Below, piece by piece: positions 1 to 59,942 of a stretch of 59,942 bases of DNA; positions within the stretch are counted from its first letter, which is position 1; each line of letters starts with the position of its first letter. Where the stretch lies: positions 1-59,942 of the forward strand of contig JAGVQG010000056.1 of NCBI GenBank assembly GCA_020051845.1, given 5' to 3'. Made by a program: the position numbers and the translations under genes. The notes beneath the pieces are model-generated. The model was not told the DNA's origin. It ran no database searches and saw only the letters and a list, made by a program, of their open reading frames with translations. Source of the DNA: an archaeon. GTDB lineage: Archaea > Nanobdellota > Nanobdellia > Woesearchaeales > ARS49.

Positions 1-121
1 GGAAACGCAGCAAAAATAGGCGCACCCAAAAGATACATCGGAAAACGAGCAGTAGTAATCATCCTAGAGAACTAGACTAATTGTGCAACACTGCATATAT
101 AAAATGATGTGGCTACATTAT

Positions 122-766
122 TCATCCACGCTCTTGCGCGGCGTACAATCTCTCGAACAGCGGCAGTGGAATTGCTGTGATGTCCTTCAATTCTTGCATT
201 GTCTCCTCTAAATCGATGATTATCCATGGATTGTTCTTTCTCTGGTCTATTGCCTTGTTGATGATGCTATCCCAATCAATAAATCTCTCGGCATGTATGA
301 TTGTTTCTATGTCTTCATGGTCTCTCTCCCTTCGCGTGACTGCTTTGAGGAGTATCAGGTCCTCTTTTGCTAGAAGCGAGACTGTGAGTTCGTGCGTACC
401 CAGATAGTCGCGTCTCTCGACGATCGCTGACTGTGTGAAATCGATGCTCATGCCAAAGACGTTTCCGACAAATAGGTCGAAGCGCTCCTCTCCACGCGTG
501 TACATGCGCGGTTTGTGCGCGTGTTTCTTGCGTTTGCCATCATAGATATCGCCGATTTCCCGTTCCCTATAGCCCAATTTCAGGATGGCTTTGACGAAAG
601 TGTCCCTGTCCTCTTCGGCGGCGAATACGAGATCGATATCTTTTGTCGCGGTCTTATATCCGAGAAACATCATGGCTGTGCCGCCTATTGCGATGCAGGA
701 GATGTTTTTCCCAAGATATTCCGCGACGAGTCGGAAGAGTTCGTCCTGGTCTTTCGTTGTTATCAT
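122..766 (-). CDS. AbiEii-like minimal nucleotidyltransferase (putative toxin of a type IV TA / abortive-infection pair)
   Basis: 214-aa ORF. N-terminal IAIGGTAMMFLGYKTATKDIDLVF resembles the GG...DxD minimal NTase signature. Its start overlaps the stop of the upstream wHTH gene by 4 nt (ATGA). Confidence 0.5.
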   Translation of the reverse strand: MITTKDQDELFRLVAEYLGKNISCIAIGGTAMMFLGYKTATKDIDLVFAAEEDRDTFVKAILKLGYREREIGDIYDGKRKKHAHKPRMYTRGEERFDLFVGNVFGMSIDFTQSAIVERRDYLGTHELTVSLLAKEDLILLKAVTRRERDHEDIETIIHAERFIDWDSIINKAIDQRKNNPWIIIDLEETMQELKDITAIPLPLFERLYAAQERG

Positions 767-1230
767 AGACGATACCTCAATGGAATCGTTTTACATCGGG
801 TGCGTGCGCGCGCTCGGACATAGAGTTTCTGGACGTCACTGACCAGGTTATTCTTCTTGGCCAGGTCAAAGAGACGTTTCCAACTCCGGACATGGCGGAA
901 GAGATGCGTGGTCGCATCCAATGTCCTGACATCACCTATCCTGATGCCATCGATAATGGCTCGCTCCACAGTGTATCTGCCTATGACTCGGTGTCGGAAC
1001 GCAGGAACTAGCTTCTCAGGACTGTATCGATTGACGACAGAATAGAATCCATTGTCGGGTTCCTGTGGCCGTGTACTGATGGTGTAGATACGTTTTTGGT
1101 GCCTACCACCACTCACACTGACTAATCCTTTTCGTTTGAGTCTGAACAGAAGATTGAGCGCCGACTGCCTTGCAAGCCCTGTCTTTGCGACGAACGTGTC
1201 AAGAGTGTACTTACCTTCTTGCAGGTTCAT
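763..1230 (-). CDS. winged-HTH protein, AbiEi-like putative antitoxin/regulator
   Basis: 155-aa ORF. The N-terminus (LDTFVAKTGLARQSALNLLFRLKRKGLVSV) looks like a wHTH. It is translationally coupled to the NTase gene downstream. Confidence 0.45.
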   Translation of the reverse strand: MNLQEGKYTLDTFVAKTGLARQSALNLLFRLKRKGLVSVSGGRHQKRIYTISTRPQEPDNGFYSVVNRYSPEKLVPAFRHRVIGRYTVERAIIDGIRIGDVRTLDATTHLFRHVRSWKRLFDLAKKNNLVSDVQKLYVRARARTRCKTIPLRYRL

Positions 1231-1378
1231 TTATGTTATCCATACGAAGTAATATATAAACTTTACTAATAGATTAGATTGCACGATGTCAATGACACTT
1301 CAGAATGACCATTTCCGATAGTTTTAAGAGCTTTTTGTCCCCGTTCCGTCAATAAACCCAGAACTAGCGACCGGAAGC

Positions 1379-1410
1379 TTTATATATGACCTATCCGAAA
1401 TCTATATAAT
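1379..1410 (+). promoter_or_regulatory. TATA-box region upstream of tfb (two TATA-like elements)
   Basis: TTTATATAT at 1379-1387 and TCTATATAAT at 1401-1410. The second lies about 55 nt upstream of ATG 1464, and GGGGGAAGG sits just before the ATG. Confidence 0.4.
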
Positions 1411-1463
1411 ATTAGTTGTGGCGTAGCATCTATGTTGCGCAAGTTGGGTTAGGGGGAAGGAAA

Positions 1464-2399
1464 ATGCCAGACCACATGTTGTATGTGAAAAAGTGCCCTG
1501 AATGCGGCAGCATCAACCTTTTCATCAATCGCGATAAAGGCGAGATCATCTGCAAGGACTGCGGTATCGTCGTCGAGGACAAGATGGTCGAGTTCGACCA
1601 GGAATGGCGCGACTTCGATTCTGACGGTGAAGCAGGCAACAGCGGGCGCAGGACAGGCGCTCCAATGACCTATACCCAATTCGACCGTGGTCTCGGCACC
1701 GAGGTCGGACAGAAAGCCGACCTTCTAGCCCTTGGATCAAAGGACCGCAACAAGTTCTTCCGCCTCAGGAAATGGCAATACAGGATCAGCACGGCCATCG
1801 AGCGCAACCTCAAGCTGGCTCTTGCCGAACTCAAACGCGTAAGCAGCTTCCTCAAGCTTCCAAGATCAGTCGAGGAAGAGGCTGCCATGATTTACACTCA
1901 AGCAGTACAGCGTGGCCTTGTAAGGGGCCGTTCAATGGAATCCGTCGTCTCTGGCGCGCTATACGCTGCCTGCAGGCGCCACGAGGTCCCAAGGACTCTG
2001 GACGAGCTCAGCGAAGCGTCAGGCATCGAGAAGAAGGAGATAGGACGCACATACCGGTTCGTCACGCGCGAGCTCGGCATCAAGATATTGCCAAGCAATC
2101 CTGCTGATTACATCGCACGCTTCGCGAGTTCATTGAAACTCGCGGCCGAGACACAATCAAAGGCCGTCGAGATCCTTGAGAAGGCGCAGAACAGCGAACT
2201 CACGAGCGGTCGCGGTCCGACAGGAATAGCCGCTGCATCGTTGTACGTGAGCGCCTTGATCCACGGCGAGAAGCGCACACAGCGCGAAGTCGCCGATGTC
2301 GCAGGCGTCACAGAAGTCACTATCAGAAACCGTTACAAGGAACTCCTTGAAAAGCTCAAGCTCGACAAGGAGATCAAGAAGCAGAAGAAGAAACGGTGA
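1464..2399 (+). CDS. tfb: transcription initiation factor IIB (TFB)
   Basis: N-terminal Zn ribbon CPECGS...CKDCG followed by two cyclin-like repeats. ATG 1464 is preferred over TTG 1416 because it follows an SD-like GGGGGAAGG. Confidence 0.93.
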   Translation: MPDHMLYVKKCPECGSINLFINRDKGEIICKDCGIVVEDKMVEFDQEWRDFDSDGEAGNSGRRTGAPMTYTQFDRGLGTEVGQKADLLALGSKDRNKFFRLRKWQYRISTAIERNLKLALAELKRVSSFLKLPRSVEEEAAMIYTQAVQRGLVRGRSMESVVSGALYAACRRHEVPRTLDELSEASGIEKKEIGRTYRFVTRELGIKILPSNPADYIARFASSLKLAAETQSKAVEILEKAQNSELTSGRGPTGIAAASLYVSALIHGEKRTQREVADVAGVTEVTIRNRYKELLEKLKLDKEIKKQKKKR

Positions 2400-2422
2400 A
2401 AGGGAGGTGTGGTGAGCACACA

Positions 2423-3229
2423 ATGAAATACGCGCTCATCACGGATATCCACGGGAATCTTGAAGCACTTGACGCAGTCCTGAAAGAGATAGAGACAGCA
2501 GGCATATCGCCCGAACACACAGGCTGTCTTGGTGATATGGTCGGCTACGGGCCTTACCCGAATGAATGCGTCGATAAAGTCAGGCGCAGGTGCGGTTTTG
2601 TCGTGCATGGCAACCATGAACTGTCCGTTGTGAGCGGGATTCCGAAGGCATACATCCACTCCAGTCTGTTTGAGATGATGAAGTGGACCAAGAAGAGAAT
2701 CACGCAGGAGAATCTTGAATGGATGGCCCAACTTCCTGCGCAGACACGATTCAGATATGGGATCGTTGCCCATGGCCAACCGATTTACGGCGACAAAATA
2801 TTCGATTACGAGCGCGTCAACAACTATGTCTTCATCGAGGAAGGTAAAGACGCGACATTTGTCATGTCGAGGGTTTTCCGTAACCTGAAGCACCACTCCA
2901 AGGAGACAGGCAACGGTTCCTATCTCGCGGCTTTCGGCCACACCCATGAAGGTTGGGCTATGATCGAGAATGACCGTTTCGTGAGGCTTGAACCTGATTT
3001 CAAGACGCGCAGATATGAGAACCCCGATAAGGCGTTGATGATCGCATCGGTCCCTTCTGTGGGCCTTCCGCGCGACGGCGACTGGCGCTCTGGCTGGCTC
3101 GAGGTCGATGCGCACGGCGTGACGCTGCACAGGACAGAGTATGATGTGCAGGCGACAATCGACGCCACGATACATGAAGCTGTAACTGACGGAGTCATGC
3201 CCTTACAGAAAGGAACGTTCAAAAGATGA
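2423..3229 (+). CDS. metallophosphoesterase (calcineurin-like, YfcE/MJ0936-type)
   Basis: Motifs DIHGN, GDMVGYGP and GNHE. GGGAGGTG lies upstream of ATG 2423. Confidence 0.8.
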   Translation: MKYALITDIHGNLEALDAVLKEIETAGISPEHTGCLGDMVGYGPYPNECVDKVRRRCGFVVHGNHELSVVSGIPKAYIHSSLFEMMKWTKKRITQENLEWMAQLPAQTRFRYGIVAHGQPIYGDKIFDYERVNNYVFIEEGKDATFVMSRVFRNLKHHSKETGNGSYLAAFGHTHEGWAMIENDRFVRLEPDFKTRRYENPDKALMIASVPSVGLPRDGDWRSGWLEVDAHGVTLHRTEYDVQATIDATIHEAVTDGVMPLQKGTFKR

Positions 3230-3542
3230 ATCGCCTGCGCGAGAAATCCTTGACTTTTCCGTCGACAACCTTGATTCCTTCATTCCGAAGCAATCCTGTT
3301 TTCCTGTCGATCTGTTCACCTTCTGTGCAACCCATGAAGCCGCCGATGGAACCATCTGAAGAGACGACGCGATGACAAGGGACCTGGGGTGAGTATGGGT
3401 TCCTCTTCAACGCACCCCCGATAGCTTGCGCTGACGCGACACCAACCACAGATGCAAGATCGCCATAGGTGATGACTTTTCCCGCAGGGACCTTGCGCAA
3501 GGCGTGATAGACCTTTTCCTGGAATTCTGTGGTTCTAACCAT
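3219..3542 (-). CDS. ogt: methylated-DNA--protein-cysteine methyltransferase, DNA-binding/active-site domain only
   Basis: PCHRVV active-site motif. A 107-aa product results if started at ATG 3542; the upstream ORF extension looks non-coding in this frame. Confidence 0.8.
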   Translation of the reverse strand: MVRTTEFQEKVYHALRKVPAGKVITYGDLASVVGVASAQAIGGALKRNPYSPQVPCHRVVSSDGSIGGFMGCTEGEQIDRKTGLLRNEGIKVVDGKVKDFSRRRFIF

Positions 3543-3642
3543 TTGCGAATTTCTTCGTCCTGTGAGGCCCGCCTCGCTTGAAGAAGACGCCTTTCTTGCG
3601 TTTCTTGTGGGTCTTGCGCTGGTACGGTTCGCCTTCATCCAT
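3535..3642 (-). CDS. 35-aa highly basic micro-protein (hypothetical)
   Basis: MDEGEPYQRKTHKKRKKGVFFKRGGPHRTKKFANG. The ATG is about 26 nt downstream of a TATA-like TTTAATAAA. Its stop overlaps the ogt start by 8 nt (ATGGTTAG). Confidence 0.3.
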   Translation of the reverse strand: MDEGEPYQRKTHKKRKKGVFFKRGGPHRTKKFANG

Positions 3643-3663
3643 GACGGTGCAGATGATGACAAC

Positions 3664-3672
3664 CTTTATTAA
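3664..3672. promoter_or_regulatory. near-palindromic TATA element shared by divergent genes
   Basis: TTTATTAAA reads TTTAATAAA on the other strand. It sits about 26 nt from ATG 3642 (minus) and about 45 nt from ATG 3714 (plus). Confidence 0.35.
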
Positions 3673-3713
3673 ACCGCCCGTGGTCATTCTTATTATCGAA
3701 CGAGGTGTTGGAT

Positions 3714-3986
3714 ATGATGTCATCGATTCCGATTGATTTGCAGAAGTCGAAGAAAGATATAGACAAGCAGATCTGTCGAGTGGGCATGATTGCAGAGCTC
3801 GACGCGATAAGCTTGTATGAACAACTGGCCGCCATGACGGAGAACACGGTCCTCAAGGCCACGCTCCTCGACATCGCCAAGGAAGAGAAGACGCACACAG
3901 GAGAGTTCGAGGCCATCCTGCTTCGATTGGACAAGGAGCACGAGAAGGAGATCGCGGCGGGTAAGAAGGAAGTCGAAGAGAAGTGA
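3714..3986 (+). CDS. small ferritin-like protein of the encapsulated-ferritin (EncFtn) type
   Basis: ELDAISLYEQ and DIAKEEKTHTGEF match the two EncFtn helix motifs (E-x-x-H di-iron ligands). The product is about 90 aa. An SD-like GAGGTG precedes the ATG. Confidence 0.6.
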   Translation: MMSSIPIDLQKSKKDIDKQICRVGMIAELDAISLYEQLAAMTENTVLKATLLDIAKEEKTHTGEFEAILLRLDKEHEKEIAAGKKEVEEK

Positions 3987-3987
3987 A

Positions 3988-4320
3988 TCATCTCGACGGA
4001 ACCCTTATCGGGTCTAGCAGGGCGCGTACCAGCCTGCAACGATATGCCTCGGACATGTTATCAAAGCCCAGCAACGCGTCGAAGAATTCCGTCCTTTGAC
4101 CGTCTGTCGCCATGATTTTCCGCTCTCCGGTCTTGACATAAGCAGTGTAGATTTTCTGGCCTATTCCGCTCACGTATACGAGCTGCATCCGGCCGCTCAC
4201 AACAGTCTCGCTCATGCGCTCGAAACCTAACGCGCGGAATTCGTGGTCAAGTCCCATGGCGAGTTCTTCGATGCTGACGTTGTTGCCTATCTTAAGACCG
4301 ACTGCATTGTGCATGATCAC
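3988..4320 (-). CDS. hypothetical protein
   Basis: 110-aa ORF directly downstream of the methyltransferase-kinase gene on the same strand. No motif recognised. Confidence 0.4.
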   Translation of the reverse strand: MIMHNAVGLKIGNNVSIEELAMGLDHEFRALGFERMSETVVSGRMQLVYVSGIGQKIYTAYVKTGERKIMATDGQRTEFFDALLGFDNMSEAYRCRLVRALLDPIRVPSR

Positions 4321-4349
4321 ATAATTGATGATATGATATAAAAGAGTTT

Positions 4350-5522
4350 TCAGCCCAACAACGCGGAAATCGCGTCGAAGGTCTTCCTGTCGGGGAATCT
4401 GGAATAATTCTCGGCCCTACGCCGCAATGCCGTGTGGTCGATGAATATCTTCTTGCTCTCGAGCACTGACGCGAGTTGTGAAAGATATTGACAGCATTGC
4501 GTGACATTGTGCGGCCTTGGCGTGTGGTGGCCGCGTTCGAAGTCGAGCAACGTGACTTTTTTACCTACCACGATGTGTTTGTGCGGGTGGTGCATCTCCT
4601 CTTTCTGGATTCCGAGAGTGTCTAAGACGAGACATTGACGCAATACTTCGCGCAAAACTTCCAACGTCGCTTTTCTTGAAGCTCCAGGAAGCCAGTCCCT
4701 GATCAATTCGCCTTTGGCGAAATCGTAGCAAAGCACTTTCTCCGTCGAGAAGATAATCTTCGGCCCGATTCTCTTCTTGTTGATCATCCCCAACACGCGC
4801 GCCTCGTTCTCGATCCTGCCGATCGCTTCGCTTTTGGGGTTGTGGATCTTCAGCGCGACCTCTTTCTTTCCGATCTTCCCCTTGAATATCCATCCGCGTT
4901 TTCCTTTCGAGAAATAATCGATGTCGGTCACGCGTTTCCTTTCGGCGTCAAGTCGTGAGAAGGTCTTGCGCAGCCCGTAGACGTAATATGTCTCGAATGC
5001 GATGTGGTTCGTCGCTAGCATCGTCCAATCGAGAAGCGATCTTTCGATAAGTTCGTGTACTTTCGATTTGTCGGTGCGTGACGTGAACAACAAAAAGATG
5101 TTGCCTTTCGGCGTCAGGTGGCTCGGAGCCGTCTCAAGGAATCTTTCGATGGTCTCCCATCCTTTCTTTCCGCCTATTGTCGCAGGATCGTCAGGATAAC
5201 CATCCGCTGGCAGATAGGGTGGGTTGAAAAGAATGGTGTCGAACTTCGTTTTCGGCACCTTGGAAAAAAGATCGGATTGGATGAACTTGGCTTTCTTGTT
5301 GGTCTTTGTAATGGTGTCATTGCAGTGTCTCACAGCCAATGGGTTGATGTCGACGCCCAGCACGCTCTTTGCTTTTGCTTCAAGCGCTGCCTTGCTCTGT
5401 ATCCCTGACCCGCAACCCATGTCAAGCACCTTTCCAAGGGCTTTTTCCCGGACGACTGCAGCGAGCAAAAGTGAGTCTTCGAGCGGAGGGTAGACAGAGA
5501 CGGGCAAATCCTTGGTCACCAT
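4350..5522 (-). CDS. fusion protein: HemK/Mtq2-like SAM methyltransferase plus small Bud32/RIO-like (COG2112-type) kinase domain
   Basis: N-terminal half has VLDMGCGSGIQS (SAM motif I) and NPPYLP (motif IV). C-terminal half has GKRGWIFKG...EVALKI (P-loop/Lys) and KHIVVGKKVTLLDFERG (catalytic/DFE). ATG 5522 is preferred over the 5714 extension. Confidence 0.7.
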   Translation of the reverse strand: MVTKDLPVSVYPPLEDSLLLAAVVREKALGKVLDMGCGSGIQSKAALEAKAKSVLGVDINPLAVRHCNDTITKTNKKAKFIQSDLFSKVPKTKFDTILFNPPYLPADGYPDDPATIGGKKGWETIERFLETAPSHLTPKGNIFLLFTSRTDKSKVHELIERSLLDWTMLATNHIAFETYYVYGLRKTFSRLDAERKRVTDIDYFSKGKRGWIFKGKIGKKEVALKIHNPKSEAIGRIENEARVLGMINKKRIGPKIIFSTEKVLCYDFAKGELIRDWLPGASRKATLEVLREVLRQCLVLDTLGIQKEEMHHPHKHIVVGKKVTLLDFERGHHTPRPHNVTQCCQYLSQLASVLESKKIFIDHTALRRRAENYSRFPDRKTFDAISALLG

Positions 5523-5900
5523 GATATCAGCATACCTTTCCTCCTTTATAAATGCTGGGTGGCTAATTGAATTAGTGCCTGGGCAAAAGCAATCAAAATA
5601 CTCAACCCAAACACATATTCCCGAAAAACAACCATCCCTCATGAGTTTATCGACGGGACCATATTCTCCAGCAACGAAATATTTATATACTTGAGTCACC
5701 ATACTAATATACAATATAGTATACCAGCATAGGCAGACAGATAGTGCCTAATGCTTCAGACATTTGACCTCCTGAGCTTGTCGGGAAAAACGACGCGGGA
5801 AAAAGAGGCCTGGTCATCGATTGATCGGGTAATTGGCAATAGACAACTACGCCCGGCAGCTCTCCTTTTCAAATAATTCTGATAAAATCACATAAAAGAA

Positions 5901-6068
5901 TCAGTATCTCTCTTTCTCAGGCAAAATTCCTATGCACTTCGTCTCCTTGAACCCGCATGCCATACAGACGAAATTCACGAACTTGGAATTGCCGCTGATG
6001 GAGCCGAAAGACTGCCGCATCTTGCCTTTGCATTTTGGGCAAGCACCGGATGATTCCTTCTTTTCCAT
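5901..6068 (-). CDS. small zinc-ribbon protein (55 aa)
   Basis: Translated by hand: MEKKESSGACPKCKGKMRQ...FVCMACGFKETKCIGILPEKERY, with CPxC...CxxC. It is below the ORF-track length cutoff. Confidence 0.5.
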   Translation of the reverse strand: MEKKESSGACPKCKGKMRQSFGSISGNSKFVNFVCMACGFKETKCIGILPEKERY

Positions 6069-6225
6069 GACGCTAAAATAATGGCCGTGGTATTTAATCC
6101 TTTGGAACGACCTATTGTGCTTTAATATTGAAACCGTGTCGAGTCATCATCGAAACAGGCATCCTCCTGATGTGCGGAATCTTTAAATATCGCTTTGACA
6201 TGGGGTTGGCCAAGGGGTGGTAGGA

Positions 6226-6345
6226 ATGGACGGACACGAACGCGCTGCGTTGATCGAAAGAATCACAAGATCATTGATTGATAAATCGCACGTGGAACCG
6301 ACGATCGCCGAGGAGATGGCTCGTCGCTGGGTCACGATGTCATAG
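6226..6345 (+). CDS. 39-aa hypothetical micro-protein upstream of ftsZ
   Basis: MDGHERAALIERITRSLIDKSHVEPTIAEEMARRWVTMS. GGGGTGGTAGGA precedes the ATG. A TATA-like CTTTAAATAT lies at 6181-6190. Confidence 0.3.
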   Translation: MDGHERAALIERITRSLIDKSHVEPTIAEEMARRWVTMS

Positions 6346-6430
6346 GCGAGGTGACACATGGCAAAGGATGAGGAATTCGACGAAGACTGGGATGAAGATA
6401 TAGAAGATATCTAAGGCCGTCTTCAAAAAA

Positions 6431-7477
6431 ATGATCAGTAGAGGGAAACAATTGAGTGAGCACTCTGAACAGGATTTGGAATCGTTCTTGAAGGAATCTT
6501 CTGTGGTGATCAAGGTTCTTGGTTCTGGCGGAGCAGGCAACAACACGCTCGACAGCCTGTATTCTTCAGGCGTCCACGGCGCCGAACTTATCGCGCTCAA
6601 CACCGACGCCCAGGATCTCCTGGACACTTCCTGTGATGCAAAGATACTGCTTGGAAGGAATCTTACTCGTGGCCTTGGGGCAGGCAACGATCCCCTGAAG
6701 GGTGAGCAGGCCGCAAGGGAAAGCCAGGCAGCCATCAGAGAGGCTGTTCAGGACGCTGACCTTGTCTTCATCGTTGGCGGTCTTGGAGGTGGCACAGGCA
6801 CGGGCTCATTGCCTGTGATCGCTGACGTTGTCAAGGAATGCGGCATCCTTAGCGTAGCCGTCGTCTCCATGCCGTTCCAGATGGAAGGGAAGAGACGTAT
6901 GGAGAACGCCATGCAGGGCATGCGCAAGCTCGAGGATAAGGTTGACGCGCTCATCGTGCTTCCTAATGACCGGCTCATGGAGCACGCGCAGCAGATGCCA
7001 TTGCAGCAGGCCTTTGGCATGGCAGACAAGGTCTCTGCGCAGGCGCTCAAGGGCATTATCGAACTCATCACAAGACCAGGGATAGTCAACCTGGACTTCT
7101 CTGACCTTAAGGCGATCCTGAAGAACAGCGGCGTGTGTGTCATAGGCGTAGGCGAAAGCGACACGCAGGAACGCGCCATCGAAGCTGTCCAGAACGCGCT
7201 CGGCAACCCGCTTGTCGAGGCGAACATAAGCGAAGCCAAGGGCGCGCTCATCAACGTCATCGGCGGCATGGACATGACCCTCAGCCAGGCGCAATCGACG
7301 ATAGAGGAGGTCAAGCGTTCGCTTTCCGAAGACGCGAAGATAATCTGGGGCACCCAACTCGATGAGAGCATGAAGGGCAAGATAAAAGTCCTTGTTGTGA
7401 TGACAGGCCTCACAAGCAGGGCCATGGTGGATAGCCAGGCAGTCGACGGCTATGTCGCCATGGATGAGATTCTATGA
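6431..7477 (+). CDS. ftsZ: cell division GTPase FtsZ (paralog A)
   Basis: GSGGAGNN, GGLGGGTGTG (tubulin signature) and NLDFSDLK (T7 loop). Confidence 0.95.
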   Translation: MISRGKQLSEHSEQDLESFLKESSVVIKVLGSGGAGNNTLDSLYSSGVHGAELIALNTDAQDLLDTSCDAKILLGRNLTRGLGAGNDPLKGEQAARESQAAIREAVQDADLVFIVGGLGGGTGTGSLPVIADVVKECGILSVAVVSMPFQMEGKRRMENAMQGMRKLEDKVDALIVLPNDRLMEHAQQMPLQQAFGMADKVSAQALKGIIELITRPGIVNLDFSDLKAILKNSGVCVIGVGESDTQERAIEAVQNALGNPLVEANISEAKGALINVIGGMDMTLSQAQSTIEEVKRSLSEDAKIIWGTQLDESMKGKIKVLVVMTGLTSRAMVDSQAVDGYVAMDEIL

Positions 7478-7971
7478 TAACTTTAGGACCACAGAGCGAT
7501 TTCCTGTTCCTCGCGACTCCGCTTGATAACAGGAAGCAGCGTCCGATGCGAGAGTTATATGAGGCGATCCACGCCAGCAGACTCAAAGTCATAGCCCTAG
7601 GCACGATCCACACCAACATAATCGCACCTAATGTCAAGGAGACCCTTGCATACAGCCTTTCCTGGTGGCTCTCTGAGCGAAGCGTACACCATTGCGTTTT
7701 CCAGACATCGAAATCCTACAAAGCGATCGTGGGCTTCGAAAGCAAAACGCCGTTGGAGGATCTGGCGAAGACATTGCCTGATCTGACCACTGAACTGGAA
7801 GGTAATGTCGCAAGACTTTATGGCTGTGGTAACATTCAATGGGATATGAAAGCAAGAAACACGCTCGACGTGCTGGGCCAGACCGAGAAAGTCGTCGAGT
7901 ACGGCATTCCCTATCTGAAGCGTCGTTCGAGGGATTTCATCGGGAAGTTCATCGCCGATTCCGAGGAATGA
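7474..7971 (+). CDS. hypothetical protein translationally coupled to ftsZ
   Basis: 165-aa ORF. Its ATG overlaps the ftsZ stop (ATGA). No motif recognised. Confidence 0.55.
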   Translation: MITLGPQSDFLFLATPLDNRKQRPMRELYEAIHASRLKVIALGTIHTNIIAPNVKETLAYSLSWWLSERSVHHCVFQTSKSYKAIVGFESKTPLEDLAKTLPDLTTELEGNVARLYGCGNIQWDMKARNTLDVLGQTEKVVEYGIPYLKRRSRDFIGKFIADSEE

Positions 7972-8697
7972 TCACTCTTTCGCCGTCTTCCAGAGCAGTT
8001 CAAAGAAGTTTTGATATCCGCGCGCCATCTCTTTGTTCCGAATGACTATCGCGATAGGTTTCTCGCTCCACAAAACCAAGGCGACGTTGTCGCCATAGAC
8101 GTTGATCGCCGCTGGCCCCATGAATTGCTCAGGCAGGAATCTCACCTGGGAAAGAGGTATCTTGCCAAGTGTCTTCTTTGCGCTTTCCTCGAATATTACT
8201 TTGACATTGACCTTGGCCTTCTTCCTGCGTTCGTCGAACCATTTGAAGTACCAGCGCATCGTCTCATAGGATTTCGCGCTGCTGCTCACGATGAGTATCT
8301 CTTTTCCCGTGCGCAATTGGTCCTCGAACGCGGTCTTGAGCCCCTGTTTTCCTTCGAAGAGCAATGTCTCCTGCTTGGCTTCAGTGAGATTCCAGCGGCC
8401 TTGCAGAGTCAACACCGCTTCCGATAGGCGTTTCTTCCTCTCATCGACCATCTCGAGCAGCCTGTCAGGCCTTACTGCCTCGAAGTTCTTGCGGTTGTTC
8501 TTGGTGATGTGGCCGACTAAACCCTTCGCGACAAGCCTTTCGGTCGCGTCATAAGCGAGACGGCGATGCACTCCTGCACGTCGAGAAAGCTCTCCGGCAG
8601 AGCACATTCCACCGTCGACAAGAGCCAGATACACCTTAATCTCGATGGGCGTGAGCCCTTCATCGCTAAGAACGGATTCCATTGTCATAGAACTCAA
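7972..8697 (-). CDS. TrmB-family transcriptional regulator
   Basis: The N-terminal wHTH (LTPIEIKVYLALVDGGMCSAGELSRRAGVHRRLAYDATERLVAKGLV) is typical of TrmB-like regulators. Confidence 0.75.
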   Translation of the reverse strand: MSSMTMESVLSDEGLTPIEIKVYLALVDGGMCSAGELSRRAGVHRRLAYDATERLVAKGLVGHITKNNRKNFEAVRPDRLLEMVDERKKRLSEAVLTLQGRWNLTEAKQETLLFEGKQGLKTAFEDQLRTGKEILIVSSSAKSYETMRWYFKWFDERRKKAKVNVKVIFEESAKKTLGKIPLSQVRFLPEQFMGPAAINVYGDNVALVLWSEKPIAIVIRNKEMARGYQNFFELLWKTAKE

Positions 8698-8927
8698 TAA
8701 TCAATCCAGATTCATAAGTTTTGTGGTGATGATGTCTATCACAATAAAACAGTAACGTTTTTTAGTGAGTATGTTCTTATGTGTTAAAATGAAAACACTA
8801 ACAACAAAAGAGGAATCCTGTGAAGATGTATTTGATATCCCCTATTCAATCGCAGGTAAATTCAAGGGTCTGAAGTGGAATAAATCAGAAGATAGAATGA
8901 GTTCAAGAGAATTTTGATTTTTAGCTT

Positions 8928-10229
8928 CTAAACTATCGTCCCGTATCCGATCAACCGCCATCTCTTTCCTACGTTGCGCGAGATCGTCACGCGCGATCCC
9001 TTTGTCGCGCACACCGGCCGCCTCAAAGGTATCTTGACAAGGCCTTTGCCCGTCTCGGACACCACTCCGACCGTCGCCGCGCTGTTCACGTTGAGCATGA
9101 GTATCTCTGTCTTGTGTATTGGATCGACGACCAGGCTGTCCTTTGCTCCGACGACTCTTTCAAGAAGGTGCGGCTCGAGCGTGAGCGTTGACAACACAGG
9201 TGGCGTCATTCCCGGCAATCCAATGACCGCTCCGACGAGCTTGTCGCTCTTGATGATGGACGGGTCGAGTCCGGTCATCAGGCCTATGCTTCCACCAGGC
9301 CTTGCCTGGTCGACGGATTTTCCACCGGCCATTATGCTCATGATCTTCGTCGTCAAAGGCTTCCATACTTTCTGGTTGCGTTCCTCGACCTCATAGCCAG
9401 GCATTATCTCGACTTCCATGCCGACCTTGAACACGCCTTGCTTGATCGCTCCACCAAGGACTCCGCCGACCATCTTCTTGGGCGTGGTGCCTGGCTTGTT
9501 GACATCGAAGCTGCGCGCCACGAACATTATCGGTTCCTTGGTGGCGTCGCGCTGCGGCGTCGGTATGAACTTCTGGAACGCTTCGATGAGCAGGTCTATG
9601 TTTAGGCTGTGTTTGGCGGCCACCGGGATGATCGGTGCATCGGCGAATGGCGATGCCTTGAGGAATTCACGTATCTGCGCCTGGTTCTTCTTCGCCTGGT
9701 CGACCGAGACAAGGTCGATCTTGTTCTGCACGACTATGACATTGGTGATGCCCATGATCGTCAACGCATGCATATGTTCGCGTGTCTGCGGCTGTGGACA
9801 TTCCTCATTGGCAGCCACAAGCAGCAAGGCTCCGTCCATTATGTTAGCACCCGATAGCATGGTCGCCATCAGGCTTTCATGGCCTGGCGCATCCACAAGG
9901 GACACCTTGCGTACGTGTTCTGTGGGCTTGCCTTCGATCTCTGGCTTGAGTGTCCATTGTTCAGGGCCTTCCTTGCCAGGTATCCTGTAGATATCTATAT
10001 CTGCGTAGCCGAGCTTTATCGTGATTCCACGCTTCAATGATTCAGAATGTGTGTCTGTCCACTTGCCGCTTAGTGCCTGCACAAGGGTGGTCTTACCATG
10101 GTCGACGTGGCCGACCATACCTATGCTGACCTCTGGCTGCGTGCTGGATGCATTGGCCTTGGCTTCTATCTTATCCTCGGTCGCCGCTGGTTGTTCAGTG
10201 TCCGCCTTCGCGGTCTTCTTCTTAGCCAT
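8928..10229 (-). CDS. eif2g: translation initiation factor aIF2 gamma subunit
   Basis: GHVDHGKTTL G1 motif, DAPGH and NKIDL. Domain II/III-like C-terminus. Confidence 0.95.
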   Translation of the reverse strand: MAKKKTAKADTEQPAATEDKIEAKANASSTQPEVSIGMVGHVDHGKTTLVQALSGKWTDTHSESLKRGITIKLGYADIDIYRIPGKEGPEQWTLKPEIEGKPTEHVRKVSLVDAPGHESLMATMLSGANIMDGALLLVAANEECPQPQTREHMHALTIMGITNVIVVQNKIDLVSVDQAKKNQAQIREFLKASPFADAPIIPVAAKHSLNIDLLIEAFQKFIPTPQRDATKEPIMFVARSFDVNKPGTTPKKMVGGVLGGAIKQGVFKVGMEVEIMPGYEVEERNQKVWKPLTTKIMSIMAGGKSVDQARPGGSIGLMTGLDPSIIKSDKLVGAVIGLPGMTPPVLSTLTLEPHLLERVVGAKDSLVVDPIHKTEILMLNVNSAATVGVVSETGKGLVKIPLRRPVCATKGSRVTISRNVGKRWRLIGYGTIV

Positions 10230-10508
10230 TCATCTCAAAGCCAGAACAGGTTATTTATAAAGCTTCGGTAATGACAGAACATGGACTGGTCGGTAATGCT
10301 TATGCCGGATTCTGCCGCACATCCTCGACCACTTCCTGGACGATGTGTACCGTCGGAAGCTGGACATCACGGACGCGCATATGAGAAAACGGTCCAATGG
10401 TCAATTAGCGGAGCGTTTCCGGCGATTCCGTACCACTTGCGGCGTTTCCGCATACGCTCCGTGTTGGCGACCACAACACATGAAAAGCAAGACCGCATCG
10501 ATCATATC

Positions 10509-10742
10509 ATGGCGAAGAACGAACAAGCGATAACCTACCTGATAATCAGCATCGTGCTTTTCACGCTGATGATCATCCACATCTTTCAGGCGTTCCCGCT
10601 GAGCACCGACAAGTTCGCGTTTTTCCTTGTGAGCCTTTTCACGACGGTGATGCTGATCCCCATGCTCAAATACCTGAAGTTCTTTGATATAGTGGAACTC
10701 AGGCGTTCTTACAAGACGTTGGAAAAAGAGAGGAGAACCTGA
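10509..10742 (+). CDS. small membrane protein (77 aa, about two TM segments)
   Basis: MAKNEQAITYLIISIVLFTLMIIHIF...LVSLFTTVMLIPML. The upstream part of the 153-aa ORF looks non-coding. Confidence 0.4.
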   Translation: MAKNEQAITYLIISIVLFTLMIIHIFQAFPLSTDKFAFFLVSLFTTVMLIPMLKYLKFFDIVELRRSYKTLEKERRT

Positions 10743-11085
10743 ACTGCCGTGGTTTTCCGGAATATCTCGGCATGTCGCAAAGATACGCGAGTTCTTCGCC
10801 TCCATCACGCCACAGAAGAAGGTGCACTTGTTTGTCGTGTACGACAACACCGTTGACAACCCATGGTTCTCCGTAATTTCGCCCTTCTCCCGGCCAGTTG
10901 TGGTGCAATAAATAGATGCGTCGCTCAAGGTCGTAATGATATCTCAATGCGCTCAGTTCCCGCACTGAATCGATCCGTTTCGAGCGGGTGCATTCAGTCA
11001 ACGCGGATAGCGCAAGCTTTTGTAGATATTCCAGGTCCAGTGAGCGATGACGCAGGTCGTATGGAAGGTCCCTTATGAAGTTCAT
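10699..11085 (-). CDS. hypothetical protein coupled to the phosphohexomutase gene
   Basis: 128 aa from ATG 11085, which overlaps the upstream stop (ATGA). No motif recognised. Confidence 0.45.
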   Translation of the reverse strand: MNFIRDLPYDLRHRSLDLEYLQKLALSALTECTRSKRIDSVRELSALRYHYDLERRIYLLHHNWPGEGRNYGEPWVVNGVVVHDKQVHLLLWRDGGEELAYLCDMPRYSGKPRQFRFSSLFPTSCKNA

Positions 11086-12401
11086 TCCTTGATCAGCCCG
11101 GTTATCTCTTTCAAGCGTCTCTCCAGTTCCTTCTTGTTCCTGGCTTCTACGTTGAGACGAAGCAAAGGTTCGGTGTTCGAGGGCCGCACATTGAACCACC
11201 AATCGGAGAACTCGACGCTGACGCCATCAAGTTCGGATATCTTTCCATCACGGTATTCGTTCTTGAGTTGCGCTATCTTCGCATCCTTGTCCTTGACCTC
11301 GAAGTTGATCTCGCCACTAGGATAATACTTCTTCAAAGGCTTGACCAATTCAGACAGCTTTCTGCCTGACGATGAGACCAGGCCCGCCATCAGCACAAGT
11401 GTGATGTCGCCGCTATCAGCGTAACTGTTGGACGCGTAATAGTAATGACCTGACAATTCACCCGCGAATATGGCGTTCGTCTGCCGCATCTTCTCCTTGA
11501 TGAAGCTGTGGCCGACGCGGGTCACGACGGCCTTGCCACCTAGCGCCGCGATCTGTTCCTTAACGGACCAGGATGAACGCAGGTCGTACAATATCGTCGA
11601 TTCGGGGTTCTTCTTCAGCAATTGCTCCGCGATGAGCGCGGTTATCAGATCAGCGGCTATCTGTTCGCCTTTCTCGTCTATGAAGAACACCCTATCGCAG
11701 TCAGCGTCGTAGGCGACGCCGAAATCCGCATTTGTGGAGAGCACTTTCTTCTTGAGGCTGTCAGTCGCCCCTTCGACCAATGGATTCGGCCCACGGCCGG
11801 GGAAGTTGCCGTCTGGTTCGAAATATAGCGGCACTATCTCTATGCCCGTGCTCTTCGCTATCTTTTCGATCGCGATGCTTGCGGCGCCGTTGCCAGCGTC
11901 AACGACGATCTTGATCTTGCCGATGCCGTGGGCGTATGCCGCGACATCTTCGACGAACTCATCCAATATGTCGACCTGGCGCACAGTGCCTTTCTTGGCC
12001 GATTGCTTGGGATTGCCAACCATCGACTTCTCGATGTCTTTGAGGCCGCTGTCTGATCCTATAGGTATGGCGCCTTTGCGGCACAACTTGAAGCCGTTGT
12101 ATTCCTTTGGCGTGTGGCTCGCCGTGATCATAGCAGCGTCTCCCTTGCGGCTGGCATAGTAGAGCATGTTGGTCGAGCAGACGCCGATGTCCTCGACATC
12201 ACAGCCTTGGTCGACCAGTCCTTGCACGAAGCGCGAATGCAATGCCGCGCTTGAGTTGCGCACGTCGCGTCCAACTATCAATTTCTTGGCCTTCAAGAAG
12301 ACCACGAGCGCTCTCGCAAGCGTGTAAGCGAAACCATCGTTCAATTCAGATGGATAGATGCCCCGTATATCGTATGCCTTGAATACTCCCAAAACATTCA
12401 C
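11082..12401 (-). CDS. glmM: phosphoglucosamine mutase / phosphomannomutase family (alpha-D-phosphohexomutase)
   Basis: Active-site loop TASHTPKEYNGFK and metal loop DADCDR. Confidence 0.88.
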   Translation of the reverse strand: MNVLGVFKAYDIRGIYPSELNDGFAYTLARALVVFLKAKKLIVGRDVRNSSAALHSRFVQGLVDQGCDVEDIGVCSTNMLYYASRKGDAAMITASHTPKEYNGFKLCRKGAIPIGSDSGLKDIEKSMVGNPKQSAKKGTVRQVDILDEFVEDVAAYAHGIGKIKIVVDAGNGAASIAIEKIAKSTGIEIVPLYFEPDGNFPGRGPNPLVEGATDSLKKKVLSTNADFGVAYDADCDRVFFIDEKGEQIAADLITALIAEQLLKKNPESTILYDLRSSWSVKEQIAALGGKAVVTRVGHSFIKEKMRQTNAIFAGELSGHYYYASNSYADSGDITLVLMAGLVSSSGRKLSELVKPLKKYYPSGEINFEVKDKDAKIAQLKNEYRDGKISELDGVSVEFSDWWFNVRPSNTEPLLRLNVEARNKKELERRLKEITGLIKE

Positions 12402-12502
12402 CTCTGAAGTGGCATCCTGCGAGCTTGATTAAAAACATTATGGTCCGGATGCCCTGCCATGCGATTGAGAACTTCGACTTGCCGCCGTGGCCTTTCCGAT
12501 TT

Positions 12503-12688
12503 TCACTTACGGAGTTTCGGCATCTCGAGGACCGGGTCTGGCAGGCCGTATTTTCGCGCCCGCGCTTGCTCGAGACTCACGAGTCGCCTGCAGTCGACGC
12601 ACCATTTGCGCATAGGACTGAGGCTTGACACTGCGCAGCCGCATCGCTGGCACAGCACCTGCATGATTTCATCCATGCTATTCTTCAT
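12503..12688 (-). CDS. small zinc-ribbon protein (61 aa)
   Basis: CQRCGC...CVDCRR provides two CxxC pairs. GAGGAAG lies upstream of the ATG. Confidence 0.45.
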   Translation of the reverse strand: MKNSMDEIMQVLCQRCGCAVSSLSPMRKWCVDCRRLVSLEQARARKYGLPDPVLEMPKLRK

Positions 12689-12805
12689 AACCCACCGTCT
12701 TCCTCACGTATTCCTAGAGGAGGTCTTCGGTTTATATTGATTTCTCTTGTAGCGACTTGAGAGTAGTCAAACTATTCTTATAAATGGAGTAAGGATAGTG
12801 CCGAT

Positions 12806-12970
12806 ATGCGAGACGCGCAGAAGAACACGGCCGAATCCTACGCTCGCGAGATGAAGAGACGCGATCAGCGCATAGAGGAACTCGAGGAGGAACTGCGGAT
12901 GATGCGCAAGTTGTTGCTCAAATCTGTGGGTGAGAAGCTCTCCATCACCGACAGGATGAAGAGACGCTAA
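12806..12970 (+). CDS. 54-aa coiled-coil micro-protein (hypothetical)
   Basis: Translated by hand: MRDAQKNTAESYAREMKRRDQRIEELEEELRMMRKLLLKSVGEKLSITDRMKRR. GGAGTAAGG lies upstream. Confidence 0.35.
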   Translation: MRDAQKNTAESYAREMKRRDQRIEELEEELRMMRKLLLKSVGEKLSITDRMKRR

Positions 12971-13677
12971 CCCCACTGTTCTTTCTTGATGCTCGCGGCA
13001 GGGATTTCGCAGAAAAGCAGCGTCTCCTCGACGCCTTTCACGAACGGTTCTGGTCCGCAGACATAATATACCGCGTTCTTGAGGTTGCGGACATGCCTCT
13101 TGATGGTCTCCTCGCCGATCCTGCCGCGGTGTCCTTGCCAGCCACTGTCCTCGGGTTCACGCGTGAGAGTCTGGATATAACAATGATCCGCGAACTTCTG
13201 GCTGCGATGGGTCAACTCATCCTTGTGCAATATGTCGAGCTGCGTGCGCACGGAATAAATCAGCGTCACGCGGGTCTTCATTCCAGAGTCCTGGATGTGA
13301 CGCAGCATGCTCATCATGGGCGCTATTCCTGTGCCGCCAGCAAGCAGCACGACGTCTGCCGGGACGGGCTCCTGCAATACGAAATTGCCATAGGGACCTT
13401 GCACGATGATCTCATCGCCTTCCTCTTTCTTGAAAAGCTCGGTCGTGAACACGCCGACCTTCTGTATCGTGAGCTCTATCGCGTCATCCATCAAAGGACT
13501 GCTCGATATGGAGTATGATCTCGGCCCGCATTTCGGGTTCTCGATGGTGAGTGTGACGAACTGGCCTGGCTTGAACACGATCTTCTCGGGCGTCTTCGGC
13601 TTCAGAGTGAACGCCTTGACGACGGTGTTGTGTCTTTCGATGGACTGGATGATGAATGGCCTTTTCTGGATGTTCAT
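12967..13677 (-). CDS. FNR-family flavoprotein oxidoreductase (FAD/NAD(P)-binding, no Fe-S domain)
   Basis: RSYSISS (RxYS FAD motif) and LLAGGTGIAPM (NAD(P) motif). Coupled to bcp by a 4-nt overlap. Confidence 0.8.
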   Translation of the reverse strand: MNIQKRPFIIQSIERHNTVVKAFTLKPKTPEKIVFKPGQFVTLTIENPKCGPRSYSISSSPLMDDAIELTIQKVGVFTTELFKKEEGDEIIVQGPYGNFVLQEPVPADVVLLAGGTGIAPMMSMLRHIQDSGMKTRVTLIYSVRTQLDILHKDELTHRSQKFADHCYIQTLTREPEDSGWQGHRGRIGEETIKRHVRNLKNAVYYVCGPEPFVKGVEETLLFCEIPAASIKKEQWG

Positions 13678-14147
13678 GTCCTTTCCCCCACGGCCGATAG
13701 CGCCTCTGATGCGTGCCCTTCTGGCACGACCTGCTGGAATATCTTCATTATGTTCCCATCCTCATCGATGATGAATGTCGAGCGGGCCATGCCGAACGAT
13801 GTCTTGCCATCGACCGTGCGCTTGCCCCAGACACCATATAGAGACGCGACCTCATGGTTCTGGTCGGATAGGAGCTTGAATTTCAATGAATGTTTTTGCG
13901 CGAAGCCCGCATGGCTTTCTGCGCTGTCCGGACTCACACCGACAACCATTATCTTGCGTTTCTCGTATTCTTCGCTGCTATCACGGAACGAGCACGCCTG
14001 GGCAGTGCAACCCGGAGTGTCATCCTTCGGGTAGAAGTAAAGCACGACTCGCTGCCCGCGCAATGATGAAAGAGAGATGTCGTTGCCTTTCGCGTCAGAT
14101 AGCTTGAAATCAGGCGCAACATCACCTTCTTTTAGCGTGATTGACAT
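13674..14147 (-). CDS. bcp: peroxiredoxin, Bcp/PrxQ type
   Basis: YFYPKDDTPGCTAQAC peroxidatic/resolving Cys motif. Confidence 0.9.
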   Translation of the reverse strand: MSITLKEGDVAPDFKLSDAKGNDISLSSLRGQRVVLYFYPKDDTPGCTAQACSFRDSSEEYEKRKIMVVGVSPDSAESHAGFAQKHSLKFKLLSDQNHEVASLYGVWGKRTVDGKTSFGMARSTFIIDEDGNIMKIFQQVVPEGHASEALSAVGERT

Positions 14148-14262
14148 AACAGGATGCCTTTTCTTGACGTATAAATGTCTTGCGCACCACAGCCATCAAC
14201 TCAAACTCGTTTGAGGGAATCTATAAAAGAATCTGGTGCCTACTAATGGTCGGGTGAAGACA

Positions 14263-15099
14263 ATGGAACAAGACGACTTCAACAAAACAGATTACATAAA
14301 ACATGAACTCCTTGGTGTTTTCCTTGACGGATTGATCGCGGAATCCATGGCGCAGCGACGCGAGCTTGTGATCATCGAATCACACGCAGGAAAAGGCAAA
14401 CGATACGCTCTGCCGATGGCATCTGTAGTGAATGCGAATTCAGGACACCGTGCTTACAATGACGACACACCCCTGCTGGCCGCGAGGAAGCTGGAGGCTG
14501 CGCGGAAACAGGGCTTGAGATATCAACTCAATCTGCATGAAGGCAAATTGAAGTGCAGGAAGGATCTCAAGACGTTCATGGACAACTACGCCGGACTGCA
14601 TGCTGCCGAGCAAGCCATACAGGTCAAGGACACCCTATTCGAAGAAGCATTGCTGGACTACCAGCTTCGCCGGTCCAATACCGACCATAACTTCGCGATA
14701 TTCATGGATCCTTCGGAAGAAGTCGCCCTGGGATATTACGACGAGAGTATGGTCAAGGGAATACAACATTGGTTGAAGAACGGCCGCGCCGATGTGATGT
14801 TGTACATGACCCAACTGACGCGCAGGGCACCCTATGTGGCACAGCATGACAAAAAATTGGATGCACTACATGATTCCATCGGCCAAAGGGCTGTGGACTT
14901 CTTCCACAAAATGCGCGGCGGAGCCATGGAATCACTAGACCATTTCATAATAACTGTCGACGACAAAGTAGTCGAGAACAGGCTGATCGACACACACATA
15001 CACGCTTTCGGGCAGTTGTTCCCGGGAAAAGTATACGCGGCCAACACGAACAGGACAACGATGGCGACGTCTGCTGGCGGTTATATGCTCATCCCTTGA
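14263..15099 (+). CDS. RlmJ/DUF519-like protein with degenerate catalytic motif
   Basis: TDYIKHELL...VIIESHAGKGKRYAL parallels RlmJ ADVLKH...DTHAGAGRYQL. The expected DPPY position reads MDPSEE. Confidence 0.4.
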   Translation: MEQDDFNKTDYIKHELLGVFLDGLIAESMAQRRELVIIESHAGKGKRYALPMASVVNANSGHRAYNDDTPLLAARKLEAARKQGLRYQLNLHEGKLKCRKDLKTFMDNYAGLHAAEQAIQVKDTLFEEALLDYQLRRSNTDHNFAIFMDPSEEVALGYYDESMVKGIQHWLKNGRADVMLYMTQLTRRAPYVAQHDKKLDALHDSIGQRAVDFFHKMRGGAMESLDHFIITVDDKVVENRLIDTHIHAFGQLFPGKVYAANTNRTTMATSAGGYMLIP

Positions 15100-15117
15100 G
15101 CACGGGCAGTGCGTAAA

Positions 15118-15127
15118 ATCTATATAC
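15118..15127 (+). promoter_or_regulatory. TATA box for sod
   Basis: ATCTATATAC lies about 30 nt upstream of the GTG 15150 / ATG 15159 start, implying a leaderless or near-leaderless mRNA. Confidence 0.4.
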
Positions 15128-15158
15128 GCCGGCTGCGTAAACGGTATCGGTGATACCG

Positions 15159-15761
15159 ATGCCTTACACTTTGAAACCTTTCACATACGCGAAGGATTCC
15201 CTCGAACCGTTCATGGACAGTCGCACTGTCGAGATCCATCATGACAAGCATCATCAGACCTACGTCGACAAGCTCAACGCCGCTGTCGAGAAGCATCCTG
15301 AGCTGTTCAAGAAGTCGCCCGAGGAACTGCTCAAGGATTTGAACGCTGTGCCTGATGACATTCGCGTCGCTGTCAAGAACATGGGAGGCGGTGTCGTCAA
15401 CCACGACTTTTTCTGGTCGATACTAAAGAAGGACGTCAAACCTTCAGGCCTGGTCATCGAAGCCATAAACAAGCAATGGGGTTCGCTCGACGCTTTCAAG
15501 AAAGCCTTCGGTGATGCAGCTGCAGGCGTTTTCGGCAGCGGCTGGACCTGGCTCGTGTCCAACAATGGCAAGCTGGAGATCATGACGACGTCGAACCAGG
15601 ACAGCCCGTTATCTGTCGGCAAGGTCCCGCTTTTGACGATAGATGTCTGGGAGCACGCGTATTATCTGAAGTACATGAACAAGAGGGTCGATTTCATAAG
15701 TGCGTTCTGGAATATCGTGGACTGGGAAAAGGTCGACGAACACTTCTCGAAGGCGAAATGA
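15159..15761 (+). CDS. sod: Fe/Mn superoxide dismutase
   Basis: HHDKHH, DVWEHAYYL. Confidence 0.93.
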   Translation: MPYTLKPFTYAKDSLEPFMDSRTVEIHHDKHHQTYVDKLNAAVEKHPELFKKSPEELLKDLNAVPDDIRVAVKNMGGGVVNHDFFWSILKKDVKPSGLVIEAINKQWGSLDAFKKAFGDAAAGVFGSGWTWLVSNNGKLEIMTTSNQDSPLSVGKVPLLTIDVWEHAYYLKYMNKRVDFISAFWNIVDWEKVDEHFSKAK

Positions 15762-16466
15762 TCAGATAAGCCGGAATTCCGACAATTCACCGTCGTTCTC
15801 TTTCATCATTGCGCTCTTGAGAGCGATTTTCTTCCCAAGTCTGTTCTTGATCAACCATAGGTCTGACGGCACGACGTTCTTTTCGTCGAGTCCGTCTATC
15901 TTGAACCATCGGGCAGGTCCGTCTTCCGATTTGATCGGTGCGCCTTTCGCGCTGACTGTGGTGAAGAACAGGATGAAGCTGTGCTTGATGATGCCATCGC
16001 CTTCGACACGCTCGTGCAGCACTGCGTTGATGGAGCCGAAAACCGGTTCAAGCCCTGTTTTGGTCTTGATGTGCCTGATGCTCGCGTCCTCGAAGCTTTC
16101 CTCAAGAAGCATCTTACCTCCGATGCAGGTCCAGTAGCCCTTGTACGGCCGTTTCCTGCGCCGGATCATCAGGATCCTGTCCTTGTCCACGCACGCGACG
16201 ATCACGACAGGCACAGGCCCTAATTGCTGGCCCGTGATATGCGAGAATATCGGGATGTAGCGTTCCGCGGTCTTGGTGAGATGGTAATTCTCGCCACGTT
16301 TCTCGAGCAAGCCGTCTTTCTGCATCATCGTGAGGTGATAGGCTAGCGCGTTCGACCTTATTCCCAGTGCCTTCTCGATGTCGCTGAACTTGAACTTGGT
16401 CCTGTCGAGGAACAACTCGAATATCTGCTCGCGTTCCTTTTTGACAAGGCTGCCCGTGTATCTCAT
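15762..16466 (-). CDS. winged-HTH (ArsR/MarR-like) fused to a Nudix-fold domain with a degenerate Nudix box
   Basis: N-terminal FSDIEKALGIRSNALAYHLTMMQKDGLLEK. The Nudix box reads G-x5-E-x7-R-H-I-x-T-K-x-G-L, so the REUxEE glutamates are replaced. It is the last gene of the suf operon, with a 4-nt overlap. Confidence 0.65.
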   Translation of the reverse strand: MRYTGSLVKKEREQIFELFLDRTKFKFSDIEKALGIRSNALAYHLTMMQKDGLLEKRGENYHLTKTAERYIPIFSHITGQQLGPVPVVIVACVDKDRILMIRRRKRPYKGYWTCIGGKMLLEESFEDASIRHIKTKTGLEPVFGSINAVLHERVEGDGIIKHSFILFFTTVSAKGAPIKSEDGPARWFKIDGLDEKNVVPSDLWLIKNRLGKKIALKSAMMKENDGELSEFRLI

Positions 16467-16861
16467 TTTTTCCCCTCATATTCGACTATCGCCATCTTGA
16501 GCACCTTGAATCCGAGCAGCGCGCACTTGAGCCGCATGCCTGATATGGGAACGCCTAACAAATCCAACACTTCCTGCTTGTCCATCGCAATGACATCCGC
16601 GACCTTATTGCCTATGATGTTCTCGGTAAGCATGCTTGTCGCTGCTATCGATATCGCGCATCCTTTGCCGTCGAACTTGACATCTTTGATTATGTCTTTC
16701 TTGACAAGAAGCGTGATGCCGACCTCATCACCGCATGCCGTGTTGACGTCATGCGCATGGCCGTTCGCATTCTTGACGACACCACTGTTCTTGGGATTCC
16801 TGAAGTGGTCGAGGATTATCTCCTGGTACATCTGCTCGTTTGGGAACGTTTTGTTATTCAT
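16463..16861 (-). CDS. sufU: SufU/IscU-type Fe-S cluster scaffold / sulfur acceptor
   Basis: LDHFRNPKN, ACGDEV and GKGCAIS conserved Cys motifs. ATG 16861 overlaps the sufS stop. Confidence 0.88.
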   Translation of the reverse strand: MNNKTFPNEQMYQEIILDHFRNPKNSGVVKNANGHAHDVNTACGDEVGITLLVKKDIIKDVKFDGKGCAISIAATSMLTENIIGNKVADVIAMDKQEVLDLLGVPISGMRLKCALLGFKVLKMAIVEYEGKK

Positions 16862-18066
16862 AGACCGAACACCTTCCTGCAATGCAGCAGCGCGTCGACA
16901 AGCACGTCTATGTCCTCTTTGGTGTTGTATATCTGGAAACTGGCGCGGACGCTTGATTCGAGTCCGAGGCGAGCGTGCAAAGGCATCGCGCAATGATGGC
17001 CGCTGCGGACAGCCACGCCATGATCATCGAGTATCGACGCCACATCGTGCGGCGGTATGCCCTCCATCACGAAAGACACCAATCCGATGCGGTCATCGCT
17101 TCCCAGGATGCTGATGCCAGGCACCTTCTTGAGTTGACGCAATGCATAGTCGGTCAACGTCCGCACGTGGCCAGCGACCTTGTCCATTCCGTATGTCTGC
17201 AGGTAATCGACAGCGGCTGCAAGGCCGATGGCGCCGGCGACATTGGGCGTTCCTGCCTCGAACTTGTGCGGCACGTCATTCCATGTGCTCTTGCTCAGCG
17301 TGACTTCACGTATCATGTCTCCGCCGACGAGGAATGGAGGCATGTGCTCAAGTAGCTCTTTCCGTCCATAAAGCGCTCCGATCCCCGTGGGACCTAGCAT
17401 CTTGTGGCCTGAGAACACAAGGAAGTCGCAGCCGATGTCTTTGACATCGATGGCTGTATGCGAAACGCTCTGGCAGGCATCGACCAATACGACCGCTCCT
17501 GCGTCGTGCGCTCGCCGGGTCATCTCCTTCACAGGATTCAGCGTGCCTAGCACGTTGGAGATTTGCGTGAAAACGACTATCTTGGGCTTTTTCTTGAGGA
17601 ATGACAGGTATTGCTGCTGGTCCAACACACCTCTGCCGTCTATGTCGACGAATGCCAATAGAGCGCCGCGCTCATTGGCGAGCTGTTGCCAGGGGACGAT
17701 ATTGCTGTGGTGCTCCATGACCGTAAGCACAATCAAGTCGCCGCGCTTGAGGTTGGCCATCCCGAATGTCTTGGAGACCAGATTTATTCCTTCGGTGGCG
17801 TTGCGCGTGAAGATGATCTCTTCAGGAGACGAGTTGATGAACGCCGCCACTTTCTTCCTTGCGTTCTCGTAAGCTTCGGTCGCCTCTGCGCTAAGCGTAT
17901 GCACGCCACGATGGACATTGGCGTTCATGGTCTCGTAATACGCCCTTTCCGCGTCGAGCACCGATTCCGGTTTCTGCGACGTCGCGGCGCTGTCCAAGTA
18001 AACCAGCCTTTTTCCGTGCACCTTCCTTGACAATATCGGGAAATCCTTGCCGACTTCTTTAGCCAT
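16858..18066 (-). CDS. sufS: cysteine desulfurase SufS (class V aminotransferase)
   Basis: YLDSAATSQKP, FSGHKMLGPTGIG (PLP Lys) and RSGHHCA (active-site Cys). Confidence 0.93.
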   Translation of the reverse strand: MAKEVGKDFPILSRKVHGKRLVYLDSAATSQKPESVLDAERAYYETMNANVHRGVHTLSAEATEAYENARKKVAAFINSSPEEIIFTRNATEGINLVSKTFGMANLKRGDLIVLTVMEHHSNIVPWQQLANERGALLAFVDIDGRGVLDQQQYLSFLKKKPKIVVFTQISNVLGTLNPVKEMTRRAHDAGAVVLVDACQSVSHTAIDVKDIGCDFLVFSGHKMLGPTGIGALYGRKELLEHMPPFLVGGDMIREVTLSKSTWNDVPHKFEAGTPNVAGAIGLAAAVDYLQTYGMDKVAGHVRTLTDYALRQLKKVPGISILGSDDRIGLVSFVMEGIPPHDVASILDDHGVAVRSGHHCAMPLHARLGLESSVRASFQIYNTKEDIDVLVDALLHCRKVFGL

Positions 18067-18991
18067 TCGAAACCTCCAGTACCGCATCGATCTTTGGACG
18101 CAAGGCCTCGCGGCCCGCGTTCTCAGGCCATTGTTTGATTATGGACTCTATGAACCCCTTGACGATCAACCCGCGCGCTTCTTCGCGGCCGATGCCGCGC
18201 GATTGCAAATAGAACAATTGGGCCTCATCTATCGGTCTGACACTGGCACTGTGGCTTGCCTTGACGTCATTGGCCTCGACTTCAAGTGAGGGGATCGCTT
18301 TTGCGACGGCATCTTTCGAAAGGAGCATCCAGTGGTCTGACAGGAAGCTCTCGGATTTTTGCGCGCGTGCAAGCAATCTCAACATACCGCTAGCCTGCAC
18401 GCTTCCGCTGTTGAGCACGACGCCATTGCGGCTGACATCGGCCTTTGTATGAGGCGAAGAATGTATGACTGCGTTATCAAGCACGATAGAATTATTGCCT
18501 ACCAGGAATTCCCTGTCCATCAACGACGCGCCAGGACCGAGCAGTGTGCTTTGTCTTGTGTATGTGCCTGTCGCATTGATGTGTCCTGCCAATAAAGTGA
18601 GAGATGCGCCGTCTTCCACCAAGAATTCGTGGCGTAGCATGGTGTCGGATTCGTTGACGAGCGTTATGGTCGCTTTGACATCATGTTTGATGAGCACTAT
18701 GTCCAACTCCAGTTTGGTGCCGGGCAGTGGCGTGAGGTCGACGTCGCCGTCTTTGGAGAGCACGACAAAGCGTATGACCGTGTTTCCGAAGCCTCGTTGT
18801 TCCTGGTCCATTATCACGGTGTCTGCCGTCGCTATGGCTAGCAGTGTATGAGGATGTGCGGAAGGAACGACGAGACGCTCGAAGAGCGGAAGTAGCTCGG
18901 CAGGCACGTCTATCTTCGTGCGCTTGTCGACCTTATCCCAACTTGTCTTGAGGAGTTCACGTGCCCTTTCCTGCAGTTCGGAGAAGCTCAT
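18059..18991 (-). CDS. sufD: Fe-S assembly protein SufD
   Basis: SufB/D beta-helix family with [12 protein letters not shown] near the C-terminus. Position between sufB and sufS. Confidence 0.85.
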
Positions 18992-20388
18992 CCTACGCTC
19001 CCCTCCATCTCGAGCTCTATGAGTTTGTTGAGCTCGATGCTGTACTCGAGCGGCAATGCCTTAGTGAATTCCGAGATGAAACCAAGGACAATGAGCGCCA
19101 TGGCCTCTTCCTCTTTCAGGCCGCGCTGCATCAAATAGAACAATTGTTCCTCACCGATCTTGCCGACCGTCGCCTCGTGGCAGACCGTGGCGTCCTCTTC
19201 CTCGACCTGCATCGTCGGATAAGTATCAGAACGGGATTTATCGTCGAGCAAGAGCGCGTCGCAACGAACGCTTGCCTTGACTGAATTGGCGCCCTCGCAC
19301 ACCTTGACAAGGCCGCGATAGCTCGTCCTTCCGCCGTCCTTCGCTATACTCTTGGATATGATCCTGCTCGTGGTTCCTGGAGCCAGATGTATGATCTTGG
19401 CTCCTGCGTCCTGGTGCTGGCCGCGGCCTGCGAAGGCTATGCTAAGCACATCCGCCCTTGAATTCGCGCCTTTCAGGACCACGGAAGGGTATTTCATCGT
19501 TGTCCTGCTACCCAGGTTCCCATCCACCCATTCGACGATGGCGTTCTCGTGCGCGATCGCGCGCTTCGTGACCAGATTATAGACGTCACCCGACCAATTC
19601 TGTATCGTGGTGTAGCGCACCTTGGCGCCTTCGAGCGCGAACACCTCGACGACAGCCGCGTGCAATGAATCTGTCGAATAAACAGGAGCCGTGCATCCCT
19701 CGATGTAGTGCACCTCTGCGCCTTTGTCGACGATTATGAGCGTGCGTTCGAACTGGCCCATGTTCTTGGCGTTTATGCGGAAGTAGGCCTGCAGAGGCAC
19801 CTCGACCTTGACTCCAGGCGGCACGTAGATGAAGCTTCCGCCGCTCCAGACAGCGCTGTTGAGCGCCGCGAACTTGTTGTCGCTTGTGGGCACGAGCGTT
19901 GAGAGGTATTTCTTGACGAGTTCAGGATGATCCTTGAGTGCGCTGTCCATGTCGGTGAAGATGACCCCTTTCTCCGACAGGTCGTCGCGTAGTTTGTGGT
20001 AGACCGATTCCGATTCGAATTGCGCGCCGACTCCACCGAGGAACTTCCTCTCCGCCTCAGGCACGCCTAGACGGTCGAAGGTCTTCTTGATGTGTTCTGG
20101 CACGTCTTCCCAGCGTTTCGCGCTCTCCTCAGACGGCTTGAGGTAGTAGGTTATCTTGTCGAAATCGATCTGGGACAGGTCCGCTCCCCACGAAGGCATT
20201 TGCTTCACGAGGAATATCTTGAACGCGTTGAGCCTGAAATCGAGCATCCATCGCGGCTCGCCTTTCTTGGCGCTTAGCTCACGTATGACTTCCTCATTGA
20301 GGCCTTTTGGTGATCGGAATACCGCCTTCTCGCTCACGTGGAAGCCGTACTTCTCGCCATAATCATCGTTGATGGAGCCGATTCCCAT
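18988..20388 (-). CDS. sufB: Fe-S assembly protein SufB
   Basis: A 466-aa protein with typical SufB motifs ([20 protein letters not shown]). Confidence 0.95.
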
Positions 20389-20392
20389 GCAA

Positions 20393-21268
20393 TCAGACCA
20401 CCTTCAGTTTGACTTCACCATATCCTTCTTTCTCGATCTTGTCGATGAGTGCCGGACCATCTGTCTGCGTTATGGCGCCGTTCATCATTATGTGGACGCT
20501 GTCAGGCTCCATCTTGCTCGCGTGCTTTGGAAGGTGGGTTATCAGTATGACGCCAAGGCACGGTCCACGTATCTTGTTGAAAGCGTCGCGCACGACGCGC
20601 AGCGCGTCTATGTCAAGGCCGGAGTCTGTCTCGTCGAATATCGCGAACGCGGGCTTTGTGAGCAGGAGCTGCAGCATCTCGACTTTCTTCTTCTCGCCGC
20701 CGGAGAATCCGACATTGAGCTGCCTGTCGATGAAGGCGCGGTCGAGCTTGAGCGCCTTCAGGCTTGCGTTGAGGTCGCGGTTGAAGTCGGCCGCCTTGGC
20801 ATCCTTGCCATACCTTGCCTTGTAAAGATGGAAAAGGAACGTCCCCAGGTTGATGTCTATCTCCTGAGGGTTTTGGAAGGCGAGGAAGATCCCGAGCCTT
20901 GCGCGCTCGTCTGGCTCCAGCCCTAGAACGTTCTTCGAATTCAATGTCACCGTGCCTTTTGATATCTCATAGGCCGGATGGCCTGCTATCGCCATCGCGA
21001 GCGTGCTCTTGCCTGCTCCGTTCGGTCCCATCAAAACGTGCACCTCACCTTGCCTGACAGTGAGGTCGACTCCTTTGAGCACTTCCTTGCCATGGACGCT
21101 GACGTGCAGGTTCTTCACTGCCAGCACCGCGCGTCGAGGGCACTTCTTCCGCGAGTCCTCGTCCTTGCAGCCGCAGCCGCAACCGAGGTCCTTGATCGTC
21201 CTGGGAGGCACTCCCTCGTCGTATTGATCGAGTATCTTCATTGCTTCTTCGAATCCCATTTCATTCAC
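20393..21268 (-). CDS. sufC: Fe-S assembly ATPase SufC with an about 50-aa Cys-rich N-terminal extension
   Basis: Walker [13 protein letters not shown] signature FSGGEKK and Walker [13 protein letters not shown]. The N-terminus contains [18 protein letters not shown]. The ATG overlaps the upstream regulator by 8 nt. Internal GTG starts at 21127 and 21118 cannot be excluded. Confidence 0.9.
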
Positions 21269-21629
21269 CTTGGTAGCATAATTTGCAGGCTGGCGCGACG
21301 TTTTTGTCCATCTTCAGGTGCATTTTGCACAGAAGCTTGGCCTTGTTCGCGTCCTTGACAAGATGCTGGAGCTGTGCGTAAGCCGATGCCTGGTCTTTGA
21401 CTGTCTTGGCGCGTTCGCGCACCTTTTTCACGAACGTCGGAGGCAGTTCCATGTCTGTGCCGCGCTTGCCGCTGATGTAATGGCTGACAGCCGCTCCTGT
21501 GACCCCGAGCAGTTCCGCTATCGTCTTCTGGTCCTTGCCGAGTTCCTTTAGCGCACGCGCGAGTTCGCGGCGCAGCGCTGGAAGCAGGTAGAATGCCTCT
21601 ATCTCCTGCGGTTGCAATACCTTGAGCAT
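21261..21629 (-). CDS. HTH transcriptional regulator with C-terminal Cys cluster (first gene of suf operon)
   Basis: HTH QKTIAELLGVTGAAVSHYISGKRG. The C-terminus LLCKMH...[10 protein letters not shown] has three Cys and one His. Confidence 0.65.
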   Translation of the reverse strand: MLKVLQPQEIEAFYLLPALRRELARALKELGKDQKTIAELLGVTGAAVSHYISGKRGTDMELPPTFVKKVRERAKTVKDQASAYAQLQHLVKDANKAKLLCKMHLKMDKNVAPACKLCYQGE

Positions 21630-21648
21630 TTGTTCTCCCTGAAACCCT

Positions 21649-21672
21649 AGTTATTAACAATAGTTAATAACT
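21649..21672. promoter_or_regulatory. perfect 10-bp inverted repeat (candidate operator) between TATA box and suf operon start
   Basis: AGTTATTAAC-AATA-GTTAATAACT. It is immediately flanked by the TATA-like GATATATAAATC (21673-21684) and lies 20 nt from ATG 21629. Confidence 0.6.
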
Positions 21673-21684
21673 GATATATAAATC
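21673..21684 (-). promoter_or_regulatory. TATA box of suf operon
   Basis: The minus-strand reading is GATTTATATATC, about 45-55 nt upstream of ATG 21629. Confidence 0.45.
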
Positions 21685-21719
21685 TTATGAGCATTCATCG
21701 ACGGAACAACTCCCAATGA

Positions 21720-22049
21720 CTATCTCTTCCTAGAACCCTTGGATCCTTTCCGCGCCTCGAGATATCTCATCGTCTCGACGACCAAGAAGACGACCATGAC
21801 GACGAATGTTATCGGCCAGAGCGGCGGCAATGGAGGTAGCATCAATTCAAGGATGAAACCCGCGACAAGACCTATGATATAAGGTCTGTAGCGCATCTTC
21901 ATCAGGTCGAAATATGCCCTGTACAGCAGAACATAGAGTATGAGGCCATTGATCAGCGCAGTAACGATGTCGTGGAAGAACAATGTCCCAAGGAGCGCGA
22001 AGAAGACGACGCTCACGAGCAGCATTATCACGGACGCCAGCAATACCAT
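21720..22049 (-). CDS. small integral membrane protein
   Basis: 109 aa with three to four hydrophobic segments and a basic C-terminal tail. Confidence 0.55.
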   Translation of the reverse strand: MVLLASVIMLLVSVVFFALLGTLFFHDIVTALINGLILYVLLYRAYFDLMKMRYRPYIIGLVAGFILELMLPPLPPLWPITFVVMVVFLVVETMRYLEARKGSKGSRKR

Positions 22050-22094
22050 GGTCTTTCTATGCCTCTTCGATCATTAAAATCTTCATGCGGATAT

Positions 22095-22967
22095 TCATTT
22101 GCATTCGAGCGCTGTGCGCAATGTCTGCAGGTTCTTGCGCATTATCGAATAATAATCGCCCGATTCCTTGACGTCGACATGGCTGATCACGAGCGTCTTC
22201 GCCCCGACTTCACGGGCGATGGCGTCGCTCACCTTGGGATCGACGAGCTCCTCATAGAGCACGTATTTCAATTTGTGTTCACGGACGTTGTCGATGAGGT
22301 TTCGCAATGCTCCTGGCGAAGGCTCTGTCTCGGGCGCTAGACCGCTTATGCCTATCTCCGAAAACCCGTAGTCCTTTCCAGTGTAACCGAACGCGAGGTG
22401 GCTCACGATTATTGTGTCTTTGCCGCACCCGGACAGTCCTGATTCATATTCATCATCAAGGGCTTTGAGCTTGGCAAGTGTGGTCTTGAGGTTATCGTCG
22501 TATCTTTGACCATTCGCTGGGTCGTTCTTCTTCAGTCCAGCAGCTATATTATTTGCCACGATCATCATCTGCTCAGGCGAAAGCCAGACATGCGGATCTA
22601 TCGCAGAGTCGACTTTCACAAGTTCAATCCCATCACTCACCATTATGGTGGGGATATCCTTGCCAGTGGCCGCGATGACCCTGTCCTCGAGCGGCGCCCA
22701 TTCCAACCCGATGCGGACGAATAGATCGGCTGACATGAACTGTCTCATGTCAGAAGGCCCTGGTTCATACTCATGGGACTCGACTCCTGGCGGGATGAGT
22801 GAATCCACTATGACCTCGGGTCCTGCGATGTCTTTCGTCACATCGAGAAGCGGGAAGAAAGTGACGAGGACTTGCATCTTGCCATTGTTAGTGGCAGCCG
22901 GAGTGCATGCGACCAATGCCAGCAGCAACGATACCAATGCCATTGTCGCGATTTTAGTCATACGCAT
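22095..22967 (-). CDS. metal (Zn/Mn) ABC-transporter substrate-binding lipoprotein, ZnuA/TroA family
   Basis: Lipobox-like LLALVAC; DPHVWLSP motif. No adjacent permease or ATPase genes. Confidence 0.8.
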   Translation of the reverse strand: MRMTKIATMALVSLLLALVACTPAATNNGKMQVLVTFFPLLDVTKDIAGPEVIVDSLIPPGVESHEYEPGPSDMRQFMSADLFVRIGLEWAPLEDRVIAATGKDIPTIMVSDGIELVKVDSAIDPHVWLSPEQMMIVANNIAAGLKKNDPANGQRYDDNLKTTLAKLKALDDEYESGLSGCGKDTIIVSHLAFGYTGKDYGFSEIGISGLAPETEPSPGALRNLIDNVREHKLKYVLYEELVDPKVSDAIAREVGAKTLVISHVDVKESGDYYSIMRKNLQTLRTALECK

Positions 22968-23073
22968 GGTCCCTCTTTTTTATTACCTGTGTGGTTAGGG
23001 TATTTAACGCTTATGACTGGTGTGGACAATAGGATGATAACCTATTAATAGAGCACCGGGTGGGTCGCTCAAC

Positions 23074-23544
23074 ATGAGTGAAGACAATGACCCCCGCGTG
23101 GTCGCTGAGCTGGACGCGAATTCTCCTTACCACATTATGACCTTCAAGATAGTGGATGCGTTCAACAGAAGGTCGGATGGATACCGCACTTGGATGGATG
23201 GCACCATCTTGCCTTCCTGGTACGATCGTATCCATCAATCGCACCAGATTGCCAGATACCGGCCTTCCGAATTCGTCAAGGACTGCCACCAGAACGGCTG
23301 GGATAAAGCCCACAAGTTTGAATTACAAACACTAGATATGAGCGTCGACCTGCTGCTTTTCAAGAACGACGGCAGCACACAATACGAGAAGGGCCTGTGG
23401 ATGATAACCCACGCAGGACAGAATGATAAGAAAGCGGCGGATTCTGTGTCAACGCTATTGATGACGACGCTCGCCATCAAGCAGCGCGGCCGGCAGGTCT
23501 CCGAATTCAGCTATCACGATGAGCCGCTCCACATAAACGTTTAA
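23074..23544 (+). CDS. hypothetical protein
   Basis: 156-aa ORF. It is preferred over the antisense 100-aa ORF on composition. No motif recognised. Confidence 0.5.
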   Translation: MSEDNDPRVVAELDANSPYHIMTFKIVDAFNRRSDGYRTWMDGTILPSWYDRIHQSHQIARYRPSEFVKDCHQNGWDKAHKFELQTLDMSVDLLLFKNDGSTQYEKGLWMITHAGQNDKKAADSVSTLLMTTLAIKQRGRQVSEFSYHDEPLHINV

Positions 23545-23569
23545 ATAGACCGCTTTCTGCGTCTTATCC

Positions 23570-25249
23570 ATGGATTTCAGGGAAAAGATCGGTGAACTGC
23601 TCAAGAAGCAAGGCATCCAGGGCGATATTGTCCTGGAAGTGCCGCCGCAGCCAGAGCTGGGTGACTTCGCATTCCCGTGTTTCCCGCTCGCCAAACAGTT
23701 CAAGAAAGCGCCGAACGCCATCGCCGCAGATCTCGTGCTGAAGATCGGCAAGGTCGATTTCCTTGAGAAGGTCGTCGCGACAGGACCCTATGTCAACTTC
23801 TTCGTCGACAAACCGAAGAGGACAGAAGCCGTACTCAGGGACATCACAAAGCGCAAGGACACCTTCGGTTCGCATCCGATAGGAAAAGGAAAGACCATAG
23901 TCATCGATTATTCACAGCCCAATGTGGGCAAGCCTCTCGGCATCCACCATCTGGGCAGCACCGTGATAGGCCATTCCTTGGCCAACATCCACAAATTCCT
24001 CGGATACAACGTCGTCGGCGTCAATTACATCGGCGACTGGGGCACTCAGTTCGGCGTCCTGCTCTCAGCATATGCCAAATGGGGTGATGAGAAGAAGCTG
24101 CAAGCTGATCCTGTGAACTATCTGCTGTCGCTCTACGTCAAGTATTCTGCCGAGGAGGAGAAGGATCCTGCCCTGCATGAGGAGGCCAAGGCCTGGTTCA
24201 AGAGACTTGAGGACGGCGATCCTCACGCCACAAAGCTATGGACGATGTTCCGCGACTACAATCTCTCAACGTTCAAACGAGTATACAAACGGCTTGAGAT
24301 AGAATTCGATTCTTTCAACGGCGAGGCGTTCGTGCGCGACAAGATGGGCCCGATAATCGACGATGTCAAGAAGAAGGGCATCTCCGAAGAGGATCAGGGA
24401 ATGCTCATCGTGCGCATGGAAGGCGATCTGCCTCCGTGCATCCTACGCAAGAGCGACGAGGCTTCGACCTACGCGTTGCGTGACCTGGCCGCGATCAAAT
24501 ACCGGTTCGACACTTACAAGCCAGACAAAGTATTGTATGTCGTGGCGCAACAGCAGACGCTGCACTTCATCCAGGTTTTCGCCGTCGCCAAGAAGCTCGG
24601 CTTCGACAATGACAAGTTAGAGCACATCAGCTTCGGCATGATGCGTCTGCCTGATGGCAAGATGAGCACGCGCAAGGGCAAGATCATCTTCATGGAGGAT
24701 GTGCTTGACCGCGCTGTCGAGGATGTGGCCAAGATAATCCAGGATAAGAACCCCGAGCTCAAGGACAAGGCGCGGGTGGCTGAGCAGGTGGGCATCGGCG
24801 CTGTCTTCTTCGCGTACTTGATGAACGACCGCATCAAGGATTTCGAGTTCAGCTGGGACAGGATGCTTGATTTCGAGGGCGACACAGGACCTTACGTTCA
24901 ATACACCCACGCGCGTGCATGCTCAGTGCTACGCAAGGCAAAGGAGGAGGTTTCTGTCGACGCGAACCTATCGGTGCTGAATGCAAAGTCCGAGTACGAG
25001 CTTGTCACGATGCTGGAGAGATTCCCTGATATTGTCGCGAGCGTGTTGCATGACTACAAGCCACATATACTTTCTCAATACTTGTTGCGCCTGAGTCACC
25101 AGTTCAACGAGTTCTACCATGACTGCCCGATAATCACCGCAGAGAACGATGAATTGCGAAAGGCGAGATTGCTTCTGTGCGACTGCGCAAGACAGGCGTT
25201 GCAGAACGGATTAGGGCTTCTTGGGATCGCTTCTCCGCAAGAGATGTGA
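23570..25249 (+). CDS. argS: arginyl-tRNA synthetase
   Basis: Class I HIGH-like PLGIHHLGS, KMSTRKG (KMSKS variant) and a DALR-type C-terminus ending in M. Confidence 0.95.
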   Translation: MDFREKIGELLKKQGIQGDIVLEVPPQPELGDFAFPCFPLAKQFKKAPNAIAADLVLKIGKVDFLEKVVATGPYVNFFVDKPKRTEAVLRDITKRKDTFGSHPIGKGKTIVIDYSQPNVGKPLGIHHLGSTVIGHSLANIHKFLGYNVVGVNYIGDWGTQFGVLLSAYAKWGDEKKLQADPVNYLLSLYVKYSAEEEKDPALHEEAKAWFKRLEDGDPHATKLWTMFRDYNLSTFKRVYKRLEIEFDSFNGEAFVRDKMGPIIDDVKKKGISEEDQGMLIVRMEGDLPPCILRKSDEASTYALRDLAAIKYRFDTYKPDKVLYVVAQQQTLHFIQVFAVAKKLGFDNDKLEHISFGMMRLPDGKMSTRKGKIIFMEDVLDRAVEDVAKIIQDKNPELKDKARVAEQVGIGAVFFAYLMNDRIKDFEFSWDRMLDFEGDTGPYVQYTHARACSVLRKAKEEVSVDANLSVLNAKSEYELVTMLERFPDIVASVLHDYKPHILSQYLLRLSHQFNEFYHDCPIITAENDELRKARLLLCDCARQALQNGLGLLGIASPQEM

Positions 25250-25369
25250 ACAGTAGAAAGACAAAGAATTGGGCACCAGGATTGCTGGATAGGACGATGA
25301 CAAGTGGTTTCTGACCGCAAACTTCTTAAACAAAAGCCCCCTGTGTTAGAAGATTACCTAGGGAATACT

Positions 25370-25561
25370 ATGGGACGCATAAAAACAAAACTCACTAAAC
25401 GACTCACCTACCAGTTACTGGCACAGCACAAAGAGAATCTTTTCGGCACTTTCCAGGAGAACAAGCAAGTCCTTACGACCGAGTTGACTGGTGCGTCGAA
25501 GAAGGTACGCAATGTTGTCGCCGGTTTCGTAACGCGCAAAATGCGCCGAAACGAACAATAA
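25370..25561 (+). CDS. rps17e: ribosomal protein eS17
   Basis: MGRIKTKLTKRLTYQLL... 63 aa, typical of archaeal S17e. Confidence 0.85.
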   Translation: MGRIKTKLTKRLTYQLLAQHKENLFGTFQENKQVLTTELTGASKKVRNVVAGFVTRKMRRNEQ

Positions 25562-25575
25562 TTACTGGTTATTTA

Positions 25576-25890
25576 TTGGAGTGTGTTGTGACCGCGTACA
25601 GCATCGTCTTCGTGGGCGCTAAGCCCTTCATGAATTACGTGACTGGTGTCGTCATGCAGTTCGACCAGCACAGCGCTTCCGAGGTCACTGTCAAGGCGCG
25701 CGGAAAATTCATCTCACGCGCAGTCGATGTCGCTGAGGTCGCGACGAAACGTTTTCTGCAGAACAAGGTGAAGGTCGACGACATCCAGATCGCCTCCGAG
25801 GGTTTCACCAATCCCGAAGGCAAACAGGTGCGAGTGAGCACGATAACGATCAAGTTGAAGAAGATCGAAGGCCAGCAGACGCTGCAATAA
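25576..25890 (+). CDS. albA: DNA/RNA-binding protein Alba
   Basis: VFVGAKPFMNYVTGVVMQF...VKARGKFISRAVDVAEV. Confidence 0.88.
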   Translation: MECVVTAYSIVFVGAKPFMNYVTGVVMQFDQHSASEVTVKARGKFISRAVDVAEVATKRFLQNKVKVDDIQIASEGFTNPEGKQVRVSTITIKLKKIEGQQTLQ

Positions 25891-25891
25891 T

Positions 25892-26206
25892 ATGACTTAC
25901 TTCCGAACAGGGAAAAAGCTCGATCCCGCGCTTCAGGAAAGGACTTCTGAGTTGCATGACACGATAATGCGGTTGATGGAACATGAACTCGACGGTCGCA
26001 CGACCGTAGATAACATCGTCAACGCCATTAACCGCGGTGTCGCGAAGGATCAAGTCCTCGAGTTACAATCCCTATATGCAGGCAAGAACTACATTCTTGG
26101 TATTGGTGAGCTGTTCCCGAACGAGATAGCCGACGCGATAAGGGATTACGAGCCGCGGAAAGCTGAACGACAGGTTTTAGAACCACAACCACCATCGAAC
26201 GCTTGA
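25892..26206 (+). CDS. hypothetical protein in the eS17-alba-sfsA operon
   Basis: 104-aa ORF that starts 1 nt after the alba stop and ends overlapping the sfsA start. Confidence 0.5.
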   Translation: MTYFRTGKKLDPALQERTSELHDTIMRLMEHELDGRTTVDNIVNAINRGVAKDQVLELQSLYAGKNYILGIGELFPNEIADAIRDYEPRKAERQVLEPQPPSNA

Positions 26207-26940
26207 TGAGACTCGTTTTTCTCCGGCCGCTCGTCGAAGGCGTCATCCGGTCACGACCGAATAGGTTCATCATGAACGTCGACATCGGCGGTGTGTCGGC
26301 GCGCTGCCATTGCCCGTCGACAGGCCGCATCAGCAGCATCGAGTTCAAGCACATCCCCTGCCTTCTATCGAAGAGCGATGATCCTGCAAGGAAGACGCCC
26401 TACACTGTCGAGGCGTTCTCGCTCGACCCCCTGGGCAGAAAGGACAAGGAATGGATCGGCATCAACCAGAACAAGGCCAACGACTACGTCGATTTTTTCC
26501 TGCGCGCAGGAAAACTGTCAAGGATGACTGGAAAGACACGGGTGATACAACGCGAGGTCCGTCTCGGCACGTCACGCATCGACTTTCTCATCAATGGCAA
26601 GGACTTCATCGAGGTCAAGACACCGCTGTCAATGATTCCCTGCGACGGCCATCCCCGCTGCAGGCAATCCGTCCCGACGATGACTGGTTTCGACCGCACC
26701 ATCAAGCATTTCGGCGACATATCAAAGAGCATAAGCCATGGCTCACGCGCCATCATACTTCTCTGCTTCATGTACAAAGCCAAACCCTTCGAGGTGCCAA
26801 ATCCCGGGCGCCATGAGCTGTCCATCGTGCGCGCAGCGCGCCACGCAAGAAGTCGAGGCATGGAGAACTGGCAGATCAACCTCAGGATCGACAAGAAGGG
26901 CGTCGAGCTGCTGGACTGCTTCAGGTTGAGGCTGTTCTGA
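26206..26940 (+). CDS. sfsA: SfsA-family protein (PD-(D/E)xK nuclease fold)
   Basis: RPNRFIMNV, CHCPSTGRI and SRIDFLI...IEVK parallel E. coli SfsA motifs. Confidence 0.8.
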   Translation: MRLVFLRPLVEGVIRSRPNRFIMNVDIGGVSARCHCPSTGRISSIEFKHIPCLLSKSDDPARKTPYTVEAFSLDPLGRKDKEWIGINQNKANDYVDFFLRAGKLSRMTGKTRVIQREVRLGTSRIDFLINGKDFIEVKTPLSMIPCDGHPRCRQSVPTMTGFDRTIKHFGDISKSISHGSRAIILLCFMYKAKPFEVPNPGRHELSIVRAARHARSRGMENWQINLRIDKKGVELLDCFRLRLF

Positions 26941-26952
26941 TACTGGATCCAT

Positions 26953-27354
26953 TCAGCTGAATCCGTAGAGATTCCTTTTCCCTTGCAACCAGACGAATAT
27001 GTCGTCAAGCGTGCTCAGCATCTTCTTGATCTGTTCAGCCATGTCAAAGCGTATGTTGCGCTTCTCGGCGGCGTTCTTTTCTTTGCTTATCGCAACCGCA
27101 ACAGCTTTCATCAGATCGAAAACACCGACGACGTGCTTCTCGACCAGATCGCTCGCCATCTTTCCTGCCTCGGTCTTTGGGAACGCGCTCTTGAGACTCA
27201 CAGCCCATGGCCTGAACCTGCTGTGCCAGACAAGGATGAGTTCGGTATCGAGCGGGTCAGGGTTCTCAGGATCGACCTTTGACAGGATTATATTGGCCTG
27301 CGAAGTCAGACCTAATATGATCGCTTTCATCTCCTCTTTTTTCTTTTTGTCCAT
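26953..27354 (-). CDS. hypothetical protein; start codon 2 nt from tRNA-Arg 3' end
   Basis: 133-aa ORF beginning MDKKKKEEMK... No motif recognised. Confidence 0.5.
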   Translation of the reverse strand: MDKKKKEEMKAIILGLTSQANIILSKVDPENPDPLDTELILVWHSRFRPWAVSLKSAFPKTEAGKMASDLVEKHVVGVFDLMKAVAVAISKEKNAAEKRNIRFDMAEQIKKMLSTLDDIFVWLQGKRNLYGFS

Positions 27355-27356
27355 AC

Positions 27357-27429
27357 GGGCCTAGGAGGATTTGAACCCCCGTCTCATGGTCCGAAGCCAC
27401 GCGTACTATCCAAGCTATACTATAGGCCC
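27357..27429 (-). tRNA. tRNA-Arg (anticodon UCG)
   Basis: Folded by hand. Acceptor GGGCCUA/UAGGCCC, D stem GUAU/GUAC, anticodon stem CGUGG/CCAUG with loop CUUCGGA, T arm GGGGG-UUCAAAU-CCUCC. No intron and no encoded CCA. Confidence 0.9.
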
Positions 27430-27454
27430 TTGGTTTGTTCGTTGAAATTATGTA

Positions 27455-27463
27455 GAATATAAA
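27455..27463 (-). promoter_or_regulatory. TATA box of tRNA-Arg
   Basis: Minus-strand TTTATATTC, 26 nt upstream of tRNA position 1. Confidence 0.5.
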
Positions 27464-27530
27464 TCAGACGGCCCGCGCAATCAAAGATTGCGCTGTCGTC
27501 GCTGCCAGAAATTGCGTGAAAGCTGAGCGT

Positions 27531-27547
27531 TACTATAGGCCCTTGGT
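27531..27547 (-). repeat. 17-nt exact duplicate of the tRNA-Arg 5' leader plus first 12 nt (partner at 27418-27434)
   Basis: TACTATAGGCCCTTGGT occurs at both positions, offset by 113 nt. The second copy has its own TATA-like element (27571-27577) at similar spacing. Confidence 0.8.
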
Positions 27548-27634
27548 AGATAACAATCATTTTGTGTCTGTTATATACAAGAGAATCGGTGTGTGATGGT
27601 GCGATCACTTCTTTTTGTAGCACATCCTATATCT

Positions 27635-28075
27635 TCACACTTTTTGGAACAGTCTCTTCTTTTGTTTGGCTTTGTGTCTTTTATCTTTGATCGCGGTTTC
27701 GTACATCGATTGTAATGGCAGGTTGTTGACTGGCGGGAGTCGTCTGTGTCGCGGCTTGCTTGCGGATAAGCAACCTATCAATTTCCTTGCCAGTACGACG
27801 GTCAGATTATCGTCGGTTATGTTCCTGTTTTTGGTCCCTATCCACGTGTATGCGTTGACGGATGCTGCTCGTCCCTGGTATATCTTCTCGACTACGCCAT
27901 CGATGGCGTCATCTATCGTCTCGCGTTTGATGTCGAGCACCCATTCTTTCCTGCCTTTGTCGTTTTTCTCTTGGTACAGCCAGACAGTGCTTGCCTTGAA
28001 TGATGGTCTTTCAGGATCGTATTCGGGTCGGGTATAGTATCCTGTCACCAGTAGATAGCCTGTCTTCACTCCCAT
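27635..28075 (-). CDS. hypothetical protein
   Basis: 146-aa ORF with a basic C-terminus. No motif recognised. Confidence 0.5.
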   Translation of the reverse strand: MGVKTGYLLVTGYYTRPEYDPERPSFKASTVWLYQEKNDKGRKEWVLDIKRETIDDAIDGVVEKIYQGRAASVNAYTWIGTKNRNITDDNLTVVLARKLIGCLSASKPRHRRLPPVNNLPLQSMYETAIKDKRHKAKQKKRLFQKV

Positions 28076-28152
28076 CTCTCGCTCGCGTCTGAAGACCTTA
28101 TAAGAACATTATGGATTTCAAGAATCGCGCAGCTACTTCTTGGTCGAGGTGT

Positions 28153-28980
28153 TCACAATATCCGCGCGTTGCTGTACATCTGTAGCGCATGGAATCCTGT
28201 TCGTTCTTGCGAGTACCATTTCGCCATCTGTCTCACGCATATTGGTCCATAGAGTTTGTTGACTTTGCGTGAGTTGATATTCCCGTTGGTTTGCTGTTCG
28301 ACAGCCACATCAAGGAGCATGCCTTTTGTCCAGCCTTCGTCGTCTGCTACGCCGCCGGTTTCGAACCATCTGCATAGGCTCTCGTATGCGGTGTCATACT
28401 TCTCCGGCAGGCCGACTTCCGAGGCGATGCTGTCTCCGAGATTGCGGTATTTGCTCGGCGCTACGCAGAAGGCGCGACGGCGGCAGGTTTTTCCCAAGGC
28501 CGACATCCTTTCTTCCGTCGTGCTTTTCGGAGTCAGCTGTTTCAATTCTGTCTCCCTCAGCAACTCACCCAGCTCAGGTACGTCAATCATGGCGCGCACA
28601 GCAGCCACTCCTTTGTGCTGGTATGCACGGAGATTCTCTATGTTCGCGGCAAGTTCACACTCACCTTTGTCCCACAGAAACTCAGGCAGTATAGTCCCGT
28701 GGAACAGGAATGCGTATGTCGAAGCGTCGACTACTTTTCCGGGTGTGTCCACATGGCCGCCTTTCTCCCACTTTGGCGCGAGGCGGTTGATCTCTGGGCG
28801 TTGGAAGTATTGGCATAGCTTCCTGTAGATTACATCTTCAGGAGTGCCCCAGATGAAACTCATGTGTTGGGCTTTTTCGCGGAATTCGCGGGGCGAGCTG
28901 TGTTTAGAGGCATACAACAGCGCTTCCTCGAAATATATTCCTTGGTCGATTCGGGGCTGTCTTTTGAAGGATTCTTGCAT
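28153..28980 (-). CDS. hypothetical protein
   Basis: 275-aa ORF. No motif recognised. Confidence 0.55.
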   Translation of the reverse strand: MQESFKRQPRIDQGIYFEEALLYASKHSSPREFREKAQHMSFIWGTPEDVIYRKLCQYFQRPEINRLAPKWEKGGHVDTPGKVVDASTYAFLFHGTILPEFLWDKGECELAANIENLRAYQHKGVAAVRAMIDVPELGELLRETELKQLTPKSTTEERMSALGKTCRRRAFCVAPSKYRNLGDSIASEVGLPEKYDTAYESLCRWFETGGVADDEGWTKGMLLDVAVEQQTNGNINSRKVNKLYGPICVRQMAKWYSQERTGFHALQMYSNARIL

Positions 28981-29113
28981 TTTGCACCTTTTGGGGTATG
29001 CTTAGAACGCCGGATGACTATATAAATCTTACTAAGAATAACCACCAAATAGTGACAACAAAACAAGGATTCTGGCATCGTCCCACATAAACCATCCACA
29101 GCCCCACTGTAAC

Positions 29114-29122
29114 CTTTATAAG
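29114..29122 (+). promoter_or_regulatory. TATA box of proS (leaderless arrangement)
   Basis: CTTTATAAG ends 23 nt before ATG 29145. Confidence 0.45.
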
Positions 29123-29144
29123 TGCCATATCGATAGCCCCTCCT

Positions 29145-30617
29145 ATGCCTGACAAGCCCAAACTCAAGGAACAAGACAAGGAGCAGACTCTCGGCCTCTC
29201 GGTCAAGAAATCCGAGAACCTCGCCGACTGGTATCCTGAGGTAGTACTCAAGGCAGAGATGGCTGATTACAGTCCTGTCAAGGGCTGCATGGTGATCCGT
29301 CCGAACGCCTACGCGATCTGGCAGACCATCCAAGAGGAGTTCAACAAGCGTCTCGTTGAGTTGAAGGTGCAGAACGCGTACTTCCCGCTATTCATCCCGG
29401 AATCTTTCTTCAAGAAAGAGGCGACTCATGCAGAGGGCTTCAGCCCAGAAGTGGCCTGGATCGCCAACACCGAAGAAGGGGGTGAGCGGCTCGCCATACG
29501 TCCCACGAGCGAGACCATAATGTACGACATGTACTCGAAATGGATACGCTCCTACAGGGATCTGCCATTGCGCATCAATCAATGGTGCAATGTCGTACGC
29601 TGGGAGACGAAAGCGACAAAGCTATTCCTGAGGACAAGAGAATTCCTTTGGCAGGAAGGCCACTGTGTCTATGAGACGAAAGAGCAGTGCGACGAAGAAG
29701 TCAAGCTGATGATCATGGAGTACAAGAAGGTCGCGGAAGAGCTTCTGGCAGTGCCAGTCATCGTCGGAAAGAAGACGAAGTACGAGACCTTCGCCGGCGC
29801 GGACTACTCGCTAACGATTGAATCATTCATGCCTGATGGGAAGGCGTTGCAGTCCGGTACGAGCCACAATCTCGGCCAGGGTTTCGCGAAATCCTTCGGC
29901 ATAAGCTTCCTTGGAAAGGACAGCGAACAGCACGTTCCCTGGCAATCTTCCTGGGGATTCTCGACGAGACTCATCGGCGCGCTGATAATGACGCACGGCG
30001 ACGACAAGGGAGTAATCATTCCACCAAAGGTCGCGCAGTACCAGGCAGTCATAGTGCCGATCCTTTTCGACAAGACAAAGGACGCTGTCCTCGCCGAATG
30101 TAGGGCATTGGAAGAAGCTTTGCGCAATGACGGAATCCGTATTGTTCTCGACGACCGCGACGAGCACAGCTCGGGCTGGAAGTTCAACCATTGGGAACTG
30201 CGCGGCGTGCCTCTGAGGATAGAGCTAGGTCCAAAGGATTTGGAGAAGAAGCAAGTCATGCTCGTGCACAGGCACACCGGAAAGAAACATCCCGTGTCAA
30301 TGGACAATCTCGCTGATGTCATAGAAAAAGAACTGGAACAAGTCCAAAAAGAGCTTTTGGCGATCGCCAAGAAGCGTTTGGAAGACAACATAGTCAAAGT
30401 CACGACAAAAGAGCAGTTGCTGCAAGCGCTCGAGCAGAAGAAGCTCGCTCTTGCGCCATTCTGCTGCGACAAGGAAATCGAGGAAGAGCTCAAGGCAGGT
30501 ACTGGCGGCGCGACGAGCCGTTGCATCCCCCTTGACGCTCCTGAACCTAAAGGCATGAAATGCGTCTGGTCAGGACGAGAGGCGAAGGCTTGGGTCTATT
30601 TCGCCAAGTCGTATTGA
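29145..30617 (+). CDS. proS: prolyl-tRNA synthetase (archaeal/eukaryotic type)
   Basis: Class II motifs and a C-terminal Zn-binding-type domain ending YFAKSY. Confidence 0.95.
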   Translation: MPDKPKLKEQDKEQTLGLSVKKSENLADWYPEVVLKAEMADYSPVKGCMVIRPNAYAIWQTIQEEFNKRLVELKVQNAYFPLFIPESFFKKEATHAEGFSPEVAWIANTEEGGERLAIRPTSETIMYDMYSKWIRSYRDLPLRINQWCNVVRWETKATKLFLRTREFLWQEGHCVYETKEQCDEEVKLMIMEYKKVAEELLAVPVIVGKKTKYETFAGADYSLTIESFMPDGKALQSGTSHNLGQGFAKSFGISFLGKDSEQHVPWQSSWGFSTRLIGALIMTHGDDKGVIIPPKVAQYQAVIVPILFDKTKDAVLAECRALEEALRNDGIRIVLDDRDEHSSGWKFNHWELRGVPLRIELGPKDLEKKQVMLVHRHTGKKHPVSMDNLADVIEKELEQVQKELLAIAKKRLEDNIVKVTTKEQLLQALEQKKLALAPFCCDKEIEEELKAGTGGATSRCIPLDAPEPKGMKCVWSGREAKAWVYFAKSY

Positions 30618-31100
30618 ATGGATGATTTACTGAGCATAATCGAGCAGAGGATCGAGGACACCGAGACCGAACACCTCAGGATGATGCATCCCTTCTTGCG
30701 CAGGTGGCATGAAGATGTGAAGCCGTGGATACGTTACAAGATCGGCGCCACTCCCCGCGTGAAAGAAGCACCCTATGTTTTCTTGGACAGGGATCTGTAC
30801 GTGAATCTTGTCACCGAAACGATGAAACGCAGGAATATCGTCCCTGCCAACGAGGACTACCTGCCTGTCGAATGTGATTTCGGCTATTTCATAGCGACGC
30901 GCGGCAGGCATCCTGAGGCCCTGATGCCTTTGACAGTGCACTTGCGTGACGGATATTGGGCTGGTTTCGCGGTATGCCTGCCAGTGAAAAACGTCGAGAT
31001 GCCTAGGAAAGGCATGAGGAAGACCGCCACACCCGCGATATTCGAGACGCCAACGCAGAAAGAACCGGTCAGGGCATACGAGACAGTGGCGTCCAGATAG
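30618..31100 (+). CDS. hypothetical protein abutting proS
   Basis: 160-aa ORF. The ATG immediately follows the proS TGA. Confidence 0.5.
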   Translation: MDDLLSIIEQRIEDTETEHLRMMHPFLRRWHEDVKPWIRYKIGATPRVKEAPYVFLDRDLYVNLVTETMKRRNIVPANEDYLPVECDFGYFIATRGRHPEALMPLTVHLRDGYWAGFAVCLPVKNVEMPRKGMRKTATPAIFETPTQKEPVRAYETVASR

Positions 31101-31162
31101 CAGTAGAAACCTTTATATATAGGTGTATTGATATCAGGATATCGTTCTCGGGGTGAATTTTC

Positions 31163-31801
31163 TTGAACGAAGAAAAACAACTTAAAACTGGTACAACCAC
31201 AGTAGCAATCGTGTGCAGGGACGGCGTCATCTTGGCCGCTGATAAGCGCGTGACAGCAGGCTATATCGCGAACAAGCGTTTCCGCAAGATCCTCAACATC
31301 ACAGATAACATCGCAGTCACGGTCGCTGGCAGTGTCAGCGAGGTACAGCTTCTCTCAAGGCTTATCCAAGCAGAGCTAAGGCTGAAGGACCTTCAGACCA
31401 AGCGTATCACGAACGTCAAGGAGGCTGCCAACCTGCTAGCGGGCATGGTCTTCAGCAACTTCCGCAGGATGGCAATGATGCCTGCCATCACCGGCTTCCT
31501 TATGGGTGGCCGTGATGAGAGCGGCCAGTATGCCTATGAGATAGGCATCGACGGCTCGATCATGAAGATCGACGATTACACTTCCGATGGTTCGGGCAGC
31601 TTCTTCGCTATTGGCGTGCTCGAGCAGGAATTCAAGAAGGATCTGTCTATTGATGAAGGCGTCAAGCTGGCCACTCGCGCGATCAACGCTGCGATCCAGC
31701 GCGACCCTTCCTCGGGCAATGGCATAGATGTCGTGGCGATAACAACGTCCGGCGTGAAGACAGTGCTTGAGAAGGAGCTTATCGTCCGTCTGGACGTATA
31801 A
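31163..31801 (+). CDS. psmB: proteasome subunit beta
   Basis: Propeptide followed by GTTTVAIVCRDGVILAADKR (catalytic Thr). TTG start in the ORF track. Confidence 0.93.
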   Translation: MNEEKQLKTGTTTVAIVCRDGVILAADKRVTAGYIANKRFRKILNITDNIAVTVAGSVSEVQLLSRLIQAELRLKDLQTKRITNVKEAANLLAGMVFSNFRRMAMMPAITGFLMGGRDESGQYAYEIGIDGSIMKIDDYTSDGSGSFFAIGVLEQEFKKDLSIDEGVKLATRAINAAIQRDPSSGNGIDVVAITTSGVKTVLEKELIVRLDV

Positions 31802-31833
31802 TTGTCTAAGGCTTCTTTGCACTACTAGAACAT

Positions 31834-33744
31834 ATGGCACAAGCAGAGAAAGTGGAAATCATCAAGGAGATGCTCAAGCTTCTACCTGATGGCATCATAT
31901 CCGACGCCGCATTCGAAGGCGCCAATATCGTCCTTTACACGAAGGACAAGACTTTCTTCAGGGATAACACCGATGATATTCGTGGCCTTGTCAACACGTT
32001 CAAGAAGCGCGTCGAGATGCGCGCCGATCCAAGCATCGCTTTGGACATCGAGGAAGCCGAGAAGATGATCCGCAGCATCGTGCCTGCCGAGGCTGCCGTC
32101 GGTACGGTGAGGTTCGACAGCCAGAGAAGCACGGTATTGATCGAGACAGAGAAGCCCGGTGTCGCCATCGGAAAACAGGGCGAACTCCTCAGACAGATCA
32201 GGTCAGATACTTTCTGGACGCCGGTGGTCCGCAGGATGCCGGCGATCAAGAGCAACCTTATAGAGAATATCCGTCAGGTCTATTTCCAGCATTCCGATTA
32301 CAGGAGAAAATTCCTTGACAAGGTCGGCCATCGTATCTATGATGGCTGGATGCGCGGCAAGAAACAGGAATGGGTGCGCATCACGTTCCTGGGCGCAGGA
32401 AGACAGGTCGGCAGGTCATGCTTCCTGCTTCAGACGCCTGAAAGCAGGATCATGCTTGACTGCGGGGTCAACGTCGCGTCAGACGAGCCCACAGAGGCTT
32501 TCCCGATCCTTGACTGTCCTGAGTTCAACATCCAGGACCTTGACGCGGTCGTACTTTCTCACGCACACCTGGACCACTGCGGTTTCATCCCTTACCTTTT
32601 CAAGTATGGCTATCGTGGCCCGGTGTATTGCACTGAACCCACAAGGGACATCGCAGCACTTCTTCTGATCGACTACGTGAAGATCATGAAGGGCGACAAT
32701 CGCACGATGATCTTCGACATCGACGACATCAAAGAGTTCGTCAAGCACGTGATAACCCTTGATTTCGAGGAAGTCACCGACATAACGCCTGATGTGCGTC
32801 TCACATTATACAACGCAGGCCACATCCTTGGTTCGGCCATGTGCCATTTCAACATCGGCAACGGATTGCACAACTACGTATACACAGCAGACCTGAAGTT
32901 CGGACGCACGCCGCTCCTCGATCCTGCTGCCTGCCACTTCCCGCGTCTTGAGACTCTGATGATTGAATCCACCTATGGTGGTAAGACCAACGTCCTTCCT
33001 CCTGGAAAGGAGCAGGACGAATTCCTCGTGCAGACCATAAAAGAGACCATTGCGAGAGGCGGAAAGGTCCTCATGCCGGTTCTAGGCTCAGGCCGTGCGC
33101 AGGACGTCATGGTGATCATAGAGAATCTGGTGCGCACTGGCCAAATGGAGAAGGTGCCTGTCTATGTCGATGGAATGGTCTGGGACATCACGGCGATCCA
33201 CACCGCTTACCCTGAGTTCCTCAACGGCAACATCCGTAAACTGATTTTCCACAAGGATGAGAATCCTTTCCTTGCCGACTTCTTCAAGCATGTAGGATCC
33301 GCGAAGGAACGCAAGGAAGTCCTTGAAGAGACGGGCGCGTGCGTCATACTCGCCACAAGCGGCATGATGGTGGGTGGTCCTGTGATTGAGTACTTCAAGA
33401 ACTTGGCTGACAACCCCAAGAACACACTTATCTTCTCATCTTACCAAGCAGAGGGTTCACTGGGTTATCGCATCATGCACGGCGAGAAGGAGATCATCTT
33501 CCGCAGCGGCACGCGACCCGAGATGATCAAGGTGAACATGGAGGTCTTCAGGTTGGAGATCACCGACCACAGCGATCGCAAGCAGTTGATGAACTTCCTC
33601 TACAAGGTATCGCCAAGGCCTAAGAAAGTCCTGGTGAACCACGGAGAGGTCAGCAGGTGTCTTGACCTTGCGAGCTCGATCCACAAGCAGAACAAGGTGG
33701 AGACATTAGCCCCGCGCAATTTGGAGACAGTGCGTCTTAAGTGA
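31834..33744 (+). CDS. aCPSF1-type KH-domain / beta-CASP metallo-beta-lactamase ribonuclease
   Basis: N-terminal KH-like region (GVAIGKQG). HAHLDHCG motif and beta-CASP C-terminal motifs. Confidence 0.92.
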   Translation: MAQAEKVEIIKEMLKLLPDGIISDAAFEGANIVLYTKDKTFFRDNTDDIRGLVNTFKKRVEMRADPSIALDIEEAEKMIRSIVPAEAAVGTVRFDSQRSTVLIETEKPGVAIGKQGELLRQIRSDTFWTPVVRRMPAIKSNLIENIRQVYFQHSDYRRKFLDKVGHRIYDGWMRGKKQEWVRITFLGAGRQVGRSCFLLQTPESRIMLDCGVNVASDEPTEAFPILDCPEFNIQDLDAVVLSHAHLDHCGFIPYLFKYGYRGPVYCTEPTRDIAALLLIDYVKIMKGDNRTMIFDIDDIKEFVKHVITLDFEEVTDITPDVRLTLYNAGHILGSAMCHFNIGNGLHNYVYTADLKFGRTPLLDPAACHFPRLETLMIESTYGGKTNVLPPGKEQDEFLVQTIKETIARGGKVLMPVLGSGRAQDVMVIIENLVRTGQMEKVPVYVDGMVWDITAIHTAYPEFLNGNIRKLIFHKDENPFLADFFKHVGSAKERKEVLEETGACVILATSGMMVGGPVIEYFKNLADNPKNTLIFSSYQAEGSLGYRIMHGEKEIIFRSGTRPEMIKVNMEVFRLEITDHSDRKQLMNFLYKVSPRPKKVLVNHGEVSRCLDLASSIHKQNKVETLAPRNLETVRLK

Positions 33745-33764
33745 TATTCTTAGATATCGTTCTA

Positions 33765-34427
33765 TCAAGACTTCTCGTTCATCATCTGCACTTCGAGTTC
33801 CTTTTCCTTGCGCTTGTTCTTCACGTGATGATAGACGAACCAGACGCAACCCACGACAAGCAGCACGGCGACTGCTATGCTTATGGGTTCTGTGTATTCC
33901 CGCACAAGCCTCCATTGTGAGGCAAGGACATATCCGAGATATGCCAAGAACGCGTTCCATATGGTCGCACCGACGAATGTGTATAGTATGAACTTGCCGA
34001 ATTTCATGCGGGCTACGCCTGCGGGGATCGAGATCACGTGCCGTATCACTGGTATGAACCTGCAGATGAATATGGTCTTCTCACCGTGCCTGTGGAAGTA
34101 GTCCTCTGCTTTCTTGAGGTCAGTGACATGCAGCAGGAAATACTTGCCGAAGCGCACGACAAGCGGATAGCCGCCATAGAACCCCATCCAATAAGACAAT
34201 GAAGAACCGACGACGCTGCCTATCCCAGAGAAAAGTATGACGAGCCAGATGTTGAACTGGCCTTGCGCCGCGAGGAAGCCCGCGAAAGGCATAACGAGCT
34301 CGGAGGGCAATGGCGTTATCATGCTCTCGAGTGCCATGAGAACAAGTATGCCACCGTAGCCAAGGAAAGATATCGTTTGCACCGCGAAAGTCGCCATCGC
34401 AGCCATCACGTCGTTTATTATTGACAT
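33765..34427 (-). CDS. dedA: DedA-family membrane protein
   Basis: GYGGILVLMALESMITPLPSELVMPFAGF and RFIPVIRHVISIPAGV. Confidence 0.85.
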   Translation of the reverse strand: MSIINDVMAAMATFAVQTISFLGYGGILVLMALESMITPLPSELVMPFAGFLAAQGQFNIWLVILFSGIGSVVGSSLSYWMGFYGGYPLVVRFGKYFLLHVTDLKKAEDYFHRHGEKTIFICRFIPVIRHVISIPAGVARMKFGKFILYTFVGATIWNAFLAYLGYVLASQWRLVREYTEPISIAVAVLLVVGCVWFVYHHVKNKRKEKELEVQMMNEKS

Positions 34428-34548
34428 CGACCCTGTCGGCGCGAACTCGGCTTATATAGTTTTTGATGGAGCTGCTGATAGGAAGATTTCTTATATTACA
34501 TGACCCAAAACAAACAAAAAACATCTCCGAAAGGAGGCAGGTGAAAAT

Positions 34549-35424
34549 ATGAAGAGTGCAATTGTTTTATTCGTCACACTATGCATTGTGATGTCAGTCG
34601 GTGCTGTGTATACTCCCGACACTAATGTCGTGGTGGATACGGGATCGGCGACTGCATCTGTTGATGTAAGCGGCCAAGGCGGCGTCGATGCGCAAGCTAA
34701 CGCCGCGAACCTGGAGACCAATACCGCCACGCAAGTCACGACAACGCCGACACCGACATTATATGGCGGCGTTGAACCGACTGCGGTTGCGACCACAACC
34801 GGCGCGACCGCTGTTGCTGCAGCAGGCGGCGCTGTGGTCACTACTGGCAACAACGGCGTCTCCGCGCAAGCGGGCGGGAATGTCGTCGCTGTCAATACGC
34901 CCATGCCCACCCAGGCCAGTCCTGTCGCTGTCCAACGCGTTCTTGAGAACCGCAACATCGACGCGACCGAGATCAGCGCTGTGTCGAACGGCGCGACTAT
35001 CGAAATCAAGCCTGGAAGGGTCTCGGCTGGAGATGTCAGCGTTGAGACGACAGAGAACACCGTGACCGTAATGATCAACGGCAAGAAGATCGAGATTACG
35101 CCAGGAGCGACCAACGTCATGATCAGTGAAGGCAACCTGTCTGTCGAGGCAGGCGATGTCAAGATCAGCAATGGCCGCATCAAGGTTGGCGACATCGAGA
35201 TCATGACTCCCGGTGAAGTGATCGTCGGCGACTTGAAGGTCACGGCTAACAAGGTCCAGATAAGGACCGAGGAAGGCAAGGTGGTCTACAATGTCGAGAC
35301 CGCGCGACCCGCGAAGGTATTCTGGCTGTTCCCTGTCAACGTCACTGGCGAGGTCAAGATAAACGCCGAGAATGGACAGACGATCAGGGTCCAGAACCCC
35401 TGGTGGAACTTCCTGGCCTGGTAG
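34549..35424 (+). CDS. secreted low-complexity T/V/A/G-rich protein
   Basis: Sec-type signal MKSAIVLFVTLCIVMSVGA, strong SD AAAGGAGG, short beta-strand-like repeats, and a C-terminus reading VQNPWWNFLAW. Confidence 0.7.
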   Translation: MKSAIVLFVTLCIVMSVGAVYTPDTNVVVDTGSATASVDVSGQGGVDAQANAANLETNTATQVTTTPTPTLYGGVEPTAVATTTGATAVAAAGGAVVTTGNNGVSAQAGGNVVAVNTPMPTQASPVAVQRVLENRNIDATEISAVSNGATIEIKPGRVSAGDVSVETTENTVTVMINGKKIEITPGATNVMISEGNLSVEAGDVKISNGRIKVGDIEIMTPGEVIVGDLKVTANKVQIRTEEGKVVYNVETARPAKVFWLFPVNVTGEVKINAENGQTIRVQNPWWNFLAW

Positions 35425-35429
35425 GTCCG

Positions 35430-35471
35430 TCTTTTTTCTTTTATTTTGTTCTCTCTTTTGTTTATTTTTCC
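35430..35471 (+). terminator. oligo-T tract (archaeal-type terminator candidate)
   Basis: TCTTTTTTCTTTTATTTTGTTCTCTCTTTTGTTTATTTTTCC lies just after the stop codon. Confidence 0.45.
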
Positions 35472-35518
35472 TACACAATCGTTAAATACTCAATCTCTGC
35501 AAATCGTTATTGGTGATT

Positions 35519-36682
35519 ATGATGACTGTCTACGATGAATCATTAGCTATGCACGAGAAGCACAGGGGCAAGCTCGAAGTCAAGTCAAAGGTTCCGCTGA
35601 AGGACCGCAAGGATCTTTCTTTGGCATACACTCCTGGAGTGGCTGAGCCCTGCAGGCGAATAGCAGCCAACAAGGAGGATGTCTACAAGTACACGATGAA
35701 GGGCAACAGCGTGGCCGTAGTCTCTGACGGAACAGCTGTGCTCGGCCTCGGCAACATCGGCGGTTACGCCGCCATTCCGGTCATGGAAGGCAAAGCAGTG
35801 CTGTTCAAGGAGCTGGGAGGCATAGACGCCTTCCCTATCTGTCTCGCGTCACAGGACGTCAAGACGACCATAGAGACCGTGCGCAACATCGCGCCCGTGT
35901 TCGGCGGCATCAACCTCGAGGATTTCAAGGCGCCGCAATGTTTTGAGATAGAAGCAGCCCTGCAGGACCTCGGCATCCCTGTGATGCACGATGACCAGCA
36001 CGGAACGGCAGTCGTCGCGCTCGCTGGCCTGATCAACGCACTAAAGGTCGTGAGAAAGGAGATGAAGGACGTGCGCATCGTCTTCAACGGCGCAGGAGCC
36101 GCTGGCACCGCTGTCATGAAACTCATGATCGAAGAGGGCGCGAATGACATAATCATGTGCGACACCAAGGGCATAATCGTCGAGGGTCGTGCTGACCTGC
36201 CTTCGAATCCTGCAAAGGTCGAGATTGCGAAGCTAACCAACAGGAAGAAGATCAAAGGCCAGCTTACCGACGCGATAAAAGGCGCGGATGTCTTCATCGG
36301 CGTCTCTGTCAAAGGCGCGTTGACGCAGGACATGGTCAAGCTGATGGCGAAGAATCCCGTGATTTTCGCTCTTGCCAACCCTGATCCAGAGATCCTTCCA
36401 GATGAAGCGAAAGCGGCAGGAGCGGCTGTGATAGCAACAGGGCGCTCTGATTTCCCGAACCAGGTCAACAACTCACTTGGATTCCCCGGCATCTTCAGGG
36501 GTGCGCTCGACGTACGGGCCACAAGGATAACGACGAAGATGAAGATCGCGGCAGCCAAAGCACTAGCAGGGCTGATAAAGAATCCGACGCCTGACATGAT
36601 CCTTCCACTGGCTCTCGATAAGTCAGTGCCGCCTGCTGTCGCAGAGGCTGTGAAAAAGGCGTGGATTGATGAGATGAGATAG
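35519..36682 (+). CDS. NAD(P)-dependent malic enzyme (short type)
   Basis: LSLAYTPGVAEPC, VVSDGTAVLGLGNIG and FNGAGAAGTA. Confidence 0.9.
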   Translation: MMTVYDESLAMHEKHRGKLEVKSKVPLKDRKDLSLAYTPGVAEPCRRIAANKEDVYKYTMKGNSVAVVSDGTAVLGLGNIGGYAAIPVMEGKAVLFKELGGIDAFPICLASQDVKTTIETVRNIAPVFGGINLEDFKAPQCFEIEAALQDLGIPVMHDDQHGTAVVALAGLINALKVVRKEMKDVRIVFNGAGAAGTAVMKLMIEEGANDIIMCDTKGIIVEGRADLPSNPAKVEIAKLTNRKKIKGQLTDAIKGADVFIGVSVKGALTQDMVKLMAKNPVIFALANPDPEILPDEAKAAGAAVIATGRSDFPNQVNNSLGFPGIFRGALDVRATRITTKMKIAAAKALAGLIKNPTPDMILPLALDKSVPPAVAEAVKKAWIDEMR

Positions 36683-36762
36683 TCAAGCCCACGACAGCTT
36701 AGCCACTCACTATTTCGCTAATCCACAATGTGTATAAAGGGACGTTTCTTGGCGCGCTCAGC

Positions 36763-37761
36763 ATGCTGAAACTTGGGGATGACCGTCATCAATTATGTCG
36801 AAAGAGGTCTTTGGACCTTGATGTGGCTGAGATCCAACAGGAATATTGTTGTGACAGGCTCATGGCTGAGCACATGGTCAAGGTGCAACGATATGCCACG
36901 AATGGCGTCGCTGACATGACCGCGGCCGTGCGCAAGTCATTGCCCGAGGGAGCACACGTCCAAGCCAGCACTCTTGCAGGCATATGCCACGTGTTCGACG
37001 TCTACGGCCACAACCTGGCCGACGCCTTGGACGAGATGGCAGGGATGTGCGAATACCAGAAACGGAGATTCAAACGTGGCTACGCTCGTATGGAGCGCTT
37101 GTTCGGCGACCAGTTCAACCGGATGCGCGACAGCACCAATGCCTACGAATTTTTCATGCCGTTCAGGCTTGAACGCAGCGGTGAGTATCTTGGCACGAAA
37201 AAAATCGACCGTTCAGAACTCCATTGCGCGCTGACAAAAGTCCTCAAAGGCGCGCACGGCCTCGGTTTCAAGAAAGACAGCGATATCGCCCGTTGCGCGA
37301 TAACCTATGTGGACGGTCTCGTTCTCGGCCTAAAGCCTTCTGATCCGGCATTGCACGATTTGCAGCGGAGAGCCAGCGAGAACACCCACTGGAGGTTCAT
37401 TAATTGCGCTTTCAACGACGGGCTTCTGAAAGGGATGCAATATGAGAATGTGCGTCGCGCGTGGGTGGGCGAACTCGATATACTACCCGGCATGCTACGC
37501 AATTATGATAGGCTGGGTAGCAGATACACTCCCTACGAACAGAACCTCGCGCTGTTGTTCGCGACCTTCGTGGCAGCGCCTTGCGCTGACATGGCCCTCA
37601 TTGCTGCCAAGGAGGTGGCCCGGAGCCAGATACTCGGCAAGCACACGTTGAGATCCGAACACGCGTTCTTGGTGAACGCCGTTGTCGAGAAGCATAAGAC
37701 CAGCATCGATGTCGACCGCACAGGGCTTCCTTTGCCTGAGCGCGTCAAGCCGAAGAGATGA
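36763..37761 (+). CDS. hypothetical protein
   Basis: 332 aa from ATG 36763. GTATAAAG at 36731-36738 looks like its TATA box rather than coding sequence. No motif recognised. Confidence 0.55.
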   Translation: MLKLGDDRHQLCRKRSLDLDVAEIQQEYCCDRLMAEHMVKVQRYATNGVADMTAAVRKSLPEGAHVQASTLAGICHVFDVYGHNLADALDEMAGMCEYQKRRFKRGYARMERLFGDQFNRMRDSTNAYEFFMPFRLERSGEYLGTKKIDRSELHCALTKVLKGAHGLGFKKDSDIARCAITYVDGLVLGLKPSDPALHDLQRRASENTHWRFINCAFNDGLLKGMQYENVRRAWVGELDILPGMLRNYDRLGSRYTPYEQNLALLFATFVAAPCADMALIAAKEVARSQILGKHTLRSEHAFLVNAVVEKHKTSIDVDRTGLPLPERVKPKR

Positions 37762-37816
37762 CTTCATCCGGCGCAGCATCGAAAACCAATTAAACACCCG
37801 TTCGTAATCCCATCCC

Positions 37817-38143
37817 ATGATCCAACAACAACTGATAATGGTCGAGACGACTGTAGCCTCTGAGCCTGTCGCTCGAAGAATGGCCGCTGTTCTTATAGAG
37901 AAGAAGGTCGCGGCTTGTGTCAACGTCGAAGGCCCTATCGAGTCGCACTACGCCTGGAAGGGCACTGTGAAGGCCGACAAGGAGTTCATCGTGCGTGCTA
38001 AGACGACGCAGGCGCGCTTGCTTGACTGCATCGAGGCCATAAAGAAGGAGCATCCTTACGAACTGCCTTCGATACTGGCATTGCCCGTGATCGGCGCGAA
38101 CAAGCCCTACGCTGACTGGGTCTCTGAATTCGTCAAGAAGTGA
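37817..38143 (+). CDS. cutA: divalent-cation tolerance protein CutA
   Basis: AACVNVEGPIESHYAWKG...PYELPSILALPV. Confidence 0.88.
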   Translation: MIQQQLIMVETTVASEPVARRMAAVLIEKKVAACVNVEGPIESHYAWKGTVKADKEFIVRAKTTQARLLDCIEAIKKEHPYELPSILALPVIGANKPYADWVSEFVKK

Positions 38144-38145
38144 TC

Positions 38146-38185
38146 TTGTCTTTATTTCATTGTATTCTTCTTTTTATTTGATTTC
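38146..38185 (+). terminator. oligo-T tract after cutA
   Basis: TCTTGTCTTTATTTCATTGTATTCTTCTTTTTATTTGATT. Confidence 0.4.
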
Positions 38186-38200
38186 TGTCTGCATCCAATC

Positions 38201-41200
38201 TCAACTATACGCATAGATGAAGCTCTCCGGATTCTCGTTCTGGTATGATCCTGCCGAGTCCGCACAGATGAATGCATAGCTCTTCTCGCCGTTGGTGTCG
38301 AGCTGCGTCTCACAATGGCTGTCTGTGCAGGTCATGCCCGAGGGTAGTTTGTCGAATGATTGTATGGCCGGTCCGTACTTGCAGATGTAATTTGAAGGCG
38401 TGTTCACGGTGAATTTCGTCGATGCCTTGGTCGCGGGATAGGTTATCGTCTGCGTCATCATGAACGGGCTTACCGTGAAATTGATATCCTCTCCCGGCGA
38501 CAACACGCCTCCTGTGGCTTCCGGCTGTCCTGTCGTGGTTATCTTGAGCAATCCGTGATAGAACGCGAAAGGCCTGTCGCGGCACTTGACATAGACAGTA
38601 TGTGGTCCGCTCACTCCTGTCTCCGTTTCGCACTGTCTTGTCCCGACTCCGCGCATGTCGCATTTCATCGCAGTCATCTCATCGAATGTCTTGTCGTTGT
38701 CCAGCGAGAAGGCGCATTCCGCGGGCTCGCTGAGCAATAGCTTCAACGAAGAAGGCATCGCAGCGGGTGGAGCGGGAGTGACGTTCAAGACACGCACGGG
38801 TATGTTGTCCTGTCGTATCGCTACTTCTATGACTATCTGTTTGGTCGTCGTGCCTTCCTCATCTTCGTCGCACGAGAGATAGAGGCGCAGTTCTGTCGGA
38901 ACCTTACGCAGTGCGTTGAATGTCAACAAAAGATCGACCTTGTTTCCAAGCGTGTTGAACTGCTTGTTCTCTTTGAGCGCGGAACTCAGCGGCTCTCCCC
39001 ACGCATCCTTTGCTTTCTGCAGGTTGACCTGTGCTCGAGGATCCGTTGTCGCGAAACTGAATACGCTATCGAACAGGCTCTTTGTCTCGAATGGATTCGC
39101 GAAGTACGATGCTGCCTTCGAACCCGTGGTCATTGAATTGAACTGACTGGTGTCAGGCACTTCGAAAAGGAGGTCCTGCGATTTCGCGGGTTCGCGCAAG
39201 TCGGGGTTGAACGCGTTGCTTCCTGGAGAGAATGATTCCATCATATAGTCGAAGAATATCTTCGCTCCACCAAGAGCGGACTCTGTTTCTGGATCGTCGG
39301 ATTCTAGCGAGCCTGTGAAACCAGGTATCATGCTCAGCATGCACGTCGCTTCCGAATCAGTCTTCACCGATATGTTGAGCATCTCCCAAGGATTGAGCGG
39401 TTCGACCACACGATATCCTGAGGATGTTGCCTGCACGTTCCTGCCTGGGAACTCGATGGTGATATCAAGTTGTGTGTCGGTGCCTTTCACCACGCATTTC
39501 GGGAAGCCATTGTCATTGGAGAAGACGCATTTGCGTCCTAGCGACTTACAGAGATATTCCGAACATCCGCCTAGCGCGTCTGCGCACATCTCACAACGTT
39601 GCTTCTTGAGCCGCACTGGTGCCTTGTATAACTTGCAATGCGTACTGTGGCGGATCCATAGCGGCACCATGTCCATCAAGACAGCGATAGGATCCTGCGA
39701 TAGCCACCAGTTGATGTATTCCCGTGTCCGATCCTTCATGTAATCAGGATCTCCCTGTGGATAGTTGAAATTGTCTGCCTTGACTCCCTGGAATGCAGGT
39801 ATGTTGAGAGGGACTTTCGGCGCCTTTATGATCTCGTCAAGAGTTGTGGTCATGTATGATTTGGATGGCTTGCCTGTACTGCTCTTGAATCGCTTGTTCG
39901 GTCCGAACTCAGCCATGTTGACCTTGTTTCCACAGTCGCCGAGCGAGTAGCACCATTGCGCCATGGCATTTGCGTGGGCCACTGGCGGCTTCCAGCTGAG
40001 TGCCTGCGAGAACACACCTATGTCCTCGTGCATCTGTTCGTTGCCGACCTGGCATACCAGCTTGCCTGAGGCGGTCCAGTGCTGCAAGCCAGGTCCTACT
40101 ATTGGATTGCATCGGTCGCTGTTGCGCCCAGCAACCTCTGTTGGTGGCGGTGGGACGAATCCTGGCCGCCAGAAGCAGTCGCGCACTGTCGTGTTCTCGC
40201 ACTGCCCAACACTTGCCTGGCTCCAGCAATCCTGCCAGCGGTTGTCGCGGCAACCGGCGACTTCACCATCTTCGACGCAGAACTCCTCCCTGTAGTCCCT
40301 GCATGGCTCCTCGATTATCTCGCCGTCGATGCATGAAAGTTTCACGAAACGGCTTCCCACAAGATCAAGCCCGTTCTTGCGATGGTAACTGTCGCCGCAC
40401 CATTGTTTTCCGTGCGGTAGTATCGTGCCTTCAAGATCGCAGCTCTTGCATGCTTTGCCGTTGCATTTCGTTTCATTGACGAAAGGCGGAACGCAGCGGC
40501 TGTCATTGGCCTCCACGACAATGCCTTTCTTCGAGGTGCATAATGATGCTGGCGCGTTGAAGTAGCAGTCGAAGCCATCATTGCAGTTCTGCAGGTATGT
40601 GACAGGCCTGCGCGGCTCGAGCGGCTTGTCAGCTGTCGACAACCCGCTCTGCGCAACGCGGAAAAAATATTGGCGTCCGACATTGTCCGTGGTGTTGAGC
40701 TCTATGACCGTGTTAGGATATGGCCTGTCGATGTTTATCTTTATGCCTGCGCCGTGCTGTTTCATCCAACTATCCTTGTCCATGTACCCGTTCTGGATCT
40801 CCTGGTTCAAGAGTAAAAGCGCAAGTGAGTGTAGCTTGCCTATCGGAGACTGTGTGCGCTGCGCAAGCTGGTCGAAGCTTATGGTGTCCTGGCCGCGCTT
40901 GAGTTTGATCGGTATCGTCAGTTCGCTCGTGACATCATCGAAGCCTATGATGCTGCTGATCGCGAGCGTTCCTCTGCTCACGACAGTGAATCCCTTCTTC
41001 TCAAGGGGCGCAAGATCGATGCAACCATCCACCAAAGGCGTGATGAGCGTGTCGAATTCCTCGGCGATGTCACGCTTTGTTCGCAGTAGGTTGATGCACC
41101 CTTTCCCATCGACTTCCTGGCAGTATACGCTGTAGGGTTGACCACGATGCACTATGAAAGGCTCCTTCAGCGTACCTCCTTTCTCCGATAGCTTGCGCAG

Positions 41201-41407
41201 GTAAGGTATACTTTGCGAACGGTAACATTCGGTGACTATTCCCTGGAGCTGCGTCGACGGGTCCTCGTTGCGCGCAGTGTCCTCGACAATGGTGTTGGTC
41301 TTCTCGCCACGACCCACCACATAGACAACGGTCCCTACTCCTATGATAAGTATGAGACCTATGATTATGAAAATGGCTATCTGACCTCTTTTGTTCCCCA
41401 TATCCAA
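38201..41407 (-). CDS. large (1068 aa) Cys-rich extracellular protein with a class III (pilin-like) signal-peptide-like N-terminus
   Basis: N-terminus MDMGNKRGQIAIFIIIGLILIIGVG. About 26 Cys counted by eye in the central third. No catalytic motif recognised. Confidence 0.75.
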   Translation of the reverse strand: MDMGNKRGQIAIFIIIGLILIIGVGTVVYVVGRGEKTNTIVEDTARNEDPSTQLQGIVTECYRSQSIPYLRKLSEKGGTLKEPFIVHRGQPYSVYCQEVDGKGCINLLRTKRDIAEEFDTLITPLVDGCIDLAPLEKKGFTVVSRGTLAISSIIGFDDVTSELTIPIKLKRGQDTISFDQLAQRTQSPIGKLHSLALLLLNQEIQNGYMDKDSWMKQHGAGIKINIDRPYPNTVIELNTTDNVGRQYFFRVAQSGLSTADKPLEPRRPVTYLQNCNDGFDCYFNAPASLCTSKKGIVVEANDSRCVPPFVNETKCNGKACKSCDLEGTILPHGKQWCGDSYHRKNGLDLVGSRFVKLSCIDGEIIEEPCRDYREEFCVEDGEVAGCRDNRWQDCWSQASVGQCENTTVRDCFWRPGFVPPPPTEVAGRNSDRCNPIVGPGLQHWTASGKLVCQVGNEQMHEDIGVFSQALSWKPPVAHANAMAQWCYSLGDCGNKVNMAEFGPNKRFKSSTGKPSKSYMTTTLDEIIKAPKVPLNIPAFQGVKADNFNYPQGDPDYMKDRTREYINWWLSQDPIAVLMDMVPLWIRHSTHCKLYKAPVRLKKQRCEMCADALGGCSEYLCKSLGRKCVFSNDNGFPKCVVKGTDTQLDITIEFPGRNVQATSSGYRVVEPLNPWEMLNISVKTDSEATCMLSMIPGFTGSLESDDPETESALGGAKIFFDYMMESFSPGSNAFNPDLREPAKSQDLLFEVPDTSQFNSMTTGSKAASYFANPFETKSLFDSVFSFATTDPRAQVNLQKAKDAWGEPLSSALKENKQFNTLGNKVDLLLTFNALRKVPTELRLYLSCDEDEEGTTTKQIVIEVAIRQDNIPVRVLNVTPAPPAAMPSSLKLLLSEPAECAFSLDNDKTFDEMTAMKCDMRGVGTRQCETETGVSGPHTVYVKCRDRPFAFYHGLLKITTTGQPEATGGVLSPGEDINFTVSPFMMTQTITYPATKASTKFTVNTPSNYICKYGPAIQSFDKLPSGMTCTDSHCETQLDTNGEKSYAFICADSAGSYQNENPESFIYAYS

Positions 41408-41555
41408 GGCTTTCGGGTGCCGGCTGCTTTATAAATGTATGGCATCGCGCCAGAACTCCTTGACGAGAACGACAACGCTATTTGTTGTCACTACGAAGAG
41501 GCAAAAAGAAGAAAGATTTATATAGTAATGTTGCGTATCATGACCTTGAGTGAAG

Positions 41556-42806
41556 ATGGCACAAACACCCGCGCCCTTGAAGAAAGAGCCATATTATACG
41601 ATTCTTGCGTTCGAGAAGCTCGAGCTACAAAAACCGCTCGAGATGATCACGAGCACGATATTATCTGAAAAAGCAGGCGCTCAATCATATGAAGTCTGGC
41701 GCCAGAACCCGCTCAGCATAATGCCAAACGTCCTGGCGTGGGCGTCGATGACCTGCTACGGTGGTTTTCGCAACAGGGTCAGCCCGAAGTTCGAGGAGCA
41801 CTTCGACCTTGACTTCTCATTCTATCCACGCACGCAAAAAAGGATGGAGAATGGCAGCATCCTAGAACAACACCTGTTCGAGAGATGCTCAAAGGATCCT
41901 GACGCTGCGCGAACAAAGGACATAGTGATACAGCTCCGTGAGCGCGACGACCACATGAAATATGATGCGACAAGATTCACGCACGACATCCAAGACCTTC
42001 TGCCCGACGCACTAAAAGATGTGAAACAGAATCTCGGCTTCGCGCCTTATGTTCCAGGAACTATCGATGCTTTCACGCACGCGTTCAGGAACGAGAATTT
42101 TGATGTGGCCACTGCCAAGACCTGTGAGAAAGGGTTGTTCCGACGTGGCATCGATATCGTGGCTGTCAACCTCCTCTACAATAGAGGTTTCATAGAAACA
42201 CTCTGCGACACTAGACGCGGAAACAAAGGCGAACTGACCTATCAAGGGATCAAGGACGCCAAGTGGGTGTTGTTCTTCCCAGAGGACATGTACGAACGCG
42301 ACCTGAAGACGATAGACGGCGTGAAAGGGGATTATGCGCAGCTAGACCCGATACAGAAGATGATCGCGATGAATGTCGCATTGCCAATCATTGCATTCAA
42401 GACGAAGACAGGCTTGTTCACGCCAGTAGGGGCACAAGACAAGAAAGGATCGAGGATCGTTCCCCGATCAAGCGAGACCCAAGTGCTTAGGAAGATATAC
42501 ACCCGCATACCTTCGGTGGCTTTCGACTCCGCGATTCTGATCGACAAGCACATTATTGAGAAGAACAGGACCCATCCTTGGACGATAAATGAATACGAAC
42601 GCCAGAAGACTGAGGTTGATCCTGAGGAGAAGATACCGACAGGACCTCAAGAAACAATTGAAGTCAAGCACGACAATCGTCCGACCGAATTGGAAAGCCC
42701 TCCTGTTGTGCTTCCTGTGAACCCACCCGCTCTTCCCAAACTGCCGAAGTTCTCCGTCAGAGGTCCAAGAAAGACGGCACATCTCCCGTTCGAGGATATC
42801 AAATGA
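41556..42806 (+). CDS. hypothetical protein (416 aa) with Pro-rich C-terminus
   Basis: ATG 41556 is about 32 nt downstream of TATA-like TTTATATAG. The stop overlaps the next gene (ATGA). Confidence 0.6.
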   Translation: MAQTPAPLKKEPYYTILAFEKLELQKPLEMITSTILSEKAGAQSYEVWRQNPLSIMPNVLAWASMTCYGGFRNRVSPKFEEHFDLDFSFYPRTQKRMENGSILEQHLFERCSKDPDAARTKDIVIQLRERDDHMKYDATRFTHDIQDLLPDALKDVKQNLGFAPYVPGTIDAFTHAFRNENFDVATAKTCEKGLFRRGIDIVAVNLLYNRGFIETLCDTRRGNKGELTYQGIKDAKWVLFFPEDMYERDLKTIDGVKGDYAQLDPIQKMIAMNVALPIIAFKTKTGLFTPVGAQDKKGSRIVPRSSETQVLRKIYTRIPSVAFDSAILIDKHIIEKNRTHPWTINEYERQKTEVDPEEKIPTGPQETIEVKHDNRPTELESPPVVLPVNPPALPKLPKFSVRGPRKTAHLPFEDIK

Positions 42807-43708
42807 ACCAAGCCACGATCTCATTGGGGAAGAAAGCCCTATTTTGCGTCAACGCGACGCTCCTCACTGCCGCAGGCTACCTCTGGTACAATCACGCCGA
42901 CGCGCACAAACCAATCAGGATCACTCCGCATATCGCACAAGAACATCAAGCACCCGATCCCAGGACCGACAACTTGCCCGCTGCGACGCAAATCACGACC
43001 GCGCCCGATACGCTTGAAGTCCTCGTGCAGAAACCCGCGACTGTCGATCCGCGTGTCACGACCCTCACGCTCAAAGGTTTCGACGAGTACAACGCACTCG
43101 TTCCGGCCATGCTCAAGGTCTCCGACGAACTTAAATCGAATAGGATCGATGTGCCATCCGAGATCATCGCGCTCACTGTGCTTACAGAGACTTCAGGAAA
43201 GACCGGTCGCGACGGAAAATACCGCGACCGCTACGAGCCGGGATTCCAGAGGAGATATGTCGATCCCCTGTTCGACAAGTGGGACAAGAAAGCAAATGGC
43301 TACGGACTCCACATGGTCCTTGAGAAGATATACAAGAGGATGCAGGAGCAAGGAAGCGAAATCAGCAAAGACGCGTTCAAGGCCATGCTCGCGTCGTCCC
43401 CAGGACCCGCGCAGGTGATTAGACTGACGGCATATGACGATGGTTTCCGAGGTTTGCCGAACGAGCTTGACGACAATGAAGTCAACCTCCGCTGCGCCGC
43501 AATGCACATCTGGAGACAAAGGCACCAGACATCCACGGTTGTCGACAATGATGAAGGACAGCATCGAGTCTACGACCCCCGACTAGTCCTCAGGGCATAC
43601 AACGCAGGCAATGTGGACGCCAAGCCGACAGAAGGCCACGTCGAGCGTGGCATGGATTACTGGACACAGTTGCAGAAGAACACCCTTGCGAATTCCCGTC
43701 GTAGATGA
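42803..43708 (+). CDS. membrane-anchored lysozyme-like / lytic-transglycosylase-like protein
   Basis: N-terminal TM (ALFCVNATLLTAAGYLWY). LTETSG (Glu-Ser-type motif), SSPGPAQV and VLRAYNAGN resemble SLT motifs I-III. RYEPGFQRRY resembles the muramidase FE.H.F element. Confidence 0.45.
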   Translation: MNQATISLGKKALFCVNATLLTAAGYLWYNHADAHKPIRITPHIAQEHQAPDPRTDNLPAATQITTAPDTLEVLVQKPATVDPRVTTLTLKGFDEYNALVPAMLKVSDELKSNRIDVPSEIIALTVLTETSGKTGRDGKYRDRYEPGFQRRYVDPLFDKWDKKANGYGLHMVLEKIYKRMQEQGSEISKDAFKAMLASSPGPAQVIRLTAYDDGFRGLPNELDDNEVNLRCAAMHIWRQRHQTSTVVDNDEGQHRVYDPRLVLRAYNAGNVDAKPTEGHVERGMDYWTQLQKNTLANSRRR

Positions 43709-43804
43709 CACCCGCAGCCAATCTAACCTTTTAATCATCACTACTAAGTGATTAAAACACCGAAATGTTTAAATAGTAGTTATACCACTACACAGTAGAT
43801 ACAA

Positions 43805-44335
43805 ATGGGGGTTATCGTGAGAACAACTCTGTTCATCATCATCGCCTTCGCTTTTGGCATCGCCATCGGCGGAGTACTCCACGGAATGACCGTGGTCGAT
43901 GTTGCTGCAGCACCTTCTCCACAGCAACCCGCAAGCGTATCCACACTCGCGTTCACGTCCACTACGGACATGGCCGCGCCCAGCGACCATATCCCTGAGA
44001 GCGCCATCAGCGTCCTCTCGGACAAGGTCGTCATAGACCTGCCCGGCGCTGTCTGGGCGAAATTCACGCCTTCGGGTTCGATGAAACCGGTGTTCGACAC
44101 CGGCGCGAACGCAATCGAGGTCGTGCCTTCGTCCCCTGGACAGATCAACGTCGGCGACATCGTGTCGTACCAGAGCGACTGGATGGACACGCCGGTCATC
44201 CACCGCGTGATTCAGACAGGCACCGACTCGGAAGGATGGTACGCCGTGATGAAGGGCGACAACAACAGCACGCAGGATCCTGGCAAGGTCAGGTTCCCGC
44301 AGGTGCGTCGCGTCGTCGTCGCGGTCATTTACTGA
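43805..44335 (+). CDS. signal peptidase I, archaeal/eukaryotic Sec11 type
   Basis: N-terminal TM, SGSMKP (catalytic Ser), HRV, and the GDNN motif. Confidence 0.85.
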   Translation: MGVIVRTTLFIIIAFAFGIAIGGVLHGMTVVDVAAAPSPQQPASVSTLAFTSTTDMAAPSDHIPESAISVLSDKVVIDLPGAVWAKFTPSGSMKPVFDTGANAIEVVPSSPGQINVGDIVSYQSDWMDTPVIHRVIQTGTDSEGWYAVMKGDNNSTQDPGKVRFPQVRRVVVAVIY

Positions 44336-44352
44336 AACTCACCACACACCTC

Positions 44353-44650
44353 ACAACAAGACGTTTTGCGTTTTGTTGTATCCCATACTGGATCGCAAGA
44401 TCAAGTATGGGCTTATGCTCACCAAACACCTCTTTTCCTGCGTCGGCAGCCCTCACGGGCTGTCGGCGTAGGTTTTGATCTTGTGAGGTTAACTCACCAA
44501 ACACAACGGAAGCAAAGCTTCCGTGTGCACGGAACCAACGGTTCCGTTGCACAACGAAATGCAAAGCATTTCGTGTGCCAGAAACGCTCCGCGTTTCTCG
44601 GCACCTCTTTTCCTGCGTCGGCAGCCCTCACGGGCTGTCGGCGTAGGTTT
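44353..44650 (+). repeat. array of eight stable hairpins including a 49-nt perfect direct repeat (44427-44475 and 44602-44650)
   Basis: Hairpins paired by hand at 44353-44379, 44382-44411 (GCAA loop), 44437-44472, 44506-44524, 44525-44552, 44554-44574, 44575-44604 and 44612-44647. Confidence 0.75.
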
Positions 44651-44710
44651 ATTTTCAAACCATTACGAACCCTAGAAACCTTCTTATAGCCGCCATCTAG
44701 AACCTGCCGC

Positions 44711-45592
44711 ATGGCTGAGATTGATGACTGGAAAGAGGCTGGCAGAATAGCTGCCCAGGCACTTGATTTCGGCAAGAACCTGATCAAGCCAGGTTCCAAG
44801 ATTCTTGATGTATGCGAGAAAGTCGATGCGAAGATCCGCGAACTCGGTGCGCAGCCCGCTTTCCCGACTCAGATCAGCTGCGACCACGTTGCGGCACATT
44901 CATGTCCTTTGGATGATGATGCGACAATATTTGACAAGCAAGTCGCTTCTTTGGATGTGGGTGTTCATGTTAATGGCGCGATAGGCGACACTGCTCTGAC
45001 TGTCGACTTGAGCGGTCAGCATGCTGATCTTGTGAAAGCTTCGCAAGAAGCTGTCGATGCCGCGCTGAAGATCGTCAAGATAGGAGTCACGCTCGGTGAG
45101 ATCGGAAAGACCATCCAGGAAGTCATCACAAGCCACGGTTTCGCTCCCATCAGGAATCTCAGCGGCCATGGCCTCGACCGTTTCAACATCCACACAATCC
45201 CCACTGTCCCTAACATTGATACCAATGATTCAACAGAGCTAGAGGACGGCATGTTCATCGCCATCGAGCCGTTCGCCTCCACAGGCAGCGGTCTTGTGCA
45301 GGAATCCGGCGAACCTACTCTTTTCTCATTCGCAGAGATAAAAGGAATACGTTCACAATACGCACGCGACGTGATGCGAGAGGTCGAACAATACACCACG
45401 CTTCCTTTCACGACGCGCTGGGTCAGCAGGTCCCTGGGTATCGGCAAGACCAAGTTCGGACTGAGGGAGCTGATGCAATCCGGCGTCCTAGAGAGCTACC
45501 CGCCGCTCATTGATTCAAGAAAAGGCATCACGAGCCAGGCCGAGCATTCTGTCTACGTCTGCGACAAGCCGATTGTACTCACTCGATTGTGA
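44711..45592 (+). CDS. map: methionine aminopeptidase, type 2
   Basis: MAEIDDWKEAGRIAAQAL..., AFPTQISCDHVAAH, with the characteristic type-2 insertion. Confidence 0.92.
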   Translation: MAEIDDWKEAGRIAAQALDFGKNLIKPGSKILDVCEKVDAKIRELGAQPAFPTQISCDHVAAHSCPLDDDATIFDKQVASLDVGVHVNGAIGDTALTVDLSGQHADLVKASQEAVDAALKIVKIGVTLGEIGKTIQEVITSHGFAPIRNLSGHGLDRFNIHTIPTVPNIDTNDSTELEDGMFIAIEPFASTGSGLVQESGEPTLFSFAEIKGIRSQYARDVMREVEQYTTLPFTTRWVSRSLGIGKTKFGLRELMQSGVLESYPPLIDSRKGITSQAEHSVYVCDKPIVLTRL

Positions 45593-46350
45593 ACCGGATT
45601 GTTTCCGGCTTTGTTTTCGAAAACAGTTTAAAGAGCAGGACTAGATTTTACTGCATGAACAAAAAAGACCGCAATCCGGACTATGATGGATTGTATCGCG
45701 AGGCGGTGAGACTCTTCCGCAGAGTCCGGACTTTTTCGTCAGGAGCGTTGGATGAGACGTATTACACGATGCGCGTGTACGAGACCGCGAAAGAGATAAT
45801 CCTCCGCTTGCTCAAGCCTGTCCACAGACAACGGATCCTTGTCGCCGCGTTGCTGCACGACATCGGAAAGACAAAGTTGGACGTCAAAAAGATACACGAC
45901 GAGAAAGGTTTCACCGATGAGATAAAGCCCGAGTGGAAGCGCCACCCTAAGCTGAGCGTCCCGATGGCAAGGCGCATCCTCAAACGCATGAGGCATTCGG
46001 ATTCTTTCATCGATGGTGTTTGCTATCTTATCGAGAATCACAGCAACAAGTCTGCCGAGCCGATGACGCTCGAGCTGAAGATCCTGCAAGACGCCGACTT
46101 GATAGCCGACTGCGGCGTCGCCGGCTTCATCAGGCCTTTCTCTTTCGGCGGTTTCTTCAAACGACCGACCATCGGCAGCATCATGTTCATACAGAAGAAC
46201 AAGTCGCGCATAGAGAATCTTGATGAGATCCACCTCAACGTCTCGAAGAAGCTCGCGCGACGCGAATTGAGGCTGGAGAAGGATCTTGTCAGGATGGCTG
46301 GAAAGACCATCCGCTCCTCGGTCGTACAAAACGTTTTTAAGCTTCCTTGA
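45589..46350 (+). CDS. HD-domain phosphohydrolase
   Basis: ALLHDIGK and QDADLIAD. The start is uncertain: GTG 45589 overlaps the map stop, or ATG 45655. Confidence 0.75.
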   Translation: MNRIVSGFVFENSLKSRTRFYCMNKKDRNPDYDGLYREAVRLFRRVRTFSSGALDETYYTMRVYETAKEIILRLLKPVHRQRILVAALLHDIGKTKLDVKKIHDEKGFTDEIKPEWKRHPKLSVPMARRILKRMRHSDSFIDGVCYLIENHSNKSAEPMTLELKILQDADLIADCGVAGFIRPFSFGGFFKRPTIGSIMFIQKNKSRIENLDEIHLNVSKKLARRELRLEKDLVRMAGKTIRSSVVQNVFKLP

Positions 46351-46380
46351 TATCGGTATCCTCAATAAGAGGTGATTTGT

Positions 46381-46539
46381 ATGTGTTTTGATGCGAAGAC
46401 TTTGGGCTGGATCCAGATAGTCGGATCCGTGCTTTCAGGAATTCTCGCCTACCAGAACGAGGGTTGGGAAGTCCTGATCCTCGCGGTGCTGTTCCTCATA
46501 ACAGGAATCCACCACGTGATGGAAAAGAAGAAGCGATAA
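46381..46539 (+). CDS. 52-aa two-TM micro-protein
   Basis: Translated by hand: MCFDAKTLGWIQIVGSVLSGILAYQNEGWEVLILAVLFLITGIHHVMEKKKR. Strong SD AAGAGGTGA 6 nt upstream. Confidence 0.55.
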   Translation: MCFDAKTLGWIQIVGSVLSGILAYQNEGWEVLILAVLFLITGIHHVMEKKKR

Positions 46540-46563
46540 AGAATATTTTTGTTTTTTGTTTTC

Positions 46564-47601
46564 TCAATCTTTTATCACTCTTGTCTCGAGAGGTTTCTGC
46601 CAGGGTTGTGTCTTCTGCCAGGCTCCGACCCAATCCGCAGGCAGCACCATGGTGAGCGCTGCGATGTCACCGAGTCTGTCTTCGAGTTCGGCTGTCTTGA
46701 AGGCGACATCCTTGCCGAGAGTCGGGTGCACGCATTCGGCGAATCGTTCCTCGATGAGCGGTTGCAGCACATCCTTGTCATTCCACATGCTTCCGCCAAA
46801 GATGAACGCTTGCACGTCGTGGTCGGCGCTCACGTTCGCGAGGGTCTGCGCGATGTAACCTGCTGCTTCCGAGATCACGCGTCGCGCGACGAAATCCCCT
46901 CTCCTGAATTGGTCGAAGACGTATTTCGGCTTGTCCTTGGGATCAACGACTTCTATCTTCCTGTTCATTATCTCTTCGTAGATTGCGGCGATGGCGGGTC
47001 CTGCCGCGTGCGCCTCAAGGTGTCCGCGTATGCCGCAGCCGCAGATCCTTCCGTTCGGAACGACCTTGTGGTGTCCGAAGTGTCCCGCGTTCCGTCTGCC
47101 TAGCACGAGCTTGCCGTGGGACTTCACGCCACCACCTATACCTGTGCTTATCGTCATGTACGCGACGACATCATATCCTCTTCCGGCGCCGAACATGTGC
47201 TCGGCATTGACAGCCGTCGTGCAGTCGTTGCCTGCCTCGACCCGCTCATAGCTCTGGGAAAGATAGTCTCTTAGCGGGAATCCTGTCCAGTCATTGTTCC
47301 TGCCTTCCTTTCTCGCGATGCCTTCGCAGATGTTGGGAGCGACGACAAGTTCATACTTGCCGCGAGGATTGTCGTCGAATGGTCCGCATGTGCTGATGCC
47401 GACTCCGCTGATCCGTTTCTTGTCTATGCCTGCGTCCTTGCAGGCTTCAGCGATCAGATTGTCGACCTGTCGCGGAACCGTGTTCTCATCGCCGACCCGC
47501 ATGACGTCCTGCTTGACCTTGGAATGTATGCCGTCGATGCTCGCCACGCTGGCGCGTATGTTCGTTCCACCTATGTCCACTGCCGCAAGATACTCAGTCA
47601 T
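46564..47601 (-). CDS. ROK-family sugar kinase (glucokinase-like)
   Basis: AAVDIGGTNIRA; the Zn motif CGCGIRGHLEAH. Confidence 0.88.
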   Translation of the reverse strand: MTEYLAAVDIGGTNIRASVASIDGIHSKVKQDVMRVGDENTVPRQVDNLIAEACKDAGIDKKRISGVGISTCGPFDDNPRGKYELVVAPNICEGIARKEGRNNDWTGFPLRDYLSQSYERVEAGNDCTTAVNAEHMFGAGRGYDVVAYMTISTGIGGGVKSHGKLVLGRRNAGHFGHHKVVPNGRICGCGIRGHLEAHAAGPAIAAIYEEIMNRKIEVVDPKDKPKYVFDQFRRGDFVARRVISEAAGYIAQTLANVSADHDVQAFIFGGSMWNDKDVLQPLIEERFAECVHPTLGKDVAFKTAELEDRLGDIAALTMVLPADWVGAWQKTQPWQKPLETRVIKD

Positions 47602-47668
47602 GAAGATCCCCACTCATTTATCGCAGTGGCATCTGGAAATGGTTCAAAAGCTTTTGCCGTCTGGAGAC

Positions 47669-48082
47669 TTAGATTCCCTGTTGGACTTCGAAGCCGTACT
47701 TTCTCAGCTCCTGTTTCCATTGCAGGCCTATCTTCATGAGGTCTTGAGCGAATTTCGAAGACAGCTTGTAAGTCTTCTTATACAGGTCATAATCTATCAA
47801 TCCCATGGCCTTCATGGGCGTGAGGATCCTGTCGTAGAACTGGCGCTTGTTGTATGATAGCTTGACCTTCTTGCCCTTGTATTGGCCTTCGTCGAGCGTT
47901 GTCTCGTATACTCCGTCGTGCAGTTGCGTGGCGAACAAAGACATCTCTGTCTTTGTGACTTCGCCCTTGTTCGACGCCATGTACTTGATAAGCTCACGAG
48001 CAACTATGTTCTGTTGGCTTGTGGAGAATATGGTCTCGAAGATGTCTTCGCTCAGGTTGAACCTGTCATAGAGTATTACCAT
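47669..48082 (-). CDS. hypothetical protein
   Basis: 137 aa from ATG 48082, preceded by GAGGAGA. No motif recognised. Confidence 0.5.
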   Translation of the reverse strand: MVILYDRFNLSEDIFETIFSTSQQNIVARELIKYMASNKGEVTKTEMSLFATQLHDGVYETTLDEGQYKGKKVKLSYNKRQFYDRILTPMKAMGLIDYDLYKKTYKLSSKFAQDLMKIGLQWKQELRKYGFEVQQGI

Positions 48083-48349
48083 TGTTTCTCCTCTGGCTTT
48101 CTCGCTTAGGCAGCCCTTGCCGCCCGCCCCCCAATTCACCCAACTAACGCGGATTTTATGCAGACCAGTATATAAATGTTCGCATTCCCCCTATTGTTCT
48201 GTCGACGGAGAGCATTAACAGACCACTAAGAGCTTTAAGAATAAACTAGTCGCCTAAATAAAAACATTTATATATAAGTTGCCCTTCTGGTATCTCAGTA
48301 TACACAAATCAACACCACTGAGTTCGGATGAACCCAATGGGTCACACTA

Positions 48350-48468
48350 AAAGGAGGCTTTCTCGCGTTTTCTTCACGAAAACCACCCCCCAAACCCACA
48401 AAACAAGATACCCATCTTGTTGCTTGAAAGCCTCCTTTCCTATCCTCAATCAAGGGTGCAAAGCACCC
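48350..48468. ncRNA. candidate structured RNA / long ftsZ leader element (strand unresolved)
   Basis: A 13-bp perfect helix (48350-48362 with 48426-48438) encloses hairpins at 48367-48383 and 48402-48421. It is followed by the hairpin GGGUGC-AAA-GCACCC at 48454-48468. A TATA-like element lies at 48267-48277. Confidence 0.4.
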
Positions 48469-48581
48469 ATCACAGCTATCCACCATCTCACGCTCGGCAT
48501 ATACTCAAGTATATACCACGATCAGTAAAAAAACCAAAGGGGCGGCTTGTACGGGCCGTGTAAAAAACGGAGGCGCAGAGT

Positions 48582-49652
48582 ATGGAATTCGTAGTGCAGA
48601 ACGCAATGCGAAGTAACAGCCGGCAGGACGACGACATGATGGTCGGTCAGGCCAACATCAAGGTCATCGGAGTCGGCGGTGGCGGTAACAACATGGTTAG
48701 CTGGCTCTACAAGAAGGGAATCAAGGGAGCCGAAGTCATCGCTGTCAACACTGACAAACAGCACCTGGACATTTCTGAATCTGATAAGAAGTTCCTAATC
48801 GGTCGCGACGTGACTCGCGGTCTCGGTTGCGGCGGTTTCCCACAGAAGGGAGCTGAAGCAGCACAGGAATCATTGATGGCGCTCAAGGAGACCTTGCGCG
48901 GTTCTGACATGGTCTTCGTGTGCGCAGGTATGGGCGGAGGCACAGGTACTGGCGCCGCGCCGGTTGTGGCAAGTGTGGCAAAGGAGATGGGTGCGATAGT
49001 CATCGGCACCGTCACCATGCCATTCAACATCGAACGCGCACGTTGCGACAAGGCCGAATACGGCCTGCAGCAATTGCGCCAGCAGAGCGACACAGTGGTC
49101 GTCATCGACAACAACCGCCTAGTGCAGATCGCAGGCAACCTGCCGGTCCAACAGGCGTTCGCTGTCGCCAACGAGCTCGTGTCGACGATGATCAAGGGAA
49201 TAGTCGAGACAATCGCCGTCCCCTCGCTCGTCAACCTCGACTACGCTGACGTCAAGGCGATCATGACCAACGGTGGCGTCGCAGCCATCGGTATCGGTTC
49301 GTCCGACACCAACAACCGCGTAGATGAAGCTGTCCGTGGCGCTCTCGCCAACCCCTTGCTCGAAGTGAGCTACAACGGAGCCACAGGCGCGCTTATCCAC
49401 GTCGAAGGCGGTCCTGACATGACTTTGGACGAGATCAACCGTGTCGGTGAACTCGTGACAGAGTCGATGGACGCTGACGCCAACGTCATCTGGGGCGCAC
49501 GTGTCTCGGAAGAGATGAAGGGCAAGCTGATGGTCATGACCATCATCACAGGCGTACAGAGCCCGTGGTTGCTCGGCAAAGGCGACAACCGCCAGAAGGT
49601 CCAGCAGTCCCGCAAGGTCATGAACGACGACCTCGGCATCGAGACGCTGTAA
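48582..49652 (+). CDS. ftsZ: cell division GTPase FtsZ (paralog B)
   Basis: GVGGGGNN, GMGGGTGTG and NLDYADVK. Confidence 0.95.
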   Translation: MEFVVQNAMRSNSRQDDDMMVGQANIKVIGVGGGGNNMVSWLYKKGIKGAEVIAVNTDKQHLDISESDKKFLIGRDVTRGLGCGGFPQKGAEAAQESLMALKETLRGSDMVFVCAGMGGGTGTGAAPVVASVAKEMGAIVIGTVTMPFNIERARCDKAEYGLQQLRQQSDTVVVIDNNRLVQIAGNLPVQQAFAVANELVSTMIKGIVETIAVPSLVNLDYADVKAIMTNGGVAAIGIGSSDTNNRVDEAVRGALANPLLEVSYNGATGALIHVEGGPDMTLDEINRVGELVTESMDADANVIWGARVSEEMKGKLMVMTIITGVQSPWLLGKGDNRQKVQQSRKVMNDDLGIETL

Positions 49653-49657
49653 ACCAG

Positions 49658-49688
49658 TTCTTTTTTGTTTATTTTTTCTTTATTCTTC
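49658..49688 (+). terminator. oligo-T tract after ftsZ paralog B
   Basis: TTCTTTTTTGTTTATTTTTTCTTTATTCTTC. Confidence 0.45.
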
Positions 49689-49757
49689 TGTCTATGATAT
49701 AGCTCCTAAATCTGAGTTCCAAACGTTTTTATACGCATAGCAGGATTATGATGCCCT

Positions 49758-51008
49758 ATGATTCATGATATCAAGGCAAGGGCTACGCGTGTGACTCTTG
49801 CACTCATAATATTCCTGGATATGCTGGGCTTCACGCTCATCATCCCCATTCTCGCGCCTCTTTTACTGGATAGCACGCAACTATTGCCGTACACTACAAG
49901 CGCTTCCACGCGCGCCATGCTGCTCGGCGTTCTATTATCATTATACGCTATTGCCCAATTCATAGGCGCTCCAATGCTGGGCGCGCTGTCGGACAGGTTC
50001 GGAAGGAAGCGTTTGCTTGTGTGCTCGCTTTTCGGATCCTTCCTTGGATATCTCGCATTGGGGTTCGGCATCGCCTACAGTCATCTTTGGCTCATATTCC
50101 TTGGCAGGGTGGTCGCTGGTTTCACCGGCGGCAACATCAGCATTGCGCTTTCAGCGATGGCTGACGTGAGTGATGAGAAGGCGAAGGCCAAGAACTTCGG
50201 GCTTATCGGTATGGCTTTCGGCCTTGGTTTCATCATAGGCCCGTTCATAGGTGGAAAGCTTGCCGATCCTATGCTTGTTCCTTGGTTCGATTTCGCGACT
50301 CCGCTCTGGTTCGCCGCTGGTCTGGCGTTGATGACTGTGGCATTATGCGCGATTCTACTACCTGAGACGTGCACAATACGCAGAAAGACCCCTGTCAGCG
50401 CGCTTACGGGCATACGCAACATATTCAAGGCTTTCAAACTGCCTGACCTGCGGATCATGTTCATAGTCATATTCCTTCTGGCGTTCGGCTTCAATTTCGT
50501 GACCCAGTTCTTCCAGGTCTTCCTAATCCAGAAATTCCAGTACACACAGTCGCAGATAGGTGACATTTTCGCCTATGCCGGCTTGTGGATCGCTGTGTCC
50601 CAAGTTGCTTTGACTACGCCTCTATCACACCGCTTCAAGCCGCACCAGGTTTTGCCGTTCTTCATATTACTGTCCGCTATCGCCATAGGACTTCTCGTAT
50701 TACCTGACAAGGCCTGGATGATTTGGATTATCATGCCTTTCGTGCTCATAGGTCAGGGCGTGACTCAGCCCAATGCCACCGCGGTGATCTCGAATCTCAG
50801 CGGCGAGGATAGTCAAGGCGAGATCATGGGCATCAACCAGTCGATCCAGTCATTAGGCATGGCCGTGCCGCCATTGATCGCAGGGATGCTCGTGACGCTC
50901 CACCGCAACCTTCCGATAATCATAGGCGCCATACTGACTCTTGCTGCGGGCGTGGTCTTCGTCCTATTCTATAGAGGACATAGAGAGGCGTTGTTCCACG
51001 AGGTTTGA
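49758..51008 (+). CDS. MFS transporter (DHA1/tetracycline-efflux-like)
   Basis: About 12 TM segments. GALSDRFGRKR is the MFS loop 2-3 motif. Confidence 0.88.
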   Translation: MIHDIKARATRVTLALIIFLDMLGFTLIIPILAPLLLDSTQLLPYTTSASTRAMLLGVLLSLYAIAQFIGAPMLGALSDRFGRKRLLVCSLFGSFLGYLALGFGIAYSHLWLIFLGRVVAGFTGGNISIALSAMADVSDEKAKAKNFGLIGMAFGLGFIIGPFIGGKLADPMLVPWFDFATPLWFAAGLALMTVALCAILLPETCTIRRKTPVSALTGIRNIFKAFKLPDLRIMFIVIFLLAFGFNFVTQFFQVFLIQKFQYTQSQIGDIFAYAGLWIAVSQVALTTPLSHRFKPHQVLPFFILLSAIAIGLLVLPDKAWMIWIIMPFVLIGQGVTQPNATAVISNLSGEDSQGEIMGINQSIQSLGMAVPPLIAGMLVTLHRNLPIIIGAILTLAAGVVFVLFYRGHREALFHEV

Positions 51009-51013
51009 ATTAA

Positions 51014-51511
51014 TTATCTTTCCTTGACCCAAAGAATCCTCGGAATTCCGTCGACTTTGTGCGTCTTGACTTTCTCGAAACCTAATTTCGGGAGCATCTT
51101 GATGACTCCTTTGTTGTGGGCTTTGCACTGCGCGTATATCATCTTGAACTTCTTTCTGAGTCCATAGCGTACAACCTCAGTTAAAGCGTCAGTGGCCAGC
51201 CCTTTTCGCCTGAATTTCGGATGTATCCAGGTATGGACCCTGCCCTCGTCGGAATTTTTATCCCAATCCTGGTGTTGCAGGATGATATTGCCCGCGTACT
51301 TGCCGCCGACTTCGATGGAGAAGACCTCGGAATCATCCTCTTTCACCTGTTTGAGCATTTCCTTGATCTCTTTCTTGGCTTCTGCAAGCGTGCCAGGGAA
51401 AGAACTCAGGTTTCTCCTTGTCTCTTCGTCCTGCATCACTTCAAAATAACCTTTGAGATCAGAGGTTTTGAGCGGCCTTAGAATGAATCCCTTTGCTTTT
51501 ATGATTGTCAT
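51014..51511 (-). CDS. GNAT-family N-acetyltransferase (RimJ/RimL-like)
   Basis: WIHPKFRRKGLATDAL is the acetyl-CoA-binding motif A. ATG 51511 avoids an overlap with hisS. Confidence 0.8.
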   Translation of the reverse strand: MTIIKAKGFILRPLKTSDLKGYFEVMQDEETRRNLSSFPGTLAEAKKEIKEMLKQVKEDDSEVFSIEVGGKYAGNIILQHQDWDKNSDEGRVHTWIHPKFRRKGLATDALTEVVRYGLRKKFKMIYAQCKAHNKGVIKMLPKLGFEKVKTHKVDGIPRILWVKER

Positions 51512-51524
51512 GTGATGACCGTTC

Positions 51525-52790
51525 TCACATCTCTTCCAATCTCTTCGACTCTTCATTGCCCGTAGTCATATCCTTGATCTTGACGACGCCTGTGGCAAGT
51601 TCCTGTGGTCCTATGACGACGAGCTTCTTGGCTCCGACGACGTTCGCGTACTTCATCTGCTTGTCGAGCTTCCTGCCAAGTAGGTCCATCTCTACTTTGA
51701 TGCCTCTCTTGCGCATCGAGTCTGCCAATTGCCTCGCTTTTTCCGTCTCTTTCACGCCAAGGCCGATGATATAATAGTCAGGGCCTATGGCTGTCTTGGG
51801 CATCTTTCCTTTCTGCGCCAATAGCAATGATAGTGTCGCGTAGCCTAAGCCGAAGCCAGTGGCCGCTTCTTTCTCTCCGCCGAAGAGCGAGACCATCTCG
51901 TCGTATCTTCCGCCGCCGAGTATGGCTCGGAGCTCCCCTTTCCTGTCGAAGACCTCGAATACGTTGCCTGTGTAGTACGCGAGTCCGCGAGCTAGTGAAA
52001 GGTCGAGCATCACGAACTCCTGAGGCAACATTGGCAACACTGCTTCGAGTTCGTCAAGGCCTTTCTTGGCATGTTCGCAGAGCTGCATGGCAAGCAATCT
52101 GGTGAGTACCTCTGCAGGTGTGCCGCGGATGCTGCTTATCTCGTCAACTTTCTCTGCCTGCTGCTGGTCAAGGCCTGCTTCCAGGAGAGAGTCGACGAAT
52201 TCGTTGTCGCTGATCTTGGATCGTTTGTCTATCAATCGTATGACTGTCTCTACCAGTTCTTTGCCTGTTATGTCGCCGACCATGCCTTCAAGCAGTTTCC
52301 TGTTGTTGAGCTTGAGCGTGACGTCCTCTGCTGTCAAGCCGAATGCCTTCAAGCAGTCCAATGCGACGTTTATGACTTCAGCGTCCGCTTCTGGCTTGTC
52401 AGAGCCGAATAGTTCGACTGATAATTGGTAGAATTCACGCAAACGGCCTTTCTGAGGCGCTTCATAGCGCCACATCCGTTCTAGCCCGAACCATTTGACT
52501 GGTTTTGGAAGCTCTTTCTGTTTTGAGATGAATAACCGTGCCATCGGCACTGTCAGGTCGAAGCGCAGCGCGTTCTCCTCAGCGCCTTTCTTCTCGAGCA
52601 CGAACAGTTGCTGCTTGATCTCCTCGCCGCTCTTCTTGGTGAGAAGTTCGGTGGTCTCCATGGCAGGTGTCGACACTTCGACGAAGCCGTATGATTTCGT
52701 CACCCTGCGAAGTATCTCGAACACCGCTTCTCTTTGTGCGAAGTCCTGCGGGTAGAAGTCTTCGCATCCCTTCACTGCCTTGAATACCAT
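51525..52790 (-). CDS. hisS: histidyl-tRNA synthetase
   Basis: Class II motifs (RYEAPQKGRLREFYQ, GGGRYD) and an anticodon-binding C-terminus. Confidence 0.95.
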   Translation of the reverse strand: MVFKAVKGCEDFYPQDFAQREAVFEILRRVTKSYGFVEVSTPAMETTELLTKKSGEEIKQQLFVLEKKGAEENALRFDLTVPMARLFISKQKELPKPVKWFGLERMWRYEAPQKGRLREFYQLSVELFGSDKPEADAEVINVALDCLKAFGLTAEDVTLKLNNRKLLEGMVGDITGKELVETVIRLIDKRSKISDNEFVDSLLEAGLDQQQAEKVDEISSIRGTPAEVLTRLLAMQLCEHAKKGLDELEAVLPMLPQEFVMLDLSLARGLAYYTGNVFEVFDRKGELRAILGGGRYDEMVSLFGGEKEAATGFGLGYATLSLLLAQKGKMPKTAIGPDYYIIGLGVKETEKARQLADSMRKRGIKVEMDLLGRKLDKQMKYANVVGAKKLVVIGPQELATGVVKIKDMTTGNEESKRLEEM

Positions 52791-52814
52791 AAGAAAAGAT
52801 GATGGTCAGGCCGT

Positions 52815-53483
52815 TTAAAAGTCTTGTGCCGCCTTGACCAGAATACTGCTGGCGTCCTTCACACAATCAGGATTGACGTCACTTACCTCAAGCCGGTGTT
52901 GCGGCGCATGCAGGGGATCTTTCTCACCAAGCGCTTCCTTGAGCACCGAGGTGAATAAAAGCACTGTCAGACGTGAACGTGACTGGTGTTCTGGCGGTGC
53001 CTGGCTTGGTGGCCTGCTGACAAGCACGCTTTTGACTGCGTTGGTCAGGGCTGCGCGATGCATGCGTTCATCTTCCAGTATTCCTTGGATTGCACCAAGC
53101 TCGGCTGTTGTCGCAAGTGACCTTCCATCGTGAGCCGCGGCGTCCAAGGAGCTGATGGCTCGATATAGTCGGTTATTCACATCCAATAACGCGCCCGTAT
53201 GGGCATACAGCCGCTTCATCTCTGTCAGGTCTACCTTGTCAGTGACTATCGACTTCATCTGCTCTGCCATCTCGATGAACTTACCTATCTTCTTCTGATG
53301 TTCTTCATGGTTATGCTTGGCGATAAGCAATGTTCCGGTGTCAAGGACTGAACGTTGATCGATTATCTTCAATCGCAATTCTTTTGGAAGGACAAGGCTG
53401 TTCGCCACCTTTGAGAATACTCCCTTCTTCTCAAGACCTGCAATCGCTGCATCTAAAACGCTGTCAGCTTCCCTCTTTTGCAT
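52815..53483 (-). CDS. hypothetical protein
   Basis: 222-aa ORF that appears mostly helical. No motif recognised. Confidence 0.5.
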   Translation of the reverse strand: MQKREADSVLDAAIAGLEKKGVFSKVANSLVLPKELRLKIIDQRSVLDTGTLLIAKHNHEEHQKKIGKFIEMAEQMKSIVTDKVDLTEMKRLYAHTGALLDVNNRLYRAISSLDAAAHDGRSLATTAELGAIQGILEDERMHRAALTNAVKSVLVSRPPSQAPPEHQSRSRLTVLLFTSVLKEALGEKDPLHAPQHRLEVSDVNPDCVKDASSILVKAAQDF

Positions 53484-53514
53484 GGATATCCAGCTGCTGT
53501 CCTTCTATATAAAT

Positions 53515-53733
53515 TTAGAGTCCTTCAGGGAAGACCGCCTTCCACTTGTATTCATAGCCGTTCTGCACCTTTCTGCGTTCGATGAAGCCCTGTGAAATTA
53601 GTTTATTGAAGACCGCGACCCATACGCGTGACTTGCCGTCGAATATGTGTCCAGGAGCCCATATATCCCTGTACGTGTATCTGAAGAAGTGCAGGATCTC
53701 GGCATGCGCCATGTCCTTCGCGCTCTGTTCCAT
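53515..53733 (-). CDS. hypothetical small protein (possibly wHTH-like)
   Basis: 72-aa ORF lying 31 nt upstream of the 222-aa ORF on the same strand. Confidence 0.4.
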   Translation of the reverse strand: MEQSAKDMAHAEILHFFRYTYRDIWAPGHIFDGKSRVWVAVFNKLISQGFIERRKVQNGYEYKWKAVFPEGL

Positions 53734-53791
53734 GCATTTACATCTGTCAGGACACTATAAATTTTTATGCATGGCATGATGCCAATGGCAC

Positions 53792-54181
53792 ATGAAAGAG
53801 TCTTTCGATGAATTGTACAAGATGGCAATAGCAGACAGGAAGAAGTCGCCGTGGTCCAGGAAAAAGACACTTAATGACTGCCATTCTCACCTTGCAGGAG
53901 AGGTCGAAGAGATTCGTCAGGCTTTAGAACAGGAGGATTTCGAGAATCTTCGTGAAGAGCTTGGCGACTCCTTGTTCGATGTCTTGGCGTTCATAGTTGT
54001 TGCAGAGGAGAAAGGCCTGCTCAAAGGCAAGGATGTCATTGATGCTGTGATGGTTAAGTTCAAGCGCAGGAAGCCGTGGATCTTCAATGATGAAGTCATG
54101 ACTGAAGATGACGAGATCCGCCGTTGGAATGAAGCCAAGCGATTGGAGAAATCAGCCAAGCAATCAAAGCAGAGTCAATAG
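53792..54181 (+). CDS. mazG: MazG-like nucleoside triphosphate pyrophosphohydrolase
   Basis: LAGEVEEIRQA...EELGDSLFDVL is the EExxE...ExxD metal motif. Confidence 0.8.
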   Translation: MKESFDELYKMAIADRKKSPWSRKKTLNDCHSHLAGEVEEIRQALEQEDFENLREELGDSLFDVLAFIVVAEEKGLLKGKDVIDAVMVKFKRRKPWIFNDEVMTEDDEIRRWNEAKRLEKSAKQSKQSQ

Positions 54182-54898
54182 TTTCTGATAGTCATCTAGC
54201 ATCTCTTTGCCGACGCTTTCATCTTTCGAGTACGTCTCGACGATGCCGATCGGTATGAGTTCAAGTACGCGTTTGAGGTCCACCACGCCTTGTCCTATGT
54301 TCTTCGGGAATGGGTTGCCTGCGTCGTAGAAATTGTCAGATATGTGCGAGTAGAGCTCGAACTCGTTCCCTAGCGTCTTCAATGCTGCCAATAATTGCGC
54401 TTCATTGTGGCAAGATGCGAAATGCGAGATGTCGAAACACACCTTCTTCATACCCATCTCTTTGACAAGGCTTCTGAACGACTCCAATTCATACAGTGCG
54501 CCGTGGCAGTTCTCGACATGGATGAAATCCGCGCAACGCGGTTTCTTCTTCAAGAGTCTCTTTGCCTCCGCGATTATCTTCTTCCTGTCGTCCCCTGCGT
54601 GCATTATGATGCCGATTACGCGCTTTTCTTCCTCGCATATATCACAAAGTGCGGAGTAGACCTCAACGCCGTCGTCATCCTCAAGGTTCACCAATCCCTC
54701 TGGTATCCTTATAGGAGTGTGCAATGTCAATTGGATGCCAGGGTATGACTTGAGCAAGGATTGTATTCGTCCTGGCAGCTCGTCATTCATATCGGTTGTT
54801 CGCAGGAATATCTCCAGAAGGCCGACCTTGATCTTGAGCTTGTGGTTGAATTCATCAGGGTCAAGACTTGCCTTGATCCCTAACCTCTTTTTCTCCAT
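54164..54898 (-). CDS. xylose-isomerase-like TIM-barrel protein (sugar-phosphate isomerase / endonuclease IV superfamily)
   Basis: LHTP, IIMHAG, HVENCHG and FDISHF form the beta-strand-end motif pattern. Confidence 0.65.
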   Translation of the reverse strand: MEKKRLGIKASLDPDEFNHKLKIKVGLLEIFLRTTDMNDELPGRIQSLLKSYPGIQLTLHTPIRIPEGLVNLEDDDGVEVYSALCDICEEEKRVIGIIMHAGDDRKKIIAEAKRLLKKKPRCADFIHVENCHGALYELESFRSLVKEMGMKKVCFDISHFASCHNEAQLLAALKTLGNEFELYSHISDNFYDAGNPFPKNIGQGVVDLKRVLELIPIGIVETYSKDESVGKEMLDDYQKLLTLL

Positions 54899-55015
54899 TG
54901 GATACTTGCGCCGTTCACGAGTTTATATAGTTAGCGAACGAATAGTTTAATAAATCCGGCCTATCCGCCTCGGACTGCGTTCTTGAGACCACGGGTTTCT
55001 TGGCGCGGAGTCATA

Positions 55016-55465
55016 ATGGCAACCAAGAACACAACCAAGGCCATCAAGAAAGGCGACAAGGTAAAGGTCAACTACACTGGAACGCTCGATGACGGTACTG
55101 TTTTCGACAGCTCCACGCACGGCGACCACCAGCATCCTCTGGAGTTCGAGGCAGGCGCGGGCCAGCTCATCAAGGGTTTCGACGACGCAGTCATCGGAAT
55201 GAAGGTCGGCGATGAGAAGACCGTCAAGATCGAAGCAGAGAACGCCTATGGCACGCATAAGCCCGAGCTTGTCAAGAAGTTCCCGCGAAACAACCTACCA
55301 CCCGAAGCCAAGGTCGGCATGATTCTGGGTCTCAAGACAGCAGACGGCCAGCAATTCCCTGCGACCATCGCAGCTATTGGCGACAAGGAAGTCTCCTTGG
55401 ACCTCAACCACCCGCTCGCGGGCAAGAATCTGACGTTCAAGATAACGGTCGTTGAGATAGTGTAA
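55016..55465 (+). CDS. FKBP-type peptidyl-prolyl isomerase (SlyD-like)
   Basis: GDKVKVNYTGTLDDGTVFDSS...FEAGAGQLIKGFDDAVIGMKVGD. Confidence 0.9.
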   Translation: MATKNTTKAIKKGDKVKVNYTGTLDDGTVFDSSTHGDHQHPLEFEAGAGQLIKGFDDAVIGMKVGDEKTVKIEAENAYGTHKPELVKKFPRNNLPPEAKVGMILGLKTADGQQFPATIAAIGDKEVSLDLNHPLAGKNLTFKITVVEIV

Positions 55466-55467
55466 GA

Positions 55468-55507
55468 GATAATCCTGTTTTCTTCGTATTTTTGTTTCTA
55501 TTTCTCC
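55468..55507 (+). terminator. oligo-T tract after the FKBP gene
   Basis: GAGATAATCCTGTTTTCTTCGTATTTTTGTTTCTATTTCT. Confidence 0.4.
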
Positions 55508-55556
55508 AGATTAATCCTGCACGTGCAAGTCGCGGAGCGAGGACAAGTGCAAGAGA

Positions 55557-55728
55557 ACGTTTTGCTATCAAAAAAACGTATGGCGTTTCTTGCGCACGGA
55601 ACCACGTTCCGTTGCGCTCACGATCATCAAAAGCTTGATTAGAATATTATCCGCGTGAGCCGGCGCTCCGCGCCTTCACACACAGGAGCGGTTTTGGTAG
55701 AGCTTTTTATCACGCGAGTGATAAAAAG
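55557..55728. repeat. second hairpin cluster sharing modules with the 44.5-kb array
   Basis: Hairpins at 55557-55579, 55592-55617 (near-copy of 44525-44552), 55655-55679 (CGC-UCC-GCG apex as in 44575-44604) and 55703-55728 (11 bp, GCGA loop). Confidence 0.65.
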
Positions 55729-55732
55729 GTCT

Positions 55733-55805
55733 GGGGCTGCGAGGATTTGAACCCCGATTACTACCACCCCAAGGTAATGTCCTAACCAAGTTAGACTACA
55801 GCCCC
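55733..55805 (-). tRNA. tRNA-Pro (anticodon GGG)
   Basis: Folded by hand. Acceptor GGGGCUG/CAGCCCC, D stem GUCU/GGAC, anticodon stem UUACC/GGUAG with loop UUGGGGU, T arm CGGGG-UUCAAAU-CCUCG. A TATA-like element at 55833-55841 lies 28 nt upstream. Confidence 0.88.
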
Positions 55806-55929
55806 TTAGGTGGTGTCAAAGAACAGTGGTTTGTTTAAAAGACTTATGGCATCTATTCGTTGAACACCCACGTTTAGCATTCACGAGTAGTACGCAATCA
55901 TTTAATACGCTGTTAGAAGGCATCAACCC

Positions 55930-56142
55930 ATGGCAAAAACTACCATAAACGAGAGCCGCATGGATCGGCTTTTCCGCCTTGTGGGCGGTGTCGCACTGAT
56001 ATTCATTGGTTTCTACGCGGTTGGCGTGGCCAAGTATGTGGGCTGGCTTGTAGGAGCGGTTCTGCTTCTGACGGCGCTCACCGGCTATTGCCATCTGTAC
56101 AAGATGTTGGGCGTCAGTACATTGACGAAAAAGAAGCGATAG
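55930..56142 (+). CDS. DUF2892 (YgaP C-terminal-like) small membrane protein
   Basis: RLFRLVGGVALIFIG...LLLTALTGYCHLYKMLGVST. Confidence 0.7.
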   Translation: MAKTTINESRMDRLFRLVGGVALIFIGFYAVGVAKYVGWLVGAVLLLTALTGYCHLYKMLGVSTLTKKKR

Positions 56143-56153
56143 AATCCTATCCA

Positions 56154-56798
56154 CTAAACAAGGGCGGGTTGCTTCTGTGATTTCTTTATTTTTTCCAATC
56201 TGGCTTTCGCCTCTTGCGTCTTGAGGCGTACCTTCAGGGCGTCCTTGTGGAATGTCCCGAATTCGGTCACGTATGCGACGTCATTTCCTGAGACGACGAC
56301 TTCACATTCGTATTCGTTCTCGAGCTTGTCAAGGAGTTGTTCTTCGAACGTGTCTTTCTGGTCGACTTTGGATTGCCGCAGGTATTTGGCGCATGCGGCA
56401 GCGTATGCTTCCGAGGTTATCGCCTTTTTCTTGGTGTCTTGGGTAAGGTAGACCTTTTCCGATCCTTGGACTACGTAGAGCATGTTGTTTTTCGGCGGGA
56501 TGTTGGACTTGGTTATGACGTGCGTTTTTCCTATCGCGTATCTGCTGTCTTTGACAATGCGTTCGAGTTCTCCGGCGCTCGTCTTGTTGATGTCTTTTTT
56601 GAGAAGTTCCCGTATGGTTTCTTCGGTATCGAGGCCACGATAGGCGACGATGCCATTGTCAGGCGTTCGTTCTATGTGCACTCGCATGGCTGGCGCTGGT
56701 CCGTATGTCACGCGCGTTGTGACCACTGTCGGGTTTTGCGTCCTGCCAGATGAGATTAGCGCGTCGTACGCATTCTTGAAGCAATCATACCATGCCAT
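56154..56798 (-). CDS. hypothetical protein
   Basis: 214-aa ORF. No motif recognised. Confidence 0.5.
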   Translation of the reverse strand: MAWYDCFKNAYDALISSGRTQNPTVVTTRVTYGPAPAMRVHIERTPDNGIVAYRGLDTEETIRELLKKDINKTSAGELERIVKDSRYAIGKTHVITKSNIPPKNNMLYVVQGSEKVYLTQDTKKKAITSEAYAAACAKYLRQSKVDQKDTFEEQLLDKLENEYECEVVVSGNDVAYVTEFGTFHKDALKVRLKTQEAKARLEKIKKSQKQPALV

Positions 56799-56922
56799 AT
56801 TCGATTAGTGCTGTTGTTCGATTATTTAAGGCTTTCTATTATTAGTAACCTAATAGTAGTATCAATACGGCCACAATCTTTATAAAGAAAACCTTAAAGT
56901 CATTTAAGGTAGAGGGAGTGAA

Positions 56923-57315
56923 ATGGAACTAAAGGTCAAATTCGTCTGCAACCAGGGAGAGATTTCCGATGTCGTTGATGCGACAGCCCCTAAAGGCAAG
57001 AGCGACACTTTTTTCGTGCAGGAAAAAGGCACTGTCCAGCACGCCGTGATCGAATATGGTGGACAGCTGTATGAAGTCCCTCGCGGCAAGAGCAAAAAGA
57101 TAGGCGCGAACGGTCAACCACAGATACATGTCGAAGTCATCGACAAGCCAAACAAGGCATTGCTCAGGTACGTGCACGTCGAAGCGGTCGAGCTTGAAGC
57201 CGAGAAGGAACTGGCCTACAGACTTGGCTGGGACCACCAGCTCAAGGATCAACTCGCGACAACCCCTCATAGAAAAAGTGCCGCACCCAGCAACAATAAC
57301 GGCTACAACAACTAG
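56923..57315 (+). CDS. hypothetical protein
   Basis: 130-aa ORF with GGTAGAGGGAGTGA upstream of the ATG. No motif recognised. Confidence 0.5.
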   Translation: MELKVKFVCNQGEISDVVDATAPKGKSDTFFVQEKGTVQHAVIEYGGQLYEVPRGKSKKIGANGQPQIHVEVIDKPNKALLRYVHVEAVELEAEKELAYRLGWDHQLKDQLATTPHRKSAAPSNNNGYNN

Positions 57316-57911
57316 CGTTTCTTGTTCCTTCCTCTTTTTTCGACCTGTTGGACCAGCCAGTCAATCACTTTCTTGCCTTCTGGCCATTCCTTGACATAGG
57401 CATCCAGAGCGGCCTGCCACGCGACATCATAGACCTCGGTATGCGTGCCTGACAATACCTGCCGTAGAAGGTGCAGATCCACTGCGAAGTCCTCGATTTT
57501 CAAGGTGAAGAAACTCAGTCCGAAATCTATGACATACGTCGTCTCGGCTGCGATGAAGTTGGATGTGGTTGGATCGCCGTGCGCCACGCCGCACTTGTGC
57601 ATTCGAGACAATAATGTGCCGATTGCCGCGCCGTACTGGATCGGCTTCGCACCCATCACGTCCCGGACCTTTGGGCCGTCGATGAACGTGAGCGTCAAAG
57701 TCATCGTCTTCTCGTCGCTGTCGAGCACGGTTGGAACGGCTATGTTGTTATCGGCCAAACGCGCGATGACCTTCTCCTCGCGTCGTTGGCGGGATCGACG
57801 CAGATCAATATCGATCTCGGCTATCCTGTAATCCTTGGATAACCTGTGCTTCAGCACAGTGTTGCCTTGCCTGGTCAGCACCGCTTCCGCTCCCTGGGCC
57901 AATATAGTCAT
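57312..57911 (-). CDS. bud32: Bud32/PRPK kinase (KEOPS subunit), stand-alone
   Basis: GAEAVL, and HGDPTTSNF...IDFGLSF as the catalytic/DFG-like motifs. Confidence 0.88.
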   Translation of the reverse strand: MTILAQGAEAVLTRQGNTVLKHRLSKDYRIAEIDIDLRRSRQRREEKVIARLADNNIAVPTVLDSDEKTMTLTLTFIDGPKVRDVMGAKPIQYGAAIGTLLSRMHKCGVAHGDPTTSNFIAAETTYVIDFGLSFFTLKIEDFAVDLHLLRQVLSGTHTEVYDVAWQAALDAYVKEWPEGKKVIDWLVQQVEKRGRNKKR

Positions 57912-58573
57912 GATAGAACGCCTCTCGGCTCGGTCTTTGACTCGGTCTTGGGCTCGATCTTGTAGAATATCTCGCTCGCCCTGAATTCGGGATTTGACGA
58001 TGCCTGTGCGGTCAACTCGCGCAACTGATCACCGCAGTAAGGCATCGCCTCTGCCCAACGGTTGTGATCCATGCTATTCGCATCATCCATGCGTCGCAGC
58101 AATTCATCGAGCTTTCCTTCATAGGAAACACGCGCTGTCCTGGCTTCTTTGATATGTTTACAGTATAACGCGGCCGCTCCGATCGCTGCCGGCCAGAACA
58201 ACAGGTTTCCCCACACGCGATGCCCTTCTGATAACTGCGATGCCACATACAGAGCACCGCCGGCCGTATACATGACAGCCGCCTCGACAACGACGCTTCG
58301 GATCGTCCGCCACTCCTCGTCTTCAAAGATCTTGATCATCAATGGTCGCGCGTTGCGCGCGTGGCCCAACAACTGGCGCACGGCTTCACCTGCGTCTTCA
58401 GGATTTCCGCTTTTTCGCAGATATGAATCCACCGTGACTATCCACCAAGGCGCCTCATCGTGCGATTTTGGAAGCGCGTAGCACAACGCTTTGTTGTCCG
58501 ATACCGTGGCTATCAAGTCCACCAATGGATTCTTGTCAATGCATTCCTTCATCATGTGGCGCTCACAAATCAT
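57908..58573 (-). CDS. hypothetical protein with central TM segments, coupled to bud32
   Basis: 221-aa ORF. The stop overlaps the bud32 start (ATGA). Hydrophobic stretches include VVVEAAVMYTAGGALYV and LLFWPAAIGAAALY. Confidence 0.55.
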   Translation of the reverse strand: MICERHMMKECIDKNPLVDLIATVSDNKALCYALPKSHDEAPWWIVTVDSYLRKSGNPEDAGEAVRQLLGHARNARPLMIKIFEDEEWRTIRSVVVEAAVMYTAGGALYVASQLSEGHRVWGNLLFWPAAIGAAALYCKHIKEARTARVSYEGKLDELLRRMDDANSMDHNRWAEAMPYCGDQLRELTAQASSNPEFRASEIFYKIEPKTESKTEPRGVLS

Positions 58574-58605
58574 GAGATAAAAGCTTTTGCCGTCTTTGTG
58601 ATGAC

Positions 58606-59391
58606 TTAGACGTCCGCTTCAGAGGGGTCTTCCTTGCCGACTTCCTCGGCGTCCTCTGCAGCGACATCTTCGGCAGACTCATCGGCTCCATCCACTGGTT
58701 CGTCCGAATCATCAACGGATTTGGGGTCAGCGCCGCTTTCTTCGGTCTCGGCCGCGGCGTCTTCCTTCTGCTCTGCCTTTGGTTCAGGCACTGGAGGAAG
58801 GACTGGCTTCTTGCCCTCTCCCTTCAAGAGTTCGAGCGTCTTTATCTCGCACGCACCTATCGGGAATGTCTTCCTGATCGCATCATGCACGGCTCGCTGG
58901 AGTTTGCTTGTTATCACATCGGCATAAAGCTGCTCGGCGGTGACAGTGACTGCGTATCGAACGACTGCCTCGCGCGTGACCTTGCGCAGCCCTGTGAGGA
59001 TGCTGCCCTTGGTCTTGTAGCGCGCCACCACGTACGGCTTGATTCGCATCAATTTGCCGTCTGCGCATGTGACTATCATGCTGTCTTCGAACTTGTCCTT
59101 GTTACGCCTGACTAGCCTTCGCAATGCGCTGGGCAGGATCTTGTAGTACTTGATCGCGGTCAGGAGCTTCTCGCCCTGGACATCCACTATCTGGAAACCC
59201 GCGGAGATGTATTGCTTCTGGGGCTCGCCCGTGATCTGCATGACGCTGACGCGCACTGTGCGGCCGATTGCGTCCTTGGGTTCAAGGAGGTAGCTTTCTC
59301 CCAGGGGCATTTCGTTGAACAGCTTTGGAGCGATTATCGTCACCCATCGCTTCTTCTTGACTTGGACTGTTGCTTTGGTTGCTTTTGCCAT
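58606..59391 (-). CDS. rps3ae: ribosomal protein eS1 (S3Ae) with an about 65-aa acidic C-terminal tail
   Basis: KKKRWVTIIAPKLFN... matches the S3Ae core. The C-terminus is rich in D/E/A (EEDAAAETEESGADPKSVDDSDEPVDGADESAEDVAAEDAEEVGKEDPSEADV). Confidence 0.9.
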   Translation of the reverse strand: MAKATKATVQVKKKRWVTIIAPKLFNEMPLGESYLLEPKDAIGRTVRVSVMQITGEPQKQYISAGFQIVDVQGEKLLTAIKYYKILPSALRRLVRRNKDKFEDSMIVTCADGKLMRIKPYVVARYKTKGSILTGLRKVTREAVVRYAVTVTAEQLYADVITSKLQRAVHDAIRKTFPIGACEIKTLELLKGEGKKPVLPPVPEPKAEQKEDAAAETEESGADPKSVDDSDEPVDGADESAEDVAAEDAEEVGKEDPSEADV

Positions 59392-59491
59392 AGGTTCGAG
59401 GGAAAGGGGTTGGTTTAAAAAGCTTCCGATAGGGATTCCATAGTGGTTTATGTATTCCTAGAATTTCGACCCGACTAATCGGTGACGAAAA

Positions 59492-59818
59492 TCAGACAGA
59501 AAAGTACAAAGTGTGGTCCTTTGGGTCCGGGTGATCCCCGACAACCGGCAGTGCACATGCGACAGGCTGCCTGCTACGATCAAGCCATTCCTGATAGTTA
59601 GCATCAAGAGCTTTGCGTTGATCAGAGGTCACATTGCTCGCATACCGTGGTTTTACTTCACACAGCAATTTCGGGGGCAACTCAGAAAATACACCAATCA
59701 CTGCGGTTAAATTCCCAACAGGCTGATCGTTGATGTAGAACCCGCTCTTCGGATCGTGATCAATGACCATCTGTTGTTTCTGCGCTATCGATTCCAGTGC
59801 ACTTTGAGCTGTTTCCAT
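59492..59818 (-). CDS. hypothetical protein
   Basis: 108 aa from ATG 59818, preceded by GGAGG 8 nt upstream. No motif recognised. Confidence 0.45.
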   Translation of the reverse strand: METAQSALESIAQKQQMVIDHDPKSGFYINDQPVGNLTAVIGVFSELPPKLLCEVKPRYASNVTSDQRKALDANYQEWLDRSRQPVACALPVVGDHPDPKDHTLYFSV

Positions 59819-59942
59819 GCATGCGCCTCCAAAACAAGAACTATTGTATTTGTTTAGCTGATTTGTGCTTGTTCTGATTCGTATTACGAATGTATGGTCT
59901 GGAGTAGCGAAATGCATTTATATTTAATATATATCTGATATA

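What the first reader, a model, noticed from the sequence alone, without database searches (positions are those of the whole stretch)
38201..44335. Candidate cell-surface / host-interaction locus (giant Cys-rich protein, unknown protein, lysozyme-like enzyme, signal peptidase)
The giant envelope protein gene (minus strand) and the unknown/lysozyme-like operon (plus strand) diverge from a 150-nt region. That region has a TATA-like element for each direction (around 41425-41435 and 41517-41524). A Sec11-type signal peptidase follows about 100 nt downstream with its own TATA-like element. Grouping an adhesin-like giant protein, a wall-degrading enzyme and an export-processing enzyme is what one would expect of an attachment or penetration apparatus in an episymbiotic archaeon. 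I know of no described system with this composition. This is a hypothesis from gene context only.
Basis: inference. Interest (0 to 1): 0.7.

Follow-up and report, generated by a model that had tools for sequence, protein, structure and literature searches.

The report
Fast-evolving surface genes beside housekeeping peptidase
The four genes are real and three probably encode exported proteins of a tiny symbiotic-type archaeon (a pilin-signal giant surface protein, a bacterial-wall-cutting enzyme and an ordinary signal peptidase), but they are neighbours only in close relatives, not a conserved attachment machine.

Summary
Observation confirmed. The four ORFs, the 154-nt divergent spacer and the three TATA boxes lie where stated.

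- **301-aa protein:** a divergent SLT/GH23 lytic-transglycosylase homolog. The catalytic Glu and the GPxQ and YNxG motifs are conserved, and 17 of 22 family members hit Pfam SLT.
- **176-aa protein:** a Sec11-type signal peptidase I.
- **Giant protein:** no known domain. It belongs to a large multi-copy Woesearchaeota/Nanoarchaeota family and carries a conserved class III (prepilin-like) signal, so signal peptidase I is not its expected processing enzyme.

The "apparatus" reading is only partly supported.

- The full gene order recurs in one close relative whose whole neighbourhood is collinear.
- A second relative has giant<->peptidase with no 418/SLT genes. A third has an unrelated divergent gene.
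- SLT homologs elsewhere sit among housekeeping genes.
- None of 86 giant-family loci contains an SLT gene. Only two distinct contigs there hold a peptidase.
- Usual giant-family neighbours are a ~400-aa membrane protein, Lgt and an ABC ATPase.

Two points remain of interest. Giant, 418 and SLT evolve far faster (32-49% identity) than their neighbours (68-90%). The 418-SLT and peptidase promoters share a palindromic element.

Verdict: new members of known kinds. SLT enzymes in these archaea are already published. Modest interest.

The parts
38201..41401 (-). Giant Cys-rich surface protein gene (1066 aa from ATG 41401; the ORF extends to TTG 41407). It has a class III (prepilin-like) signal MGNKRG|QIAIFIIIGLILIIGVG, a confident globular domain at about residues 50-340, a Cys-rich middle and Ig-like beta-sandwich C-terminal domains.
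   Evidence: family P0003-P0018; more than 30 invariant Cys; 357 confirmed stretches in GTDB genomes, Woesearchaeota/Nanoarchaeota, multi-copy; [KR][GA]Q plus hydrophobic stretch in 13 of 14 members; AF2 pLDDT 69; only weak Ig-like fold matches; no Pfam or PDB sequence hit.
41428..41435 (-). TATA box (TTTATAAA) of the giant gene, 27 nt upstream of ATG 41401. The adjoining GCCATACA element is conserved in orthologous loci.
   Evidence: conserved in L001, L008 and L088, partly in L002.
41486..41501 (+). Operator-like element TTGTCACTACGAAGAG (imperfect TCACT-N4-AGTGA palindrome), 16 nt upstream of the 418 TATA box and about 53 nt from the giant TATA box.
   Evidence: conserved in all five orthologous divergent spacers; shared with peptidase promoters of the window, L002 and L096; one-mismatch match; 57.5% upstream identity with the promoter at 29026(-), background 27 +/- 7.6%.
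41517..41524 (+). TATA box (TTTATATA) of the 418-SLT bicistron, 32 nt upstream of ATG 41556.
41556..42806 (+). Lineage-specific orphan protein (416 aa) with no signal peptide or TM segment and a Pro-rich C-terminus. Its stop overlaps the SLT start by 4 nt (ATGA), so the two are probably translationally coupled.
   Evidence: only itself in 5.8 billion proteins; 50% identity to the L001 fragment; 36% to the L096 fragment, 49% to L008; no hydrophobic segment; no PDB relative; no viral relative.
42803..43708 (+). Divergent SLT/GH23 (lysozyme-like) lytic transglycosylase homolog, 301 aa. It has a Sec-type N-terminal signal (KK-hydrophobic-ADA|H, inferred), a low-complexity linker, and a catalytic domain at about residues 90-295 with E129, G201-P-A-Q204 and Y266-N-A-G269.
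   Evidence: P0002, 49% identical, hits PF01464 at 30.4 bits against a cutoff of 21.3; 59 representatives; invariant E129, G201, Q204; near-invariant Y266, N267, G269; 17 of 22 members match SLT; 3 have LysM; weak MltC, EmtA and EtgA alignments at the motifs; NCBI names in Woesearchaeota/Nanoarchaeota. The window protein itself has no Pfam hit and its AF2 model failed.
43737..43751 (+). Perfect palindrome TCACTACTAAGTGAT upstream of the peptidase TATA box. A second, one-mismatch copy (CACTACACAGTA) lies at 43786-43797 between the TATA box and the ATG.
43768..43775 (+). TATA box (TTTAAATA) of the signal peptidase gene, 30 nt upstream of ATG 43805.
   Evidence: homologous to the peptidase promoters of L002 and L096.
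43805..44335 (+). Sec11-type (archaeal/eukaryotic) signal peptidase I, 176 aa. It has an N-terminal TM anchor and the catalytic boxes SGSM (Ser), HRV (His) and GDNN (Asp).
   Evidence: TIGR02228 50.9 bits, E 1.6e-13, cutoff 51.85; human SEC11C/SEC11A E about 1e-5 with the boxes aligned; TM at residues 1-31; 74% identical in L096, 45% in L060.

Best explanation
This is not a dedicated four-gene system. It is a small, fast-evolving patch of surface genes in a housekeeping region of a Woesearchaeota/Nanoarchaeota-type (DPANN) archaeon, made of three separate leaderless transcription units.

1. The giant gene encodes one paralog of a large, DPANN-restricted, multi-copy family of Cys-rich surface proteins. 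Its conserved KRG|Q-hydrophobic N-terminus is a class III (type IV prepilin-like) signal. It is therefore most likely cut by a prepilin peptidase, then held in the membrane or built into a pilus-like fibre by its N-terminal helix. That would display a disulfide-rich head and Ig-like domains as an adhesin (inferred).

2. The 418-SLT bicistron encodes a lineage-specific cytoplasmic-looking protein of unknown role, translationally coupled to a Sec-exported SLT/GH23 enzyme with an intact catalytic Glu. Archaea lack murein, so the enzyme most likely cleaves the MurNAc-GlcNAc bonds of bacterial peptidoglycan, whether of a host, prey or debris (inferred, and already proposed in the literature for this phylum). 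This cassette is present or absent between the giant and peptidase genes in different relatives.

3. The signal peptidase is the cell's general Sec11-type enzyme. It probably removes the SLT signal peptide as it does for every Sec substrate, and that is the only mechanistic link.

The promoter element shared by units 2 and 3 reflects either promoter duplication when the cassette was gained or lost, or a common regulator.
For: Gene identities:
- SLT.
- Peptidase.
- Class III signal in 13 of 14 giant-family members.
- Giant family of 357 stretches, multi-copy, in DPANN genomes.
- No enzyme fold, only weak Ig-like matches.

Three promoters at leaderless distance. A 4-nt overlap links only the 418 and SLT genes.

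Synteny:
- The full order is kept only in CAYHOF01 (L008 plus L096), where flanking CutA, MetAP, p156 and FtsZ are also collinear.
- L002: giant<->peptidase directly.
- L088: a different divergent gene.
- L060: giant, then a 287-aa TM protein, then the peptidase, all on one strand.
- L094/L095: the SLT gene sits among Elp3, RpoD and ribosomal-protein genes.
- 0 of 86 giant loci hold an SLT gene. A peptidase is found on only two distinct contigs.
- Recurrent partners are instead a ~400-aa TM protein (20 loci), Lgt (18 loci, PF01790 E 7e-39) and an ABC ATPase (15 loci).

Rate contrast with the CAYHOF01 relative: FtsZ 90, p156 83, MetAP 79, peptidase 74 and CutA 68% identity, against giant 42, 418 36-49 and SLT 32%.

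The rest of the window is housekeeping. SLT-domain proteins in Woesearchaeota and Pacearchaeota are published and interpreted as binding or degrading bacterial walls (PMC8204110, PMC10936187).
Against: - Giant-peptidase proximity appears in three different arrangements (window/CAYHOF01, L002, L060). That could mean more than chance.
- The 418-SLT and peptidase promoters share a palindrome at the same distance from the TATA box, and the element is conserved in all orthologous divergent spacers. This is compatible with co-regulation.
- The window SLT protein itself does not reach any Pfam threshold and its structure model failed, so activity is inferred only from conserved motifs.
- The class III signal is a motif-level prediction. 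No prepilin peptidase or pilus ATPase was found among the window genes scanned.
- Most orthologous contigs are truncated at the critical side, so the number of informative relatives is small (four lineages).
Confidence: 0.6

Rival explanations
1. One reading: the four genes form a functionally integrated attachment or penetration apparatus. The giant adhesin binds the host, the SLT enzyme breaches its wall, the 418-aa protein is an accessory factor, and a dedicated signal peptidase matures the components. All are co-regulated from adjacent promoters.
For: - Adjacency of all four genes is conserved in CAYHOF01.
- Giant-peptidase proximity is seen in three arrangements.
- The 418-SLT and peptidase promoters share a TCACT-N4-AGTGA element. 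It lies between the divergent TATA boxes, next to the giant promoter, and is conserved in five orthologous loci.
- Giant, 418 and SLT all evolve fast, as host-interaction proteins do.
- All but the 418-aa protein carry export signals.
Against: - There is no SLT gene in any of 86 giant-family loci. A peptidase is found on only two distinct contigs there.
- L002 and L088 lack the 418/SLT genes beside the orthologous giant gene.
- SLT homologs occur in unrelated housekeeping contexts.
- The giant carries a class III signal, which is not a signal peptidase I substrate.
- The peptidase is conserved at the housekeeping level (74%).
- The same promoter element also precedes an unrelated orphan gene at 28153-28980.
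- The only relative that keeps all four genes is collinear over the whole region, so that synteny carries no functional information.
Confidence: 0.15
2. The 418-SLT pair is a remnant of a mobile element or provirus, an endolysin-like cassette that inserted between the giant and peptidase genes and has no role in the archaeon's own surface biology.
For: - The cassette is an indel relative to L002.
- The SLT domain is of bacterial or phage type.
- The 418-aa protein is an orphan.
- The cassette carries a copy of the neighbouring promoter architecture.
Against: - Neither protein has a relative in IMG/VR viral contigs or in PHROGs.
- No integrase, tRNA or flanking repeats were seen at the cassette.
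- GC content is the same as the surroundings.
- The SLT subfamily is chromosomal, with an N-terminal signal, in many Woesearchaeota/Nanoarchaeota MAGs.
- The cassette is retained across 32-49% protein divergence.
Confidence: 0.05
3. The SLT-like protein is not a wall-degrading enzyme aimed at a host. It is a general extracellular muramidase used for nutrient scavenging or competition, or a non-catalytic glycan binder. The giant protein is a structural envelope (S-layer-like) component rather than an adhesin. On this reading the locus has no host-interaction meaning.
For: - The window protein scores below every Pfam threshold.
- An insert of about 50 aa separates the catalytic Glu from the GPxQ motif, unlike canonical SLT.
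- One family member weakly hits PF11860 Muramidase.
- The giant family is multi-copy and ubiquitous in the phylum, as envelope proteins are.
- No host is known.
Against: - The catalytic Glu and both downstream motifs are invariant or nearly so across 22 divergent members, which argues for retained catalysis.
- Three members carry LysM peptidoglycan-binding domains.
- The rapid divergence of the giant, 418 and SLT proteins relative to their neighbours is more typical of interaction proteins than of structural ones.
Confidence: 0.2

Closest known systems
SLT-domain (GH23, Pfam PF01464) lytic transglycosylases of Woesearchaeota/Pacearchaeota (Rinke 2013; Castelle 2015; Castelle 2021, PMC8204110 'fam00969'), and bacterial Slt70/MltC/EmtA/EtgA
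   Same: The catalytic Glu in a T-E-S/T motif, the G-x-x-Q motif and the Y-N-x-G motif are conserved. An N-terminal export signal is present. The phylum is the same, and NCBI already names homologs 'lytic transglycosylase domain-containing protein'.
   Different: It is a small (about 230-300 aa) single-domain secreted form, not the up-to-3000-aa proteins emphasised in the paper. An insert of about 50 aa (RYEPxFxxRY...) separates the Glu from GPxQ. The window protein itself is below the Pfam threshold. It is translationally coupled to an orphan 416-aa protein.
Sec11 / archaeal signal peptidase I (TIGR02228; human SEC11A/C, PDB 7p2p/7p2q)
   Same: The Ser-His-Asp boxes SGSM, HRV and GDNN and the N-terminal membrane anchor are present. 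E is 1.6e-13 to TIGR02228 and about 1e-5 to SEC11A/C.
   Different: It scores 0.95 bit under the curated cutoff. An unusually long linker of about 60 residues lies between the TM helix and the SGSM box, also seen in the L002, L060 and L096 homologs. There is no C-terminal TM segment.
[quoted passage not shown]
   Same: A [KR]-G|Q signal followed by a hydrophobic helix, large size, Ig-like beta-sandwich domains and a presumed adhesion role.
   Different: No pilus ATPase, platform or prepilin peptidase genes are nearby. There is no sequence or fold match to PilY-like or other described adhesins. The Cys-rich core (C[RK]D[YF]REExC, PC[ST]EYxCxS motifs) has no known relative. Family-wide neighbours are Lgt, a ~400-aa TM protein and an ABC ATPase.

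Membership tests
SLT / GH23 lytic transglycosylase (PF01464) | Catalytic glutamate in the E-S motif at the end of the first helix of the domain | tested here: met
   E129 (LTETS) is invariant in the 22-sequence family alignment and aligns to the ES motif of MltC 9vi7.
SLT / GH23 lytic transglycosylase (PF01464) | GLMQ-type and AYNxG-type motifs downstream of the catalytic Glu | tested here: met
   G201 and Q204 are invariant (GPAQ). Y266, N267 and G269 are at least 90% conserved (AYNAG). Spacing between the Glu and GPxQ is about 50 aa longer than canonical.
SLT / GH23 lytic transglycosylase (PF01464) | Significant match to the family HMM above the gathering score | tested here: inconclusive
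   The window protein has no hit at E<=1. Its 49%-identical homolog P0002 scores 30.4 bits against a cutoff of 21.3, and 17 of 22 family members match (best E 4.9e-10).
SLT / GH23 lytic transglycosylase (PF01464) | Lysozyme-like alpha-helical fold | tested here: inconclusive
   The AF2 model built on 2 sequences had pLDDT 35. It is predicted all-helical across residues 93-300 but is unusable for fold search.
SLT / GH23 lytic transglycosylase (PF01464) | Cleavage of MurNAc-beta-1,4-GlcNAc with formation of 1,6-anhydroMurNAc | not testable with these tools
   Needs an enzyme assay.
Archaeal/eukaryotic signal peptidase I (Sec11 type, TIGR02228) | HMM score above the curated cutoff | tested here: inconclusive
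   50.9 bits against a cutoff of 51.85, E 1.6e-13. Pfam gave no S24/S26 hit.
Archaeal/eukaryotic signal peptidase I (Sec11 type, TIGR02228) | Ser/His(/Asp) catalytic boxes (SGSM, HR, GDNN) rather than the bacterial Ser/Lys type | tested here: met
   The alignment to human SEC11C/SEC11A shows SGSMKP, IHRVI and KGDNN conserved.
Archaeal/eukaryotic signal peptidase I (Sec11 type, TIGR02228) | N-terminal membrane anchor | tested here: met
   Hydrophobic segment at residues 1-31.
Class III (type IV prepilin-like) signal peptide proteins | Charged residue, then G/A at -1, then Q/A/S and a hydrophobic helix of about 20 residues near the N-terminus (FlaFind-type pattern) | tested here: met
   RG|QIAI plus a hydrophobic stretch in the window protein. 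The pattern is present in 13 of 14 family members. K4, R5, G6 and Q7 are invariant among orthologs.
Class III (type IV prepilin-like) signal peptide proteins | Cognate prepilin peptidase and pilus assembly ATPase/platform genes in the locus | tested here: not met
   None among the 24 window proteins scanned. Family-wide neighbours are Lgt, a TM protein and an ABC ATPase. The rest of the genome was not available.
Conserved multi-gene 'system' (operon or gene cluster) | Co-occurrence of the component genes across related genomes beyond general collinearity | tested here: not met
   Only CAYHOF01 keeps all four genes, within a fully collinear region. L002, L088, L060 and L094/95 differ. 0 of 86 giant loci hold an SLT gene.
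Conserved multi-gene 'system' (operon or gene cluster) | A single transcription unit or shared regulation | tested here: inconclusive
   There are three separate TATA promoters. Only the 418 and SLT genes overlap. The 418 and peptidase promoters share a palindromic element, which is also found at an unrelated gene.

The most novel reading that the evidence does not exclude
The conserved TCACT-N4-AGTGA element lies between the divergent giant and 418 promoters and again before the peptidase gene. It is kept in five orthologous loci whatever gene follows. It could be the operator of a regulator that switches on a pilin-signal giant adhesin, a secreted muramidase with its orphan partner, and the signal peptidase together. 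That would be a contact-induced host-interaction regulon in a bacterium-associated DPANN archaeon, with the 418/SLT cassette as a swappable host-range module.
Probability: 0.1. Interest if true: 0.6.

Novelty: new member of a known kind. Interest (0 to 1): 0.3.

Why it matters
DPANN archaea are mostly uncultured, and how they attach to and exploit hosts is largely unknown.

This locus gives one concrete, testable pair of candidates. One is a member of a very widespread but uncharacterised class-III-signal, Cys-rich surface-protein family. The other is a small secreted SLT enzyme that would make sense only against bacterial walls. Both evolve much faster than their neighbours.

The analysis also shows that gene adjacency here should not be read as a dedicated machine. 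The enzyme class is already reported for this phylum, and the peptidase is housekeeping.

Tried and rejected
- Pfam, NCBIfam and PHROGs scans on the four proteins returned only the peptidase.
- A single-sequence PDB search with the 301-aa protein gave only spurious designed-repeat hits. The 2-sequence profile found nothing.
- AF2 on the SLT protein with a 2-sequence alignment gave pLDDT 35, so it was not used for fold search.
- Viral-contig scans for the SLT and 418 proteins found nothing.
- A metagenome scan with the SLT profile found no confirmed relative.
- A metagenome scan with the giant orthologs added only one truncated ortholog, L089.
- An exact look-up of the window's own giant protein was not on record.
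- PDB and Pfam searches with the giant-family profile found nothing, apart from one Big_5 hit at E 0.014.
- Foldseek on the giant model gave no hit at E<=1e-3 in the PDB. In BFVD three weak hits reached E<=1e-3, all multi-domain with TM about 0.08-0.14.
- The 418 profile against the PDB found nothing meaningful.
- Is the L088 divergent gene a diverged 418 homolog? hhalign probability 1.5%, rejected.
- Is the orphan at 28153-28980, which shares the promoter element, a 418 paralog? BLASTP E 0.31, rejected.
- Is the palindrome CACT-N4-AGTG enriched window-wide? No: 10 matches against 20 expected at one mismatch.
- An Rfam search on the hairpin spacer found nothing, even at E<=1.

Full report
**1. 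What is in the sequence**

- The giant gene, 38201-41407 (-), is 1068 aa from a TTG. The public call starts at ATG 41401 and gives 1066 aa (P0003).
- The second ORF, 41550-42806 (+), is called from ATG 41556 and gives 416 aa (P0019).
- The third ORF, 42803-43708 (+), is 301 aa. Its ATG overlaps the stop codon of the preceding gene by 4 nt.
- The fourth ORF, 43805-44335 (+), is 176 aa.

The divergent spacer is 154 nt. The gap before the last gene is 96 nt.

The three TATA-like octamers lie at 41428-41435, 41517-41524 and 43768-43775, each 27-32 nt from the called ATG. The motif TTTAWAWA occurs 24 times in the window against 2.7 expected, and no shuffle reaches 24. Nearly all copies lie about 25-35 nt ahead of start codons. 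It is therefore the genome's general promoter signal, with leaderless transcripts. The locus consists of three transcription units: the giant gene, the 418-SLT pair, and the peptidase gene.

The rest of the window is archaeal housekeeping: FttA/aCPSF1, malic enzyme, CutA, MetAP, an HD protein, a ROK kinase, FtsZ, ArgRS, ProRS, HisRS, SufBD/SufS, eIF2-gamma and phosphoglucomutase.

**2. The individual genes**

*The 301-aa protein.*
- It matches no Pfam, NCBIfam or PHROGs model.
- Its only relative in the word-indexed search of 5.8 billion proteins, P0002 (49% identity), passes Pfam's SLT threshold at 30.4 bits against 21.3.
- An exhaustive profile search found 59 cluster representatives.
- In an alignment of 22 of them, E129 (T-E-S/T), G201 and Q204 (GPxQ) are invariant. 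Y266, N267 and G269 are at least 90% conserved. These are the three SLT/GH23 signature motifs.
- An extra stretch of about 50 aa lies between the first two motifs.
- 17 of the 22 members individually hit PF01464, and three also carry LysM domains.
- The family profile weakly aligns to MltC, EmtA and EtgA at those motifs.
- Named members are from Nanoarchaeota/Woesearchaeota MAGs and are already annotated as lytic transglycosylase domain proteins.
- The N-terminus (KK, a moderately hydrophobic stretch, then ADA|H) looks like a cleavable Sec signal. This is inferred from the sequence.
- 'Lysozyme-like' is therefore right. Whether the enzyme is a lytic transglycosylase or a hydrolytic muramidase cannot be decided here.

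*The 176-aa protein.*
- It scores E 1.6e-13 against TIGR02228 (archaeal signal peptidase I), 0.95 bit under the curated cutoff.
- It aligns to human SEC11A/C with the SGSM, HRV and GDNN boxes intact.
- It has an N-terminal TM anchor.
- 'Sec11-type' is right.

*The 416-aa protein.*
- It is an orphan. It has no family, no PDB relative and no viral relative.
- It has no hydrophobic segment.
- Homologs exist only in the closest relatives: L001 at 50%, L008 at 49% and L096 at 36%.

*The giant protein.*
- It has 40 Cys and one N-terminal hydrophobic helix.
- No Pfam or PDB sequence match was found.
- The family is large. 357 confirmed stretches occur among GTDB species representatives. The records are titled Woesearchaeota, Nanoarchaeota or Nanobdellota, or, for many TPA MAGs, 'uncultured Methanosarcinales'. 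Several copies often occur per genome.
- More than 30 Cys are invariant across the family.
- Its N-terminus, MGNKRG|QIAIFIIIGL..., fits the class III (type IV prepilin-like) signal pattern. So do 13 of 14 family members, and K4-R5-G6-Q7 are invariant among orthologs.
- An AF2 model built on the 14-sequence alignment has mean pLDDT 69, with residues 50-340 at 85-92. It shows a mixed alpha/beta head, a Cys-rich middle, a helical segment and C-terminal beta-sandwiches.
- Foldseek finds no significant whole-chain match. It returns only weak Ig-like ectodomain similarities: integrin, cadherin, PD-L1 and a pilin.
- This fits an extracellular, non-enzymatic, adhesin-like protein.
- Large class-III-signal adhesin-like proteins are a recognised class in archaeal type-4-filament systems (bioRxiv 10.64898/2026.04.22.720090). 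No pilus genes are nearby here.

**3. Is it a conserved cluster?**

I fetched 79 distinct genome loci encoding giant-family members, plus contigs for the closest homologs.

A tblastn search and an iterated HMM search of all loci gave three results:
- No SLT homolog lies next to any giant-family gene.
- A 418 homolog is found only in L001 (giant 75% identical) and L008 (42%).
- A peptidase is found only in L002 (fetched again as L009; giant 40%) and in L060 (27%).

The informative relatives are these.
- **CAYHOF01 MAG.** Contig 13 (L008) reads CutA <- giant <-> 418 N-terminus, then the contig ends. Contig 29 (L096) starts in the 418 C-terminus and continues with SLT, the peptidase, two 178-aa ORFs, MetAP, p156 and FtsZ. 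The full order is therefore conserved, but so is the whole surrounding region.
- **L002.** The orthologous giant gene diverges directly from the peptidase gene (46% identity over the available N-terminus, E 4e-18). No 418/SLT genes lie between them.
- **L088.** The divergent gene is unrelated to the 418-aa protein (BLASTP E 0.35; hhalign probability 1.5%).
- **L060.** The order is giant, a 287-aa TM protein, then the peptidase, all on one strand, followed by ABC ATPase and FtsX-like permease genes.
- **L094/L095.** An SLT homolog (34% identity) lies between an Elp3-like radical-SAM gene and RpoD/ribosomal-protein genes, with neither a giant gene nor a peptidase nearby.

Clustering all ORFs within 6 kb of the giant genes shows the recurrent partners:
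- a ~400-aa membrane protein, in 20 loci
- Lgt, in 18 loci (PF01790, E 7e-39)
- an ABC ATPase, in 15 loci
- RNase HII-like and radical-SAM genes

**4. What remains interesting**

*Rate contrast.* Against the CAYHOF01 relative, the flanking proteins are 68-90% identical: FtsZ 90, p156 83, MetAP 79, peptidase 74 and CutA 68. The giant protein is 42%, the 418-aa protein 36-49% and the SLT protein 32%. This pattern is typical of surface or interaction proteins under diversifying pressure. It also places the peptidase with the housekeeping genes.

*Conserved divergent spacer.* The spacer is conserved across five orthologous loci. Both TATA boxes, a GCCATACA element beside the giant-side TATA box and a central TTGTCACT-N4-AGTG element are kept, whichever gene follows on the far side.

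*Shared promoter architecture.* The same layout (palindrome, about 13 nt, GAAA, TATA) precedes the peptidase gene in the window, in L002 and in L096. This suggests one of two things. The 418/SLT cassette may have been gained or lost between a pre-existing promoter and the peptidase gene, with promoter duplication. Alternatively, a common regulator may bind both promoters.

A third promoter in the window, ahead of an unrelated orphan at 28153-28980 (-), shares the element. Its upstream region is 57.5% identical to the 418 promoter's, against a background of 27 +/- 7.6%. This favours a regulator site but weakens any locus-specific meaning. The bare palindrome is not enriched in the window.

**5. 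Mechanism proposed**

Shown:
- gene identities at motif and HMM level
- promoter positions
- synteny pattern
- rate contrast

Inferred:
- The giant protein is processed by a prepilin peptidase and displayed as a membrane- or fibre-anchored adhesin.
- The SLT enzyme is exported by Sec, its signal is removed by the generic Sec11 peptidase, and it cleaves bacterial peptidoglycan. Archaea have none of their own, and pseudomurein has a different linkage (established knowledge).
- The 416-aa protein, translationally coupled and lacking a signal, acts in the cytoplasm. It may serve as a chaperone or regulator of the enzyme. This last point is pure speculation.

The only mechanistic link between the peptidase and the other genes is generic signal-peptide removal.

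**6. Comparison with what is known, and novelty**

SLT-domain proteins in Woesearchaeota and Pacearchaeota have been reported since 2013-2015. They were discussed in 2021 as possible tools for attaching to or degrading bacterial host walls (PMC8204110; PMC10936187). The small secreted subfamily seen here is already annotated as such by NCBI. Sec11-type peptidases are universal in archaea.

The giant family has no Pfam model and, as far as my searches went, no description. It does fit the known class of class-III-signal adhesin-like proteins. I therefore rate the finding as new members of known kinds and not a new system. Interest is 0.3.

The most novel reading still open is a co-regulated, contact-induced host-interaction regulon with a swappable 418/SLT module. 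I give it about 10%.

Noticed in passing
window 44336-44710: The 375-nt spacer between the peptidase stop and the MetAP start is an array of eight near-perfect short hairpins. MFE is -168.8 kcal/mol against -98.6 +/- 4.6 for shuffles (z = -15.3). It is the most structured 375-nt stretch in the window (mean -116 +/- 13.5). It contains an exact 49-nt direct repeat (44427-44475 = 44602-44650) and three AACTCACCAAACAC-like 14-mers. There is no Rfam match even at E<=1. Its function is unknown; it could be a terminator or stabiliser array, a REP/MITE-like element or an ncRNA.
   Followed up: partly
L078 12917-13144 (CAYHOF010000009.1): A 52-nt piece of the window's hairpin array (two adjacent hairpins) recurs at 85% identity in the related CAYHOF01 genome. 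It sits inside another hairpin-rich spacer between a giant-family paralog and a convergent small Cys-rich lipoprotein-like gene. This suggests a dispersed hairpin-repeat element in this lineage.
   Followed up: partly
window 29027-29066 (-), upstream of the gene at 28153-28980 (-): The promoter of an unrelated 275-aa orphan with no export signal shares the TTGTTGTCACTA...G-TGG element with the 418-SLT promoter, at the same distance from the TATA box. Upstream identity is 57.5% against a background of 27 +/- 7.6%. It is a possible binding site for one transcription factor.
   Followed up: partly
L010-L086 (giant-family loci), e.g. L055 4703-5509, L039 8760-9971, L073 7246-8004: Across the family, giant genes recurrently neighbour a bacterial-type prolipoprotein diacylglyceryl transferase (Lgt, PF01790 E 7e-39; 18 loci), a ~400-aa single-TM protein with no Pfam match (20 loci) and an ABC ATPase, often with FtsX-like permeases (15 loci). 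None of these was found beside the window's giant gene. The only tblastn match in the window is a weak ABC ATPase hit about 17 kb away, at 20450-21136. Lgt in archaea is unusual and might relate to lipid anchoring of these surface proteins.
   Followed up: partly
window-wide (e.g. 1253, 1379, 10254, 23540, 48169, 53506): TTTAWAWA boxes sit about 25-35 nt upstream of start codons throughout the window (24 observed against 2.7 expected). This implies predominantly leaderless mRNAs in this organism.
   Followed up: partly
L008, L009, L013, L015 and other loci (record titles): Dozens of TPA MAGs titled 'uncultured Methanosarcinales archaeon' carry this giant-protein family. Among the other records it is found under Woesearchaeota, Nanoarchaeota or Nanobdellota titles. 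The closest relative of the window (CAYHOF01, FtsZ 90% identical) is one of the 'Methanosarcinales' records. The label looks like a placeholder or a mis-assignment, so the window's taxonomy should be checked with marker genes.
   Followed up: no
window 45589-47613 vs L096 4452-6869: Between MetAP and the p156/FtsZ genes the window carries an HD-domain gene and a ROK kinase. The otherwise collinear relative L096 has four unannotated minus-strand ORFs there instead. This is a second variable spot in the region. L096 also has two unrelated 178-aa orphan ORFs where the window has the hairpin array.
   Followed up: no
window 36730-37761 (+): A 343-aa orphan with no Pfam match lies next to CutA. It has only a 25%-identical counterpart in L008, several kb from the equivalent position. 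It is another fast-evolving lineage-specific gene flanking the locus.
   Followed up: no

What the first reader, a model, noticed from the sequence alone, without database searches (positions are those of the whole stretch)
41556..43708. Archaeal two-gene operon: unknown 416-aa protein coupled to a membrane-anchored lysozyme/lytic-transglycosylase-like protein
The 301-aa product has one N-terminal TM segment. Its extracytoplasmic domain shows LTETSG (candidate catalytic Glu followed by Ser), SSPGPAQV and VLRAYNAGN, in the order and spacing of SLT-family motifs I-III. An RYEPGFQRRY element resembles muramidase families. Archaea have no murein, so a murein-cleaving enzyme implies action on a bacterial partner or prey, on pseudomurein, or on a new substrate. 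Its start overlaps (ATGA) the stop of a 416-aa ORF of no recognisable family with a Pro-rich tail, so the two products probably act together.
Basis: partly seen in the sequence, partly recalled or inferred. Interest (0 to 1): 0.7.

Follow-up and report, generated by a model that had tools for sequence, protein, structure and literature searches.

The report
DPANN archaeal SLT-type cell-wall lysin operon
A small symbiont-type (DPANN, Woesearchaeota-like) archaeon carries a divergent, phage-derived bacterial-cell-wall-cutting enzyme displayed outside the cell and coupled to an unknown partner gene; this matches what has already been proposed for such archaea, so it is a solid but not a new kind of finding.

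Summary
Two co-directional genes overlap by ATGA: orfA (41556-42806, 416 aa) and orfB (42803-43708, 301 aa). They sit on an archaeal contig of Woesearchaeota/Nanoarchaeia type.

orfB alone misses every Pfam/NCBIfam threshold, but it belongs to a small family (25 cluster representatives at E<=1e-10 among 1.84 billion). In that family 18 of 25 members hit Pfam SLT and three carry LysM. The family profile matches a bacterial/phage SLT subgroup at 99.8% hhalign probability.

The AlphaFold model (pLDDT 89.7) matches only peptidoglycan glycosidases. Glu129 is conserved in at least 90% of members. Glu145, GPxQ and YNxG are also conserved.

The layout is an N-terminal signal/anchor helix, a disordered stalk and an SLT domain. 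The domain carries a 56-79-residue insert containing RYEPGF. The same subtype, with a shorter insert, is common on phage contigs.

orfA is not an orphan. Homologues about 36% identical lie immediately upstream of the SLT gene in two other contigs. Its fold and function remain unknown.

GH23/SLT proteins in DPANN archaea are already described in the literature, and NCBI already annotates relatives as lytic transglycosylases. Verdict: new member of a known kind, with moderate interest.

The parts
41517..41524 (+). Archaeal TATA box TTTATATA preceded by a purine-rich BRE-like stretch. It lies about 26-32 nt upstream of GTG 41550 / ATG 41556, which implies a leaderless or near-leaderless orfA-orfB transcript.
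   Evidence: Read directly from the sequence. Its role as a promoter is inferred, not tested.
41556..42806 (+). orfA: a 416-aa protein (alternative GTG start at 41550) with no signal peptide or TM segment, a conserved core at about residues 160-355 and a variable Pro-rich/basic tail. Family and fold are unknown.
   Evidence: ORF. No Pfam, NCBIfam, PHROG or PADLOC hit. Homologues directly upstream of the SLT gene in L006 (36% over 200 aa, E 1e-26) and L008 (37% over 149 aa, E 5e-26). Best 19-residue hydropathy only 1.27.
42792..42796 (+). GAGGA Shine-Dalgarno-like element inside the 3' end of orfA, 6 nt before the orfB ATG. Together with the ATGA overlap at 42803-42806 it suggests translational coupling.
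   Evidence: Read directly from the sequence. Coupling is inferred.
42803..43708 (+). orfB: a 301-aa extracytoplasmic SLT/GH23-type glycosidase.
42803..42904 (+). orfB residues 1-34: a K10-K11 n-region, a hydrophobic helix and A32-D33-A34. This is either a signal anchor or a cleavable Sec signal peptide.
   Evidence: AF2 helix 3-34 with pLDDT 82-94. Hydropathy. N-terminal hydrophobic segments in most family members. The AxA motif was read by eye; cleavage was not tested.
42905..43048 (+). orfB residues 35-82: a low-complexity Pro/Thr/Gln-rich disordered stalk.
   Evidence: pLDDT 49-78, with segments 44-50 and 54-59 below 50. Length and sequence vary across the family.
43049..43702 (+). orfB residues 83-300: the lysozyme-like (SLT) catalytic domain. 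It contains E129 (43187-43189), the R143-Y-E145-P-G-F insert motif (43229-43246), G201-P-A-Q204 (43403-43414) and Y266-N-A-G269 (43598-43609).
   Evidence: pLDDT above 95 for most of the domain. Foldseek hits are only peptidoglycan glycosidases. Motif alignment to MltC. hhalign 99.8% to SLT-positive phage/bacterial proteins. Conservation. Codons verified.
43729..43732 (+). T-run (ccTTTTaa) 21 nt after the orfB stop, a possible archaeal terminator. The next gene has its own TATA-like TTTAAATA at about 43768-43775.
   Evidence: Read directly from the sequence. Function is inferred.
38201..41407 (-). Divergent neighbour: a 1068-aa Cys-rich (40 Cys) protein with a pilin-like class III signal (MGNKRGQIAIFIIIGLILIIG, probable start ATG 41401). 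Its own palindromic TATA TTTATAAA lies at 41428-41435. It is a probable surface protein, linked to the SLT gene in L007 as well.
   Evidence: Homologue 44% identical over 373 aa, divergent from the SLT gene in L007. No Pfam, PHROG or PADLOC hit. Any functional link is inferred.

Best explanation
orfB is a divergent member of the SLT/GH23 lysozyme-like superfamily, carried by a Woesearchaeota/Nanoarchaeia-type DPANN archaeon and descended from a bacterial/phage lysin subtype. That subtype is marked by ES-G...R-Y-E-P-G-F..R-Y...S-Y-G-P-x-Q-I-M...Y-N-x-G. The protein is exported by an N-terminal signal or anchor helix. A disordered stalk of about 50 residues holds its catalytic domain beyond the archaeal membrane and S-layer. 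There it cleaves the MurNAc-GlcNAc glycan strands of bacterial peptidoglycan, with Glu129 as the general acid. Because the producer has no murein, the target is the wall of a bacterial host, prey or neighbour. A tether or short reach would make the action local and contact-dependent: opening the wall at an attachment site, or releasing muropeptides as food. Whether the product is 1,6-anhydro-MurNAc (lytic transglycosylase) or reducing MurNAc (muramidase) cannot be told from sequence. orfA is a fast-evolving cytoplasmic accessory protein that is co-transcribed and translationally coupled with orfB in one subclade only. It may act in export, folding or regulation, but its role is not established. 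Shown here: homology, fold, motif conservation, operon structure, synteny and phage/bacterial ancestry. Inferred: export topology, activity, substrate, biological role and the function of orfA.
For: Homology: the closest relative P0002 (49% identity) passes Pfam SLT (30.4 bits against a cutoff of 21.3). An exhaustive HMMER search finds a small family. 18 of 25 core members and 25 of 35 outer members hit PF01464, and several carry LysM or PG_binding_1. hhalign of the core against the SLT-positive phage/bacterial group gives 99.8%, E 4.5e-29, with all four motifs in register. The family profile aligns LTES to the IMQIESS catalytic motif of MltC, and GPAQIM...YNTG to GLMQIM...YNGG.

Fold: the AF2 model has pLDDT 89.7. 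The top PDB hits are Slt35, the AP3 endolysin, SltB2, Slt, MltE, Pae87, LysT84, Tse3 and the phi6 lysin. The top viral hits are LT_GEWL/SLT phage proteins at E 5e-5, prob 1.0.

Conservation: E129 in at least 90% of members; E145, G201 and Q204 invariant; Y266, N267 and G269 in at least 90%. The same residues are invariant in the phage/bacterial group.

Host and ancestry: named relatives are Woesearchaeota/Nanoarchaeota MAG proteins annotated as lytic transglycosylase. The window's M24 neighbour is closest to Woesearchaeota/Nanoarchaeia. 74 IMG/VR contigs carry the subtype as proteins of about 185 aa that fall in PHROGs for endolysin, lytic tail protein or transglycosylase. One outer member sits in a Mu-like prophage.

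Operon. orfA-SLT adjacency recurs in L006 and L008, and probably in the P0004 contig.

Literature: GH23/murein transglycosylases in Woesearchaeota and Pacearchaeota have been proposed to bind or degrade bacterial walls (PMC8204110, PMC9723730). Archaeal peptidoglycan hydrolases have been shown to kill bacteria (PMC12352652).
Against: The window protein itself is below every curated threshold: Pfam 12.2 bits, NCBIfam none, PHROGs none. Foldseek E-values against PDB are weak (best 1.3e-2, TM about 0.33-0.5), partly because the query included the helix and the stalk. The spacing from motif I to motif II is 72 residues, against about 12 in MltC, so active-site geometry could differ. I could not inspect coordinates to see the cleft or the position of E145. 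This protein has no wall-binding domain. No peptidoglycan-salvage genes are nearby. The N-terminal hydrophobicity is modest (1.18). Woesearchaeota co-occur mainly with methanogens, not obviously with bacteria (PMC5994134). orfA is absent from L007 and from all more distant family members, so acting together with orfB is not a general property. No experiment exists for any member of this family.
Confidence: 0.68

Rival explanations
1. The enzyme is real and extracellular, but its substrate is not bacterial murein. It would instead act on another GlcNAc-containing polymer, such as chitin or chito-oligosaccharides (some GH23 members are chitinases), or the pseudomurein or other envelope glycans of an archaeal (methanogen) host.
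For: Woesearchaeota co-occur most strongly with Methanomicrobia and Methanobacteria, and the latter have pseudomurein (PMC5994134). [quoted passage not shown] The 56-79-residue insert is unique to the DPANN clade and could have re-shaped specificity. The orfA-linked subclade evolves fast.
Against: All sequence and structural neighbours are peptidoglycan lysins of bacteria and phages. The catalytic motif set is unchanged relative to phage lysins. From general knowledge, pseudomurein has beta-1,3 GlcNAc-talosaminuronic acid bonds and is lysozyme-resistant, and its known lytic enzymes are peptidases.
Confidence: 0.15
2. The domain is a degenerate or non-catalytic relic of a horizontally acquired phage lysin. 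It would now serve only as a glycan-binding adhesin, or have no function.
For: The window protein scores below Pfam thresholds. The window has E-T-S instead of the canonical E-S. It is only 32-37% identical to orthologues whose housekeeping neighbours are 59-79% identical.
Against: E129, E145, G201, Q204, Y266, N267 and G269 are retained across a family that is otherwise only about 18% identical per column, which indicates purifying selection on the active site. E-T is common in the family. The ORF is intact and the domain is modelled with pLDDT above 95.
Confidence: 0.08
3. The pair belongs to an integrated virus or mobile element, or to mis-assembled bacterial/phage DNA, and orfB is simply an endolysin unrelated to the biology of the archaeon.
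For: The nearest non-archaeal relatives are phage lysins. The block big1068-orfA-orfB is absent upstream of the conserved signal peptidase-M24 pair in more distant relatives.
Against: GC is uniform at 0.50-0.57 and there are no flanking repeats. There are no virus hallmark genes or PHROG hits nearby. The locus is embedded between archaeal housekeeping genes, and the same synteny occurs in independent metagenomes. The promoters are archaeal TATA boxes. The DPANN clade has its own architecture (anchor, stalk and a longer insert) and separates from the phage group in the tree.
Confidence: 0.04

Closest known systems
Family-1 lytic transglycosylases, Pfam SLT PF01464 / CAZy GH23 (e.g. E. coli Slt70, MltC, MltE)
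   Same: Same motif set in the same order: E-S/T, G-x-x-Q, A-Y-N-x-G. Single-Glu type active site. All-alpha lysozyme-like fold. Relatives pass the Pfam threshold.
   Different: The window protein alone is below threshold. A 72-residue insert with an invariant R-x-E-P-x-F element lies between motifs I and II, against about 12 residues in MltC. The host is an archaeon without murein. The reaction product is unknown.
Uncultivated-phage small SLT lysins with the RYEPGF element (74 IMG/VR contigs; a Mu-like prophage protein P0031; PHROGs for endolysin, lytic tail protein or transglycosylase)
   Same: Closest outgroup by profile (99.8% hhalign). Same invariant residues, including both glutamates. 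Single-domain enzymes.
   Different: The phage proteins are about 150-250 aa, lack the N-terminal anchor and stalk, and have a shorter insert (40-47 residues from ES to GxxQ against 56-79). No orfA-like neighbour was found within 4 kb in any of the 74 loci.
[quoted passage not shown] 2021, PMC8204110; GH23 of Woesearchaeota, Vigneron et al. 2022, PMC9723730)
   Same: Same superphylum, same catalytic domain class, same proposed role (binding or degrading bacterial walls), and likewise untested.
   Different: Those are described as large extracellular proteins of up to 3000 aa. This one is a 301-aa helix-stalk-domain protein in a two-gene operon. I did not test whether the domains are orthologous.
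DUF3380 / PF11860 N-acetylmuramidase endolysins (AP3gp15, PDB 5NM7; PMC5674055)
   Same: VES-KG-G type catalytic motif with a single Glu and no catalytic Asp. An enlarged lysozyme-like domain with extra helices. Foldseek hit with prob 0.98. Weak PF11860 cross-hits in 2 family members.
   Different: No significant sequence match for the window protein. The family scores much better on SLT. DUF3380 enzymes are proven hydrolytic muramidases, which shows that the fold does not predict the chemistry.
Experimentally shown archaeal peptidoglycan hydrolases (Halogranum salarium M23 peptidases, PMC12352652)
   Same: Archaeal, secreted, horizontally acquired from bacteria, patchily distributed, and directed against bacterial walls.
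   Different: Those are modular enzymes (catalytic plus wall-binding domains), diffusible, and peptidases rather than glycosidases. That survey excluded single-domain enzymes such as orfB.

Membership tests
SLT domain (Pfam PF01464, GH23, lysozyme-like clan) | The protein itself scores above the curated Pfam gathering threshold (21.3 bits) | tested here: not met
   Full length: no hit at E<=1. C-terminal 202 aa: 12.2 bits, E 0.14.
SLT domain (Pfam PF01464, GH23, lysozyme-like clan) | Homology to bona fide SLT proteins by transitive or profile-profile evidence | tested here: met
   P0002 (49% identity) scores 30.4 bits. 18/25 and 25/35 family members hit PF01464, best E 3.9e-17. hhalign 99.8%, E 4.5e-29.
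SLT domain (Pfam PF01464, GH23, lysozyme-like clan) | Catalytic Glu in motif I (E-S) at the end of a helix, conserved in homologues | tested here: met
   E129 in LTETSG. Conserved in at least 90% of 25 members and invariant in 12 phage/bacterial relatives. Aligned to MltC IMQIESS. The window has E-T-S, and E-T is frequent in the family.
SLT domain (Pfam PF01464, GH23, lysozyme-like clan) | Motif II (G-L-M-Q type) and motif III (A-Y-N-x-G) | tested here: met
   G201-P-A-Q204 and A265-Y-N-A-G269. G201 and Q204 invariant; Y266, N267 and G269 in at least 90%.
SLT domain (Pfam PF01464, GH23, lysozyme-like clan) | Lysozyme-like alpha-helical fold with a substrate cleft | tested here: inconclusive
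   A high-confidence all-alpha model whose Foldseek hits are only peptidoglycan glycosidases (prob 0.96-1.0). E-values and TM-scores are modest, and coordinates could not be inspected for the cleft.
SLT domain (Pfam PF01464, GH23, lysozyme-like clan) | Non-hydrolytic cleavage of MurNAc-GlcNAc giving 1,6-anhydro-MurNAc | not testable with these tools
   Needs muropeptide analysis. DUF3380 shows that a similar single-Glu fold can be hydrolytic (PMC5674055).
N-acetylmuramidase (Pfam PF11860, DUF3380) | Significant profile match to PF11860 | tested here: not met
   No hit for the window protein. Only 1/25 and 1/35 relatives give weak hits (E 0.0016 and 0.0036).
N-acetylmuramidase (Pfam PF11860, DUF3380) | Structural similarity to AP3gp15 (5NM7) | tested here: inconclusive
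   Foldseek rank 4: E 6e-2, prob 0.98, TM 0.36/0.41.
DPANN large extracellular murein-transglycosylase proteins (fam00969, PMC8204110) | Very large (up to about 3000 aa) extracellular multidomain protein carrying the SLT domain | tested here: not met
   orfB is 301 aa with a single domain.
DPANN large extracellular murein-transglycosylase proteins (fam00969, PMC8204110) | SLT-type domain encoded by Woesearchaeota or Pacearchaeota | tested here: met
   for taxonomy; for the domain.
Modular archaeal peptidoglycan hydrolases (PMC12352652) | Catalytic domain plus at least one cell-wall-binding domain | tested here: not met
   No binding domain in orfB. LysM is present in only 3 of 25 relatives.

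The most novel reading that the evidence does not exclude
The orfA-orfB pair is a previously unrecognised two-component, contact-dependent wall-breaching module of DPANN archaea. In this reading the expanded, DPANN-specific insert (with the invariant second Glu145) has retargeted a phage lysin fold to a non-canonical substrate, such as the pseudomurein or envelope glycan of an archaeal host. orfA would be a new-fold cytoplasmic controller or a co-delivered effector.
Probability: 0.1. Interest if true: 0.75.

Novelty: new member of a known kind. Interest (0 to 1): 0.36.

Why it matters
How DPANN archaea attach to and feed on partners is an open question. Genome surveys have repeatedly pointed to murein transglycosylases as a hint that some of them exploit bacteria, but none has been tested.

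This locus offers a compact, expressible 220-residue domain with clear catalytic candidates (E129, E145). Its defined architecture (helix, stalk, domain) suggests local, cell-bound action. It also shows that a whole subtype of SLT lysins is under-detected by standard profiles: the window protein is annotated as hypothetical, so archaeal wall-degrading capacity is probably under-counted. The subtype is marked by the RYEPGF insert, is frequent on uncultivated phage contigs and was found in none of the 50,697 phage records searched with three query proteins.

The fast-evolving partner orfA and the neighbouring Cys-rich pilin-signal protein are candidate host-interaction factors.

Tried and rejected
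1. Direct family assignment of orfA and orfB with Pfam, NCBIfam, PHROGs and PADLOC, and phmmer against PDB: no usable hit.

2. orfA as a degenerate DEAD-box/helicase-C domain. The orfA profile's only PDB matches were DDX6/Me31B motif V (GLFRRGIDIVAVNLLYN against TDLFTRGIDIQAVNVVIN), but at E 0.5-1.5. Pfam on segments gave nothing. hhalign against two genuine DEAD-box helicases gave probability 0.06% and did not pair the motif. Rejected as chance similarity.

3. AlphaFold of orfA from a single sequence: pLDDT 31.9, unusable.

4. Word-index searches for orfA, alone and as a profile: only the window's own protein came back.

5. Scans with orfB patterns in GTDB genomes and with orfA patterns in metagenomes: nothing confirmed.

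6. tblastn of orfA, orfB and two outer-ring proteins against 50,697 phage records: no match.

7. Mobile-element signature around the block: no flanking repeats and no GC shift.

8. uS10 ribosomal-protein hits of the family profile: judged a spurious local match to '...YE..KRYID'.

9. orfA relatives next to phage SLT genes: none in 74 loci.
Full report
OBSERVATION. orfA is 41556-42806 (416 aa; an in-frame GTG at 41550 would give 418 aa). orfB is 42803-43708 (301 aa). The orfB ATG overlaps the orfA TGA, giving ATGA at 42803-42806. The quoted peptide motifs are all present:
- LTETSG, with E129 at 43187-43189
- RYEPGF, with E145 at 43235-43237
- SSPGPAQV, with G201..Q204 at 43403-43414
- LRAYNAGN, with Y266..G269 at 43598-43609

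The contig is archaeal. It carries aCPSF1 (TIGR03675, 841 bits), an archaeal-type signal peptidase I, FtsZ, eIF2-gamma, several aminoacyl-tRNA synthetases and SufBD. The neighbouring methionine aminopeptidase is most similar (49-58%) to proteins of Woesearchaeota / Nanoarchaeia MAGs. The organism is therefore a DPANN archaeon of that group, without a close representative among GTDB species genomes.

OPERON ANATOMY (read from the sequence; function inferred). A TATA box TTTATATA lies at 41517-41524, preceded by a purine-rich stretch. It is about 26-32 nt upstream of the GTG/ATG, which suggests a leaderless or near-leaderless transcript. A second, palindromic TATA (TTTATAAA, 41428-41435) faces the divergent 1068-aa gene. 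A GAGGA element at 42792-42796 sits 6 nt before the orfB ATG, inside orfA. Together with the ATGA overlap it points to translational coupling. A T-run follows the orfB stop, and the next gene (signal peptidase) has its own TATA-like box. The unit is thus a cleanly delimited two-gene operon.

WHAT orfB IS. On its own the protein is invisible to curated libraries. Pfam, NCBIfam, PHROGs, PADLOC and PDB sequences give nothing. The C-terminal part gives only 12.2 bits on PF01464.

The word-index search of 5.8 billion proteins found one relative, P0002 (49% identity), which does pass the Pfam SLT threshold at 30.4 bits against 21.3. An exhaustive HMMER search of 1.84 billion cluster representatives, using the two-sequence profile, found a small family: 60 hits at E<=1e-3 and 25 at E<=1e-10.
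- Of 25 full-length core members, 18 hit SLT and 3 also carry LysM.
- Of 35 outer hits, 25 hit SLT (best E 3.9e-17), and some carry LysM or PG_binding_1.
- A profile-profile comparison of the core family with 12 outer SLT-positive proteins gives 99.8% probability, E 4.5e-29, with every motif in register.
- Against PDB sequences the family profile aligns in two pieces to MltC: LTES to IMQIESS (the catalytic-Glu motif), and GPAQIM...YNTG to GLMQIM...YNGG.

In the family alignment E129 is present in at least 90% of members. E145, G201 and Q204 are invariant. Y266, N267 and G269 are present in at least 90%. The equivalents of both glutamates are invariant in the outer group too.

STRUCTURE. With the 25-sequence alignment, AlphaFold gives mean pLDDT 89.7. 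The model has three parts:
- a helix at residues 3-34
- a disordered segment at residues 35-82 (pLDDT down to 49)
- an all-alpha domain at residues 83-300 (mostly above 95), with one small hairpin at 244-257

Foldseek against PDB returns, at the top, only peptidoglycan glycosidases: Slt35 (1LTM/1D0K/1QUS, prob 0.96-0.99), the AP3 phage endolysin 5NM7, SltB2, Slt, MltE, Pae87, LysT84, Tse3 and the phi6 lysin. Against predicted viral structures the best hits are phage LT_GEWL / SLT proteins (E 5e-5 and 2e-4, prob 1.0, target TM 0.61 and 0.53). E-values and TM-scores against PDB are modest. The query carried the helix and the stalk, and I could not inspect coordinates. I therefore rate the fold criterion as consistent but not fully settled.

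WHAT IS UNUSUAL ABOUT IT. The distance from motif I (ES) to motif II (GxxQ) is 72 residues in the window protein. It is 56-79 in the DPANN clade, 40-47 in the phage/bacterial outer group, and about 12 in MltC. The insert begins with an invariant R-x-E-P-x-F-x-x-R-Y element.

This layout recalls DUF3380/PF11860 muramidases. Two family members give weak PF11860 hits. The DUF3380 endolysin AP3gp15 (5NM7) is among the fold hits. That enzyme has a single catalytic Glu in a VES-KG-G motif and an LT-like fold, but it makes lysozyme-type products (PMC5674055). It also means that sequence cannot decide between lytic transglycosylase and hydrolytic muramidase chemistry.

ORIGIN. Named core members are MAG proteins of Nanoarchaeota and Candidatus Woesearchaeota. 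NCBI already annotates them as 'lytic transglycosylase / SLT domain-containing protein'.

The outer group is bacterial and phage:
- P0031 lies between GemA and Mor, upstream of Mu-type portal and Mu F genes.
- P0071 is a LysM-SLT protein in a bacterial chemotaxis/MreB context.
- 74 IMG/VR viral contigs, mostly about 40 kb, encode the subtype as single-domain proteins with a median of about 185 aa. These fall in PHROGs annotated as endolysin, lytic tail protein, internal virion protein with endolysin domain, or transglycosylase.

None of the three query proteins (orfB, P0031, P0036) matched any of the 50,697 GenBank phage records. A rough NJ tree without support values separates the DPANN clade from the phage/bacterial group. 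The most economical reading is an old transfer of a phage or bacterial lysin into DPANN archaea, followed by addition of an export helix and stalk and lengthening of the insert. Uniform GC, the absence of flanking repeats and archaeal promoters argue against a recent insertion or a provirus.

TOPOLOGY. Residues 1-34 form an n-region (K10, K11), a moderately hydrophobic helix (19-residue hydropathy 1.18) and then A32-D33-A34. Most family members have an equivalent and often more hydrophobic N-terminal segment. The AxA motif was read by eye and I could not run a signal-peptide predictor. Either way the catalytic domain is extracytoplasmic. The Pro/Thr/Gln-rich stalk of about 50 residues is variable and disordered. 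By inference, it lets the domain reach past the archaeal envelope.

orfA. It has no signal peptide or TM segment (best hydropathy 1.27) and no hit in any library. It is a real gene with real homologues, however. Translated searches and an HMM find it directly upstream of the SLT gene in L006 (36% over 200 aa, E 1e-26; 5-nt gap) and in L008 (37% over 149 aa, E 5e-26; 1-nt gap). The contig of P0004 has a 380-aa gene overlapping the SLT start by 4 nt, but no DNA was available to test homology.

All orfA-linked SLTs fall in one subclade of the tree. In L007, which belongs to the same subclade, orfA is absent. There the homologue of the 1068-aa gene (44% identity) runs divergently straight into the SLT gene. 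More distant Woesearchaeota SLT loci (L002-L005) and the 74 phage loci have no orfA. orfA is therefore a lineage-specific accessory, not a general partner.

Between the window and L006 the neighbouring housekeeping genes are 79% (M24) and 66% (signal peptidase) identical. orfA and orfB are only 36% and 32% identical. The module evolves much faster than its surroundings, as expected for host-interaction or conflict genes, though relaxed constraint would look the same.

A tempting similarity of orfA to DEAD-box motif V failed a profile-profile test and is rejected. The single-sequence structure prediction was useless, with pLDDT 32. I can only propose, with low confidence, a cytoplasmic role in producing, exporting or regulating the lysin.

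LOCUS VARIABILITY. The signal peptidase-M24 pair is conserved across many Woesearchaeota genomes, but only the window's closest relatives have the SLT module upstream. This patchiness matches what has been reported for archaeal peptidoglycan hydrolases in general (PMC12352652).

MECHANISM PROPOSED. The steps are inferred unless marked as shown.
1. The operon is transcribed from the TATA at 41517, and orfB translation is coupled to orfA.
2. orfB is inserted or exported through Sec by its N-terminal helix.
3. The stalk presents the SLT domain outside the cell.
4. Glu129 protonates the glycosidic oxygen between MurNAc and GlcNAc of a bacterial glycan strand. Homology and conservation of this residue are shown here; the chemistry is inferred from the SLT family.
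5. Local wall opening at a contact site, or release of muropeptides, benefits the archaeon.

Woesearchaeota and Pacearchaeota have been proposed to use murein transglycosylases in exactly this way (PMC8204110, PMC9723730). Secreted archaeal peptidoglycan hydrolases have been shown to kill bacteria (PMC12352652).

The main rival is a different substrate: chitin, or the envelope of an archaeal host. It draws some support from the co-occurrence of Woesearchaeota with methanogens, including pseudomurein-containing Methanobacteria (PMC5994134), and from the clade-specific insert.

NOVELTY AND VERDICT. The kind of thing, a GH23/SLT enzyme in DPANN archaea aimed at bacterial walls, is already known from genome surveys, and relatives are already annotated as such. 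New here are four points:
- This divergent copy, annotated as hypothetical, belongs to that family.
- The family is a distinct subtype bearing the RYEPGF insert, with phage lysins as nearest relatives.
- One subclade has acquired a tightly coupled, fast-evolving partner of unknown fold.
- The architecture is small and probably cell-tethered, unlike the giant proteins described before.

I classify it as a new member of a known kind, with interest about 0.36.

Noticed in passing
window 44400-44665 (intergenic, between signal peptidase 43805-44335 and M24 aminopeptidase 44711-45592): An array of six near-perfect hairpins. It includes a perfect 49-nt direct repeat (44427-44475 and 44602-44650), each copy with a 16-bp stem. 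The RNA fold is -140 kcal/mol against -75.5 for shuffles, z = -14. There is no Rfam family at the gathering threshold. The strand and function are unknown.
   Followed up: partly
window 38201-41407 (-), TATA at 41428-41435: A 1068-aa protein with 40 cysteines and an N-terminus (MGNKRGQIAIFIIIGLILIIG) that looks like an archaeal class III (pilin-type) signal peptide. It has no Pfam, PHROG or PADLOC hit. A homologue 44% identical is likewise divergent from the SLT gene in L007. It may be a surface or adhesion partner of the lysin.
   Followed up: partly
L004 / L005 (Woesearchaeota contigs JAWAEN010000004.1, JAWAGA010000006.1), 1-12822: In another Woesearchaeota lineage the family's SLT gene is flanked by giant beta-helix/NosD proteins (1082, at least 1609 and at least 1645 aa). 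Two unknown co-directional genes (295 and 268 aa) follow it, and they are unrelated to orfA. The recurring link between SLT genes and very large surface proteins may be meaningful.
   Followed up: no
L095-L168 (IMG/VR viral contigs): The RYEPGF-insert SLT subtype is frequent on uncultivated phage contigs (74 loci). Yet orfB, P0031 and P0036 matched none of the 50,697 GenBank phage records. It appears to be an environmentally common lysin subtype that has not been characterised.
   Followed up: partly
window 41556-43708 against L006 1-1640: The rates of divergence within one syntenic block differ strongly: M24 79% and signal peptidase 66% identity, against orfA 36% and orfB 32%. This suggests diversifying selection or relaxed constraint on the lysin module.
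   Followed up: partly
L001 3-623: The reading frame of P0002, the closest relative of orfB, is open to the start of its 782-bp contig (stop-to-stop segment 3-620). The 184-aa protein is therefore probably N-terminally truncated, and its apparent lack of an anchor is not evidence of a soluble form.
   Followed up: partly
window 42147-42212 (orfA residues about 198-219): orfA contains GLFRRGIDIVAVNLLYNRGF, which resembles DEAD-box helicase motif V plus 'VINYD.P'. Profile-profile testing gave no support, so it is treated as chance similarity.
   Followed up: yes
L014, L015, L017, L018 and others: Many GTDB MAG records titled 'uncultured Methanosarcinales archaeon' interleave with Woesearchaeota/Nanoarchaeia records as the best matches to the window's M24 and share the signal peptidase-M24 synteny. 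Their titles may be taxonomically mislabelled.
   Followed up: no

What the first reader, a model, noticed from the sequence alone, without database searches (positions are those of the whole stretch)
44353..44650. 375-nt intergenic region filled with eight stable hairpins, a 49-nt perfect repeat and structure-conserving tandem units
Almost every base between the signal peptidase and map genes is in a hairpin.
- H1 (44353-44379) has 11 bp.
- H2 (44382-44411) has 12 bp plus one mismatch and a GCAA tetraloop.
- H3 (44437-44472) and H8 (44612-44647) are 16-bp hairpins inside a 49-nt perfect direct repeat at 44427-44475 and 44602-44650.
- H4/H5 and H6/H7 form two tandem units.
Each unit consists of ACG..GC-AAA-GC..CGU followed by GUGCx-(7-8 bp)-triloop-(7-8 bp)-1-nt bulge-xGCAC. 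The inner stems differ in sequence, while the architecture, bulge side and closing pairs are the same. That is covariation within the locus and argues for selection on structure. The spacer CTCACCA(A/C)ACAC recurs three times. This resembles a REP/BIME-like or MITE-like array, or a multi-hairpin ncRNA or protein-binding platform. I do not recognise it as any known family.
Basis: seen in the sequence. Interest (0 to 1): 0.65.

Follow-up and report, generated by a model that had tools for sequence, protein, structure and literature searches.

The report
Conserved archaeal hairpin-array RNA with anti-Shine-Dalgarno-like linkers
The hairpin-packed spacer after a signal-peptidase gene is a real, previously undescribed structured RNA of DPANN archaea, in which variable hairpins hold out conserved single-stranded C/A-rich linkers that look like the ribosome's anti-Shine-Dalgarno tail; its function is inferred, not shown.

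Summary
The 375-nt spacer (44336-44710) contains eight stable hairpins, a 49-nt perfect repeat and a thrice-repeated spacer motif. It folds far better than shuffles (z = -15.3).

It is not unique sequence. Relatives with signal peptidases 40-65% identical carry homologous arrays of 150-680 nt directly after the same gene.

A core module is (CUCACCAMAC)ACCUC(C/U)UUU-CC[12-17 bp hairpin]GG-U-rich. It also occurs in about 15 more distant DPANN lineages, often as a stand-alone small-RNA gene with its own promoter.

Hairpin sequences drift with compensatory changes. The window-clade module stems have 24 G-U cells and no A-C cells, which points to a plus-strand RNA. The single-stranded linkers stay almost invariant.

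The element is not dispersed: it has two copies in 60 kb, both in this spacer. It is not coding and matches no Rfam family, so the REP/BIME and MITE readings fail.

Best reading: a modular noncoding RNA, here a 3'-UTR array, that displays several anti-Shine-Dalgarno-like motifs for pairing with ribosome-binding sites or for binding a protein. That mechanism is inferred. The main rival is a purely cis-acting terminator or stabiliser cassette.

The parts
43739..43798 (+). Promoter of the signal-peptidase/array transcription unit. It has an inverted repeat CACT-N4-AGTG (43739-43750), a BRE-like CCGAAA (43760-43765), the TATA box TTTAAATA (43768-43775), and a second inverted repeat CTAC-N3-GTAG (43788-43798) just before the ATG.
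   Evidence: Sequence. The same two-operator architecture is found at peptidase promoters in L002, L004, L127, L128 and L131, and at the stand-alone module-RNA promoters of the dnaG-linked clade. It is the only one of 24 strong TATA boxes in the window with this arrangement. Function is inferred.
43805..44335 (+). Signal peptidase I gene (S26B/SEC11-like, 176 aa). The array begins 3 nt after its stop codon.
   Evidence: SGSM...HRV...KGDNN motifs. SEC11A/C match with E = 1e-5. Homologs are named signal peptidase I by JGI. There is no Pfam hit at default thresholds.
44338..44352 (+). Linker motif copy 1, CUCACCACACACCUC, predicted single-stranded.
   Evidence: P(unpaired) = 0.92.
44353..44379 (+). 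H1, a 12-pair hairpin (including G-U) with a triloop. It is a window-specific insertion relative to L001.
44382..44411 (+). H2, with 8 + 4 bp, a 1x1 mismatch and a GCAA loop. It is homologous to the first hairpin of the L001 array (shared CCATAC/GTATGG base).
44417..44481 (+). Module copy A: linker CUCACCAAACACCUCUUUU (44418-44436), 16-bp hairpin H3 (44437-44472) and UUUU.
   Evidence: Covariance model R1 scores 63.5 bits, E = 6e-16. A terminator-like site is flagged. It includes the first arm of the 49-nt repeat, 44427-44475.
44483..44505 (+). Weak 5-bp hairpin (44483-44497) overlapping linker motif copy 3, CUCACCAAACACA (44493-44505).
44506..44552 (+). Double-hairpin unit B1. H4 is ACGGAAGC-AAA-GCUUCCGU. 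H5 is GUGCA-CGGAACC-AAC-GGUUCCG-U(bulge)-UGCAC.
   Evidence: The same architecture occurs in L001, L070, L127 and L128 with different inner stems. The bulged-hairpin pattern occurs only in these arrays in 0.9 Mb of held DNA.
44554..44604 (+). Double-hairpin unit B2. H6 is ACGAAAUGC-AAA-GCAUUUCGU. H7 is GUGCC-AGAAACGC-UCC-GCGUUUCU-C(bulge)-GGCAC.
44592..44656 (+). Module copy B (terminal): motif CACCUCUUUU (44602-44611), H8 (44612-44647) and U-tract UUUAUUUUC (44648-44656). This is the probable 3' end of the transcript.
   Evidence: R1 scores 51.4 bits, E = 1.4e-12. It includes the second arm of the 49-nt repeat, 44602-44650. A terminator-like site is flagged.
44674..44689 (+). Separate promoter of map (AGAAACCTTCTTATAG), about 27 nt upstream of the ATG at 44711, giving a leaderless mRNA. 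It is not part of the array and marks its downstream limit.
   Evidence: The same element lies upstream of map in L001, L002, L004 and L128.

Best explanation
The spacer encodes a lineage-specific structured noncoding RNA, read from the plus strand. Here it is most likely made as the 3' UTR of the signal-peptidase mRNA, because no promoter lies between the stop codon and the array.

The RNA is built from two kinds of repeated unit.
- Type A: a conserved single-stranded C/A-rich linker, CUCACCA(A/C)ACACCUC(C/U)UUU, followed by a 12-17 bp hairpin of free sequence and a U-rich tail.
- Type B: a pair of triloop hairpins, the second with a bulged U.

The hairpins act as stable, interchangeable insulators and 3'-end protectors. 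The functional surface is the linker, which is displayed two to five times per array. The linker contains UCACC and CACCUC(C/U)U, which is the sequence of the anti-Shine-Dalgarno tail of 16S rRNA. It is the complement of the AAAGAGGUG-type ribosome-binding sites used in these genomes.

The most likely mechanism is multivalent pairing with Shine-Dalgarno regions of operon-internal cistrons, giving translational repression or sequestration. Equivalently, the RNA could act as a decoy for a factor that reads this pyrimidine-rich motif. The overall layout is seed, U-rich stretch, terminator hairpin and U tail, as in Sm/Hfq-dependent small RNAs.

Arrays grow and shrink by unit duplication; the 49-nt perfect repeat is the latest such event.

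Shown: the structure, conservation, strand, non-mobility, non-coding nature and motif complementarity. Inferred: transcription, the binding partner and the regulatory outcome.
For: Structure:
- Plus-strand fold has z = -15.3.

Conservation:
- Homologous arrays follow orthologous peptidase genes (40-65% aa identity) in L001, L002, L004, L070, L127 and L128.
- The 21-nt linker is identical in the window, L001 and L002. In L127 and L128 it is CUCACCACACACCUCCUUUCC.

Covariation and strand:
- In window-clade module stems, 116 of 120 cells are paired, with 24 G-U and 0 A-C cells. Type B stems are 70/70 and 77/77 Watson-Crick, with 2-3 pair types per position.
- In 33 modules aligned to the model, 90% of cells are paired against 62.7% in shuffles. 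The covariation score is 0.739 against 0.234, and slid controls reach at most 55%.

Accessibility:
- Linkers are predicted unpaired at 0.65-0.86, against 0.27-0.56 for the rest of the array.

Independence from the gene:
- In other DPANN lineages the module is a stand-alone gene with BRE/TATA, no ORF and a U-tract. The minimal form is about 75 nt with two ACACCUC copies (L081, L091).

Specificity:
- Only two copies occur in 60 kb, so this is not the genome's generic terminator.

Complementarity:
- Ribosome-binding sites in held loci read AAAGAGGTG(A/T/C)-N3-7-ATG. Window 2402-2416, GGGAGGTGTGGTGAG, is one example.
- Many first genes are leaderless and internal genes use GGAGG or GGTG.

Precedent:
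- Archaeal small RNAs that mask ribosome-binding sites are known: sRNA41 and sRNA154 (PMC5867862).

Not coding:
- The arrays lack stop codons in all three plus-strand frames, and the motif copies fall in all three frames.
- The 107-aa ORF has no homolog among 1.84 billion representatives, apart from one marginal hit at E = 7e-4.
Against: - There are no expression data, so transcription, 3' ends and processing are assumed.
- No specific target is shown. The one extended complementary site, at 2402-2416, is a strong double Shine-Dalgarno sequence. Its only retrievable ortholog (L133) keeps just GGTGGTGAG, which is explained by Shine-Dalgarno function alone.
- Any C-rich motif will 'match' Shine-Dalgarno sequences, so complementarity is weak evidence.
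- The 16S rRNA 3' end of this lineage was not available for direct comparison.
- The distant modules were found with a pattern that required the 13-mer and GGTTTWT and were then filtered for hairpins. Part of the covariation signal is therefore ascertainment bias.
- The module always sits at the 3' end of a transcription unit and ends in a U-tract. This also fits a cis-acting terminator or stabiliser.
Confidence: 0.45

Rival explanations
1. The array is a purely cis-acting 3'-end cassette. The modules are specialised transcription terminators and 3'-exonuclease blocks that stabilise the peptidase mRNA and insulate it from the downstream genes. This is REP-like in function but not mobile. The conserved pyrimidine-rich linker would be part of the termination or 3'-end-formation signal, for example an unstructured C-rich, G-poor loading site for a termination or processing factor.
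For: - H3 and H8 are G+C-rich 16-bp stems followed by UUUU or UUUAUUUUC, and both are flagged as terminator-like.
- The module always lies at the end of a transcription unit: after the peptidase, after the ORF-less leader in the dnaG-linked clade, and possibly after other ORFs in L114 and L118.
- The terminal U-tract TTTATTWTC lies about 25-35 nt upstream of the next gene's ATG in L002 and L004, so it may double as that gene's TATA box.
Against: - It is not the genome's general terminator, because no other copy occurs in 60 kb with filters off.
- Internal modules end in UUCAUA rather than a U-tract (L127, L128, L004).
- A terminator needs one hairpin, not 5-15 with conserved spacers and bulged-U double hairpins.
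- Stand-alone promoter-driven versions without any ORF (L081, L091, L108 and others) have nothing to stabilise.
- Near-invariant linkers next to freely drifting stems point to sequence-specific recognition of the single strands.
Confidence: 0.27
2. The array is a protein sponge or assembly platform. The repeated single-stranded linkers, or the bulged-U hairpins, are binding sites for an RNA-binding protein. Candidates are an archaeal Sm-like protein on the U-rich stretch next to the hairpin, or a KH-domain factor that normally reads the 16S 3' tail. The array would titrate or scaffold that protein, as CsrB, RsmZ and CrcZ do in bacteria.
For: - The short motif occurs two to five times per array in predicted single-stranded context.
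- Hairpin architecture is conserved (5 bp, bulged U, 7-8 bp, triloop) while the sequence is free, which is typical of protein-recognised hairpins.
- The invariant UUUU is flanked by C residues directly 5' of the stem, and a U-tail follows it.
Against: - No candidate protein is linked to the locus.
- Neighbouring genes (peptidase, unknown proteins of about 300, 418 and 1068 aa) show no RNA-binding domains.
- The hypothesis cannot be tested with sequence alone.
Confidence: 0.18
3. The array is a cluster of mobile or dispersed repeat elements (REP/BIME, MITE), mobilised by a RAYT or transposase encoded elsewhere.
For: - The locus is a tandem cluster of palindromic units that includes a 49-nt perfect duplicate.
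- Array size varies between genomes from 150 to 680 nt.
Against: - No copy occurs outside this spacer in 60 kb.
- Related loci carry only one local cluster each.
- The genomic position after the same gene is conserved down to 40% protein identity.
- There are no terminal inverted repeats or target-site duplications.
- G-U asymmetry shows selection on RNA of one strand.
Confidence: 0.03
4. The region has a DNA-level function, or it encodes a small protein. DNA-level options are an array of transcription-factor or origin-recognition sites, or recombination sites. The candidate protein is the 107-aa ORF at 44366-44689.
For: - An ORF spans most of the spacer.
- Gene callers annotated a 224-aa 'gene' across the L128 array.
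- The repeated 15-21 nt motifs could be protein-binding DNA sites.
Against: - All three plus-strand frames are nearly free of stop codons, so openness is compositional. Motif copies fall in all three frames, and loop indels of 2 nt occur between orthologous units (AAC versus CAAAA).
- The ORF has no protein homologs.
- G-U pairs but no A-C pairs, and compensatory stem changes, are not expected for DNA sites.
- There is no Orc1/Cdc6 gene nearby and no GC-skew switch.
Confidence: 0.04

Closest known systems
Archaeal small RNAs that mask ribosome-binding sites (Methanosarcina mazei sRNA41, and loop 2 of sRNA154)
   Same: - An exposed pyrimidine-rich sequence complementary to Shine-Dalgarno sites.
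- A proposed action on operon-internal cistrons in organisms where first genes are often leaderless (PMC5867862; window data).
   Different: - There is no sequence or structural homology.
- Here the motif is single-stranded between hairpins, repeated two to five times, and in this clade fused to an mRNA 3' end.
- No target or effect has been demonstrated.
Bacterial sponge RNAs CsrB/RsmY/RsmZ and CrcZ (from general knowledge)
   Same: - Many copies of one short motif are presented by a scaffold of hairpins.
- Copy number varies between species.
- The scaffold sequence is free while the motif is fixed.
   Different: - Those motifs (GGA, or A-rich CA motifs) sit mostly in loops and bind known proteins (CsrA/RsmA, Hfq/Crc).
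- Here the motif is C/A/U-rich and lies in linkers.
- The organism is an archaeon without CsrA, and no partner is known.
REP/BIME elements of enterobacteria (from general knowledge)
   Same: - Clusters of stable palindromic units in intergenic regions after genes.
- They can protect upstream mRNA from 3' exonucleases.
   Different: - REPs are dispersed in hundreds of copies, carry a conserved 5' GTAG and are mobilised by RAYT transposases.
- This element is confined to one locus per 60 kb, syntenic across genomes, and has conserved spacers rather than conserved palindromes.
Canonical Hfq/Sm-dependent small-RNA architecture (seed, U-rich site, intrinsic terminator, U tail)
   Same: Each Type A module has exactly this order: a single-stranded conserved 'seed', UUUU, a G+C-rich hairpin and a U-rich tail.
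   Different: - It is arrayed in tandem.
- The host is archaeal, and involvement of an Sm-like protein is untested.
3' tail of 16S rRNA (anti-Shine-Dalgarno, ...GAUCACCUCCU-3'; established knowledge)
   Same: The linker variants together spell AUCACCUC (second modules of L108, L055 and L100) and CACCUCCU (L127, L128).
   Different: - In rRNA the tail follows helix 45 and is a free 3' end. Here the motif precedes a hairpin and is internal.
- The 16S sequence of this lineage was not available for a direct comparison.

Membership tests
REP/BIME | Many dispersed copies across the genome | tested here: not met
   The covariance model, with filters off, finds only the two copies in this spacer in 59,942 bp. 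Motif searches agree. Only one cluster is found per related locus. A whole genome was not available.
REP/BIME | A conserved palindrome sequence with a 5' GTAG, and an associated RAYT transposase | tested here: not met
   The palindromes differ in sequence between units and between genomes, and the spacers are what is conserved. No GTAG-palindrome consensus is present. A RAYT gene could not be searched for genome-wide.
MITE | Terminal inverted repeats with target-site duplication, and multiple copies at unrelated sites | tested here: not met
   No terminal inverted repeats or target-site duplications flank the array. The position after the orthologous peptidase gene is conserved down to 40% identity.
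CRISPR array | Regularly spaced identical repeats with unique non-palindromic spacers, and cas genes nearby | tested here: not met
   Motif spacing is irregular: 80 and 75 nt in the window, and 161, 127, 41 and 194 nt in L127. The variable parts are self-complementary. No cas domains are seen in neighbouring genes.
Intrinsic (hairpin plus U-tract) terminator | A G+C-rich stem-loop immediately followed by a U-run at the end of a transcription unit | tested here: met
   H3 is followed by UUUU and H8 by UUUAUUUUC, and both are flagged. This holds only for the Type A modules. Internal modules of L127 and L128 end in UUCAUA. Whether archaeal RNA polymerase stops here is untested.
Anti-RBS base-pairing small RNA (sRNA41/sRNA154 type) | An accessible sequence complementary to the ribosome-binding sites of targets | tested here: met
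   The linker ACACCUCUUUU is the complement of the AAAGAGGTGT-type ribosome-binding sites in held loci and of window 2402-2416. It is predicted unpaired.
Anti-RBS base-pairing small RNA (sRNA41/sRNA154 type) | An independent transcript and demonstrated repression of a target | not testable with these tools
   Its own promoter is seen only in the dnaG-linked clade. There are no expression or target data. The target-conservation test was inconclusive.
Protein-sponge RNA (CsrB/RsmZ/CrcZ type) | Multiple copies of a short binding motif on a hairpin scaffold | tested here: met
   There are two to five CCUC(C/U)UUU copies and three to five CUCACC copies per array.
Protein-sponge RNA (CsrB/RsmZ/CrcZ type) | A known cognate RNA-binding protein that is titrated | not testable with these tools
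   No candidate was identified in the neighbourhood.
Any Rfam 15 family | A score at or above the family's gathering threshold | tested here: not met
   No hit in the window apart from two tRNAs. Nothing on 20 related loci at the module positions. A permissive scan of the spacer gives only chance-level hits with E > 1.
H/ACA or C/D box small RNAs | A pseudouridylation pocket with K-turn and ACA box, or C/D boxes (RUGAUGA/CUGA) | tested here: not met
   The hairpins are continuous, with no internal pocket or tandem G-A pairs, and no boxes are present in the array.

The most novel reading that the evidence does not exclude
DPANN archaea carry a dedicated RNA that mimics the 16S rRNA anti-Shine-Dalgarno tail. 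It is co-regulated with the signal peptidase through a shared two-operator promoter. In this clade it has been amplified into a multivalent array. It acts as a decoy, either soaking up Shine-Dalgarno-led (operon-internal) cistrons or titrating a factor that reads the 16S 3' tail. It would thereby shift translation between leaderless and Shine-Dalgarno-dependent genes genome-wide.
Probability: 0.15. Interest if true: 0.85.

Novelty: new variant of a known kind. Interest (0 to 1): 0.6.

Why it matters
Almost nothing is known about RNA-based regulation in DPANN archaea. They are uncultured or hard to culture, and their tiny genomes keep little non-essential DNA.

A spacer of 150-680 nt that is kept after the same gene across lineages with only 40-65% protein identity implies strong selection. 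So do its invariant single-stranded motifs and covarying hairpins.

If the linkers really act as anti-Shine-Dalgarno mimics, this would be a compact way to bias translation between leaderless and Shine-Dalgarno-led genes. It would be the first multivalent 'sponge-like' RNA described in Archaea.

At a minimum, the finding gives:
- a new RNA family for Rfam-type annotation;
- an explanation for spurious ORF calls over these arrays, such as the 224-aa 'gene' in L128;
- a candidate regulon marker in the shared two-operator promoter.

Tried and rejected
- **Exact-protein look-ups.** Look-ups for map and the peptidase found no contig.
- **Genome-collection scan.** It returned 29 bacterial hits, all inside a conserved membrane-protein coding region on the opposite strand and unrelated to this element. 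The pattern was too specific and the scan was wasted.
- **Viral-contig scan.** It gave 11 hits, none with a hairpin, so all are chance matches.
- **Metagenome scan.** It was capped at 80 loci. About 55 were chance matches to the pattern. Three G+C-rich bacterial contigs (L048, L098, L104) were chance 13-mers in front of ordinary terminators. L114, which follows a ParB-like ORF, is of uncertain membership.
- **Rfam.** Nothing was found at gathering or permissive thresholds.
- **Specific trans target.** The site at 2402-2416, upstream of a metallophosphoesterase gene, was tested by looking for orthologs. The best is only 41% identical, and its upstream region keeps only GGTGGTGAG. This is explained by Shine-Dalgarno function, so no specific target can be claimed.
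- **Coding hypothesis.** Rejected.
- **Other readings.** CRISPR, integron attC, H/ACA, C/D, bulge-helix-bulge and replication-origin readings were considered and rejected on anatomy.
- **dnaG in the window.** A search found none, so linkage to dnaG in this genome is unknown.
- **Neighbouring proteins.** PDB and Pfam searches of the 418-aa, 1068-aa and 301-aa proteins gave no functional clue.
- **Literature.** Searches found no description of such an element in DPANN archaea.
Full report
**1. What is in the window**

The window comes from a DPANN archaeon. The best named relatives of its type II methionine aminopeptidase are Woesearchaeota and Nanoarchaeota MAGs. Promoters are of the BRE/TATA type, and many genes are leaderless.

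The 375-nt spacer at 44336-44710 lies between two genes:
- a 176-aa signal peptidase I, which is SEC11-like (E = 1e-5 to PDB 7p2q) and whose homologs JGI calls signal peptidase I;
- map, which carries Peptidase_M24.

The plus-strand RNA folds at -168.8 kcal/mol, against -98.6 +/- 4.6 for shuffles (z = -15.3). The minus strand is much weaker, at z = -6.4. This is because H1, H3 and H8 contain G-U pairs.

**2. It is conserved, but not where one first looks**

In the closest relatives (map 78-81% identical), the spacer upstream of map is only 23-80 nt. The homologous hairpin array sits elsewhere, directly after the orthologous signal-peptidase gene.

With further loci, the array is found after the peptidase gene in L001, L002, L004, L070, L127 and L128. 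Those peptidases are 40-65% identical to the window's. Array length ranges from 153 to 680 nt.

The synteny is:
- a large protein of about 1070 aa on the other strand;
- a protein of about 300-400 aa;
- the peptidase;
- the array;
- 0-3 fast-evolving genes of 160-186 aa;
- map.

The window simply lacks the small genes, so here the array abuts the map promoter (AGAAACCTTCTTATAG, 44674-44689, also conserved upstream of map in relatives).

**3. Anatomy**

Local folding resolves all arrays into two unit types.

Type A consists of:
- the linker CUCACCA(A/C)ACACCUC(C/U)UUU;
- CC[12-17 bp hairpin]GG;
- UUCAUA when internal, or UUUAUU(U/A)UC when terminal.

Type B consists of:
- (C)ACAC(A);
- an 8-10 bp hairpin with a triloop;
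- GUGCA, 7-8 bp, a triloop, 7-8 bp, a bulged U and UGCAC.

The window array reads: linker 1, H1, H2, linker 2, H3, a weak hairpin overlapping linker 3, B1 (H4, H5), B2 (H6, H7), motif 4, H8 and a U-tract. Compared with L001, H1 is an insertion. The H3 module is a fresh duplicate of the terminal module, which accounts for the 49-nt perfect repeat. L001 carries a truncated duplicate at the corresponding place. Arrays therefore evolve by unit duplication and loss.

**4. Selection acts on an RNA of the plus strand**

- In the ten Type A stems of the window clade, which were collected by synteny and not by structure, 116 of 120 cells pair. There are 24 G-U cells and no A-C cell.
- Type B stems are 70/70 and 77/77 Watson-Crick, with two to three pair types at most positions.
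- An alignment of 33 modules fitted to a covariance model gives 90% paired cells against 62.7% in shuffles. The covariation score is 0.739 against 0.234. Pairing falls to 55% or less when partners are slid.
- Caveat: the distant members were selected for having a hairpin, and the alignment was fitted to the model.
- The bulged-U hairpin pattern occurs nowhere else in 0.9 Mb of held DNA.

**5. The conserved part is single-stranded**

While stems drift, the 21-nt linker is identical in the window, L001 and L002. In L127 and L128 it reads CUCACCACACACCUCCUUUCC. Partition-function folding puts the linker positions at P(unpaired) 0.65-0.86, against 0.27-0.56 for the rest of the array.

**6. A wider family**

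About 22 have a strong hairpin in the gap. These share features that the pattern did not ask for:
- a conserved UUAUCUAA before the motif;
- a BRE/TATA promoter 40-125 nt upstream;
- a second, and sometimes a third, module downstream, with (A)UCACCUCUUUUUCC or CCCCCUUUUCC;
- in many cases, a position upstream of a Toprim/DnaG-type gene.

These are archaeal contigs. Their promoters are BRE/TATA-type, and L055 also carries an archaeal RNase P RNA.

In L081 and L091 the whole unit is only about 75 nt. It runs from the TATA box through AGUAACAAACACCUCaAAACACCUCUUUUCC and a hairpin to U6. There is no ORF. The module is therefore a functional RNA in its own right and not an appendage of the peptidase gene.

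**7. Not mobile, not generic, not coding, not known**

- Not mobile and not generic: model R1, with filters off, finds only the two copies in this spacer in the whole window (63.5 and 51.4 bits; the next best hit scores 9.5 bits). Related loci carry only tandem local copies. It is neither a dispersed repeat nor the genome's ordinary terminator.
- Not coding: the 107-aa ORF across the spacer is a compositional artefact. All three plus-strand frames are almost free of stop codons in every array. Motif copies fall in all three frames, and orthologous loops differ by 2 nt. The ORF has no homolog among 1.84 billion representative proteins, apart from one marginal hit.
- Not known: Rfam 15 gives nothing, and literature searches found no description.

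**8. What the linker looks like**

The variants spell UCACC, CACCUCCU (L127, L128) and AUCACCUC (second modules of L108, L055 and L100). This is the sequence of the universal 3' tail of 16S rRNA, GAUCACCUCCU (established knowledge). I could not retrieve this lineage's own 16S sequence.

Ribosome-binding sites in the held loci read AAAGAGGTG(A/T/C)-N3-7-ATG, the exact complement of ACACCUCUUU. Window 2402-2416, GGGAGGTGTGGTGAG, lies upstream of a metallophosphoesterase gene. It matches the complement of linker 1 with a 2-nt bulge.

I could not show that this site is a specific target. The only retrievable ortholog is 41% identical, and its upstream region keeps GGTGGTGAG, which Shine-Dalgarno function alone explains.

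In the stand-alone RNAs, a purine-rich GAGGGGUG element near the 5' end can pair with the motif. This suggests a possible self-masked state.

**9. Mechanism**

Each Type A module has the classic order of a base-pairing small RNA: an accessible seed, a U-rich stretch, a G+C-rich terminator-like hairpin and a U tail.

My best reading is a modular noncoding RNA that presents several anti-Shine-Dalgarno-like seeds. In this clade it is amplified and fused to the peptidase mRNA 3' end. It would act by pairing with Shine-Dalgarno regions, as the archaeal sRNA41 and sRNA154 do (PMC5867862), or as a decoy for a protein that reads this motif.

The steps of this argument stand as follows:
- Shown: the structure, the strand, the conservation, the modularity, the single-locus distribution and the complementarity.
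- Inferred: transcription, the binding partner and the regulatory effect.

The main rival is a purely cis-acting terminator or stabiliser cassette. It explains the position at the 3' end and the U-tract. It does not explain the invariant linkers, the multiplicity, the internal modules without U-tracts, the ORF-less stand-alone genes, or the absence of the module from other gene ends.

**10. Regulatory context, seen in passing**

The peptidase promoter carries two short inverted repeats: CACT-N4-AGTG upstream of the BRE, and CTAC-N3-GTAG between the TATA box and the ATG.

The same arrangement is found at:
- the peptidase promoters of five relatives, including L131, which has no array;
- the promoters of the stand-alone module RNAs.

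It is unique among the 24 strong TATA boxes in the window. This suggests that the peptidase and the RNA belong to one regulon.

**11. Verdict**

The feature is real and conserved, and as far as these tools show it is undescribed. It is a structured-RNA family of DPANN archaea. The REP/MITE interpretation is rejected and the 'multi-hairpin ncRNA or binding platform' interpretation is upheld. The anti-Shine-Dalgarno-mimic mechanism is a reasoned hypothesis that needs transcript and binding data.

Noticed in passing
window 43739-43798; also L002, L004, L127, L128 and L131 upstream of the peptidase gene, and L108, L092, L055, L050, L115, L082, L100, L083, L081, L091 and L113 upstream of the module RNA: The promoter has two operators: an inverted repeat (C)CACT-N4-6-AGTG(A) about 20-30 nt upstream of the TATA box, and a second TACTAC...GTAGTAA-type repeat between the TATA box and the start. 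It is shared by signal-peptidase genes and by the stand-alone module RNAs. It is unique among 24 strong TATA boxes in the window. It suggests a common, unidentified transcription factor and regulon.
   Followed up: partly
L001 853-2485, L002 2715-3275, L004 2417-3543, L127 5203 onward, L128 4811-5287: A family of fast-evolving paralogous genes of 160-186 aa lies between the array and map in relatives. They are 24-30% identical to each other, share a (V/L)TMP motif near the C-terminus, and have no Pfam hit and no signal peptide. The family is absent from the window (no tblastn hit).
   Followed up: partly
window 2399-2425: An unusually long double Shine-Dalgarno-like element, AAAGGGAGGTGTGGTGAG, is followed by CACACA and the ATG (2423) of a metallophosphoesterase gene. 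That gene lies directly after a TFB (TFIIB) gene at 1416-2399. The TFB-phosphoesterase pair is conserved in L133.
   Followed up: partly
L108 3285-3370 (similar sequence in L092): A possible second small structured RNA has its own TATA box, between the module RNAs and dnaG. Its sequence runs GCCCGUCACGAGAGUACCUGAUGGAG...GUGUAACGGGC, and the ends are complementary. It has no Rfam hit.
   Followed up: no
L128 4613-5287 (also L129 and L130): The public gene call of 224 aa starts inside the hairpin array. The real gene most likely starts at the ATG at 4811. Arrays of this kind therefore generate over-extended or spurious ORF calls.
   Followed up: partly
L118 (module after an HNH-like zinc-finger ORF); L114 (after a ParB-like ORF): Module-like 3' cassettes lie directly after ORFs typical of mobile elements. 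L118 keeps the upstream UCAUCUA context and looks genuine. L114 may be a chance 13-mer in front of an ordinary terminator.
   Followed up: no
window 49280-49320 (minus-strand RNA), inside the ftsZ gene (48582-49652): An 18-pair hairpin (with G-U pairs) lies on the minus strand within coding sequence. It is the longest hairpin in the window outside the array. It may be chance or an antisense feature.
   Followed up: no
window 5699-5732, 12771-12799, 21648-21673 and 56836-56859: A/T-rich inverted repeats of 10-14 bp lie at or next to TATA boxes (for example CTATTATTAGTAACCTAATAGTAG). Some have TACTA/TAGTA half-sites that resemble the peptidase-promoter operators. They are possible further operator sites.
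   Followed up: no
L007-L035 (genome-contig hits): The 19-mer CACCAAACACCTCTTTTCC is conserved in Bacteroidota, Pseudomonas and other bacteria. There it is the reverse complement of a coding segment (GKEVFGG...) of a conserved membrane protein. It is unrelated to the archaeal element.
   Followed up: yes
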